A stretch of 64,000 nt of DNA from the NCBI GenBank assembly GCA_043228905.1, contig JBHGNT010000014.1:8432001-8496000 (forward strand). Reading direction: 5' to 3'. The position numbers were made by a program, and so were the translations under genes. The notes under the pieces were generated by a model. The model did no database searches, was not told where the DNA came from, and saw nothing but the letters and a program-made list of their open reading frames with translations. Shown here one piece after another: positions 1 to 64,000 of this stretch. How positions within the stretch are numbered: the first letter of the stretch is position 1; every line of letters begins with the position of its first letter. Source of the DNA: Azolla caroliniana. Taxonomy: Eukaryota > Plantae > Polypodiophyta.

Positions 1-659
1 ATTAAATTCACCTGTTCATAATTTCCCTTTTTAATCATTATTGGAACCGTAGTTTGTATTTACATATAATTGGTCACCATGCTCTTCTTCAGTTTGAGAT
101 ATTAACATGATATTGTAATTTCTCATTTCCGTTAGCATGACTGTATATGAGAAGGCGAATGTTTTTGATAATAAGAGGTTTTTAGTTACCTACGGTTCAA
201 GTCTACTGGTTCCACATAGTATAAATGAATGTCGTACGTAGTTGTTACTCTTACCAATTACATTGTCATGAACTATATGACATTATACAATGAAACTATC
301 GATATACCCGTCCAACAAGTGGGGTACTACTTTATTCCTAAACCCAAAACCACATATTTATAATTACGGTTTATGTAGTTTTACTCTACAATTTGAATCT
401 GGATACCAATTTTAGAACTTTATATTGAACCAAGTCTTCAATTGTGCTCCATGATATGCAAATTGACACGAATGTGGACACATATACAATTTAGTAATTG
501 CTAGGTTTTTTTTGTTCTATATTTAACCATCAAGTCGCAAAAGGGGTACGCATGCATCGTATATTTTCGATATCGGGCTAAAATAGGGTTCTTTTCTACA
601 TCTGGCCAACTATGCCAAAAGAGAATACGACATATTACCTGTTTCAAATGACCCGGTGT

Positions 660-775
660 TTTGATGAGAAAAGCACTTTAGCCATTGCTACTAGTAAAGA
701 AGAGCTTTTATTCATATGTGAGCACACAAGTGTAAACCTTGCAAATGAAGAGTGCTCTTGGGTGATTGTCAACTC
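660..775 (+). pseudogene. Short Ty1/copia fragment (gag-protease linker, F/I/K family)
   Basis: Encodes DEKSTLAIATSKEELLFICEHTSVNLANEECSWVI, a close match to the in-window peptide at ~23870-23975 (DEKGTSVVATSVEEILFMCEHANTNLASEECTWVL). Confidence 0.75.
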
Positions 776-1025
776 GGCTCCTTTCTTCTTCTTCTTTCTC
801 CCTTTGTCGGTTCTTCCCTCACCGACGCAATCAACAGTTTCTTTATCTTTGCCCATTCCGGTGTCTTTGCCCATTCCCCCCCTCAAGTGTGGCACGTCGA
901 GATGTTGAACACCAAGCATTTTGGTGAAGTGCTGCAACTTGTCCGATCCGAACGGTTTGGTGAAGATGTCGGCAATTTGCCGATCCGTATTGAACATACC
1001 GAAGTTCGACTTCGTTGCTTAGGAC

Positions 1026-1471
1026 TGTCATGATATGGCAAAACTCGAACCCATGACCTTATGGTATATGGGTCGAGCTCTTAACCATCACACCATCTAT
1101 TGTAATTCATAGGATATTATTTTCATTTATGCTTTATTATAAGAAAGTAATGTATATTCCAGATTTCTCTGGAACATTCTAGAAGTTTTAGGATTACTCT
1201 TGAGAACACTATAAAAGAAGGCACTAGGCATTATGTTGAACCAAATTGGTTCAACGCCAGTCTTAAGCCTCTTAGCCACTTTGTACTTATCTTTCACATA
1301 ATATATTAGCTGCTGTCATCATCTTTCTCTCTCTCTCATTCTCGCTATCTCTTTCTCTCTCCTCTTCTCACTTCCTCTCTCGGGAATCTTACGCAGTCCC
1401 GTCCTCTTAGTACTAATAGTACTTCTCTTCTGTAGTACTAATTCTCTCTCAGTTTAGTACTATTCCTGACA
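1026..1471 (+). repeat. 5' LTR of element A
   Basis: Direct repeat of 6270-6707, TG...CA termini, TATAAAA at 1210-1216. Confidence 0.96.
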
Positions 1472-1543
1472 GTTTGAACCAATTTTTTCCTTCCTCAAGT
1501 CTACTTGTCATTTTCCCTCCTCCTCCTATCCTTTTTCTATACT

Positions 1544-2701
1544 ATGGCTACTATTAGCGCCCAAGAATATCAATCCGTTTTCTTTGAGCTACAGTGTCTA
1601 AAAGAAAAGTTTGTTGCCCTGGAACAAGAAAACCAATGGTTGATAGGGGATCTGCAACAAATCGTTCTAGAAAAACAACAAATGCAACAACAACATGGGG
1701 AGTTAGCGTTATGGGCACAACAACTCGAAGCAACGTTGCAACAACAAGGATCAAGTCCCCAAGGATTTCATAAAGAGCCCAAGATTGGACTTCATGTGAA
1801 ATTTGAGAGAACGCGATCGCAATTCCGGGGATTCCTTAATCAGGTACGCTTAGTCATCTAGATGCATCCTTCCCGATATCCCATTGATGCATCTCGAGTC
1901 GGCCTAATAGGCACATTACTTAGTGGCTCAGCCTTGGCATGGTTCGCTCCGCTTCTAGAAAAACAATCGCCCTTGCTTAATAACTTTGAAGATTTTATTG
2001 GTGAGTTTAAAGCCTGCTTTGGAGATACCGACAGCATCAAGACGACGATCAACAAGATCCGAAGATTGCGTCAAGGCGATCGTCCAGCCTTTGCCTACGC
2101 TGCGGATTTCCGTCTACTCGCCTCAGATATCCCCTGGGATGATCAGGCCCTCATGGAGCAATTTTGCTACGGCTTGCGCAACGATGTCAAAGACTTGCTT
2201 TTAACCTTCCTCGAAGAACCAAAGTCTCTTACGGAGGCAATCATTCGAGTGGTCCGATGCGACAACTGCCTTTTCGAACGACGTTCGGAACGTCAGTTAC
2301 AAATACCACGCTCTCGGCCGGAACCCACATATGCCTTAGTCACGGCTAAACCGTTTGCACGCGATGTACCTCAAGCCAATATTCCGACACCGATGGAGAT
2401 TGACACCATGCGTCAACGCGGCCCATTATCGGAAGAAGAAAAGCAACGACGACGTGCCAATCGATTATGTCTTTATTGCGGTGGACTAGGGCATATCGCC
2501 ATCAATTGTCCCCATAGGCCAAGAAGACAGGTAAATCAAATCATCGCTTGTACTAAACCCGAGTCAATTCTTCCTTTCAGAGTGTTTGATAGTATTAATA
2601 GTACTAATAGAGTGTCAGATAGTATTCATTGTACTACTAGCCCAAGTATCTCAAACAAATTTGAAATCCTTAGTCAATTAGATGAAGAGTTAAACGATTG
2701 A
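1544..2701 (+). pseudogene. gag: gag of element A (coiled coil, capsid, CCHC knuckle); in-frame TAG at 1859-1861
   Basis: ORFs 1505-1861 and 1862-2701 are in the same frame. Motifs LLSGSALAWF, PTPMEID and CLYCGGLGHIAINC. Confidence 0.9.
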
Positions 2702-2733
2702 GTCCAGCCAAAATAGGAGCCGTTTGGTTGGAC
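2689..2733 (+). promoter_or_regulatory. Putative -1 ribosomal frameshift signal (G_UUA_AAC plus 11-bp stem-loop)
   Basis: pol is in the -1 frame. The overlap is bounded by TGA 2683-85 and TGA 2699-2701. Stem 2702-2712 pairs with 2723-2733. Confidence 0.7.
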
Positions 2734-5700
2734 AACAACCCTAGATCTGTACAACCCATTAGTGGTTCCATTCCTTCCAAGCAAGTTAGCAATGTGTTCC
2801 TAGCCCAAGTCATTGTTAGTACTAAATGTACTCCCCCAGTACCTGTCCTAGCACTTTTAGATTCCGGAGCTAATTCTTGTTTCATGGATCGAAATTTTGC
2901 CCAAGCTTCTCAGATATCCTTAAGAAAACTTCCTTGTCCCGCATCTGTAGTAGTCATTGATGGTCGTCCCATTGCTTCCGGGAATATTGTAGAAGAATCA
3001 GAACCCATTCAAGTTGTCCTAGGTAGTTTTGTGTGTGTAGTATCATTTAATATAATTAGTAGTCCAGAGCATCCCATTGTCCTAGGATTACCTTGGTTTG
3101 AATTACATAATCCAGCCATAGATTGGAGAACAAGAGAAGTCCGATATCGACCACCCCAAGAATCTACTCACCGAGTTTCGACCATTTCACTCCATCAATT
3201 ATGTGAAGAAGGACACAAGGAGGCAATGTTCCTATTTGCAATATCAGTACATCCTTCCAACACTATTAAGAAGGACTCCTCAATACAACTTCCAGTAAAA
3301 TATCATCCTTATGCCGATGTATTTGACAAGGTAAAATCCGGTACCCTTCCTCATCACCGTCCCTATGACTGTCCCATCGATTTACAACCAGGAACCGAGC
3401 CACCATGGGGACGAATTTACAACTTGTCACCCACCGAGTTAGAAGTCCTTCGAGCCTACATAGAGGAGAACTTGGCAAGCGGGTTCATCCGTCATTCGAA
3501 ATCTCCGGCCGGTGCACCCATCTTCTTTGTCAAGAAGAAAGATGGCTCACTTGGTCTCGTCGTTGATTACCGCGGATTGAATAAGGTCACCATCCGGAAT
3601 AGGTATGCACTTCCTCTTTTATCAAGTCTTTTAGAGCGAGTTAATGGTGCCAAGTTTTTTACCAAAATCGATCTACGAGGAGCGTATAACCTTGTGCGGA
3701 TCTGACCGGGAGATGAATGGAAGACCGCCTTTCGCACGCGGTATGGGCATTTTGAGTATACTGTTATGCTATTCGGCCTAACCAACTTCCAACACATGGC
3801 AAATGATATATTGAGAGACCTCTTGGATATCTGTTTAATCATCTATCTGGATGATCTATTGATTTATTCGAAGACCCAAGAAGAGCACGATTCTCATGTA
3901 CTATTAGTGCTAAAGCGACTCCGCGAGAATGGTCTTTATGCCAAGCTAGAAAAATGTAGCTTTGACTGCAAGCAAATGGAATTTCTAGGCTACGTCATCT
4001 CCTCAAAGGGCATCGCCATGGATCCAACAAAAGTCCAAACAGTACTAGAGTGGCAAATTCCACGATCGGTACGAGATGTACAATGTTTTCTAGGTTTTGC
4101 GAACTTCTACCGTAAGTTTATACAGGATTACTTGAAGATTATTTTACCTCTCACACAACTTATGAAGAAGGGACAAACATTTCTTTGGTCCAATGAAGCA
4201 AATATGGCTTTTCGGCATCTTAAGAAAGCCTTTACATTAGCACCGATTCTAGCTCATGTGGATACAAGCAAACCATTCATCATGGAGGCTGACGCATCAG
4301 ATTTCGCCCTCGGTAGCATCCTTTCTCAACAAGGAGATAAAGAAGAGTTACATCTTGTGGCTTTCCATTCGCGCAAATTCGATGTCGCAGAAATCAACTA
4401 CGAAATACATGACAAGGAGTTATTAGCCATCGTGGATTCATTTGTGCAATGGCGGCATTTCTTAGAGGGCTCTCCACATCAGGTCATTGTCTTTAGTGAT
4501 CATAAAAATCTTGCTTATTTCCAGAACGCTCGCGTACTAAATCGACGGTAAGCTCGGTGGGCGCAATTCCTCACGCGTTTCGACTTCAAAATCACATATT
4601 GACCGGGGAAGTAGCAAGGAAAAGCAGATGCACTATCATGACGTTCATATCTTGCACCTCGTCCAGGTGATCCAACATTTGATAATCAAAAGCAAGTAAT
4701 CTTGGGACCAACACGATTGCACACGACGCGGATTTTTCACACCCCGATGGATTCACGGATTACCGATGACATACGTGCAAACTTGAAGACAGATAGTTTT
4801 GCTAAAGACATCCTGGTGCACATTGATACTTCTCGGGCATCCTGTTCTCAGTCTCAACAACCAGGTATTGACTACCGACAATTCGAATATCATGATGGTT
4901 TGTTATTCTTTAAAAAGCGCGTATATGTCCCCGATTGCTCCTGTCTCCTTCAAATCGTCCAGAATTGTCATGACACCCATACGGTGGGACATTTCGGTAG
5001 TACTAAGACGTTGGAGCTAGTGCAACAATCTTTTTGGTGGCCCCACATGCGCCGTTTTGTCGACGACTACGTTCGGACCTGTGATGCTTGCTGCCGAGCA
5101 AAGATGCCACCACACCATTCATATGTCTTGTTGGAACCCTTACCGATTCCAAGTAAGCCGTGGCAGTCTATTTGTCTTGATTTCTTCACAGATCTACCGA
5201 TCTCGAAGGGGTTCGATGCTATCTTAACCGTCGTCGATTGATATACGACGATGGCACATTTTGTGCCGTGTACTAAGGCCATCACTAGCGAGGAAACCGC
5301 CGCCCTTGTCATGCGTGAGGTATTTCGGCATCATGGCCTCCTAGACAGTATCATCAGTGACCGAGGACCGCAATTTGTGTCCAAATTTTGGCAGCATCTC
5401 TTCAAGATGCTCAAGGTCTCTTGCAACCTCTCCTCCGGCTACCATCCTCAGACCGATGGGCAAGCAGAACGAACAAACCAAACGCTGGAGCAATATCTCC
5501 GGTGTTTCCTGAGTTATCAACAGGACGATTGGGCCGAGATTCTCCACTTTTGCGGAGTTTGCGTATAATAATGTTGTTCACTCCTCGACTCGAGTCTCCC
5601 CATTCTACGCTTATACCGGTTCTCATCCTCGCTGGTCAGTGATCGACACCCCGGAGCTACCTACCAATCCTCGTGCCGGGGATCATTTGGAGAGACTACG

Positions 5701-6230
5701 CAAGATCCAGACAAATCTCTCAACTCATCTTCGTTATGCTCAACAGACACAGAAGACTTATGCGGATCGTCATTGGCTTCCCTCCTCTTTTGCCATCGGA
5801 GATCAAGTATGGCTCTTACGTCGTCACATCAAGACTACTTGACCATGCGACAAGTTGGATTATCGACGACTCGGCCCTTTCCATATTACCGGTAAGGTTA
5901 ATGATGTCACGTTCTGCCTTGATCTTCCTCCACATCTTCGGATACATCTAGTCTTCCATTGTTCTTTTCTAGAACCTTATAAAGCAAACACTATTCCCGA
6001 TAGTGTTACACCGCCGCCGCCGTTGCTTGAGTTTGACGCCGGCCCGGAGTATGAAGTTGCTGCCATCCTCGACTCCAAATTTATTCGCAACAAACTTTAC
6101 TATTTGGTCGATTGGCTCGGCTATAGTCCGAGCGAACGTACTTCGGAGCCCGTCGAGTATGTCGCCAATGCTTAGGATCTTCTTGCTGATTTTTAGCGAT
6201 AATATCCTGACAAACCCGGTCCTCAATCAG
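2689..6230 (+). pseudogene. pol: pol of element A (PR-RT-RNaseH-INT-chromodomain), multiple stops and frameshifts
   Basis: LLDSGA, YLDD, MEADASD, ISDRGPQF, HPQTDGQAER, and chromodomain EYEVAAILDSK...YYLVDWLGY. Confidence 0.93.
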
Positions 6231-6269
6231 CGTCGACTCGTTCCACTCGTCGTCTTAAGGGGGGGATAG

Positions 6270-6707
6270 TGTCATGATATGACAAGACTCGAACCCATGA
6301 CCTTATGGTATATGGGTCCAGCTCTTAACCATCACACCATCTATTGTAATTCATATTTTCATTTATGTTTTATTATAAGAAAGTAATGTATATTCCAGAT
6401 TTCTCTGGAACATTTTAAAGGTTTTAGGATTACTCCTGAGAACACTATAAGAGAAGGCACTAGGCATTATGTTGAAACAAATTGGTTCAACGCCAATCTT
6501 AAGCCTCTTAGCCACTTTGTACTTATCTTTCACATAATATATTAGCTACTGTCATCATCTTTCTCTCTCTCTCGTTCTCGCTATCTCTTTCTCTCTCCTC
6601 TTCTCACTTCCTCTCTCGGGAATCTTATGTAGTCTCGTCCTCTTAGTACTAAATGTACTTCTCTTCTGTAGTACTAATTCTCTCTCTGTTTAGTACTATT
6701 CCTGACA
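6270..6707 (+). repeat. 3' LTR of element A
   Basis: Follows the PPT AAGGGGGGGATAG. Repeat of 1026-1471. Confidence 0.96.
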
Positions 6708-9700
6708 AGGACACGCTCACGCACGAAGTGGTAATGGCAACGGTAGTGCCCCGGTATTTAGCCTCTGTGCTCGAAAGGGCCACTGTTGGCTGCTTTTTGC
6801 TCTTCCACGCAACAGCCGCGCTACCAAGGGAAAACATATAGCCTGAGGTGGATTGACGATCTGATGCATTGCCGGCCCAGTCGGCATCAGTGTAGCCGAC
6901 TAGCTCTTCGGTTATACCATGCCGGTATCACAGTCCTCGATCCCTCGTGCCGCTCACATATCTCAAAATTCGATGCGCGCATAGAAGGTGCTCCACGGTC
7001 GGCTTCTGCATATATTGGTTGATCACGCCAACCGGATAACTGATGTCGGGTCAGGTGATTGTCAAATATATAAGGCTTCCGATGATTTGTCGGAACCGCT
7101 TCTCATCGCAGACCGGTCCTGAGTCGGGACGGAGCTTCTGGTTCCGGTCCAAGGGTGTGGAGATCGGTCGGCATTCTGTCATGCTGAACTTGTACAACAT
7201 ATTCAACACATAGTGTCTTTGTGAGAGCAATATGCCTTCGGGGGTTTGGATCACCTCGATCCCAAGGAAATAGTGAAGGTCCCCCAGGTCCTTCATCTCA
7301 AATGTGTCCAATAGCTGGGACTTGACTAGACTAATTTCATCGAGTCCGGGTCTGGTGATGGCTAGGTCATCAACATACATCAAGATGCAAACCAAACCGT
7401 TTGGACCTTGCCGGATGAACAACGAAGAGTTGGACTTGGCGGACACAAACCCAATCTTACGCAACCGGTGCATGATCTTCACATTCCAAGTTCGGGGGGG
7501 CTTGCTTCAGGCCATAAAGTGACTTCTTCAGTCGGCATACCACCGACTTGTTCATCTCCGTCTGGAAACCGGGGGGTTAGGTCATAAAGACCTCTTCTTC
7601 AAGATCGCCTTGAAGAAATGCATTCTTCACGTCCATCTGGTGAAGATGCCACCCCCTTGCTGCAACAACCGCCAACACCACACAAACCGTCGTCATCTTC
7701 GTTACCGGAGCTAAGGTCTCGTCATAGTCGATTCTGTGGGTCTGCGCGTATCCCTTTGCCACTAACCGGGCTTTTTACTGGTTAATTGAACCGTCGACAT
7801 TGTACTTTACCTTGTACACCCACTTACATCTGATCGGTTTATAGTGTCGGGGAGGGTCAACTAGGTCCCATGTGTCGTTGGCATCAAGTACCTGCATTTC
7901 TTCCTCCATAGCGGCATGCCAATTTGCGTCCTTTGCCGCTTCTGCGTAGCTCTCCGGCTCACGCACTTCCGCCACCTTGGTCATCTATGCACAATGATGC
8001 GCCATGTACTCATTGTACCCGTACCGCTTCATGGGGTTCTTCTGGCGGGAAGACCCGCATATCTTATCATTACCCGGTTTGAGGCCCTTCTTGGCCGGTT
8101 CGGGCTTTGTTCCCGAAGATCCGCCTTAATCCTTTCCGGAGTCGGATTCGCTTCGATCCATCTCAACGTTGCCGGTTTCGTATTCCGGCATCTTGTTCTT
8201 CCCCTTCTCTTTGCGTGTGAACCGTCTCCTCGGTTCCTTGCGCGGGGAGAGCACGGCAGAGTCTCCACTACTCACCGATTCCTCATTCGACTGGTCATCC
8301 CAACTCAGCCGCTTGTTTGGCCTGCTCAATCGAAATGATTCCGGACTCACATCTAGAGTCTCAAACCGTTCGTCTTCTAACTGGACCGGTTCAGGCTCAC
8401 TAGCCTCATTCTCTGGTATCGGGTCGGGGTCGGAAGTCGGAGCCGGTAAAGCATACCATGATGCCGTCTCATCAAACTCAACATCCCGCCTAACTCGGAC
8501 CTGTTTCGTCCAGGGGTTATAACACTTATAACCCTTTTGCTCATGCGAGTAACCGACCAGGATGCATTTCTCCGACTTTGCATCCAACTTCCTCTGCTTC
8601 TCATCCGCCACATGCACATATGCAATGCTACCGAATATTCGAAGGTGTCGCAAATTTGGCTTGCGCCCAAAATATAGCTCATGCGCGGACACCTTGTCAC
8701 CGATCCGGTTTTGGATATAGAAGGCCGTCTAGACCGCCTCAGCCTAGTAGAATTTGGGCATGCTCTTCTCCTCTAGCATCGCCCTTGCTACGTCGATAAG
8801 CGATCGGTTCCTCCTCTCGGCCACACCGTTTTGCTCCGGTGTGTATCTGCAGTTGAACTCTCTCCGAATTCCTTTTTGAATTGATCGGAAAAATATTCTT
8901 TTCCGCCATCCGACCGCAGGCACTTGATATTCCTCTCCGTTTCCCGTTCAACCAGGCTTTGCAGGTTCTGGAAACACTCGAAGGCTTCGCTCTTCCACTC
9001 AATGAAGTAGATCCATGTGTGCCGGCTGTAGTCATCAATGAAGGAGATGAAGTATCGCCTCCCGCCAAGACTCACGTTTTGTGCTAGTCCCCATACATCC
9101 GAATGAATAAGGTTGAGCTTGTTACGACCACAATTACGTTCGGTGGGGAATGGAAGCCGGTGTTGCTTCCCGAGTTGGTAGGCTTCACATATTTGGGCCT
9201 TCTGGCCACTGAACTTCGACAAACCGAAAACAACTTGTTTCGTTTGTAGGTCTTGAAACCTCCGGTAATTGATGTGGCCGATCCGTTTGTGCCAGAGATC
9301 AATATCCGATTCAATCTTCTGTCCTTTGGCGAACAAAGCGGTGTCGACGTCATTGGTGTCGAGGATGAACATCCTCCCATCCTTGTGCAATAATTTGGCC
9401 CTCTTCCTCGATGAAGCACCCGAGGTGCGTAAACCGCACCTGCATTCCCTAGTCGACAATCTGTCCAATCGAGACCAGGTTCTTCATGATAATCGGAATG
9501 TGTAATACGCTCATCAGCTTCCCCCTCTGTCTGACGTGGCAGAAAGGAACTTCTCCGACATGCACGATTGGGTGAGGAGTGTCGTCTCCGGTTTTGACAA
9601 CTCTCGGTTGTTCCGGTTTTTCCAGGAAAGAGAACCACTCTTTGTGGCTCGTCATGTGATTCGAGGCACCGGAGTCAACGTACCATAGTTCCTTCGATTT

Positions 9701-10703
9701 GGAAATGGTCTTCTTCATCGAGTTAGCTTTGTGTTTCATCACCAAGGCTGGCCCTTTACTAGCTTTCCCGGTTTTGGATCCTCCCGATCCTTTTGTGTAG
9801 TGCGAGTATTGCCGGTTCTCTTTGATGGCCTTGCCGGATCCGGATTTGTCCGAATTGGCACACTTCTTCCAGCACTCGCTTTCTTTGTGGCCCTTTTTAC
9901 CACAGTACCAGCATTTCGTGTCGGCCTTTGCTTGCCGGTCTCCGGCACTGCCTTGAATCCCCCTGCTTGTGGAGGGTTCGGAACTGTTGTCGGCACGCTA
10001 CCATTGCGAGCGAACCCGCCTCGTCCACCATGCCCACGGGGCCGATCTGCCTTCGTGTACAAAATCCGGCTATCGGTGGGTGCACTTGTTGACGCACCGG
10101 TGTGGTTCTCCTCTACAAGGAGCATCAACTGTAAGTCGAAAAATGACAGCGTATGCTCCCTTGTACATACCGCCGTTCGGAACGCTCTGAACTTAGATCT
10201 GCACCATCTAATCTTCCTCCATGGTGACGTTGATAGAGGCAAGTGAGTCACAGATCTCTTTGATTCGGGTCGTGTAATCGGCTACTGACATGTCCTTCTG
10301 TCGGACATTGCTCAATTCCTATCGGAGTTGTAGCTTCTGGGCCGTAGTGCTTGCCACGAAAACCTTCTTTTGGCATCTTGGCATCTTGGACATGGCTCAG
10401 CAGCTGGTCTCCGACACTGGACGCAAAGCAGTACATCGCTCTGCTTGCCGCTTGTTCCCACACTCGGAAGTCCTTGTGTGCCGCATTAGGTGCTGTGTCA
10501 TTAGCTCCATTGACATATCTCCAGTAACCATGCCCAAGCAGGTACTGGTGCATCTTGTAAGACCAAGATGCGTAGTTGGATCTGTTGAGCTTCTCCACCG
10601 AAAGTGAGCTAGCCATTGCTCTGTCCATTTTGTTTTTCCTGTTCTTTACGAAGGTTAGGTTTTCTTCTTGAGCTAAGGTCGGTTGCAGAGGTTCTCAACC
10701 CTC

Positions 10704-10717
10704 GCACTCTGATACCA
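10704..10717 (-). promoter_or_regulatory. PBS (tRNA-iMet) of copia B
   Basis: Reads TGGTATCAGAG on the minus strand, adjacent to the LTR. Confidence 0.9.
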
Positions 10718-11084
10718 TATAGAAACAAATAGTGTGCGGAAGAAATAGAAAACCGAACACAGAAACGCAGGTTTAGTGGAGAGCTTGACAATACGCGGGA
10801 GAGACAGAGAAAGAGTAGAACAAGTTAAATCTATTTCAAAACAATAATGGTTCTCTGTACATAAAACATGCTCAACAACACTATTTATACAAGTCCTAAG
10901 AGGACTGACAGAAGTATTGTGTACTTCAATGCTCATATGAGCGTCTGACACTAACTATGAGATAGTAACTACCTAGTAGTCTAGGCTGCTACTAGGCTTT
11001 CGGTTATTGCTGGATTCGGCTAATTGGCTCCCCAGCTCAGGCTTATTCAGCCAATCCGGATCCGGTTGAGCTTGTCGCTCAACA
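10718..11084 (-). repeat. 5' LTR of copia B
   Basis: Starts TGTTGAGCG on the minus strand. Similar to the J LTRs (AGTAGTAGCCTAGACTAC block). Confidence 0.85.
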
Positions 11085-11632
11085 CAAGATTTGAACCTTG
11101 TACCTCCATGTTAACGATTTTAAGGCTTACCATTGTACTAGCATATTATGAGTTTTTAAAGTTATACTAAACTTTATCCCATGTAAATATTCTAGATAAG
11201 CATGATAGAAAAGGTTATTCATGCATACACACTTGAGTTAAAAGAAAAGATGTGATAGAAAGCTAATCATGCACATGTAGTGTGTATGAAAACTAAAGTT
11301 AGAAAAAGCATGATGTTTGCAGGTGATAAACTTAGACTCTTCCATTACTATATAAGGGAGAGAGAAAGATGTATAGAGGTTGTTGATTTTTTATTATAAG
11401 GGTTGATTAATACAAAATATTCGTGGGGCTTCACGATTTTGCCATCTAATTCTCTCTTACAATCTAAGTATGAATTAATACATTATACTCATGGGATTCA
11501 CGAGTTTCATATCTCCATCTTGCAATCTATTCGTAACAAAACTTATCTCATATTCTTCTTCTTCAAGTCCAAAACCTCAGCGGTTCCCACCCGATTCATG
11601 CAACGATCCGGCGCCGAAAGGCACGACACAAA

Positions 11633-11650
11633 TGGCGAACTCGACGTGAA
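11633..11650 (+). promoter_or_regulatory. PBS complementary to the tRNA-Trp 3' end (2 mismatches)
   Basis: TGGCGAACTCGACGTGAA, compared with TGGTGAACCCGACGTGAA in element G. Confidence 0.75.
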
Positions 11651-11667
11651 ACCCGGGTGGCAAGGAG

Positions 11668-14208
11668 ATGGAAAATCAATCGGAAACTAGCAACATGATG
11701 GCGATGTTCGTGCGGATGCTACAAGAACAACGCGCGAGGTCGGAGATTGCGGCGGCAGTAGAGCGGCTCGTGCAACGGAACAAGCAATTCAACGGGAAGG
11801 ATGTGTCGCGATATTTGCGGGATTACAAAGAGGAAATGCTGCGGTGCGGAATATCAGAAGGATTATAGGTGACATCCTTCAATCAGGTGGCTACGGACGA
11901 GCTTCAAGGGAGTATCCACGGGATATGACAACAAAATCTGACGTGGGAAGCATTTGAAGAAGTACTAAAGACCATGTTCGCCATCGAGGACTCCTCCAAG
12001 GCAACGTGGAGGGGATTCGAAGATTGGGTGGAAACGCCAGACAAGGGGCTGAAGGTGCTCGATGTGTTTTCGGCATTCGAAAGTTGGTTCAGGAGGTTGT
12101 CCGCAAGAGATCAAGCTATCCTCGCACCAGACAAAGTGATCATGTTCTTACGAGCTGTGGATGTCCGGGACCGGAAAGATCGTGGAATGCTTCTAAAGGA
12201 CACCACTACTGAGAGTGGCCTCACTAATACATGGGAAAACATGCGGGACATCATCGGGCGATACAAAAAGAGGGGGCAATGGCTTGGTAGTAAAGAAAAG
12301 AGGGTTTCAGAACCAATTCCGAAACCAAGATCCGGATTGGAACACCATCAACCGTGGGCTCGGGAGACTACGATTGAGAAGGGAATCGATGCAACCATGG
12401 TGGAGCAGTTGCTGAAGGAGATGGAGAATCTCAAAATCGCGATGGTGAAGAAGTCGGATGACCATCCCACAAGTTCCAAGTATATGGACTGTCGATGCAT
12501 ATGGTGCGATATCACCGAACATGATCGGAGGGATTGTGACGAGCACAAGGAGGTGCTACGACGGGACCTTTTCTACTACGAGGGAAATCAGATTCATTCG
12601 ATAGACTCTCGGAAGCCACTCCGACCGAACTTCCGGAAAGGTGGCATGAAGAAGGTCCTAGAGGAGGAAATAACGGCGAAAAGCAATTATGCGGCAACCG
12701 CGGGGATATGTGTTGAGAAATCGATGCGGAATAGATCACAATAAATGAACTACGCTCTGAAATACGAATCACAAGAATACACCAGAAAAGACAAGATAAA
12801 TAGATGTACACAGAGATTTACGTGGAAACCCTAAAACGGGGAAAACCACGAGAACAGAACTTCACTATACAAATAGTGGATATACACCAGCGAGAAGGTT
12901 ACAACACTCTCTCGAGTGTTTTAGCCACGTAGGGGTCTTCGCGTCTACTGTTACAAACACAATTATGGCGGCGGCTCACGCTTCTTCTCTCTCTCATTCT
13001 AACTTAGTTTGTCTCTGTTTATACATTAAAGTTTGCCCTAGTTACATATATACTTATGCAACTTTCAGACTATTTACAAATATAGTCTCCCGAGTTGGCT
13101 ATATACACGATTCTAGTTTTGACCGAGTCCCTCATCAACTCGACTCCTGTTTTTCCGATTGTCGACCTTTCCAAATAGTCGGATCTTCCTCCCACTGGAG
13201 GGACAAATTACCAACAATGTGTGGCTGAGTCCTCTGGAGCAAAGGCATCTTTTTGGCCGGAAGTGCAAGAAATCTTGAAGAAAGCTGACCTTGATGAAAT
13301 CCGGAGCGCCGCGGAAGGTATCCGGGAAGCTACGGGATGGGCGTGCCTTGTAGATAAGAATAACGTACATGAGCTATGTCAATTGCATGAAGTGTATGTA
13401 GATGAGAAACGACGGCGCACAGATGATGCGGCTCAAAGACGCCGGAGAGCTGGAACTCCGAAGGGAAGGGGAAAGGAAAAACAATTCTGGCATTCAAAAT
13501 CGCTTCGGACATCGAGCAACGAACGGACTTAAAAAAAGTGTTCAAGGAGAGAATCCTCAATAGCCGGGTAGATTTTTCGCTTCGGGAATTACTTAGAATA
13601 GCGAAGGAGTTCCACGATCTTCTTGTGGATCTTGTGAAGAGAAAAAGACAAAATATGGAGGAAAATGCTTCAAGGTGAATGCAAATACAATTCTAATGAT
13701 TGACACCAAAGTGGAGGATGAAATTCCGAACTCCCACTACACAAGGCCACACTGGGCACGCGCAACTACGGAGACTCCGGTCCGAATCGGAAACATCAAG
13801 GAGCCCGTACTAGCATTGATTGATCGCGGAACGGAGATCAATTTGATGTCCAAGGAGTTCTATCGGAAGGGGAAGTGGCCTATTAACACTAATCATGGAT
13901 GGAAGATCCGAGCAACCACTAAAACAACGGAAGATTTATTTGCGGCTTGTTCGGATGTGACGGTGAAGATTGGAGATGTGGAGATTGACCAAAATTTCTT
14001 CGTGCAAGATGAGGTCTCACACTCCGTGATCCTCAGACAACCCTTTATCACGGCTTCACGGATGGAGACAAAGGTGCTCGATAGTGGAGCGGCTTTTGCA
14101 CGAATTCGGAGCCAAAACGGAGGGAAAACCGTCCAATTCCTAACCATGCCATCAAATCACGAAAGGAACAAGAGAGACCTCTTGTCCCAAACAAAAATGG
14201 ATTTTTAA
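11668..14208 (+). pseudogene. gag: gag-protease ORF1 of element C (split by a solo LTR)
   Basis: Knuckle CIWCDITEHDRRDC, protease ALIDRGTEINLM, ending ...KMDF*. Confidence 0.85.
12711..13216 (-). mobile_element. Solo LTR of the F/I/K copia family inserted in gag of C
   Basis: TGTTG...CAACA termini with flanks ATATG/ATGTG. Shares the GTGGTTTTCCCC...AGGGTTTCCACGTAAA block with the LTRs at 33088, 38495 and 55114. Confidence 0.85.
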
Positions 14209-17200
14209 ATCAGACTATTGCAAAGTGGGGAAGTGATAGTCCGAGAAGCACTAATATCCCACACAGGAAGAAACCTCTCGGAGCAAAACAAGTACGAATT
14301 GGTCCAGATGGGGCATCTATGTACACGGCCGTAACTGGAGTAATGAAGGAAGAATTCCGAAAGGTGCAAGATGAGTTACGGTCTGCATCAATAATAAAAG
14401 AAGACGAAGAAATTGTGGGAGTAGTCGAAGAAGTGTTCTATGGGAACACACTACAACGGCTTGAAGAGCTTGCAGAAGAAAATAGTTAGGGAGACCGGGT
14501 AGTTCCGGTGGAATCGGTCAAGATGTACGAAATCATTGCAAAAATGGGGCCGGATGCGCTCCGCAAAGAAGAAGCAATGGTATGTACGAAATATAAGACC
14601 GTGGAAAAGAAGGTGAAACTGGCCATGGGACCGTTGCCCCCCGATAGCGAACAAAAGATGAAAGAAGTCTCGGGAGATCCGACACTTTGGAAGTCCGTGG
14701 ATATCGGACGTGCCTTCACGGATGAGACTCGGAAGAAACTTCGGATCAGTGGAGGTGGGTTCCTCTCACAAAATGAAGAAGAACGGTTTCGTTAGATGTT
14801 GGAGCAGCATGGAAGAGCATTTGCATTCACATCGAAGGAGATAGGGTGTGCTGACCCGAAGATAGTGGAATCGATGGTGATCTTCATGATTGATCATGTG
14901 CCGTGGAACCTGAAGCCAATTCGGGTGCCATAGGCGCATATTCCGAAAATCATTGACTTGCTCAAGGAGAAGGTGGCGATGGGGATTCTAGATCCATCCA
15001 ATGCTCCATACTCAAATCGATGGTTTACGGTTCCGAAGAAGAATGGGTCACTCCGATTTATTCAAGATTTGCAACCGGTGAACAAGGTCACGATCCGGAA
15101 CTCCGGAGTCGGTCCAATAGTGGACGAATTTGCGGAAGCGTTTGCAAGTCGCGCGATATACTCCATCGGAGACCTATACTCCGGGTATGACCAATTCCAA
15201 CTAGCCGTGGAGAGCCGAGACATCACTACCATGCAAACGCCAATAGGATTAGTCTGGATATGCACGCTACCACAAGGCGCGAAGAACTCGGTTGCACATA
15301 TGATGAATGCAATGAACAAGGTGCTTTGGGACTGCATTCCGGAGATAACGATGCCGTTCCTAGATGACATTCCGATAAACGGATGTGCGGTGGAAGAAAA
15401 AGATGAGACTATGGATGATCGGGGATGCCGAAAGTTCGTAGTCGACCATATTCGCGATTGCGAGAAAGTGTTACGGAAGTTAGAAGATGTGCACCTAACA
15501 CTTACCGGAGAGAAATTGGCATTTGGACAAGAAGAGATATTGGTAGTCAAACATCTATGTGGGCCCTACGGTTGAAGACCGTCGCCAGTCAAGATCAATG
15601 CGATTCAACCTATGAAAGAAATATGTGAGTCACAATCCGAAGTCCTTAGATTTCTTCGGGCATGTGCATTCTATCACATATGGATTCCGCACTATGCACA
15701 CATTGTGAACCCACTCTATCACTTGTTGCGGAAGGGGAAGAAGTTTGAGTGGAAACCGGAACATACCAATGCCGTGAAGAAGCTCAAGAAATCACTACAG
15801 AGGGAAGAAGCACTTAAGAAGCCGAACTATGACCGACCGATTATAGTAACAGTTGATACAAGTCCAACCGGGATCGGATGGGTCATCAATCAAGCCGATT
15901 CGGATGGTTCACGATATCCGATCCGATTCAGAGCAAAGGTTCTCAACGAAAGGCAATGCGGATATGCACAAGTTAAAAGAGAATTATGGGGAGTCGTGTC
16001 GGCGATAAAATCAGATTGAGATTACTTGATTGGAGCCAAAGTAGTGATCGAAACGGATTGTTTTCCGATACTCTGGATGATGCGGTGTTGCACGATACCG
16101 GATGTGGATATGCTAAGATGGATTGCATATGTAAAGTCGCTTAATCCGGAGATACGACACATCTCCGGAAAAGACAACGCAGTAGCGGATATGCTATCAA
16201 GGGCATGGTTCGGAGACGACATAGCCGAATCTGATAATGAAGAAGTTTCCGAAAACTACTTTACTTCGGAGCACATATGCTGGGTGAACGTAATCTGAGA
16301 ATTCCGGGAAGAAGAATATGAGGGAGAAAGTTTGCTGATCAGGAAAGTGCTACAAGAAATCGAGGAATCATCGGACAATAAAGAAAAGAGAGCCGAGATC
16401 TGAAGTAAGAAGCGGCAAGTCCAGAAGTTTTTCTTAAACAATGGATTAATCTGGAGGAAGCCGAAAAGACCGGATGGCATACCACTATGGGTAGTTGGAA
16501 CAAAAGAGAAGAAACTGGATAATATCCAAATTTCACGAATCCGATTGGGCCGGACATTGGGGAACATGGGCAACATTCGCGAAGATCAAACAAAAATATT
16601 GGTGGAAGAATATGTACAAAGAAGTAGCGGAATTCGCGGAAAGCTGTGAGAAATGTCAAATCTACTCCGGAGTTCGACACCGAGATGAATTACATCTGAC
16701 ATTCTCACCAACAATCAACTTCAAATGGATGGTCGACATTGTGGCCATGCCAATCGGGATCGGCCAAAAGAAGTACTTGGTGTTAGCTCGAGAAGATCTG
16801 ACAAACCAAGTAGAAGGACGGGCACTACGGAGAAAAACATGTTCCACAATATCCAATTTCTCTTGGAAGAAGTGTTCTGCGGGTACGGGTGCGTCGGACA
16901 AGTGATTGCAGATTGGGGAGAACTTGACACTGATAAAGCTAGGGAATTCTTCGTTAGACATGGACTACGGTTAACACTAACCACGGCATACAATCCGGAA
17001 GCCAATGGGAAGATCGAACGAGGACATAGTCCAATCGTCAAAGCACTTGCAAAAGTATGCGACGGAAGGGTGAAGGATTGGCTGTAGATGCTTTCGTATG
17101 CACTATGGGCGGATCACACAACGCATAGTTCCGTGACCGGTTATATGCCAGCCGAACTTATGACTGAACAAGCATCGGTAATGCCGACGGAAACCGCGAT

Positions 17201-17711
17201 TACAACATGGACAATGCTACCGTGGAAGGAAGAAATGAGCCGGGAAGAACTACTAGCGGTCTGGATACAACAACTAGAGGGAAGACCGGAAGACATAGTG
17301 GAAGCAACACGCCGACAACAGGAAGCGCGATTCCGAAACAAAAGTCGATTCGACACAAAGCATCGACTATGACCACGGAAGATTGAAGAAGGATATTGGG
17401 TGATTATCTATGACAGTAGTTTGGATCATCAACATACAACAATACGGTAGTTCGCTAAAAGGTGGTTTGAGCCATACGAGTTTTGGAAAGTTTTCAACAA
17501 CGGAACTTACTGACTATGTGAGTTGGATGGAACAATACTACGGGTGCCTATAGCGGGGAAACGGTTGAAGAGTTTCAAGAAGCGGACTGACGACAAACCT
17601 TATGTAAGCTTAGACAAGACTGACAAGGAGGAGCAATCGGACAAAGATCGCGGTGATGCGGAAAACGAAGAAAGTGGACATAAGTGGAGAATCAGAGAGT
17701 GCTATGGATGA
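14199..17711 (+). pseudogene. pol: pol (RT-RNaseH-INT) of element C
   Basis: Fragmented ORFs from 14508 to 17711 carry RT, RH and integrase motifs. Confidence 0.9.
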
Positions 17712-17777
17712 AGGCGAATAACAAGCATCGGGAACTTCAACACATACTAGAGGATGTGCGGGTTCGGAGGGGGCGAA

Positions 17778-18427
17778 TGTCGTAGTGTATTTCGTACACT
17801 ACGTGAAAAACATATATAGTATTCGATTAAATAAATATGAAGAAATAGAAGAAAATGTTAAAATAGGTGATACATGCATAGGGCAAGATTTGAACCTTGT
17901 ACCTCCATGTTAACGATTTTAAGCCTTACTATTGTACTAGTATATTATGAGTTTTTAAAGTTATGCTAAACTTTATCCCATGTAAATATTCTAGATAAGC
18001 ATGATAGAAAAAGTTATCCATGCATACACACTCGAGTTAAAAGCAAAGATGTGATAGAAAGCTAATCATGCACATGTAGTGTGCATGAAAACTAAAGTTA
18101 GAAAAAGCATGATGTTTGCAGGTGATAAACTTAGAATCTTCCATTACTATATAAGGGAGAGAGAAAGATGTATAGAGGTTGTTGATTTTTTATTATAAGG
18201 GTTGATTAATACAAAATATTCGTGGGGATTCACGATTTTGCCATCTAATTCTCTCTTACAATCTAAGTATCAATTAATACATTATACTCGTGGGATTCAC
18301 GAGTTTCATATCTCCATCTTGCAATCTATTCGTAACAAAATTTATCTCATATTCTTCTTCTCCTAGTCCAAAACCTCAGTGGTTCCCACCTGACTCACGC
18401 AACGATCTGGCGCCGAAAGGCACGACA
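17778..18427 (+). repeat. 3' LTR of element C
   Basis: TGTCGT...ACGACA, located after the PPT GGAGGGGGCGAA. Confidence 0.93.
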
Positions 18428-21400
18428 ACGTGATACGTGTGAAAGTGAGTAGTGACTCTCGATGTTCAAGAACTTTACCAATGAATGTAGCAATCGAGAG
18501 TGCACATTGTGGTTGTGAGAGGAATTCATGCAAGGATTGGGCTCGGTCGAAGAGATGTGGAAAGCATGGTCGAATATGATCAAAGGCAGAACATTGTATC
18601 AAAGTGTGATACTCAGACTCGCGAACTTGTTTAGGGCAAAGTGTGCATAGCCGACCACTCTCATCACTTGTGCCCCAACGCCTTGTCTCACATCGCAATG
18701 CATGTGAGCTAAGTCGCATGCAAGCAATGGTTCGAATGGCAGATAACGGTATGGGCTCTAACATGTATTGATGTGTACAGTTTCCCCGTTCCGCAAAGAA
18801 TATGGTTTTGTAGTTAGGTGCAACATGTGTAGTATAATGTGTAAAGCATGAGCCTCCACATTTGTCCCATGTCATGATACATTGGCATTGCAAAAAGGCC
18901 TCATTTACAGAGGAATCTAATGATGCATCATGAAGCAAGTGTCTGGCATCCCATCTAGCAAACCATTTTTCTATATCTTGCATCCAACTGGAACACAAAA
19001 TTTTGCTTTTATGCGTCTTTTGGATCTTTTTGCTTGCTTCCCATGCAATTCTAGGAAGTCAATGTGAGGGAATTTTTTGAACCTTAAGCATGTATTCAAC
19101 AACCCTTTCTGTGGCCATGATCTCAATGGGAAGCGATCCCGTCTCAAGGAAGAGGAGGGTGTAGGGCGTTTGTTTCTTAACTTGTAGAAACTTTGTCAGA
19201 AAATATTTTTGGACATTTTCAAACTCTTTCCACATAGATTTAGGGATGCTACCGCTCCATACTTCCACCCCATAGAGAAGAACCTGTGTCAGCAAAGTGT
19301 CGAAAATATATTTCTTGAGGACCCAACACTTAATATCTCCAAGATTGCATGTGTTCTCAAATGCATAGTATGCTCGCTTACCCACCTCTAAGCGGCGTGT
19401 AGGACATTCATTCCATATATGATTAGAAGGAACTTCAAGGCCAAGATATTTGAAGCTTTCCACACATTCAAGTGCTCATTGTTGTACGTAATGCATGGTT
19501 TATCTCTTTTTTGGCTCTTCACAAGAATAATCTTTGTTTTAGAGCTATTGACACTTAATTTAGTATGCATGCAAATTTTTTCCAATGCTTTCATAAGCTT
19601 TTGTGCATCTCCTAAATTATTTGCAAAAAGCACTACATCATCTGCATATAGTAAAAGCATAATAACAACATTCCGAATGACAACTTCTTCAACACATTCT
19701 TCCTTTGCAAACTTAGTAACCATTTCTTCCAATTCATCAATGCATAGACCAAATAGTGTTGGTGAGAGTGGGCATCCTTGCTTAACACCAATAGTACTTT
19801 TGAAAAAATCTGAAAGTTTTTCTCTCATGCGCATACAACATATAACCTTCTCATAAATTCGGGAAATTGCAAGCATATATTCACTTGGCACCTCAAGTTC
19901 TTCCATTCGCCTCCAAAGATGCTCACGAGCTACCATATCAAAAGCTTTCTTGAAGTCTACAAAGGAACAATATAAACCTTCACCTCTAAGGCAACTTTCC
20001 TCCATTAATACTCGAAGGGTGACAAGGTGATCAATGGTGCTATGGTGACAAGCTTGTCCATAAGCTCTCTTACCATTTTTTTCAGCCCATGCACTTATCT
20101 TTGATTCCATTATACATCCAAACAATTTTTCCATTAATGAGACAACCATGATGGTTCAATAGTTGTTTACATTATTTATATCGCCACCTTTATGTAAAGG
20201 TTTGATCCAATTTGTAGTCTAATCGTACGACATACCATGTTGCAATGCATCATTAAACATATCTCTTATCCATACATGTGCTTCCTTTCCCATCCATTTG
20301 AGCATTTTAGCCTTTATACATTGAAGATCGCTTGCCTTTCGAAAGGCCCATTTCTTAAGTCCTATGCATATATCTTCAATTGTAAAGAAGGGAGACATAT
20401 GTGAAAGAGAACTATAACATATCATCTTTCCGGCAAGAGATAACTCATATAAATTCTTACAATGCATAGACAAGTCGTGAAGAGTTAAGTCACCATAACT
20501 CTCAACACTTTTCCCCTTTAGATTTCCCCAAAATTTGTCACATGCATGTGCTTTCTCTTGCATTTGGATAAATTGTTGAGTAACTTCCCATATTCTTCTC
20601 TTTCTTTGAATAAGCCTTTTATACTCATGCAAATGCTTTTGGTAATTCTCTTTATCCTTAACTACATCCAAAACCATAAGGCACTTTCGAGCTTCATGAC
20701 ATTCTTTATCAAACCAGTTTTTCCTAAGTTTCTTGAGGCATTTCCAAGATGTGCGGTTGGTCGAAAAACATTTGTTTGTACAGGAGAGAATGACTTTCTT
20801 GAAAGCTTCCCATTTACATTCTGGTGTGGCACCATGTTGTATCTTTGTCATTTGTAACATATCCTCAACCATCTTGGAATACATGGGCGCTCGCTTAAGG
20901 TTCATGGTCAAGTGCGGTTGTTTATTATCTTCAATAGACATCTCACAATCAAACCTATGCATACATTTGAGATCAATACATAAAGGTCTATTATCGGATT
21001 TTGGTGTCCAGTCACCAAGTGAGAATTTATGTATACGATCCAAAATACCTTTGGAAAGTAGCACATACTCAATCACACTATTTCCGTTGTGTTTTCTACA
21101 TGTAAAAGCATTAGTGTTGGGCCATAAGGAAATACCATTTGCAATAAGCAATCTGGTACTATTGCACATTTGTAGGAGTAACTTCCCAAATTGGTCTGGA
21201 TCTTTTTCATCGCAAGAAGAGCGGCTATACATTTGCATATCCTCTTGCATCCTTGAGATATGTGGCATGAAAGATTCTTGTGAATCAAGTTGGAAACTTC
21301 TTGTATGAGCATTCATGTCACCAAAGATAATAACTTCCCCTTTGGATTTGAAATAAGCAATATCATCTTCTAGATTGGCGAAAGGTTGATCTTTATCCAA

Positions 21401-21784
21401 ACAAGCATAAAAGTTAGAATCTTGATGAGCAATGTAACATCCAACTACAAAAGTGGGCAAATCATTAGGTGTTTCTATTTTGAGCCATATGTAGCATTTA
21501 TGTTCATCATTTTTTATGATTGACACATATTTCTCTATTTCCTTCTTAATCAAACATGCCACCCCTCCTTGTCCTCTTCTTTGTCTTGGATTTTTCTTCC
21601 ATATCAAAGAGTGTACATTATACTTTCATAAACCTTGAATCCTTTGAGTATCATGCTCCCATGTTTCAACAAGAAGTGTGATATCCGAGTCATCGGTGAA
21701 CTCCTCTATGCCAAATCCCGCATTCCATGGGTATCCATTGCAATTCCAAAAAGCATAGTCGTAAAAGGCGTGGGTTAGTCTCAT
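18428..21784 (-). pseudogene. LINE ORF2 (APE endonuclease, RT, Zn-finger tail)
   Basis: The ATG at 21784 is in frame with ORF 20219-21607. Motifs FWNCNG, LVETW, FGDMNA, FVDFKKAFD, GVKQGCPLSP, LLYADD, FKYLG and RLSSHALRCE..RLC..C..E.EYH...C. Confidence 0.9.
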
Positions 21785-21929
21785 AGGTTTCGTGTCCCTA
21801 TTTGCCTACATTTCCATATTTAGGAACATCCTTAACCTTATTTTTCAATCTTTCTTCATATTCTTTACGATGAGCATTTTGTTGTGAGATAGTACGATCT
21901 TCACTCACAAAGCATTGTGTACCTTTGAG

Positions 21930-22589
21930 CTATACCCAACTATTGTCGAGTATGATCCACCGCTTTGTATCATCTGTCATTGTGCATACAATAGGCCTTT
22001 CTACGGAACCGTTACGAGTAACACAATGTTTCCCAACTTGGTGTGCCCCATATACATTCACATATGACATCCCACAATGCATCCTAAAAAAATCACCAAT
22101 GGTCTTTCCTAGGGATGCGGGTGTTTCCATACTCTCTTCTTTAATCCCACGAACGACAATGTTCTTTGATCGTCGTTCACGTTCTTTCAATTCTCGGACA
22201 TCTATGCTTTCTATATTCTTCTCTTGATGCATCACATGCATATTAGATGAGTTTGATACCACATCCTCACCACATACATCGGCCCATGAATTCGTTGCAC
22301 ATACATTTTTCATCGCACTTACATCCCGCCTCATTGTGTCCAATTTTTCTTCTTTTAATGCTTCCTTTAACTCAATCTTGTTAAGGCACTCATTTGCTTC
22401 GAAAGAAGCTCTTTTACATGATTCTTGAATCTCTTCTTCAAGTTTTGCAACCACTTGCTTAAGACTTTCATTCTCAATGACAACATTTTGGAGCTTAGCA
22501 TTCTCTTTCATTAACGTCCTAATCTCTTCACCTTGCTTGTTTATGGTTTCTTGAAGAGAAATCAAGTGACTCATAAGCAATTTGTCCAT
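21930..22589 (-). pseudogene. LINE ORF1 (coiled coil plus RRM-like region); probably extended further before a premature stop
   Basis: Heptad-rich N-terminus followed by ERERRSKNIVVRGIKEE, typical of LINE ORF1. Confidence 0.75.
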
Positions 22590-22725
22590 TGCATTGGAAT
22601 CGAGATTTGTTGGTACCCAAACTTTGTGGTGGCTTTACGAGTGTTTGCCATTATAGGGACAAATAGTACGGGAGGGAGAGAGAATGTACCTTTCACTCAA
22701 TTTAGGGCTTCAAAATCTACCTTGC

Positions 22726-22729
<4 letters not shown>

Positions 22730-22760
<31 letters not shown>
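22730..22760. repeat. (GA)n microsatellite at the LINE / copia-LTR junction
   Basis: Directly visible, about 15 units. Confidence 0.95.
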
Positions 22761-22763
<3 letters not shown>

Positions 22764-23521
22764 ACAATATATATAGAAAACAAGAAAACTGTATTAACAA
22801 GAATAACAATGACCAACAAACAATTACAAAGAAGAGAAGAAGGTGATTATGTAGTCACCGTCTGTCTACATTCTCGTACTACCACTATTTCTTGGAAAGA
22901 GGTGGAGACTTAACTACCTCTTCTATGACACATTAGTTATGATACAAAGGAGGTGGGATGTTTACACACTTTGTATTCCTAAGGTCTATTCCCACACTAG
23001 GGAAGTTGAGTTTGATTCTCAACACGCCCCCTCAAACACAACTTCCAGTAGGCTTCGAGTCAGCTCCAACTGGTCTTCGGAATGGCTTGGAGTAAGCTCC
23101 GACTTCTGTGTTCGTTCTGCTCCGTTCGACTTAGTGTCAGACAACTCCTTATCCATACTCCCCCTCAAGCTCTGCTGGTCAACAATGGAAAGAACTAGGT
23201 TCATTGTGAATTATCATAGCTTGTCGGCTCCAAGGGCCTTCGTGAAGATGTTCGCCATTTGCAGATTCATACTAATGGGTTGCAAGTCGACATCTTCGGC
23301 CAATACATGTTCTCGGATGAAATGATAGTGCACCTCGATGTGCTTCGTCTGAGTGTGAAAAAAGGGTTCCAACCTAGATGAATACTGCTCATGTTCTCGC
23401 AGTGGAGGAGAATTGGAGATCCGCGATGGGAACACCCAAATCCTTCAATATTCGTTTAAGCCAAACAGCTTCACATGCAGCAATTTCTACGCCCCCGTAT
23501 TCAGCCTCTATGTTTGACAGT
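22761..23521 (-). mobile_element. Ty1/copia 3' fragment E (RNase H end, short tail, PPT, partial 3' LTR)
   Basis: TKHIEVHYHFIRE and QMANIFTK. TTGAGGGGGCG|TGTTGAG marks the LTR start at 23024. Confidence 0.85.
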
Positions 23522-25951
23522 GCCCTACCGGACAACTGGGAGAATCTAGTGGTGACTCTCAACACCTTGTGCTAGGAAGAGAACTTGTCTAGATACAAGT
23601 GGTAAAGACAAGCATCTTGAAAGAGGAGACTAGAAGGAAGGACAAGGGTGTCTTGGTCTAGTCGGAGTCAAATTTGACTCAACATACCGGCAGAGGAAGG
23701 GTCCAGCAAAGGAGTCCACGAAGGAGAGAAAAGTCCTATGCTAGATCCAAGTCTAGCGGCAAGCTAACATGCTTCTACTGTAGAAAGCCTAAACAGTTCC
23801 AGAAAGACTGTCGACACCTGAAGAAGGACAAGAGTGTCGGCAATAATGTCGAACCCAGGAAGATTCTTGATGAAAAGGGCACATCAGTTGTAGCTACGAG
23901 TGTGGAAGAGATCTTGTTCATGTGTGAGCATGCAAACACAAATCTTGCGAGCGAAGAGTGCACCTGGGTACTCGACTTGGGTGCATCATTCCACATAACT
24001 CTGTCGAGAGAATATTTTTCGACTTACATAGCCGGGGATTATGGCCATGTAAAGATGGGAGATCAAGGAGAGTGCAAGATAGTCGGCATTGGAAGTGTGT
24101 GCCTAACGATGTTGACAAGGTGTCGGTTGACTCTAAAGGATGTTTGACACGTCCCCGATATCAGATTGAATCTGATATCGACTGGAAGGTTGGATGATGA
24201 AGGCTATAGTGGTAGCTTTTGAAATGGCAAGTGGAAGTTTTACCATGGAAACCTCATAGTGGCACAAGCAAAGAAAGAGGGCACATTGTATATGATGCAT
24301 GCCCGACTATGCAAGTCGGAAGTGAATGTGATAGCTGACTCGAGTGGAGAGTTATGCCATAAGAGGCTAGGCCACATGAGTGAAAAAGGAATGTACATCC
24401 TGGCCGGCCAGGAACTTCCCCTAGAAGTGAAGGGAATACACTTGGAGAAGTGTGTCGATTGCTTAGTCGGAAAGCAGAACCGAACGGCATTCCACACAAG
24501 GCCACCAAGAAGAAGAGAAGTTGCACTGGAACTAGTGCACACGGATGTGTGCTATGTAGATGCTCCATCGCATCAAGGTGGACAGTACTTCGTAACGTTT
24601 ATCGATGACTATAGTCGGAAGACATGGGACTTCGTACTAAAGTCAAAGGACCAATTATTGTCATTGTTCAAGGAGTTCCAGGCAAGAACTGAACGAGAGT
24701 TGGGTCACAAATTGAAGGTTGTCTGAACGACAATGGTGGCGAATATAAAGGGAAGTTCGAGGAATACTGCAAGGCCCAAGGTATTCGAATGGAATACACA
24801 GTGCCAAAGAACCCTGAGTTGAACAGGCTTGCAGAGAGGATGAATCAAACAATCAAGGGAAGAGTAAGGAGCATGTTGTTGCATGTCATGCTGCTGAAAA
24901 CGTATTGGGCTGAGGCGATGTACATGATTGTTTATTTGATCAACAGGTCTCCCTCAGTACCATTGAAAGTTGATGTCTCAAAGAGGGTGTGGGCAGGAAA
25001 GGATGTCTGCTACCGACACCTGAGGGTGTTCGGATGCATCAGAGGTCGAAGCTCGACAATAAGTTGAAGCCATGCATATTTATGGGATACTAAGAGGACA
25101 AGTTCGGCTACAAGCAGTGGGACTTAGTTGATAAGGAAGTAGTGAGGAGTCGGAACGTAGTCTTCTTGGAAGTCAAGACGATTGAGGACTAGAAGCAACA
25201 AAAGTTCGAATCAACTTCTCAGTCAACTCCCACTACCACCAACTTAAGACCAAGTGAACCGACAAAATCGGCTACTCGGAGATAGCCAGTCGGTAGCAAC
25301 CGACAAATACAGAAGAGTCAGAGTTGGCAGACCTATTGAAGCCGATCAAGGACTACTAGTTGAAATCGGCTAAATCCCAACGACCAATCGACACATATGA
25401 ATCTGAGCCGAGAGAAGAGTCAGAAGAGACATCCGAGTCGGAGCCAACGACGAATGGAAGGAGATACCCACTCAGAGAAAGGACAACACTGGCGACATAT
25501 GCCCGTCAATACATCCTCTTGACTGATGAAGATGAACTAGAGTGCTATAAAGAAGCCATTGCCGACAACCACAAGGAGAAATGGCATAGTGCAATGCAAG
25601 ACAAGATGGACTCCTTGCATGACAACTACACCTATGACCTGGTAGAGCTACGAAAAGGTATGAGAACACTCACAAATAAGTGGGTCTATAAGGTGAAGAC
25701 TAGAGAAGTCGATAGTGCACCCAGATATAAAGCCTGCATCGTGGTCAAAGGGTTTCAACAGAAACAGGGTGTCGACTTCGAAGAAATATTTGCACTAGTG
25801 GTGAAGATGGCATCCATCTGAATTGTTCAGAGCATTGCTATGACCATGGATCTGGAGATCGAATAGTTGGATGTCAAGAAAACATTCTTGCATGGGAGCT
25901 GGATGAAGAAATCGATATGCAACAGCCCAAAGGCTTTGTGGAGAAGGGAAA

Positions 25952-26053
25952 TGTAAAAGAATAGGTGTGCGGAAGCATATGCGAAAGACACAGAGTACAC
26001 GGTTCGGAAGTACGACAGTTCGGTAGAACGCAGAAATCACAGAGAAGGAGAGG

Positions 26054-26110
<57 letters not shown>

Positions 26111-26370
26111 TAAACTATATTAAAAAATAATTCTCTATATGTTCTCTATACATACTTCGTGCTGAGTGACCACCTTTTATACAAGCCCTGACGATTGGGC
26201 TGACACAAGTACTTACAGTACATGACTGCTCATAAATGAGCATCCTACATTTACTCCCAAAATTATTCCTTACGAGGAATAACGTTCTAATGGCCTCTCC
26301 GTTTACACACCGCTACGGCCATATTGTGCATACGGTTTTACGCACCCAATGTTGAGCTTGTATCTCAACA
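25952..26370 (-). repeat. 3' LTR of M with an expanded (AG)n tract
   Basis: Repeat of 31613-31995. The AG run at ~26056-26106 is much longer than in the 5' LTR. Confidence 0.94.
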
Positions 26371-26556
26371 CTCCCCCTCAAGCTCAACTTGAGGTTCCAT
26401 CTGCTTTTCCGGATCTTCGCTCCGGCCTCTCTTAGCTTCACGCCTCGCTCGCGCTCCTCAACCCGTTCGATTCTATGCGCTTCGACCCTTCCGATTGGCT
26501 TGTTTGCTCATGTGGCCCTTCTCAGCTCCCTTGCTGTCATGGTGTTGGTGCCTCTT

Positions 26557-27450
26557 TCATTGCCCTTTCCTCCACTTGGCCCTTAGTCGATTCGTAATGT
26601 CTGAATCAAACATTTCAATTGAATCGGTCACTTCCGATTCAATTCCACTTCCGCCTGAATTGGCAGTCTCCAATTCGTCTTCTGTTTTCAGGCCCTTGAC
26701 AACATCAGACCACGTCTCGTTCTTGACCTTTACGCCCTTCTTGCTTGTATTTCCCCTTTGTTTGATTTTCTTCGGCTCTTCCTTGTGATTACTACCCCTG
26801 TTTCCTCCTTCGGTTTCTTCAGCCGTCCCAAAATCGAATTCCTCATCCGATTCGGCATCACGGTCACTACCGTTTCTTTCACGTTCACGTTCCTGTTGTC
26901 TCCCCCTCAAGTTCGGCGTGTCGAGGTGCCGCAAACCCAGCTCACTCAAGAAATGCCACAACTTGTTGAGACCGAGGGGCTTGGTGAAGATGTCAGCAAT
27001 CTGCCGATCCGTGGGAACATACGCTAGTTCAACTTCACGAGAAAGGACACGCTTGCAGAAAAAATGGTAGTGCACCTCAATATGCTTGGTCCGGGTGTGG
27101 AATACAAGATTTTTCGCAAGGTGGATACTATTGAGGTTGTCGTAATAGATCATCGTCGGATCTGACACCTCCACATGCAAATCCTGTAATAGCCGTTTCG
27201 GCCAAATGACTTTGCACGTAGCGATAGTCGCCCCTTGATATTTGCCCTCTATGCTCGACAACGCTACTGTCAGTTGCTTCTTACTTCTCCACATGATCGC
27301 CGCACTTCCCAATGAGAATGTGTATCCGGATGTGGATCTACGATCGTGGGCATTTCCAGCCCAATCGGCATCTGGGTAGCCAAGTAATTGTTCGGCTACG
27401 CATGCCCGATATAGCAACGCCATGTCTTTAGTGCCACTGACATATCGCAA
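26557..27450 (-). pseudogene. RNase H plus charged C-terminal extension of M
   Basis: DADWAG, KHIEVHYHF, QIADIFTK and LRG, followed by about 115 extra residues. Confidence 0.88.
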
Positions 27451-30400
27451 TATCCTTTGCGCGCACTAAAAGTGTTCGGCTGTAGGTTGTGACCTAAACT
27501 GACAGAGATCCGGCCACGACTACTTCTTACTTCTCCATGCGATCACCACACTTCCCAATGAGAATGTGTATCCGGATTTGGATCTACGATCGTGGGCATT
27601 TCCAACCCAATCGGCATCCGTGTAGTTAACTAATTGTTCAGCTACGCCTACCCAATACAACAATGCCATGTCTTTAGTGCCACTGACAGATCACAATATC
27701 CTTTGTGCGCACTTAAAGTATTCGACTGTAGGCTGCGACATAAACTGACTGATCAAGCAGACCGGGTAGTTGAGATCCGGCCGAGTAATCACCAAGTAAA
27801 TTAGGTTGCCGACAATCTATTGAAATTGTGTTGGGTCGCACGCCTTTCCCGAATCTCGACGAAGATGGGCTTACAATGTGCCATCACGAACTTGAAGAGC
27901 ATGTTCGGCACGTAATGACGTTGGCTAATCAATAAGCCTTCGGGGAACGAATCACTTCGATCCCGAGGAAGTAATGAAGGTCGCCAAGATCCTTCATGTC
28001 GAATAATGCCACAAGTCGAGACTTCACGCGGCGGATTTCTTCCAGGTTGGTACCGGCAATGACTAAATCGTTAACATACATTAGAAGGCTAACCGGTCCA
28101 TGTTTACCTTGTCGTAATCTACGTTGTGCTTTTGCACATAGCCTTTTGCCACCAAACGGGCCTTATATCAGTTGACCGAGCTGTCGGTGTTGTATTTCAC
28201 CTTATACACCCATCGGCATCCAATTGGCTTCACACCCTTCGATGCGTCCACCAGGTCCCAAGTCTCATTGTCCGATAATGTGTGCACCTCTTCCTCCATC
28301 GCGGCATACCAGTTTGTGTCTTCCGTCGCTTCTGCGTAGCTCTCCAGCTAATGCACTTCTTCCACTCATGTCATGTACACATAAGGATGCGCCATGTACT
28401 CATTGTACCCGTATCTTTTTACGATGTTCTTCAGGCGGGTAGATCGGGGTAATTCGTGATTACTCGATTTCACGACCTTTCCGGCCGATTTCAACTTCTT
28501 CTGTGGAGGTTCCTTCTCGATTGACCAGCAATGACTAAATCGTCAACATACATTAGAAGGCTAACCGGTCCAGTTTACCTTGTCGTAATCTATCCCGTGC
28601 TTCTGCACGTAGCTTTTTGCCACCAAACGGGCCTTATATCAGTTGACCAAGCTGTCGGTGTTGTATTTCACCTTATACACCCATCGGCATCCAATCGGCT
28701 TCACACCCTTCGATGCGTCCACCAGGTCCCAAGTCTCGTTGTCCGATAATGCGTGCATCTCTTCCTCCATCGCAGCATGCTAGTTTGCGTCTTCCGTCGC
28801 TTCTGCGTAGCTCTCCAGCTAATGCACTTCTTCCACTCATGTCATGTACGCATAAGGATGCACCATGTACTCATTATAACCATATCTGTTTACGATGTTC
28901 TTCAGGCGGGTAGATCGGCGTACTTCGTGATTACCTAATTTCACGACCTTTCCGGCCGATTTCAACCTCTTATGTGGAGGTTCCTTCTCGATTGACCCAA
29001 ACTCAGATTCGTTCTGATCTGACTTGGTACTGCCGAAATCGTATTCCGACATTTTCATCTTCCCTTTTTCTTTACGCGTAAACCGTCTCCTCGGTTCTTC
29101 ACGCGGGGACAACACAGACGAGTCTCCACTACTCGCTGACTGTTCATTTGGTTGGCCATCTCGGCCCAACCCCTCATTCGGCCCACTTAGCCGAAATGAG
29201 ATCGGACTCTCTGTTAGAGCTCCGATTTCCTCATCAGGCGGAGGTAGTTCAGCCTCGCTGACCCCTTCTTTAGAATTCGGAATGAAGTCATGAGGTATTG
29301 GAGGTGAAGGCAAGTACCATGAAGTGGACTCGTCGAACATGACATCTCTGCTTATGCGAACATCCTTTGTTCGGGGATTATAACACTTATACCCCTTTTG
29401 CTCATTTAAATAGATGACCAAGATACACTTCTCGGCTTTGGTGTCCAACTTCCTCCTCTTCTCCTTCGGCACATGCACATACTCAGTGCTGCCGAAAATC
29501 CTCAAGTGTGTCAGGTTCGGCTTCTTCCTAAAATACAACTCATGTGGCGACACTCCAGGAGCAGAAGTTCGATTCTACAAATAAATAGTCGTCCTTACGG
29601 CTTCAGCCCAGTAAAACTTCGGCATATGCTTCTCTTTAAGCATTGCCCTAACGGCTTCTTCGATTGTCTGAGTCTTCCGCTCGGCTACGCCGTTCTGCTT
29701 CGGCGTATATCTACATGAGAATTCGCGTTGAATTCCCTCCTTCTGTAGATAACTCGTGAATTGGTCGGAGAAGTACTCCTTCCCGCCATTGGACCATAGG
29801 CATTTGATCTTACGCCCTGTTTCCCTTTTGCAAGGTTCTTTACCTTTAGAAACATGCAAAGACTTCGCTCTTCTTCACCATCGTACATGCCCAGGTATGC
29901 CGAGTGAAGTCATCGACGAAGGTTACAAAGTAACGGCTACCACTGAAACTCACGTTCTGTGCCGGTCCCCACACATCCGAATGGATCACATCCAACGGAT
30001 TTTGACTACAATTACAGTCATTGGGGAATGGAAGTCGGTGTTGCTTCCTGAGTTGGTAAGCTTCAGAGACTTCCATTCCCAAAATTTCGGCAATCCGAAA
30101 ACAATATTCTTCATCTGCATTTCACGAAGTTGTGGGAAGTTAACATGGCCGAACTGCTTGTGCCATAAGTCAATATCTGATTCGACCTTCTGTCCTTTCG
30201 CAAACAACGTGGTTCCGGCTTGGTTGGTGTCGAGAATGAGCATCCTCCCTTCACGACGCCCTTGTGCTATGACTTGGCCTTCCTCTTCGATGTAGCACCC
30301 GTGGTGCGTGAATCGAACTTGCATCCCCTGGTCGACGATCGGATCGACCGACACCAGGTTATGGCTATTGTTGGGACGTGCAACACGTTCATGAGTTTCC

Positions 30401-31612
30401 TTTTCTGCCTGACATGGCTGAGGGGAACTTCATCGACCTCCCGTTTCGACCACTCCTTATTTTTCCGGTTTCTCCAAGTACGAGAACCATTCCTCGTGAC
30501 TCATCATATGATTCGACACTCCGGAATCAACATACCACACCTCACTTAGTTTCGAGGTGTTCACGACCATCGAATTGACCATGTGCTTCATTATGAAGGC
30601 TGGGCCTGATCCATTTTAAGCTCGTTCGGAGCCCTCGGCGTAGTGCAATTTTTGACGCCTTCCTACGTCTCTTCCACTCAATCCAGCTTTGTCTAAATTG
30701 GCTCTCTTCTTCCAATACTCGCTCTCTCTGTGGCCTTTCTTGCCATAGTACTAGAAATCTGTCGTGTCCTTCTCTTACCGGCCTCTAGCGCCGCTATGAC
30801 TTCCCCTGCTTCCGGAAGGTTCGGAATTGCTTCCGACATTTCGATTATGCCGCACATTCTGCTCTTTTCGGCCGCCTCCTTTGCGCGCCAATCCTCCTCA
30901 TCCGCCACGACCACAGGGCCTATCTTCCTCCATGTACAACATCCTGACGTTGACGTGCGTACTCGTCGACGCACCCGCGTGATTTTCCTCCACGAGCAAC
31001 ATCGACTGAAGCTCAAAGAAGGAAGGCGTATTCTCCCTTGTGCAGACTACCGTTTAGAATGCTCTGAACTTTGACGCTAACCTTCCAAAACCAACCTGCA
31101 CCATTTCATCCCCCTCGATGTTCAGGTCATGTAATCGGCCACAGATAGATTTTTCTATCGGACATTGATGAGCTCTTGCCTGAACTGTAGCTTCCTGGCC
31201 GTTGTGCTAGCGGCGAAAATCCCTTTGAGATTCGCCCACGCATCCTTTGGCGTCTTAGCATCCCGAATGTAGCTCAAGAGCTGGTCGCTCACATAGGAGG
31301 TGAAGTAGTAAAGAACTCTGCTTTCCGCTTGTTCCCAAGCCGAAAAATCTCTATGTGTCGATTCGGGTACAGTTGTATCATTAGCTCCTTCGACATAACT
31401 CCAGTAACCATGACCAAGCAGGTACTGGTGCACCTTGTACGACCAAGATGCGTAGTTGCTCCTGTCGAGCTTCTCAGTTGGTAGTGAGCTTCCCATTCCT
31501 CTATATATATTGTTGTCTTAGTCTTTTCGGAAAAACAATAACTTAACTCTGTTTTTATCGCAAGCTTTTTTGTCGGCTACAGAGGAGTCTCAACCCTCGC
31601 GCTCTGATACCA

Positions 31613-31995
31613 TGTAAAAGAATACGTGTGCGGAAGCATATGCGAAAGACACAAAGTATACGGTTTGGAAGTACGGTAGTTCGGTAGAACGCAGAAATCA
31701 CAGAGAAGGAGAGGGAGGGAGAGAGAGAGAGAACGTAAACTATATTCAAAGGTAATTCTCTATATGTTCTTTGTACATACTTCGTGGTCAATGAGCACTT
31801 TTTATACAAGCCTTGACTATTGGGCTGACACAAGTACTTACAGTACTTGATTGCTCATAAATGAGCATCCTACACATACTCCCAAAATTATTCCTTACGA
31901 GGAATAACGTTCTAACGGCCTCTCGGTTTACACACCACTACGGCCATATTGTACATGCGGTTTTACGCACCCAATGTTGAGGTTGTATCTCAACA
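31613..31995 (-). repeat. 5' LTR of M
   Basis: Adjacent to the PBS, TG...CA termini. Confidence 0.94.
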
Positions 31996-33087
31996 GGAAA
32001 GGAGAACCTGGTGTTTCGATTGAAGAAAAGCTTGTACAGATTGAAACAAGCTCCATGCCAATGGTACAAGAAGTTTGAATCCTTCATGATGGAACGTCGA
32101 TTCCAGAAAACACAGACTGACCATTGTGTGTTCGTCAAATGGTACGATGAAGGTGAGTTCTTAATTCACTTGTTATATGTGGATGACATGTTGATAGTTG
32201 GACAATACACGAAGAAGATCTTGAGCTTGAAGAAAGCATTAGGCAGGTCGTTTGCTGTGAAAGTTCTAGGACTGCAAAGCAGATCTTAGGGATGCACATA
32301 GTTTGAGATAGAACTAAGAAAGTGTTGTGGTTGTCACAAGATTCAACATGTCAGAGGCAAATTCAGTCGGCTTTGTGTTGTCGACCAACTGCAAGTTGAA
32401 TGCCAAGCAATGCCAGAGAGGGGAGAAAGAAAAGGTTGAGAAAGAAAAAGTACCGTATGCCTCACCCGTCGGCACTGTAATGTACGTTATGGTCTGTACG
32501 AGACTAGACATAGCATTTGTTGTGGGATCAATAAGCCAATACATGAGTAATCCAGGCAGTGAACATTGGGTAACAGTAAAATAGATACTCACGTACTTGA
32601 AAGGATCCCCGGGTCTGACTCGAACATGTCGGGGGATGCACACTCGAGTCGATCCACTTTTGGGTACATGATGACCGATGCAGGGGGAGTAGTGTTGTGG
32701 TAGTCACGACTGCAAAAGTCTATGGCCTTGTCGACCACAGAGGAAGAGTACATGGAAATGGTAGAGGCCGACAAAGAGCTAATCTGGATGAGAAATTTCC
32801 TCAGTGATTTGAGGATGAAGCAAAGGGAGTTCTTGCTTCATTGTGATAGCCAACGTGCCATACATCTAGCAAAGAATGTTGTGTACCACTCCCCAACCAA
32901 GCACATACAGAGAAGGTATCATTGGTTGCAGGAGAAAGTCGAAGAAGAGCGGTTCACACTTGTGAAGATCCATACTGACGAAAATGGATCCAACATGTTG
33001 ACAAAGAACCTACCAGTGGATAGACTCAGAGTCTTTCGACAAAGGACAAGACTAGCAAACTCCTCCCATAGGAGTGAAGGGGGAGTT

Positions 33088-33747
33088 TGTTAGGAATATG
33101 TCTCTCCTTTGGGAGTAGCCGACTGGTTGGGCTGAGTGCCGACACTCGAAGACATGGAGAGTTGACTAGGGGAGTCGATAGTAGGAGAGTCCAAGTTGAA
33201 GACACGACCAACGAGTTGGGCCTACCGAATGGTCAAAGATAAGGTTGACTGGACAATCGACACTTTAGTCGACTAGTCGATCAATTGGCTGAATAACTAT
33301 TATTGTTATAATAGGAATGAAAGTTGCGGTGGCTACATTTGTAAATAGTCCATACAGTGTATAAGTATAAATACAGTTAGGGCAAACATAGTGTTGTGGA
33401 GAACATAATTGTGTGTGATCCTCTGTTGGTGTTAGCGACAAAGAAGAGAGAGTGTGTGAGCGAGCAAGCGAGCAAGAGAGAGAGAGAGAGCGGCGCCATA
33501 GCCGAGTGAGATTTGATGTCAAGAGCCTTGTGTGGCTGATACACTCTGTGTGGAGTGTTTTATTCTGATCTCATCTTGTATTCTCTTGTGTATATTGGAA
33601 TCTCTGTTCCAGTGGTTTTCCCCCGTTTAGGGTTTCCACGTAAAACATTGTGCAGTGTGTATTTTGTCAACAACGTTGTTCTCTATTTCCGCAAGATTTG
33701 TGTATTTTAGCATATCTTTTCGTGGATCATCGATTCGATTCATAACA
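33088..33747 (+). repeat. 3' LTR of copia F (right end uncertain: 33747 or 33805)
   Basis: TGTTA...TAACA after the PPT, with family-shared blocks. Confidence 0.75.
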
Positions 33748-36700
33748 ATATGTAGGGAGTGATTATATCGACGATGTCGATCTCGAACAATGGAATGATT
33801 AACAATATGTAGGGAGTTGATAATGGAGCGTAATAATCTAAAAGATATAATAGATAGTTCCATGAAAATGCCTGAACAAGAACCTAGGATGAGCATGTGG
33901 AAAAGCAGAGACCTCGATGCCAGAATGGAAATAATTATGCACTTAAGTGAGAAGCAAGTCAATTATGTTCAAAACTTACACACAACAAATGAAATGTGGG
34001 AGTATTTGCAAAACATTCATCAACCATCTGATGGGACAACTAATTTTTTATCATTCAGATAATTAATGAATTTACAAATGAAAGAAGGTGAACAAATCGA
34101 CACATTTATCATGAAGTGGCAAAAGCAATTAGATACAACCATCTCTTCAGGCAATAATATTGATGAAACTTCCAAATGTGAGATTTTAATGGGAGCGCTA
34201 CCAGAATCATGGATGACTTTTGTAAGTATTCATAGTGAAGACAAAAATTTAAATTTACAAAATTTAGTAGCAAAGTTAAAGTAGGATGAACTATGAAGGA
34301 AAAGAACAAGTTCACAACATGAGGCTAGCCACATGACAATGACAACCTCAATTAGAAATAATCGAGGCAACTTTGCGAAGCAGAAAATTCAACGGTTTCC
34401 AAACAACCAAAAGTTTCAACAGAAGAACAAATCAAATGGAATGGGAGGCTTGACGATATCTACAATCACATGTAGGTATTGTTATAAACAAGGTCATATT
34501 GAAAAAGATTGTAGAAAGAAGCAATTTGATCTTAAAAGGATAGGAAAGAAGTCTTATCCTCAAATTCATAGTGCATCAATTCAAAATGATAATGTGAACT
34601 ATTGTGAAGAAGATGAAGACAATAATTTTATACAAGCTTTTACAAGTGATGCAAATGAACGTCAAGTGAATCAAAAGAAAGGCAATACAACCTTTGGTTC
34701 TTTGTTACTAGTAAGAATATACGGGGAGGCATAAGGGTAGGTGTAATGATGTGGTTGATGCGTATGTGTAAAGTAAATGAGTGTGTGAGGATGAGTATGT
34801 GTATGGACACATGCACAATTATGTGCATGTGTACAAGAATGCGTAATGGTCTTATTTATAACGGTCATGTAACCATTACATTGAATGTATTATATAAACC
34901 CCTTATGGGCATGTAATGAATATACATTTTCCCCTCTCATTTTTTGTGTCATTTTGTATTTTCACTTTCCTTCGCCCTCTCTATTGTAATCCCCTTGGGA
35001 GGGGAGTGAGGCTTCACCCCCCACCCCATCAACACTTTTGGCACGCCCGAATGGCCGACCTCCCTTGAGAAGACGTCACTCTCTCCCTCCCTCAGTCTCC
35101 CTGTCCGAAGACGATAATATAATCTATCTATCTATCTATCTCCATCATTAATCTCTATATCTCCCTCTCTATTTGTATGTTAATGTTTGTGTTGTGGTTT
35201 TGGTCTTAGATTCTTTGTATGGTGATTTGTTTTTATTAAAGGTTCTTGGTGTGCGTTGGGATCTGGAGATTTAGTAAGATGGGTATCTTGTTGCTCTTCC
35301 CCCTATCTCCTATGTGTTGTGATCTGACATTCTTCTTCTCTCCCAATCGAGCTGCACTTTGATTTCGAGGAACACATCTGACCTCGTCATGCCTCCTCAC
35401 CATCGAGATGGCCGATGTCCGGCAGAGGGCCGGAAATACACGGCCAATGGGCCGGCCGAAAAGAGATATCCGGCAGACAACGGATGGAGCCAACATGCCA
35501 ATGGAGACGGTTACGGACAGAGCCGGTCGCCGGACAACGATGACCGACGGACAACTGGTTAGACCGCCGATAGATGGCTAGACGGTGGCTGGACAGAATG
35601 GCAAATGCATAGAAGGTCACCAAGAGAAGACAGTCACAGAGAAGGAAAAGAGGAAGATGTAGAAGCAAGGAAGAGGAAAAAGAAGTATCTGAACAAAAAC
35701 GGAGATAGAAGCTCGGAAGGCTCTACAAAAAAGCTGAGAGAGAAGAAAATTTGAAGAAATAGAAGGGCATTCCACAAAATTTCAGAAATGTAAGGGCAGA
35801 GAGGAAAATTTCAATAATTTGAGGGCATACCATCAAATTTCAGATTCTCGAGTGCAGAAGAGAAAATTTCGAAAACTCAAGGGTCGAAAATAAAAAAACA
35901 AAAGTGGTAAAAACTAGAATTAAAAAAAATAAGTGGTACAAATCATGAAATTTCGAAAACACAACTCACATGATGAAAGAAAGAATACACAAACGCACAA
36001 CACGATTTCACGCCCCATGCCACATTGAACTGGCCGATTGGTGTATGATCCAATCGCGACTTATGCTGACCGAACGAGAAGGTTCAAGTCAAGCAAAGCT
36101 CAGATAGAAGTTATCGATCGTAGAGTAGTGATCTGGTTGAGGGATTTCTGAACATTGAGACAACTAATGGAGTTCTGGTCGAGAAGAGTTGCCATGGCAT
36201 GTGGGTTCACTATGCAACGCATTGTCCCACAAGTGTGCCATGTGTTACCCGTAAGAATATATGGGGAGGTATAAGAGTAGGTGTAATGATGTGGTTGATG
36301 TGTATGTGTAAAGTAAATGAGTGTGTGAGGATGAGTGTGTGTATGAACACCTGCACAATTATGTGCATGTGTACAAGAATGTGTAACGGTCTTATTTATA
36401 ACGGTCATGTAACCGTTACATTGGATGTATTATATAAACCCCTTATGGGCATGTAATGAATATACTTTTTCCCCTCCCATTTTGTATTTTCACTTTCCTT
36501 TGCTCTCTCTATTGTAATCCCCTATTCTAGGCTTCACCCCCACCCCAATTAACATTCTTCGACACTGGCAAGCTTAACAAATAACAAAAAATTTCTACAT
36601 AACTAATGCCCCCTTCCACAAGCACTCCAAGTTACATTAGGTGATCATGGCACACAAGTCGCGATTGGCAAAGGGGAAGTACACTTGTCTCTAAAAAAAT

Positions 36701-37900
36701 GAAAGACGGTAAGCATTCCAAATGTTTATTATGTTCCAAGCGTAATGAGAAACTTAATATCCGTAAGTGAAGCAACAAAAAATGGAACAAGTATACAATT
36801 CAATAATAATTTTGCGGTTATTTCTCATGAATTACCTACTGGTGATATGTTAAGAGTGACTTACCCCAAATCTGGAAGACTCTACCCTTTACAAATGATG
36901 GACAAAACTCCTATACAAGCCCTCTTTGCGTCAAGTGCTTCACACATTGATCTTACCATGCTTAGGCATCATTGACTTGGGCATCTAAACCCGAAGGCAA
37001 TGAAGACTGGTCAAGCTCATAAATTATTTGAAGGAATTCCAACGAAGTCATTTACCGATATATCTATATGTGAGGGATGCATTTACGGCAAGCTATGTCG
37101 ACAAAGTTTCCAATAGGCAAACAGAAAAGGGCGGAAAGACCACTACAACTAATTCATTTAGACTTAGATGGTAACAAGTATTTTATTTCATTTATTATAC
37201 TTTCTTAAGAAGAAATCAGGAGCATACAATGCATTTACAAAGATCTCAACTATTCGTACCGACAATGGAGGGGAGTATTTCAGTGATGAATGGAAGAGTT
37301 TTTGTGAAGAAAATAGAATAAGAGATGAGCATACTATACCATACAACCCACAACAGAATGGTATAGCAGAGTGCAAGAATCGAACCCTCCTAGATGCATG
37401 TCGAAGTATGATTCAAGTTGCGGGATTGCCTCTTCGATTCTGGCAAGAAGTAGTTGCCACTGCATGTTACCTACAAAACCGATCACCACATAAGATACTC
37501 GGTCTTGAAACACCATATTCACTTTGGTTTAAGCATAAACCTAACCTTGGTCATCTCCGAGTGTTTGGTTTGATCGCTTACAGTCATGTACCTGCAGACA
37601 AAAGGAAAAAATTAGATCCTCACAAAAAAAAATTAATTTTACTAGATATGGTGAATCTTCTAGAGTTAAAGGATACAAATTATTTGATCCACATACACAC
37701 AAGTTTTTCTTTAGCCGATTAGTCATATTTGATGAGATTATTGTACTTGGGAAACAAAAGCAACATGAGGTACGTGACCTTAGACAAAATTTAAAGATTA
37801 ATGATCTAATTACTCAAAATGTTTCCCAAATAGAAAATTACAGTGGTCCGATAACAAGGAGTTTCTCGAAGCAGTTTCAAAATTGAAAACATGCAGATGT
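33748..37900 (+). mobile_element. AT-rich Ty1/copia H remnant (gag, PR, INT)
   Basis: LMGALPESW, CRYCYKQGHIEKDC, WFFDTG (split by the insertion), IRTDNGGEY and PQQNGIAE. Confidence 0.85.
34703..36554 (+). mobile_element. Non-autonomous, non-coding LTR element (TRIM/LARD-like, 1852 bp)
   Basis: LTRs 34703-35034 and 36243-36554, TSD TTCTT at 34698-702 and 36555-59, PBS TGGCACGCCC at 35039 (tRNA-Arg-like). No retroelement protein motifs inside. Confidence 0.93.
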
Positions 37901-38100
37901 TCTAGTAGAAGATGAGTATGTAGGAGTGAGTCATTACTTATACAATAATCTGACCTACCCTAGTAACAAGAAAGTATTGAGATCACCGTGCAAATATTAT
38001 TTATGTGACCAAATAAGAAATGAAGACATACATGATGTGCAGACTGAAGATCATGAAAAGAAAGATCATCAAAATTGCAAAAGTTATAAAGATATATTGG

Positions 38101-38463
38101 TGAAAGGTTTAGAAAAGGTACCTAACAAAAGAGGAAGTTGATGGGGAATGAAAAATCCTGAAAGAAGACAAAATGAAGAAGTCAAATTCATTCATTGATC
38201 CCCACATCAAGATCTATAATGAAGCCGCATGAATATGATCAAGTGCAGTAGCAACGTCACTATTCCCAACAAACTCCACATGAAAGGTTTAGAAAAGGTA
38301 CCTAACAAAAGAGGAAGTCGATGGGGAATGAAAAATCCTGAAAGAAGACAAAATGAAGAAGTCAAATTCATTCATTGATCCCCACATCAAGATCTATAAT
38401 GAAGCCACATGAATATGATCAAGCGCAGTAGCAACGTCACTATTCCCAACAAACTCCACATGA
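38101..38463. repeat. Two-copy 180-bp tandem duplication
   Basis: 38101-38280 and 38281-38460 are nearly identical. Confidence 0.95.
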
Positions 38464-40476
38464 TCGGCATGATCATCCTCCACAAATTCCAGTGGGAGGA
38501 GCCGACAGTTGAAGACAGAGAGCAGCTGACTGATTGGATAAGAGCCGATGGTTGAGGAGTCGACTCAGAGAGAGTTGATCGAGGTCGAAGACACGACTAG
38601 CTAGTCGGGCCGACTAGATGGTCGATGGCCAGGCCAACTAGTCGGACTGACCCGACAACCGACGAATGAGTCGGCTGATTAGTAAGACTATTATTATTAT
38701 TATTGGATAATAATAATGGATATGATTGTAAATAGCCCATTCTGTGTATTAGTATAAATACACCAAGGGAAAACAGAACATGGAGATATATGTTGGGAAA
38801 TCGGTCCCTCCGGATGGGATCTAATGATGAATGAAGAGGACCCGGTGAGAACCGAAAGAGATCCGGAAACTAGAGGAGACATGGTGAGAACCGGAAGAGA
38901 AGACATATCTGTAAATATGTTTTGAATAAGCCTATGGAGCCTATATTTGTAAATAGCCCTAAGTTCATATAAGTATAAATATGACTTAGGGCAATCACTA
39001 TAGTGGTTATTGTCATATTGTTGTAACTATTGTACAGTAAGCGAGCGAGAGAGAGAGAGAGTGTGTGTGTGTGTGAGTGAGATATAGACTGATACTCTGT
39101 TGTAACTGTCGGTTGGCGAAGATACAAAGCTCGAGGTCGTTGCCTCCGAGGCTCTGATTGTACCTTTCTCATATTGTGATAGTTTGGAGTTTGTGGGCTC
39201 CCGTGGTTTTTCCCTATTAGGGTTTTCCACGTAAACATCCTATGTATTTCCTTGTGTACTCTCCATTTCCCATTTTTGTGTTTCATTCTCTTTTGAAGTC
39301 ATTCAAGACTTGGTTGTGGCCGAGCTATATTCCGCGCCATTCTCAACAAACTGGTATCAGAGCGAACAACACAAGAAATGGAAGAATCGTTCGGCGGCAT
39401 GTTCAAGCTCACCGGTGTCATGAAGATTTTTGGCAATGGTGTGAAAATCAAATAAAACGTACAAAATCAACTGTCAATCATATAAAACAATAATAGTGAA
39501 TATACTAATTCTAAGTAAGTTTAATATCTTACTACAAAAGATGAAGATCTTGAAGAGATGCACTTTACTACATAAGAAACGGACATCTAAGTGTCAACTT
39601 ATGTGGGTAAGAAGTTGCGAAAGAAAAAGAGGAAATTGTGAAATATCTCACATAGACAGGACGAATAAGGCTCTCACCATATATAAGGTAGAGCAAAAGT
39701 TATTATCTTTGTGTCTATGTGTGGACCATAGAGAGTTCAAGGTAACTTGAACTAAGAGTGGAGGTGGCCTAGCCAGTCGTAAAGGTTTTGGCCAACCAAA
39801 ATGGAACTGGACGGTAACCGGTGATCGGCATCCGACTGAGCCGGCGAGGCGGCGGCGGAGCCGGTGATCCGGCAACCGGATAGATTTATAAATAAATAAA
39901 TAAATATATGTATACACATATACATATATATATACACAAGGGCAAGTGAGAACTCGAACCTTGCAAGTGAGTCAGTAGGCTTACCAGTAAGCCATGACAT
40001 TTAGTTGAATTTATATTCCTATCATTGTACTTTTACATATAAATTCTCATACATGAGAGCTAAAATGAGTGACATGGTTATCATGGACCACATGTAATAC
40101 ATGAGCGCCAAATGGCAAACATGCATTTTATGCATGTCTTGTACCCTCACATGCATCTTATGCATGAGAGCATCTATAAAAGAAGGGATGAAAAAGAAGA
40201 AGGGTTAGGCTATTTTGGTTATGAAATTAAGAAAAAGAAAATTCGTTATTGAATTGATCGTGTAACTTGTTTCTGAAATCTAAAGTCAAGAGTTCTTAAT
40301 CTCTCTCTCAATCTAAAATCAAGCGTTCTATCTTTTCTCAATCTCTCTCTCTTTCAATCTATCTTAATTCCTTTCTCTCTAAAGCTTGTCCCAACGTCGA
40401 ATCCTTCCGGTCCAAAACCCTGGCGGTTCCGCCTCACAATCCGTGCGCAATGATGAATCTTCACGACATAATTAAG

Positions 40477-40494
40477 TGGTGAACCCGACGTGAA
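40477..40494 (+). promoter_or_regulatory. PBS complementary to the 3' 18 nt of plant tRNA-Trp
   Basis: TGGTGAACCCGACGTGAA is the reverse complement of TTCACGTCGGGTTCACCA (tRNA-Trp 3' end as recalled, not looked up). Confidence 0.85.
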
Positions 40495-40595
40495 AGAGGC
40501 GGTAGGAAGGATCAAGCCGAGATTAATACTTGGAGATGGCGTCCTCAAGCAACCAAGTGGGAGAGCTTGAAAGGATGATGCTAATCTTCAAATAG

Positions 40596-41828
40596 ATGAT
40601 GAGATCTCGAGACAATGATACAAGCGTGGAGAAGGCCGTCGACCGTGTCGTAGAGCTCGAGGGTCAATTTGATGGAAGGAACGTTACAAAGCTCCTTGAT
40701 ACATATAGAAGGGAGATGAATCAGAGGGATGTGTCCGAAGCACGTCAAATTGCAAGCTTCAAGAGAGTTGTCGCCAATAACGTCCAAAGATGCGTCATCA
40801 AACTTCAAGAAGGTAAGACAACATGGTCCGAGTTCAAGAAAACGATACTAGCAGAGTTCGCGACTGAAGACTTAACAAGGATGACTCGATATGCCCTGAT
40901 GAAGTGGATAGAGAAGAAGAATAAGAAGCTGAGCGCCTCGAGGGTGTACGACGAATTCGACCAGATGTTTAGTCGTCTCCCCAACACGGACCAAGTGTTG
41001 CTTGAAGAGGACAAGACTTTGTACTTCTTGAAGACCGTGGACATGAAGGATAGACGGGAGTTGGGAACTCTTCTCAAAGACGATACCCAAGCAAATGGGC
41101 TTGTAGCGGACTGGATCGCGGTGAAGTGGGCATGCAGTAGGCTCGACAAGTGTCGCCAATGGGTTGATGACACCGACTTGACGGGATCGACTACCACGGA
41201 GAAAGCAAGACCACCGAAAGTAGCTGAGCCGCCAAGACAAAGTAATGCGGAAGAAAAGAAGATTGATGACGAAATCAACGAAGAACTAGCGAAGAAGTTC
41301 GAGAAGGTGACGATAGCCAACATGAATCGTCGGGGCCCTAAAGGAAAAGAACCCTTTAGATGTGTGTGGTGCGATAGCATGGACCACATGAGAAGGGATT
41401 ATGCGAGCCTTCGAGAGGCGATCCGACAAAATATCGTATACACAGAGGACAACATGATCTGCTCGACTGAAACTCGAAGACCCCTACGGGTGAATTTCGG
41501 AAGAGGGGGAATGAAGAAATCTATGGAAGATGCCGATGCGACTCATGTGGATGCGATGCACTATGCTACGTCGGCCGGAATAAGAGTTGGGAAAGACAAG
41601 ACTGAAGTTGCTAGAGCGGGAGCAAAGTTTTGGACTTCCGTTCTCGAATATGAGAAGAAGGGAAAAGTCACTTCAAACGAAGTAGAGCTTGCGGATAGAA
41701 GTGTACAAAGTATAACCAGATGGTCGGAGCCGGTGGATGAAAACACCATACTCGCAGAGGTGATGTGCGACAACCACGAGGTGTTTATCGAAGAAAAGAG
41801 AAAAAGAATAGAAGAGCAAGGCCCATAA
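40596..41828 (+). pseudogene. gag: gag of element G
   Basis: 410-aa ORF homologous to gag of C (FDGRNVTKLL, RRPLRVNFGRGGMKK). Confidence 0.85.
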
Positions 41829-42168
41829 AAAAGACATGAAACAAGGAACGCGAAAAAGAAGGGCGATGCGGAGACGAGTCGACCTTTACAAACGGAGGAA
41901 CGAGAATCAAGCCGAAAACGGGAACCGAGCATACGACGTGAAGAAATGGTTCAATCCGTGAAGGTTGGTGTCGAAGACCCCGCTTGGAGAACAAGGACTA
42001 TGCCTACCTATAAGCTAAAGTCGAACATAGAGCAGGTGACGGACCTAAACAAGATTCTTGAAGAACGAGTTCTTGATAGCCACATGACTTTGTCCTTGAG
42101 GGAATTGCTTGGAATTACGAAGGAGTTCCATGACACGATCATGGACCTTGTAAAGAGAAAAAGACAAC

Positions 42169-44935
42169 AATCGGACGAGGAAGAAGAGCAACCGCAAAAA
42201 GCAAAAATGAATGCCATAACGATGGCAAGAGATGAAGTCGATGAAGATATGGTGGACCTCATTGGGCACGAGCGACAACGGAGACACCGGTGAAGATCGG
42301 GGAGAAGAAAGAGACCGTGGTACCTTTGATCGACCACGGCTCGGAGATCAACCTCATGTCAACCGACTTCTACAAAAAAGGAAGATGGCCAATCAATACA
42401 AACCACAGATGGAAGATTCGTGCAGCAACCAAGTCTACGGAGGACTTGTACGGAGCTTATCCCAATGTCGAAGTCACGATCGGGGATGTGGAGATGGATC
42501 AACACTTCTTCGTGCAAGAATCGGCGTCGCATCGTTTCCTCCTAGGGCAACCGTATATCACATCATCTCGGATGGAGACTAAAGTGTTCGATAATGGAGC
42601 AGCCTTCGCACGAATAAAGAGTCTTGACAACCAAAGATCGGTCCAATTCCTAACGATGCGATCCAATCATGAAAGGAATCGAGATAGTCTCGGAGGCGAA
42701 TCCTCAAATTTTTAGAGCGGACTATTGAAGCATGGGGCACAAATAGTCCGAGCAATCACAAGAACCCACAAGAAAGAAGAGTGCATGGATTGCGAGGAGA
42801 AACAACATGTGTCACACCTAGTGGCGCATGTAAGCTAGTACTACTCGACAAGAAGGACAAGCATTGGATACAAGAACTCGAGAAGATGTTGAAAGAAGAA
42901 AACATAATAGAAGAAGGAGAGTTCGTGACTCATATTATGGAAGAAGCCTCATTTAACGACACCATCGACGAAATCGAGGAAGTCGTGGACTTGAGCTATC
43001 TTCAAGATCATTACGTGATTTCGGTTAACTCTGTCAACATGTATGTTATCATCGATGAATACCGTCGTGGCATCTCGATGAAGGAAGCTGACATCAACAC
43101 GAAATATAAAACGGTGGATAAGAAGATCAAGCCAGTTGCGGTTCCGCTACCGGAAGATAGCTGGCAAAAGATGAAGGAGGTCACTAACGATCCAAGCTTA
43201 AGAGATCCGAAGACGATAGGTCATGTCTTCACCAAAGAGACGAAGGGGAAGGTATGAGTTGGAAAGGAGGATTTCCTTCTCCCTGAAGAGGAGCGAATGT
43301 TTCACGATATGCTTGAGAGACATGGGAAGGCTTTCGCATTCTTCCCACGAGAAATCGGATGTGGCGACCCAAAGGTTATAGAGCTGATGGTGATCTTCAC
43401 GGTGCCTCATGTGCCTTGGAATTTGAAACCAATACCGGTTCCGAGGGCACACCTTCCGAAGCTGATCGAGCTCTTAAAGGAGAAGGTGAGTATGGGAATT
43501 CTAGAACCGTCAAGTGCTCCTCATTCCAATAGGTGGTTCACGGTGCCCAAGAAGAATGGATCATTGTGATTCATCCAAGATCTTCAACCCGTCAACAAGG
43601 TGACAATTCGAAATGCCGGAATCGGTCTGAGCATGGACGAATTTGCCGAATCGGACGAGGAAGAAGAGAAGTCGCAAAAAGCAAAAACAAATGCCATAAC
43701 GATGGCAAGAGACGAAGCCGATGAAGATATGGTGGACAACCACTATACTCGACCTCATTGGGCACGAGCGACAACGTAGAGGCCGGTGAAGATCAGGGAG
43801 AAGAAAGAGACCGTGGTACCTTTGATCGACCATGGCTCGGAGATCAACCTCATGTCAACCGACTTCTACAAAAAAGGAAGATGGCCAATCAATACAAACC
43901 ACGGATGGAAGATTCGTGCGGCAACAAAGTCTACGGAGGACTTGTACGGAGCTTGTCCCAATGTCAAAGTCACGATCGGGGATGTGGAGATGGATCAACA
44001 CTTCTTCGTTGAAGAATCGGAGTCGCATCCTGTCATCCTAGAGCAATCGTATAATACATCATCTCGGATGGAGACCAAAGTGTTCGATAATGGAGCAGCC
44101 TTCGCACGAATAAAGAGTCTTGACAACCAAAGATTGGTCCAATTCCTAACGGTGCGATCCAATCATGAAAGGAATCGAGATAGTCTCGGAGGCGAATCCT
44201 CAAATTTTTAGAGCGGACTATTGAAGCATGGGGCATAAATAGTCCGAGTAATCACAAGACCCCACAAGAAAGAAGAGTGCGTGGATTGCGAGGAGAAACA
44301 ACATGTGTCACACCTAGTGGCGCATGTAAACTAGTACTACCCGACAAGAAGGACAAGCGTCGGATACAAGAATTCGAGAAGATGTTGAAAGAAGAAAACA
44401 TCATAGAAGAAGGAGAGTTCGTGACTCATATTATGGAAGAAGCCTCATTTAACGACACCATCGGCGAAATCGAGGAAGTCGTGGACTTGAGCTATCTTCA
44501 CTATCATTACGTGATTTCGGTTAACTCTGTCAACATGTATGCTATCATCAATGAATACCGTCGTGGCATCTCGATGAAGGAAGCTGACATCAACACGAAA
44601 TATAAAACGGTGGATAAGAAGATCAAGCCAGTTGCAGTTCCACTATCGGAAGATAGCTGGCGAAAGATGAAGGAAGTTGCTAATGATCCAAGCTTAAGAG
44701 ATCCAAAGACGATAGGTCATGTCTTCACCAAAGAGACGAAGGGGAAGGTACGAGTTGGAAATGAGGATTTCCTTCTCCCTGAAGAGGAGCGAATGTTTCG
44801 CGATATGGTTGAGAGACTGGGAAGGATTTCGCATTCTTCCCACGAGAAATCGGATGTGCCGACCCGAAGGTTATAGAGCCGATGGTATTCTTCACGGTGC
44901 CTCATGTGCCTTGGAATTTGAAACCGATGCCAGTC
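42169..44935 (+). repeat. ~1.48-kb tandem duplication of the protease / frameshift / RT-start block in G
   Basis: Units start at 42169 and 43649 (AATCGGACGAGGAAGAAGAG). Two near-identical 141-aa protease ORFs. Confidence 0.93.
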
Positions 44936-46405
44936 CATCTACTCCATTGGTGATCTGTACTCTGGATATGACTAATTCCAATTGGCGATCGACAGTCGGG
45001 ACATTGCAACCATGAGGACTCCGATCGGGCTTGTGCGGATGTGTGCCTTACCCCAAGGCGCAACGAACTCGGTGGGTCATACGATGAATGCCATGAATAA
45101 AGTCTTGAAGGATTGCATCCCGGACATCACGATGCCATTCTTGGAACATATTTCAATAAAAGGATGTTTGGATGAGGAGAAAGATGAATCAAAAGATAAG
45201 GAAGGTTGTAAAAAGTTCGTTGCGGATCATATGAAAGATTGCAAGAAGGTGCTTCAAAGGCTCGAAGATGCGAATTTGACATTTTCGGGAGAAAAATCGG
45301 CATTCGGGCAACCAGAGATCTTGGTGGTAGGTCACTTGTGTGGGGCATACGTTTGGAAGCCTTCGCCATACAAAGTGAACGCGATCCAAGACATGAAAGA
45401 AGAATGCGAAAACCAAATGGAGGTTAGAAGGTTCCTTGGAGCATGCACATTTTATCATATCTGGATTCCACACTACGCTCATGTCGCCGAACCGTTATAT
45501 GGACTACTAAAGAAAAGAATGAAGTTCGAATGGCGAGACGAGCACACTAATGCGATGCGAAGATTGAAGAAACTGCTTCTTGAAGCTCCGGCACTAAGGA
45601 AGGCCAACTATGCCGAAGGGAAGCCGATTTACGTGATTGTAGATACGAGCCCAACTGGAATCGGGTGGGTCATCAATCAAGAAGGAGAAGATAATGCAAG
45701 ATTTGTCGTCCGGTTCGGAGCCCTAGCAAGGGAAAAATCAAGCTTGCTAGATGAAGAAGCTCACCAGAAGGACTGGGAGTCCGGAACTGATCCAAAGACC
45801 TTGATCACGAAAGATGACCACAACCAGGGAAGAGGCCGGTATCGGAGTCCCCAAAACAGGGTCAAATCGGGGACGAGGTCAAAGTCAAGAGGGAGGCCCA
45901 CGTGCTTCTATTGTGGGAAGCCGGGACACTTCCAGAACAACTGTCGGCATTTCGGAAAGAGAAGGAAACTGGCACCACCGATTCGAAGAATAGTTCGGAC
46001 CTAAGAGGCCAGAACGGAAAGGAACGTCGGCGATCGCGACAAGTGAAGAGGAACTGATGCTCATTGCCAAGGAGAATGAGTTAAACCTTGTCGGCGACGA
46101 GACAATGTGGGTTGTCGATTCCGGAGCGTCGTTCCACTTGACACCGGATCAGAAATCCTTCTCACTCTACACAGACGGTGATCATGGTTGTGTTTGGATG
46201 GGGAATGAAGGTACATGCTAAATTATCAGCATAAGAGATGTGTTGTTGACGACATCAACCGGATGCAAGTTGTTGTTGAAGGATGTTCGACACGTTCCAG
46301 AGGTTCGACTTAACCTGATATCAGCCGATCGGCTAGATGATGAAGGCTACACGGGTAGCATCAAGAACGAAGTTATGAAGTTCAGCATAGGGAGCCTAAT
46401 AGTGG

Positions 46406-49400
46406 TGTTGGGTGAGCAAAAGCTCAACCAGATTTAGATCGGCACATCTGGAAGGATGAGCCGGATCGGTATTCAGATGGTATCCAGAAACAACCGCCGG
46501 ATTGGGGAGACGCATCAGAGAGCCAGATTCGAGCGGGAACCGAAGGCCTAGTAGTAGCCTAGACTACGAGGTAATCATTGTATCGTAGTTAGTGTTAGTC
46601 ACACATAGGAACATTGAAGTACCTGTTAGTACTTCTGTTAGTCCTTTATGGACTTGTATAAATAGTATTGTTTAGCATGTTGTATGTACAGTGTTACAGA
46701 GTATTTTCATTCTTTTGAATCTATGCTTACGTTCTGCTCTCTCTGTATCTCCCACGTATACTCTTTGTATACTAAGCTTCTCCATTAAAGCTTCATCTTA
46801 TTCTCTGTTGCTATCCAGCTGAGCCGGTTCTCTCTAACGCTTCCGCACATTTACATTCACATGGTATCAGAGCGCGAGGGTTGAGAACCTTTGCAGCTGA
46901 CAGACGCTTTCGAAGACAAACCCCTATACCGGATAAGGATAGATAGAGAAAGATATGGAAAGAGGTATGGCGAGTTCACTTCCCAAAAAGAAGCTCAACC
47001 GGAGCAACTACGTGTCCTGGTCATATAAAATGCACCAGTACCTATTGGGGCATGGATATTGGAGCTTCGTGGAAGGAATGAATGAGGTAGCATCGGAGCT
47101 AGCACACAATGACTTCCCGGTTTCGGAGCAAGGAGCGAGCCGAGTATTGTACTGCCTTGCATCCTACATGCACAACCAGATGCTCGACTACATAAAGGAT
47201 GCAAAAACGCTGAATGAGGCTTGGGGAAATCTGAGGAAGATTTTTGCCACGAGTACGATAGTCCGTAAGTTGCAGCTCCGGCAAGAGCTGAACAACATCC
47301 GGCAAAGAGACATGTCGGTTACGAACTACACCACCAAGATAAAGGAGTTTTGCAATGCATTCGGGTCCATCAACGTGATGGTGGACGAAGACGAGATGGT
47401 ACAAATCTGCCTCAGTGGTCTAGCGCAAAGGTGCGGGCCAATCTGGACAACGATCTGCACCCGGGAGAAACCACTTTCTTTCTTCGACTTGCAATCGATG
47501 TTGATGGTCAAAGAAAACCACGCGAGTGGGTCAAGGACCACTCAATCGGATGGTTGGATGTTGTACACGGAGACAGATCGGCCCCATGGACGTGGTGGAT
47601 GAGGTGGGCCGGCAAGAGGAGGACTAGAGGCATAGAGGTGGAGTCAAAGCGGCACCAAGAACTGACAAGGAAAGGCCGACACGGAATGTTGGTACTGTGG
47701 AAAAAATGGCCACAAGGAAAGTGGGTGCTGGAAGAAGCGCACTGATTTAGAAAATTCCAGATCTGGAAAAACTGGTCGAGAGAACCGACAAAGCTCACAC
47801 TACGCGAAAGGATTGGAAGGATCCGGAACTGGGAAAACCGGTAAAGGGCCAACCTTCGTGATGAAGCACAAGGCTAACTCGATGAAGAAGACTACTTCCA
47901 AATCGGAGGAAGTATGGTACATTGATTCTGGAGTGTCCAACCACATGACAAGCCATGAAGAGTGGTTCTTCTTTTTGGAGAAGCTGGAACAACCGGGGAT
48001 TGTCGAAACCGGAGATGACACCCCTCACCCGATTGTGCATGTCGGAGAAGTCCCTTTAAGCCAAGTCGGACAAAAGGGGAAGCTGATGAACGTACTACAC
48101 GTTCCAACTATCACAAAGAACCTGGTGTTAGTTGGACAAATCGTCGACCAGGGGATGCATGTGCGGTTTACACACCTAGGGTGCTTCATCGAGGAAGAAG
48201 GCCGGATAATTGCGCAAGGGCGCAGAGAAGGGAGGATGTTCATCCTCAACACCAATGACGTTGTCACCACCATGTTTGCCAAAGGGCAGAAGGTCGAGTC
48301 GGACATCGACCTATGGCACAACCGGATCGACCACGTCAACTACCGGAGGTTTCAGAACCTGCAACCTGCAACCTGCAAATTTATTGGCTAGAAGGCCGAA
48401 ATTTGCGGAGCCTGCCAACTCGGGAAGCAACACCGGCTTCCATTCCCCACCAAATGAAACCGGAGTTATAACAAGATCGATCTAATACATTCGGATGTAT
48501 GGGGACCAGCACAGAATGTTAGTCTTGGTGGGAGTCGATACTTCGTCTCTTTCATCGACGACTACAGTCGGCACACGTGGATCTACCTCATCGAACGGAA
48601 GAGCAAAGTCTTCGAATGTTTCCGGAACTTGCAAAGCTTAGTTGAACGGGAAATGGAGAGGAAGGCCAACTGCTTGTGGTTGGATGGCAGGAAAGAATAC
48701 TTTTCCGGCCAATTCAACAGTTATCTGTAGCAGAACAGAATTCGGAGAGAATTCAGCTGTAGATACACGCCGAAGCAAAACGGTGTGGCCGAAAGGAAGA
48801 ACCAGTCGATTGTCGACGCGGCAAGGGCAATGCTGGAGGAGAAGAGCATGCCCCAATTCTACTTGGCTGAGGCGGACCGGACGACCGTCTACATCTAAAA
48901 CTGGATCGGAGACAAGGTGTCCTCACATGAGCTGGATTTCGGGCGGAAGCTGAATTGGAGACACCTTCGGATATTCGGTAGCATAGCATATGTGCATATA
49001 CCGGATGAGAAACGGAAGAAGCTAGATCCAAAGTTAGAGAAATGCATCCTAGTCAGCTACTCATATGAGCAGAAGGGGTATAAGTGCTATAACCCGCGGA
49101 CTAAGCAGGTCTGAGTAACCCGAGATGTCAAGTTTGATGAGATGGCATCATGGTATTCCTTACCGACTCCAACTCCCGACGAAGACTCGATTCCAGAAGA
49201 TGAGGCTAGTGAGCCTGAGGAGGTCCAACTAGAAGATGAAGACTTCGGCACTCTAGAAGAGAGCCCGATGTCATTCTGATTCAATGGACCAAATGAGCGG
49301 TTGAGTCGAGATGACCAGTCGAATGAAGAACCAGTGAGTAGTGGAGACTTTGTCGTGCTCTCCCTGCGCAAGGAACCGAGGAGACGGTTCACGCACAAAG

Positions 49401-51812
49401 AGAAGGGGAAGAAGAAGATGTCAGGATACGAAACCGGCAACGTTGAGTCAGATTGGAACGACTCCGACTCCGGAAAGGATTAAGGCAGATCTTCGGGAAC
49501 GAAGTTCAAACTGGCCAAGAAAGGCCCCAAACTGGGTGATGACAAGTTACGCCGGTCTTCCCGCCAGAAGAACCCCATTACGCGGTACGAGTACAATAGG
49601 TACATGGCGAATCACTATGCGTACATGACCAAAGTGGCGGAAGTGTGTGAGCCGGAGAGCTACGCAGAAGCAACAAAGGACGCAAATGGCGTGCCGCAAT
49701 GGAAGAAGAAATGTGGGCACTCGATGCCAACGACACATGGGACCTCGTCGACCCTCCCCGACACTGTAAACCGATAGGTTGCAAATGGGTGTACAAGGTA
49801 AAGTACAATACCGATGGTTCAGTTAACCGGTACAAGGCCCGGTTCATGGTGAAGGGATACGCACAGACCCACGGAATCGACTACGACGAGACCTTCACTC
49901 TTGTAACGAGGATGACGACGGTTCACGTGGTACTGGCGGTTGCTACGGCAAGGGAATGACATCTTCACCAAATGGACGTGAAGAATGCGTTTCCTTGAAG
50001 AACGGGTCTATATGATCCAACCCCCCGGTTTTCAGTTGTAGATGAACAAGTCGGCGGTGTGCCGGCTTAAGAAGTCGCTTTACAGTCTGAAACAAGCCCC
50101 TAGAGCTTGGAATGCGAAGATCACGCACCGGTTGCGTAAGATGGGCTTTGTGACCTCTAAATCCGACTCCTCGTTGTTCATCCGGCAAGGTTCGCATGGC
50201 CCGGTTTCCATCTTACTTTATGTAGATGATTTAGTCATCACCAGACCCAGCCTCGTTGAAATCGGCCGAGTGAAGTCCCAAATTTCGGACACATTTGAAA
50301 TGAAGGACCTGGGGACCTTCATTATTTTCTTGCGATCAAGGTGATCCGAACCCTCGATGGCATATTGCTCTCACAATGACACTATGTGTTGAACATGCTA
50401 TACAAGTTGGGCATGCCGGAATGCCGACCTGTCTCCACACCCTTGGACCGGAACTAGAAGCTTCGTCCCAACTCCAGACCGGCCTACGATGAGAAACGGT
50501 TTTGACAAGTTGTCGGAAGCCTCATATACCTGACAATCACTCGACTCGACATCAGTTACCTGGTCGGAGTGATCAACCAGTTCATGTAGAAGCCAATCGT
50601 CGAGCACCTTCACTGTGCACACCGGATACTCCGGTATGTGAGCAACACAAAGGACCGGGGACTGTTATACCGACATGGTATAACTGAAGAGCTCGTCCGC
50701 TACATAGATGCCGACTGGGCTGGTGATGCATTGGATCGCCGATCCACCTCCGGTTACATGTTTTCTCTAGGTAGCGCGGTTGTTGCGTGGAGCAGCAAAA
50801 AGCAGCCAACAATGGCTCTGTTGAGCAATGAGGCTGAGTACCGAGGTGCTACCAATGCCACCTGTGAACCCATCTGGCTTCGGTGACTGCTGCGTGACCT
50901 CCGGATCGAGGTACCGACCCCAATGCTTATCTACTATGACAACATGAGCAACATTCAACTCGCCAAGAACCATGTATTCCATGCTCGGACAAAGCACATA
51001 GAAGTGCATTATCACTTTGTTCACGAGCACATCTTGAGCATTGAAGTTGAACTTCGGTATGTTCACACGGATCGGCAGATTGCCGACATCTTCACCAAGC
51101 CACTAGGATCGGACAAGTTGCAGCATTTTTCGGAGATGCTCGGTGTTCAACATCTCGATGTGCCGCACTTGAGGGGGAGAAAAGCAAAGGGAACAGATGG
51201 CATTCGACAAGGAGCCAGAGAGGAAGAAAGAACCAACAAAGAGGGAGACAAAGGGAAAAAGGAAGCCGAGTCGACGAAGGAAGTCGGCACATCCGAACCA
51301 GTCAGAATGAGAGGTAGCGGTGACAGAGTCAAGAAGGACAAAGCCGACCAGAAAGAGAAGGCCAAGACCCGGACATGGTCTGATATGGTGAAGGGCCTGA
51401 AAAAAGAAGAAGATCTGGAGATCTGAAGATATGTTGAGCAGACAAGCCGACCGAGGGGGTCGAGGTGCGCAGAACCAAAAGGGTCACGGAAAACAAGACC
51501 GGAGAGGACGAGGAGCACGAGCAAGGCAGAGCAACGCCTGAAGGAGCCGGGTAGAAGAACCGGCTGCCACGGACACTAACACCACGATCTGACCTCAGGT
51601 TGATCTTGAGGGCGAGTGTTGAGCAAGCAAGCTCAATAGGATCCGGATCGGCATTCAGAAGGATAAGCCAGATCGGTATCCGGAAACAACCGCCCGGATC
51701 GGGGAGACGGATCAGAGAGCCGGATTTGAGCAGGAACTAGAAGCTTAGTAGTAGCCTAGACTACTAGGTAAGCATTGTCTTGTAGTTAGTGTCAGTCGCA
51801 TGTAGGAACATT
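46406..51812 (+). mobile_element. Ty1/copia J (B/M family), 3' LTR truncated
   Basis: 5' LTR 46406-46861, PBS at 46862, gag 46955-47602, then PR, INT, RT and RH with tail to 51426. The 3' LTR starts at 51617. Confidence 0.94.
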
Positions 51813-54800
51813 CGAACCGACGGTACCGATTCGAAGCGGACCCCGGACTGGAACGGCAAAGACCGAAGGGGGCCGGACCGGAATGGAACGACGGCAATCG
51901 CAGCAAGTGAAGAAGAGTTGATGCTCATCACCGAGGAGAGTGAGATAAACCTTGCCGGCGACGAGATGACCTGGGTGGTAGACTCCGGAGAGTCGTTCCA
52001 CCTTACCCCGGACCGGAAATGCTTCTCATCCTACTCAGCCGGTGATCACGGATGTGTCCGGATGGGGAATGAAGGTACATGCAGAATTGTCGGCATAGGA
52101 GACCTGTGGCTGTCAACACCAACCGGATGCAAGTTGTTGCTGAAGGATGTTCGACACGTTCCGGAGGTTTGACTGAACCTGATATCAGCCGGTCGGCTGG
52201 ATGATGAAGGCTACACGGGTAGCATCTGGAACGATGTCATGAAGTTCAGCAAAGGGAGCCTGATTGTGGCTCGGGCCCGGAAGGTAAACACGTTATACCT
52301 CATGAATGCCCGGTTATGTCCGGAGGAAGTGAACGTGGCATCCGACACTGCCGGTGAGTTGTGGCACAAAAGGCTATGTCACATGAGTGAGAAGGGGATG
52401 AAGAGGCTTGCAGACGACAACCTCATTCCAGTGAAGAACGTGCACTTGGAGAAGTGCACTGATTGTCTGGCCGGTAAGCAAAACCGGACCTCTTTCCGAC
52501 CAAGACCACCAATGAGACGTAATGCACCACTGGAGTTGGTGCATACGGATGTGTGTCAAGTAGACACGAAGTCACATGCCGGAGCGCAGTACTTCGTGAC
52601 GTTCATAGATGACCACAACCGGAAGCTGTGGTCCACACCGTTGAAGACGAAGGATCAGGTGTTATCCGTCTTCAAAGAGCTCCACGCGAGAGTGGAAAGA
52701 GAAATCGGTCGGAAGCTGAAGGCGGTTCGAGCAGATAACGGAGGAGAATATTGGGGGCAGTTCGAGGAGTACTGCCGCTCGAAGGGAATCTGGCTCGAAT
52801 TAACCGTGCCGAAGACGCCGGAACTAAACGGACTGGCCGAGAGGATGAACTGGACCGTAATGGAGAGGGTTCGGAGTATGCTAGCGCATGCAAAACTACC
52901 CAAGAAGTTTTGGGCTGAGGCATTGTCGACGGCGACATATGTGATAAATAGATCACCCTGAGTACCCTTGGACGGAGACACGCCACAAAGAGAATGGACC
53001 GGTAAGGAAGTATCCTACCGGCATTTGAAGGTGTTCGGGTGTCTTGCGTACGTGCATGTAGCTAAGGACCAGAGAGGAAAGCTAGATCCAAAGACCCGGC
53101 CATGCATATTCCTCGATTACGGTGACGATGAGTTCGGCTACCGAGTGTGGGACCTGGTCGACAAGAAGGTATTCCGGAGCCGAGATATTATCTTCATGGA
53201 GGACAAGACGCTTGCCGACTGGGAGTCGGAGAAGAAGATAATGAACTCCGAGTCGACCGGTAAGGATAGACTCTACAATGAACAGACCCAACCGGCAAGA
53301 GACCGGTTAGCACTCGAGGAGCCAGCCGGTTACAGTGAGGATATCGAACCGGCAAAAGAAGAAGTAGAGGAAGCTGAAACCGGAACCGGCCAAGACCCCG
53401 AATCAGATTCGGATGAAGAGCAAATAGAGGAGCCGGATACCGAAGCCCAGAGACGCAGATATCCTCTCAAAGAGAGAAGGGCCCCCCGGAGATTCCCGGA
53501 TGCAGAGCATGCGTTGTTAACCAATGAGGGGGAGCCAAAAAGCTTCGAAGAAGCAAAGGATGACACTCACAGCCGAAAATGGTTAAGTGCCATGCAAGAC
53601 GAGATGGATTCCCTGCATGAGAACCATACGTACAAATTGGTGGAGTTGCCGAAAGGAAAGCGGGCACTCCGAAATAAGTGGGTCTACAAGTTGAAACCGG
53701 GAGATGCTGGCAACCCCCCGAGATACAAAGCCAAGATCGTGGTGAAGGGGTTCCAACAGAAGAAGGGCGTGGACTTCGACGAGATATTTGCCCCGGTAGT
53801 AAAGATGACCTCCATCCGGACGGTGCTGAGTATAGCGGCAAGCATGGACCTCGAGGTAGAGCAGCTGGACGTGAAGACGACATTCCTTCACGGCGACCTC
53901 AAAGAGGAGATCTACATGCAGCAATCAGAGGGATTTGTGGAGAAAGGGAAGGAGCACCTGGTATGCCGGTTGAAGAAGAGCCTGTACGGACTAAAGCAGG
54001 CTCCCCGACAATGGTACCGGAAGTTCGATTCCTTCATGACCGATCAAGGGTACCACAAGACGTAGGCCGATCACTGCGTGTTTGTGAAGAAGCTCGAAGG
54101 AGGCGACTTCCTGATACTCCTTCTGTACGTGGACGGCATGTTGATCGTCGGACGGGACCAAGCCAAAATACGGATGTTGAAGAAGGCTCTCAACCAGACC
54201 TTCTCAATGAAAGACTTGGGTCCGGCAAGACAGATGCGAGGGATGCATATTTTTCGGAACCGGTCAATGAAGCAATTGTGGCTGTGACAGGAGAAGTACG
54301 TGACAAAGGTGCTTCAGCGGTTCAACATGTCAGATGCGAAACCGGTCGGATCGACACTTCCGGCAAACTGCAGGCTATCCGATAAGCAAAGCCCGAAGAC
54401 AAAAGTAGAGAAGGCGGATATGATGAAGATTCCATATGCCTCTGCCATCGGGAGCTTGATGTACGCAATGGTGTGTACCCGACCGGATATAGGATACGCA
54501 GTCGGAGTGGTGAGCCGGTTTATGAGCAATCCCGGCAAGGAGCACTTGAATGCGGTCAAATGGATACTCCGGTATTTGAAGGGCACTTCAAATTTGTGTC
54601 TCCGATTTGGCTCCGGAAAACCTCAACTTGACGGTTTCACCGATTCGGACATGTCGGCTGATGTGGATACCAACCGGTCTACATCCGGGTATGTAATGAC
54701 ATATGCAGGGGGAGTTGTTTCGTGGCAATCGAGGCTGCAGAAGACGGTTGCATTGTCAACCACGGAGGCGGAGTACATGGCGGCTGTGGAAGCCGGCAAG

Positions 54801-55882
54801 GAAATATTATGGATGAAGGACTTCATCGGAGAGCTCGATGTCCGGCAAGATGAATACCGGCTCTATTGTGATAGTCAAAGTGCCATCCATCTTGCTAAGA
54901 ATGCGGCCTACCATTCCCGGACGAAGCATATCTAGTGAAGATATGACTGGATCCGAGAAAGAGTAGATGACTAGGAGTTCGCACTGACAAAGATCCACAC
55001 GGCCGAGAACGGGTCAGATATGTTGACCAAAGTGCTGATACCCGACAAGCTTGATGCATGCCGGAAGAGAATCAGACTGGTAAGACACCCCATGCCGGAG
55101 TGAAGGGGGAGTTTGTTGGGAGACAGGTCCCTCCGGATGGGAAGGGAGAAGAACAATGCCGATGAACAAACTCGGCTACGGAGAGCCGGATGGTACAGAC
55201 CCGGTGAAGACCGGATGAGGAGTACCTGGCTACGGAGAGCCGGATGGTACAGACCCGGTGAGAACCGGATGAGGAGTACCTGGCTACGGAGAGCCGGATG
55301 GTACAGACCCGGTGAGAACCGGATGAGGAGTACTCGGTTACGGAGAGCCGGATGGTGTAGACCCGGTGAGAACCGGATGAGGAGTACTCGGCTACGGAGA
55401 GACGGATGGTGCAGACCCGTGAGAACGGGATGAAGAGACATATTCGTAAATATGTTTCTGAGAGTCCATCATGGCTATATTTGTAAATAGCCGAAAAGTC
55501 ATATTAGTATAAATATGACTTAGGGCAAACCTTTAGTTGTTGTTATTCTTGTCTACGCGAGACCAGAGTGCGTAACAGTGTACAGAGAGTGAGAGAGAGA
55601 TGAAGAGGTCGTTGCCTCTGATTGTAACCGCCGCTTGTGGCGAAGATCGTGAGCATGAGGTCGTTGCCTCCGTGAACTCACTGTTGTACATTCTAACATA
55701 GTCATAGTTTGCAGCCTGTGGGCTGTCGTGGTTTTTTCCCTAGTTTGGGTTTTCCACGTAAACATCTTGTGTACTCTTCTCCTCTCTTTTTTGTGTTGAA
55801 CATCTATTTCCCGTTTTTTGTGTATGATTCTAAGCTAGGTTGTGGCCGAGCGTTGCGTATAGGGAGCGTGCAGCTCCTGTCA
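51813..55882 (+). mobile_element. Ty1/copia K (F/I family), 5'-truncated, relatively intact pol
   Basis: WVVDSG, VHTDV, RADNGGEY, EQLDVKT, FTDSD, ALSTTEAEY. PPT at ~55102-55111 and LTR 55114-55882. Confidence 0.93.
55168..55435 (+). repeat. 54-bp tandem repeat (about 5 copies) in U3 of the K LTR
   Basis: Unit is approximately GGCTACGGAGAGCCGGATGGTACAGACCCGGTGAGAACCGGATGAGGAGTACCT. Confidence 0.95.
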
Positions 55883-55884
55883 AG

Positions 55885-56050
55885 TGGTATCAGAGCGAAA
55901 CAACAAAGAAAATGGACGATTCGTTGGGAGGCATGTTCAAGCTCACCAGCTCCAACTATTCGGTATGGAAGTCGAAGATGAGGGACATGCTCGTGGTTGA
56001 AGACCTCTGGCTGCCGGTTCAGTTCGGGGACAAGAGACCGGACAAAATCT
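55885..56050 (+). mobile_element. PBS and gag start of a tandem F/I/K-family copy sharing the K LTR
   Basis: TGGTATCAGAGC at 55885, then MDDSLGGMFKLTSSNYSVWKSKMRDML. Confidence 0.85.
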
Positions 56051-56530
56051 GTCGGAGAGAAAGAAATCGAAAGAAGGGGAGACGAGAAGAAAAAGGAATC
56101 CGATTCGACTAAAGAAGTCAGCACATTCGAACAAGTTGGAACAAGCAACGATGGCGGTAGAGCTGACCAGAAGGAGAAGGCCAAGACTCAGACATGTTCT
56201 GATGTTGTGAAGGGCCTGAAGATTGAGGAAGAATTAGAGACAACCATTTCAGACAAGAGCTGGAATGAACTGGAGGCACCTGATTCAGAAGAGGTGTTCG
56301 ATTCGGAGGAACTAGATCAAGTGAAGGCCAAACGGATGAAGAGGTAGTGGAAGTCGACACCGAGACGGAGGAATTGACGAGTTGAGAAGCGCCGGAGTCG
56401 CAATAGCAAAGGAGCAAAGATGGGCCTTATTGGAAAGAGAAGTTGACCGAGAAGGTCGAGGTCCACGGGATCGGATGGGTCATGGAAAGCGGAACCGAAC
56501 GGGTCAAGCGCGAGCAAGGAAGGAAGACGT
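56051..56530 (+). pseudogene. Orphan fragment of the B/J/M-family C-terminal extension and 3' UTR
   Basis: ADQKEKAKTQTCSDVVKGLKIEEELET matches the J and M tails. Confidence 0.8.
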
Positions 56531-57064
56531 TGTTGATTGTTATTTACACACCTTTCCTTCAAAATTGGTGTAAACTGACTCAAATAACTTGAGAGAGAGT
56601 AATATTTCACTAAATTCGTTTGGACATCACCTAAATCTACTAAGGCCATAATCTTGACATAAACCCATGACACATTTATGACTATGGAAGATGGCCTCAG
56701 TTTCTCTCGGACACAATACTGAATCTAAAAGACAACTCATGGAAGAGATAACATGCTCAGATGATTTACAGTGCTCATGTGGGCTCGATCGACAAATTGG
56801 GCACTCACAAGTGCAAACTGCATTTGTTAGGGAGGCGCTATGGTGATGTAGTAGATTAACAGAGTCCTTGAGAAAACCCATTTGTACATGGCAAATGCAA
56901 CAACATGTGTATTGATCATGTGGCTTAAGAGACTCAAATGGGTCTCACAAAGTGTGGCTTAAGAGACTCAAATGTTCGTAGTTGAACTTTGATATTTGGA
57001 TGCATTCGCCTGAACCTAATAAATATATCGACCTGCGTAATAAAATGGACATACTGATTAACTC

Positions 57065-57445
57065 TATGGCTAAGTGGTAGCTAATTAGCTACTACCATAG
57101 CTTAGTACAATAGCTAATTAGTTACTACCATAGTTTAATACATTAGCTAAGTGGCTAACTAGCTACTACCATACTTTAGCTAAGTAGCTAATTAGCTACT
57201 ACCATAGTTTAATTCAGTAACTAATTAGCTACCATTTAGCTAATTAGTTACTACCATAATTTAGTACACTAGCTAATTATCTAAGTGGTAGATAATTAGC
57301 TACTACCATAGTTTAGTACAGTAGTTCTCTTGTCTAAGTGGTAGCTAATTAGCTACTACCATAGTTTAGTATAGTAGCTAATTAGCTAAGTGGTAGCTAA
57401 TTAGCTACTACAATAGTTTAATACAATAGCTAGTTAGCTAAATGG
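57065..57445. repeat. Degenerate tandem array built on the palindrome TAGCTAATTAGCTA plus CTACCATAGTTTAGTA
   Basis: Roughly a dozen variants are visible. The array is cut on the right by the LTR of L. Confidence 0.9.
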
Positions 57446-57655
57446 TGTTGTCCATAGGCCAGAAATATAAATACAGAATATGTAAACTCGCCGGTAGGTA
57501 GAAAAGTAGGTGAGGAAATAGGTAGAACTAGAAATAGTCGAGTTTTAGCCCTCACAATCAGCTGATGGCTCGACTCTGTCTAAGGAAGAAAACTATATAA
57601 ACCGAGATCTGCATACCTCAGGAGGGGGAGAATATCTAGATTAATTTTAGCAAGA

Positions 57656-59990
57656 TACCCCACGATATACAGACGGCCCCGATGTGGAATCGCACACCCG
57701 TGCTTTCGTGTCCACATGGCAGGCCAACCACTCGATGCAGCGGTTATCGGCTGCCGAAATCGAGTCCTCAAAAATCGCAGAATTTGCTTTATTCCTCGAT
57801 GGCCCGGCTGCTCCATGGTACTCCCGCCTCGACATGGTGGAGGTCACAACGTTCTAGGACATCCGAACAAAGTTTCTAGAATTATTTCACCACGAACTGC
57901 TCTGACAGTTGTTTTCCATGAGCCAAGAACCTCACGAGACGGTTGCCCAATTCACGATCTAGTTTCAGGATCTCTGCTGAAAACTGGCCGACGATGTCTC
58001 CGCTCATCACATTCTGGATACTTTCCTGTCCAGCCTACGGGAGCCTCTACAGACGACTCTCGCACTTACCAATTTCTCTAACCAGACAATCAAGCAAGTC
58101 ATCGCACGCGTCCTCGCCATCGATAGGACACAACATAACATGGCTTTCTCCATGGGCTCTTTGCAAAGCACCCTTCCTCAGGAGAACAACCGGTTCCGAC
58201 AAGCCCTCAAATGCATAGCCTGCTCGGGCTCAGGCCATTTGGCTCTCGAGTGCCCTCACCGGCCACATTATCCAATCTGTCAGTCCCGATCCCACACGAT
58301 CGACCATTGCGAATACAACATGCTCAATCTGTCAGAACCTTTTCACGTCTTCGTAGACGCATTAGATATAGCCATCTGCAGTGCGCTCATGCAGCGCACA
58401 CCACCAAATTGGTACACTGGCCGAAAACTCTCGGCCGCGGAGAAGAACTACTCAACAACTAAACGCGAGGCCCTCGGAATGGTCTACAACATCAACAAAT
58501 TTCGACATTACCTCTTGGGTCGGCAATTCACATTCCACGTCGATCACTCAACTCTCCTCTACTTGGTTAATAAGCAGGCCCTCACAAGTCGCCTGGCCCG
58601 ATGGATGCTCCTACTACAAGAGTTTGATTTTTTGATCCAACAATGGCCCATAGTCCAACACACTGTAGCGGACTACTTGAGCCGCCTTGAGTCAGGAGAA
58701 TCAGCTGAGTCCATGTACGATGATCTACCCGACGCCGCCCTCTTTAGTCTCGCAATGGTGTCAGACGAAAATGAAGATGAATGGATCACGGAAATGACCC
58801 ATTTTCTTAGCACCGGCCTTCCTCCTGACCACCTGACCTTCGACACGCGGAAACGACTTGCTGTCAGGTGCCGAAACTTTTGTCTAGTCTCTGACGCCCT
58901 CTACCACAAAGGCTCGGACGACATCCGTCAATTCGAGAAAAATGCAATCCTCCAGGAGGCACATCATGGAATCGGGGGGACATTACGTCAGCGAGGCCAC
59001 AGCAAGAAAAATATGTCAGAGTGGCTTATGGTGGCCTGCAACAAAAAAAGATGCTCATTAATTCTGTCGACAATGCGATTTGTGTCAACGCATGGGACAA
59101 CCGACCGAGCAAGCCCGGATGCCGCACCAACCATTCTCCCGTTAGAGCCATTTCAAAAGTGGGGGTTAGATTTTTTGGAACCTTTTAAACCAGTCACGGC
59201 TCGCACCGGTAACAAATACATAATCGTGGCCACGGACTATTGCACAAAATGGGTCGAGGCTAAGGCACTACGGGATAACACGAATGTATCCATGGAAAAA
59301 TTCGTATACAAACATCTATGGTGCCGATATGGATGCCCAATCGAGCTCATTAGTGACCAAGGCGGGCATTTTATAAACCACATAATTCACGAGCTCACTA
59401 CACACTACGCGGTCGTACATAAGAAAAGTACACCATACTATCCTCAGGCAAACGGATTGGCGGAATCTACTAATAAAATTTTGCAAACTATCCAGAAAAA
59501 GATCATCAATGAGAACCGCACCGACTGGGATGACAAGCTCCAGAGTGCATTATGGGCGTATCGCACCACATTTAAAACTAGCATTCAATCTACACCCTTT
59601 TGGACGGCCTTTGGGTTGGAAGCAGTCATGATGATTGAGTTCCAAGTTCGGAGTCTCCGAGTACAGGTTAAGGAAAGGCTACCCGCAGCCCAATCAGAGC
59701 AATATCGGCTTGAACTCGGTGAACATTGAGTGGCCAGCATGGCTCAACTGGAACAACACGAAAGACAACACAAAGCCTTCGTCGATCGGCACCGGAAAGG
59801 TACAGAGAAAGCATTTACCATCGGCAAACCAGTACTGGTCTTCCAAACACGACTCGGTGCTATGCAGGGGAAATTACGATTCCGATGGACAGGCCCCTTA
59901 TGGATAATTGATGAGTTTAACGACACATTCCAACTCGGGACACTTGCTAGAGACATCGTCAAAAGCTGGGTAAATGGATTCCAACTTTGA
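57656..59990 (+). pseudogene. gag-RNaseH-integrase remnant of L (protease and RT deleted)
   Basis: ORF 58140-59729 runs directly from CEYNMLN into LSEPFHVFVDA. Confidence 0.85.
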
Positions 59991-60569
59991 CCTTACCACG
60001 GGAATACCCTAGATAATCCCTTCGTTGAGTCTCACGGCACGGACCAGTTCACGGACAACGCCACGAAGGCGGCCACGTGTCCCCATCGGTAAAATACTGA
60101 CCTACCCACCAAATGTATATAGTAGGAATAGTTTTAGCAGTTAAATTAGCCTTACCTAAACTACCTAACAAATCACCCAAAATCACGACATTTTCTTAGC
60201 CGCACCAACTAGTCACCTTCACCTTAAAGTAGAATATTTAAGGAACATGCACACCGGACATAACACTCCTGTGACGCGTGGCCACAATACCTTATTATGG
60301 CAGCCACAACCAATAATTTAAAGGATCTTCTCCCTACACAAAACCCTAGGCAATCACATAAAAGATACTACCCCGCACACAACGCGCCCACTCACACAGA
60401 AGCGTTCTTGCCTTCACCGCCTTCAAGCTCCCAAGCTCTCTCTCATTTGCATCGCTCCTACAAACAGGCCTCCTCTCACCCTCATAGCCCCTGCACAGAA
60501 CAACGGTGTCCTCCCCAACCATCTTCTTCCAACTCTCTGTCGCGCCCTCGTGTCATCGCTCCCCCCCAT

Positions 60570-63500
60570 GCCGCCTGTCAGCAAACCTTTGAGTCCACCA
60601 AGCCTCTCGCAGCATCGCATGAAACCCGTTCTTGGCTACAACAATGAGGGTTGGGCGAGTACTTACCGGTCATCGATGCCCCAACGCACCTTGACGCCCC
60701 AGCAATAGCATGCAGAATCCACCCTGACACAGTAACCAACAACATGATTCGCGCTGCTCTGGACCTTGCACGAGGCGGAGACCATGAGGTCGAAATCCCT
60801 CCCCACTCGACCCTCAAGGAATATTTCGGGATGTATTCGATGTTGGGAAAAGCTTACCGCAATTACGGAGGACCAAACAAGGCTTTTGGGGAGATCGCCC
60901 GGATTTTGATGGAATACGCCTTTGTGCATACAAATCCCACGAGTATGCCACAAAACAAAGCTGCCATCATCATCAGAGCATACAAATGCGACAAAATCGA
61001 TTGGGGAATCATCACCTGCGAAGGAGTCCGTGCGGCGCTCGAATCTTTTCAAACCGGTAAGCAATTGTTGCCTATGATTAATCATTTCCTCACGGTCCTC
61101 TACCCACCTCCTTCGCTTTCCCCTCGTCGCATCCTTACCACCCCACCACCACCATGGAAACAATGGGAGAAGATTTTGGCATTAACCTAGGAAGAATGGG
61201 AAGACCCCTCGCCTTCTCCAACTCCCTCGGCCGTTAGGAACCTTACTTCCGCCTTGGCACCTCCCCCACCAAAAACACAGAAGCAATGGGCGTTAACAAC
61301 GACTCGTGTCGAATGGGACGAGGCCAAAGAGCCCAACACTGAGGATGTCATGATACGACAGAAGACAGCAAGGACATCGATGCCCTCTCCACAACCGAGC
61401 CCACAACCCACAAACCAGCAGCCCTCGGGCATACTGCAACGAAAGAGGAAACAAGTCGAGGAGCCAACACCACTGGCCCCAGACTCACAGGATCAGCCGA
61501 AAACAAGACAACGCGTCAATCGCGAGTCGACCACAGAAACCGAGGGCACCCAGCATCAGAAAGCAAAGGAGGCCAGCCCGACCTCCACGGCCATGGTACC
61601 AGTGGAGTCATGGCTCCAAGTCGGTAGGATCGAGCATGGACAAACCACGCAGATATCAGAGGAGGAAGTCCTCGGTTACAAAGATCTCCCCGCGGAGGCA
61701 TACGATTTCAATGCACTACTTCGATTAGGCACAACATATGAGTTAATGGATTTCCTCGCGTGCGCCCAAGTAGCTGTCGCCGCTCGTATGGTTGAGGAGC
61801 ATGCGGAAACAAAGATGATCCAACGCGCTCTAATGGGAGAAATCGAACCTCACGAGGATCGAGCCTTACAGAAGATAGGGCGGAAAAAGCAAGCACAAAA
61901 TGCTTCTCTCCTTATGAAGCTACCAGATCTGAACACGGCCTTAGTCGAGGCATATCGAAATCTGCACCACACAACTCGGGCAGCCAAGGACATGGCCCGA
62001 CATATCAAAACGGCACATCAGCAAGCCAAACAGGCTATCGAGCTATGGCAAGCCGCCGAGGAGAAACTGGCATCACTAGAGTAGCAACATCAAGAACAGC
62101 CTCCCTGCGTTGAGTAACGATGTCTCACCAGCCCCTCTTCCAAACCCGAGCCTGAGTGCTACTGTTACCGAAGCACACAACGACGACACAGCTCACCCCA
62201 GGGTAGCCACGATCGATGCAAGCACAATGACGGATTCGGTACAGATAAGTGAGCCATCGTCACGGGCAGATATAAGCACGCACCCCCAAACCAGCCACGC
62301 TTCCACGCAAACGCCACCACCACCTGTCGTCATGGAAAGATCAACACTGACGGACAGGGAACCCACTCCCTGGATCCAACAAGTTGCAACCCCGACAAGA
62401 CCTCCCCTCTGTGACTAGCAAGAGGAGCTTAAGGCCCAGATCACTCTGGCCGAGTTAGGAGAACAAAACCACAACAACATTATTGGCCAACTACGGGAAC
62501 AAGCCGCGGGCCGTGAAGCTAACCTCAAGCGACTGCTTGCTGAAAGCTCGGCCGCACTCAAAGAACAAGAAAGAGAGGTGATGACCATTCAAGTCTCTAT
62601 CACTGAGGCCAAAGAACAATTCATCGAAGAAGTAGAGAGGAATAGCCAACAGGAACATGAGCTATTCGCAGACAACCAGGAATTACGCCATCAACAAAGG
62701 GCATTACAAGAATTGGCAAACGAACACATGCAAAAGTGGAGGATCTCTAAAGAGCAAAGGGCGAAAATTTCCGATGTGTATCACCGGTTGCAAACAAAGC
62801 ACATCGCCGGCAGAGAACGACATCCGGACGCTTGGAGACAAGACATGGACGAAACTATAGCTCAACTCACCAAACGTTACAAGCAGACAATCACGCTCAT
62901 AACCGAAAAAGCAAAAGATAACCAAGCTACTCTAGCGCTCCTCGTCCGCAAATGCCAAGAAGACGCCAAGGCTGCAAGGGAGGAAGTGGAAGTTCACCGA
63001 GCTAGCATCGGCATGGACGATACAAAAATAAAGATTCTGATCAACAAGTATCACCAGCAATTCACCAAGAAGATTGAGGATACGCTCGACCATGTCTGGC
63101 AAGAGTGGTCAACCCAAGCCACTGAACTACACATACTACGTGCGGACGCCGAGAACCGAAGGAAGGAGGGCCGAGGGTTTTACAAGATGGATGACACCAG
63201 CATCCAGACCCTCCATGAAGACTTGACTGAGGAGTATCATACCTTAGCAGCAACCCACACCGCGGTCATCGAGCAACTTCTTGAGGGCTTAAACGACGAT
63301 CAAATGATGTTCCGTTTAGAAGCCGAAGCTTACGAGGAGGAACGCGTAGCTACCGGGACTAACAAAACTCCCACAACCGACGAACACGAACCCAAGCCAA
63401 CCACCACGGAAGCCAGATAGGAGGAACCTGCACCTACAGATCTCCACATCCCAAATGAGCCACAAACTACAACCACGACCCTGCTTGATTCGGAACCAAC

Positions 63501-63633
63501 AGAGGTCGGCGCACGCGACGACACAGCCATCCCCGACTCGGTACCAAAACCTCCATCACCAACCCCACCTTCCGAGCAGCCAGACCAACCCCACGCCCTT
63601 GAGGATATCCTCGGCATATTAGAAGAGGATTAA
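60570..63633 (+). pseudogene. Extra ORF of L (about 1000 aa: globular N-domain, low-complexity linker, long coiled coil); start uncertain
   Basis: ORFs 60651-61190 and 61254-62084 share one frame, and 62110-62418 and 62578-63420 share another. They are separated by single TAG/TGA stops and one frameshift. Confidence 0.75.
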
Positions 63634-64000
63634 AACAAACCCATAAGCCCTTGTATAAACGGGCAACTTTTGTAAACTATTTTGTTTTTGCAAAATCTGT
63701 GGTTATCCCTCCAAATTGTGAACTGTGGGTCCGACGGACAAAGTCCTGTCCCACGGGCATGCCATGTGTTGTCCATAGGCTAGAAATATAAATACATAAT
63801 ATGTAAACTCGCCGGTAGGTAGAAAAGTAGGTGAGGAAATACGTAGAACTAGAAATAGTCAAGTTTTAGCCCTCACAATCAGCCGATGGCTCGGCTCTGT
63901 CTAAGGAAGAAAACTATATAAACCGAGATCTGCATACCTCAGGAGGGGGAGAATATCTAGATTATTTTTAGCAAGATTAATATCATAGCACTAAGCTCTG

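Follow-up and report, generated by a model that had tools for sequence, protein, structure and literature searches.

A selected antisense A/B-box cassette in the long terminal repeats of Tcn1-type and Phygy-like retrotransposons

TFIIIC recognises A and B boxes and positions TFIIIB upstream; in yeasts, tDNAs stop heterochromatin from spreading. The B-box consensus is GTTCRANNC, with an A-B distance of 30-60 bp (PMC5391098), and the S. pombe tDNA barrier requires TFIIIC and Pol III and is orientation-independent (PMC2040200). Among long terminal repeats (LTRs), those of the Helenus/TRIMp3 group, described with Cassandra and Ajax (Kojima 2024, PMC10886601), hold tRNA-derived sequence that is present in both LTRs, is conserved around boxes A and B and includes no functional tRNA. 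The available text of the same source mentions "not a few" Repbase LTRs with tRNA-like sequence, TRIMs alone being analysed there. Foamy-virus LTRs contain Pol III microRNA units with A and B boxes, nested in the Pol II unit of an autonomous element (PMC3993851), and the gypsy element Ty3 has tRNA-complementary sequence in U3 as part of a split primer-binding site (PBS) (PMC5371799). Two further lineages concern us here: the Tcn1 clade, which occurs in mosses and club-mosses and is predicted to be self-priming, and Phygy, which prefers NCGN insertion sites (PMC6317226).

Nested retrotransposons are piled up across the 64-kb window, the whole stretch of DNA that was analysed. Three of them, elements A, C and G, carry paired A and B boxes on the minus strand of U3, and the positions and sequences match those reported by an earlier, sequence-only reading of the window (Table 1). 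Element A is a Tcn1-type chromovirus by virtue of a chromodomain after the integrase (PF00385, E 3.6e-7) and a self-priming PBS, whose complement lies in the element's LTR. Within 190 nt, this LTR presents in order the cassette, an AT-rich tract, a heat-shock-like array and the TATA. Element C is Phygy-like by its NCGN insertion site, lack of a chromodomain and compact body, and NCGN-type flanks are found at other insertions of C as well, in 4/4 DNA runs. From the 66-73% identity of its pol to that of C, we infer that G is probably Phygy-like too. That A belongs to another lineage than C and G, as first proposed, agrees with blastn of pol, in which A has no match to either. The affinities of the three elements point to a non-seed plant as their host. 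The same reading had the cassettes repeated in the second LTR; they are present there in both A and C, but the copies are not exact. It also placed a TTTT about 20 nt beyond the cassette in the 3' LTR of C, where one lies 23 nt past the B box, and saw a D-arm-like hairpin in G, which is indeed predicted but not unusual (z -1.5). The three LTRs are otherwise dissimilar by blastn, as had been said, except that the U3 of C weakly aligns with some Tcn1 LTRs beyond the boxes.

Table 1. Features of elements A, C and G in the window, with the second cassette found in pol of related loci (positions of the last row are those of the loci named)
Feature	Position	Strand	Remarks
Element A, whole	1026-6707		gag-pol with chromodomain, target duplication, PBS complementary to own LTR
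Element A target duplication	1021-1025 and 6708-6712		5 bp
Element A 5' LTR	1026..1471	+	TG..CA ends; K2P 0.045 versus 3' LTR
Element A 5' LTR cassette	1041..1095	-	A box 1095-1085, B box 1051-1041 with C61 changed to T, gap 33
Element A 5' LTR cassette, tRNA positions 44-48	1059-1055	-
AT-rich tract 5' of A box	1096..1170	-	predicted TFIIIB seat
GAA/TTC array, element A LTR	1172..1184	+	taken by us, from its motif, to be heat-shock-element-like
Pol II TATA box of A	1209..1217	+	114 nt from T8, points away from cassette; putative function
LTR palindrome of A complementary to PBS	1236..1257	+	12-nt match to 1472-1488
Self-priming PBS of A	1472..1488	+
Broken gag-pol of A	1478..6254	+	protease, RT, RNase H, integrase, chromodomain (Pfam); stops and frameshift
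Element A 3' LTR	6270..6707	+	preceded by polypurine tract
Element A 3' LTR cassette	6285..6339	-	score 21.6, rank 2 in window
Element C 5' LTR	11085..11628	+	truncated at 11085 by copia insertion; 96% to 3' LTR
Element C 5' LTR cassette	11087..11140	-	gap 32; score 27.9, rank 1 in window
tRNA-type PBS of C	11633..11650	+	presumably Trp-like
Element C 3' LTR	17778..18427	+	Phygy-like; NCGN-type site adjoins
Element C 3' LTR cassette	17886..17939	-	G18 changed to A; score 19.3
Element G 5' LTR	39790..40468	+	probably Phygy-like; left end uncertain; no 3' LTR found in window
Element G 5' LTR cassette	39950..39994	-	gap 23; shortened by 9-10 nt, positions 44-48 lost; single copy
tRNA-type PBS of G	40477..40494	+	16/18 bases as in C
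Second cassette in pol	L031 ~2912-3020; L048 ~963 and ~6287; L053, L054, L055, L057		protease-RT linker

The window cassettes exceed chance. A strict pattern finds 16 B boxes in the window, five with an A box 20-45 nt upstream; four of these pairs are the LTR sites of A and C and one lies elsewhere (36081, plus strand), far above the 0.21 pairs expected from 100 local dinucleotide shuffles (maximum 2). Because the pattern must not be fitted to the finding, a two-box matrix was trained on tRNAs from unrelated viral loci (130 of the 140 distinct ones called there). Over both strands of the window, the C 5', A 3' and C 3' cassettes take ranks 1-3 and the A 5' cassette is fifth (14.6). The top score was reached in 0/40 shuffled windows and that of the A 3' cassette in 2/40. 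The G cassette scores 23.3 with relaxed spacing only, at which 0.07 such sites occur per shuffled window (15 shuffles). ARAGORN and Rfam call no tRNA at the cassettes. Nine other LTR stretches in the window score below 10 even with relaxed spacing and have no cassette, and the same holds for nine fungal-type chromovirus LTRs, which score below 9; a protein search found 10 fungal-type chromovirus loci in viral contigs. In viral contigs the cassette pattern occurs at 12 loci, 2 of them on called tRNAs.

The pile holds other features of note. Two more LTR elements (57445-63977 and 34703-36554) lack a cassette; in one of them, long additional ORFs that match no Pfam family accompany an RNase H/integrase of gypsy type. 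An AT-rich palindromic tandem repeat lies at 57025-57446, repeats of 54 nt occur at 55174-55443 and a 180-nt unit is duplicated in tandem at 38101-38460; LINE-type endonuclease and RT frames lie just beyond element C (19391-21625, minus strand). A copia element, with domains at 7054-10694 on the minus strand (Pfam), is inserted at 11084-11085, 2-3 nt beyond the B box of the 5' LTR of C; its other end was not found. RY-type motifs are present in the LTRs of C and G. In AT-rich sequence, the U3 of C (17885-17995) aligns over ~117 nt, from the B box through the AT tract, with the Tcn1 LTR of L042, one of the metagenome loci described below, and G (~40065-40165) has a motif block in common with another, L046. 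Exchange of LTR modules between the Tcn1 and Phygy lineages is possible on such alignments.

Contigs from four DNA runs (four organism codes) extend the window copies. Thousands of pieces align to the LTR of A, and among the 40 of 97 variants listed none falls within 1028-1063, although a listing of this kind can miss variants close to a stretch end. At 1089, where the window copies of A differ, 59-72% of contig depth shows the canonical A14; contig depth in these runs does not measure copy number. For C, contigs in X1 have G18 in 96% and G57 in 72% of depth (40 of 94 variants listed), and the B-box bins are among the deepest. Loose ends of divergent subfamilies on the A and C LTRs are still readable as A boxes. 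The Phygy evidence consists of the three window LTRs plus the contigs for C, G being a single copy with short spacing. Among the metagenome loci, a Phygy-like gag was seen in L090 only, weakly and without its LTR; the bacterial genomes searched for Phygy gag gave 0 loci, and the viral contigs searched with the RT of C and with two alignments gave no match.

Relatives of A were sought in metagenomes with nothing but the integrase end and chromodomain as query, which yielded 77 loci at 49-89% identity. An LTR start was usable in 60, forming 26 clusters at 75% identity whose representatives were picked blind to score. Of the other 17, 8 are truncated, 4 are rearranged or have no polypurine tract that could be recognised, and 5 belong to a separate clade in which no typical LTR start was found; on visual inspection, three of these 17 (L071, L096 and L090) have the cassette. 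A minus-strand cassette scores above the best of 520 shuffles in 52/60 loci and 19/26 clusters, and a plus-strand cassette in 1/60 loci, in samples that may stem from few studies. The expectation that paired boxes would exceed the rate in shuffled LTRs is therefore borne out. High- and low-coverage contigs pass at similar rates (33/37 and 19/23), and the 7/26 representatives that fail include the high-coverage L065 and L070. The G18-G52 spacing is 34 or 35 in 19/19 passing clusters; the distance from cassette to LTR end varies among them from 10 to 62 nt. In an integrase-end tree of 39 rows (midpoint root only), A falls in a group of 33 rows, none of whose branches is without scoring LTRs. A separate six-row clade has no clear cassette, the 500 nt after its chromodomain giving scores of -7 to 11 in the five rows of six that were scored, with LTR position unsure. 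Heat-shock-like arrays of at least 3 units lie between cassette and TATA in 9/19 clusters, which suggests that these LTR promoters may be stress-inducible. As side observations, the flank outside the Tcn1 element of L045 (~200-640) has several more A/B-box-like units, perhaps from a SINE-like source family, and tRNA-gene-like sequences occur near Tcn1 fragments in L052 (~605, plus; ~853, minus) and L028 (~178, plus).

Whether the boxes are more conserved than the flanking LTR had been set as a test beforehand, and they are. Across the 19 passing clusters, between-cluster identity is 0.82 for the A-box core and 0.76 for the B box, against 0.32-0.37 for the flanks, 0.36 for integrase four-fold sites (15 in frame) and 0.74 for codon position 2; the boxes resemble codon position 2 and the flanks resemble silent sites. 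Positions 44-48, not scored by the matrix, reach 0.75, and a matrix-blind MAFFT alignment brings out the same columns on top. With all 26 clusters included, identity compared with an anchoring null is 0.70/0.52 for the A box, 0.68/0.41 for the B box and 0.64/0.28 for positions 44-48. Among 44 distinct passing cassettes, the A box retains T8 in 42, A14 in 38, G18 in 41 and G19 in 41, and the B box retains G53 in 42, T55 in 44, C56 in 41, A58 in 43 and C61 in 35, its degeneracy tracking the consensus. The A-B gap lies within 30-60 bp in 19/19 clusters, as in A and C, with that of G below the range. G46 (42/44) and T47 (44/44) are nearly fixed and lie outside the known boxes. The antisense A/B cassette is real and under selection, and the original description holds: a divergent tRNA-derived module lies upstream of the Pol II TATA, is retained by two lineages and is far better conserved than its flanks.

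A second antisense A/B cassette was found inside pol. It is read in frame in 7/30 protease-RT linkers, as 4 distinct sequences of one well-supported sublineage, and proteins P0002, P0003 and P0008 have the same linker insert. It fixes a short residue run within an otherwise hypervariable linker. Element A has no such second cassette in pol.

Is the cassette selected as DNA or as RNA? Pairing in the acceptor, D, anticodon and T stems, compared with shuffled partners, is 0.41/0.36, 0.57/0.57, 0.41/0.36 and 0.64/0.62, whereas in 100 real tRNAs the same stems pair at 0.87-0.98. U33 is kept in 32% of cassettes and the 15:48 pair is mostly lost, unlike in the real tRNAs, and RNAalifold gives no consensus fold across cassettes. 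The cloverleaf was rejected as a conserved structure, no stem beating the null and a slide of +1 scoring equally. A T4 is found within the LTR in 8/19 clusters and absent in 11/19; from the cassette in the 3' LTR of A, the nearest T4 is 1369 nt away. That stems, anticodon loop and terminator are not conserved favours a role at the DNA level over an antisense RNA, and selection most likely acts on protein-binding DNA, the presumed TFIIIC sites. The plant Pol III upstream signature is TATA plus CAA (PMC3082873). Its conservation here was rejected, with CAA at -9..-1 in 2/19 and TATA in 7/19 clusters; only AT richness is kept upstream (80% AT in the 45 nt before T8, 19 clusters). Between the start region and the B box, T4 occurs in 0/19 clusters versus 5.6 expected (P 0.0003), a lack that hints at real read-through; A4 is also low there (3 versus 6.8 expected, P 0.04).

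We propose that a TFIIIC/TFIIIB platform on the DNA acts as a tDNA-like barrier at the outer LTR edge, and give this proposal about an even chance of being right. TFIIIC would bind the A and B boxes as DNA, TFIIIB would sit on the AT-rich tract between the cassette and the stress-element/TATA region, and any Pol III transcript would be a by-product. The benefit would be that the element's own Pol II promoter is kept open after insertion into silent, repeat-rich chromatin. At the outer end of U3, cassette and TATA stand with their backs to each other. In favour of the proposal we count the minus-strand bias, the constant spacing and box-only conservation across clusters, the unconserved cloverleaf and terminator, and the second cassette in pol. 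The chromodomain of A also counts in its favour, together with the related moss chromovirus RLG1, which fills heterochromatic islands and is still expressed (PMC7466625). Several observations count against a barrier. Orientation and spacing are fixed here and a barrier requires neither; other LTRs of the pile, gypsy and copia alike, do without a cassette; G46 and T47 are not explained by the known boxes; the internal T4 absence hints at read-through; the upstream CAA/TATA signature is unconserved; and 7/26 representatives fail. A barrier within pol would be harder to motivate, and a plant review, in its available text, cites tDNA barriers only for yeasts and animals (PMC9540200).

Fixed spacing, fixed orientation and G46/T47 would all be accounted for if the cassette were, like the microRNA units of foamy-virus LTRs, a working Pol III gene, with selection on a short antisense RNA whose hairpin pairs 24-36 with 48-61 and leaves bases 43-47 in the loop. 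Both cassettes of A in the window are predicted to fold stably (z -4.8 and -3.4); across 19 clusters the hairpin's paired cells amount to 64% versus 61% shuffled (10/500) and 30-46% slid, and 19 cells change on both sides versus 10.7 (4/500). Moreover, no internal T4 is present, and a T4 stands two bases beyond the B box in 3/19 clusters. However, the hairpin register was chosen after looking, and kinship inflates such tests. The mean folding z is only -1.2, several clusters have no hairpin, no consensus fold emerges, and C and G do not form the hairpin. There is no common 3' end, given the clusters whose LTR lacks T4, and silencing is what one would expect a long antisense RNA to promote. We consider a selected Pol III RNA unlikely, though worth keeping in mind.

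Selection could instead act on the sense genomic RNA, with U3 annealing to a host tRNA at its D and T loops, much as the primer tRNA of Ty3 is paired through its D and TPsiC arms with U3 (PMC5371799). Annealing would account for the antisense orientation, the U3 position, the tRNA register and the dispensable stems, and variation at 48-52, 57 and 60 is mostly by transitions, which wobble pairing allows. Yet A self-primes and therefore needs no tRNA primer, and by hand the C and G cassettes match 1/5 positions of the T-stem 5' strand implied by their PBS. G18, G19, G46, G53, T47, T54 and T55 almost never show a wobble-tolerated change, position 59 varies three ways, and the cassette copy in pol is distant from either RNA end. 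Such annealing is improbable. A Ty3-type split PBS was rejected, since U3 complementarity to the element's own primer tRNA fails in A, C and G.

We are similarly doubtful that TFIIIC binding serves positioning, by tethering copies to Pol III clusters or offering landing sites to other elements, and not shielding. A and B boxes without tRNA context do attract TRE5-A in Dictyostelium (PMC5391098), and the copia element sits just past the B box of C. That is one insertion only, 3' of the B box and not upstream as for Ty3 and TRE5-A, and a carrier would be harmed by attracting insertions. We find it scarcely credible that the cassette is a neutral remnant, left by a tRNA or SINE insertion and replicated with the LTR: the lack of a cloverleaf, loss of the cassette in some copies and the flank units of L045 as a SINE-like source would suit it, but flanks and four-fold sites are saturated and boxes are not, the cassette occurs in two lineages and as a second in-frame copy, and box-only conservation in the clusters, against the anchoring null and in the matrix-blind alignment contradicts it.

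Returning to the barrier, a fuller scenario can be drawn, which we hold tentatively and with somewhat less than even confidence: autonomous LTR elements of non-seed plants would have turned a tRNA promoter without stems into a portable chromatin insulator, already present in the ancestor of the sampled Tcn1 radiation, held in common with Phygy or transferred to it, and copied a second time into the pol frame. Were the insulator reading true, the cassette would be a cis-acting anti-silencing device drawn from the Pol III machinery and the first tDNA-type barrier in plants. It bears on the open question of how heterochromatin-seeking retrotransposons remain transcribable, plant chromatin barriers being poorly defined, and a 55-bp element with two known protein-binding boxes is open to single-base mutation tests. 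If the related dominant moss families carry the cassette, their genomes would hold thousands of TFIIIC sites, which would affect chromatin borders, the supply of Pol III factors and tRNA/SINE annotation. If the RNA reading were true instead, we would have the retrotransposon counterpart of retroviral Pol III small RNAs.

The host elements are of described kinds. A has its chromodomain and self-priming in common with Tcn1 (Neumann 2019, PMC6317226; Vendrell-Mir 2020, PMC7466625), and C has its missing chromodomain, compact body and NCGN site in common with Phygy (PMC6317226; Novikov 2012, PMC3350952). Neither for Tcn1 nor for Phygy LTRs is a tRNA-like or Pol III module mentioned in the available text of PMC6317226, PMC3350952 and PMC7466625, the last having 0 word-start matches to "tRNA". 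Searches of openly available full texts, together with text of PMC3350952 and PMC12786077, yielded no description of antisense A/B boxes in Tcn1 or Phygy LTRs; the Helenus and REXdb supplements may list such LTRs. The novelty appears to lie in purifying selection that acts across the clade on the boxes alone, within autonomous elements belonging to two lineages.

Each known system resembles the cassette in part. Ty3 pairs with its own primer tRNA (PMC5371799), whereas A self-primes and C and G mismatch the T stem implied by their PBS. Foamy-virus units form a hairpin with a basal terminator and make proven RNAs (PMC3993851); here hairpin and terminator are only partly kept. Helenus and its group come closest, having tRNA-derived A/B boxes in the LTR as here. 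Helenus elements are non-coding and 311-1263 bp long, in contrast to the present carriers of 5.7-7 kb with gag-pol and a Pol II TATA, and transcription of the element itself is the role proposed for their Pol III promoter, sense transcription being implied (PMC10886601), whereas our boxes face outward. Membership of the Helenus/TRIMp3 group was accordingly rejected on size, coding capacity and orientation (minus in 52/60 loci, plus in 1/60). The S. pombe cen1 tDNA barrier (PMC2040200) and ETC sites have in common with the cassette both A/B boxes as the likely working parts and the proposed function; those are host tRNA genes or solo B boxes at fixed borders, and the present unit is stem-less and travels on a mobile element.
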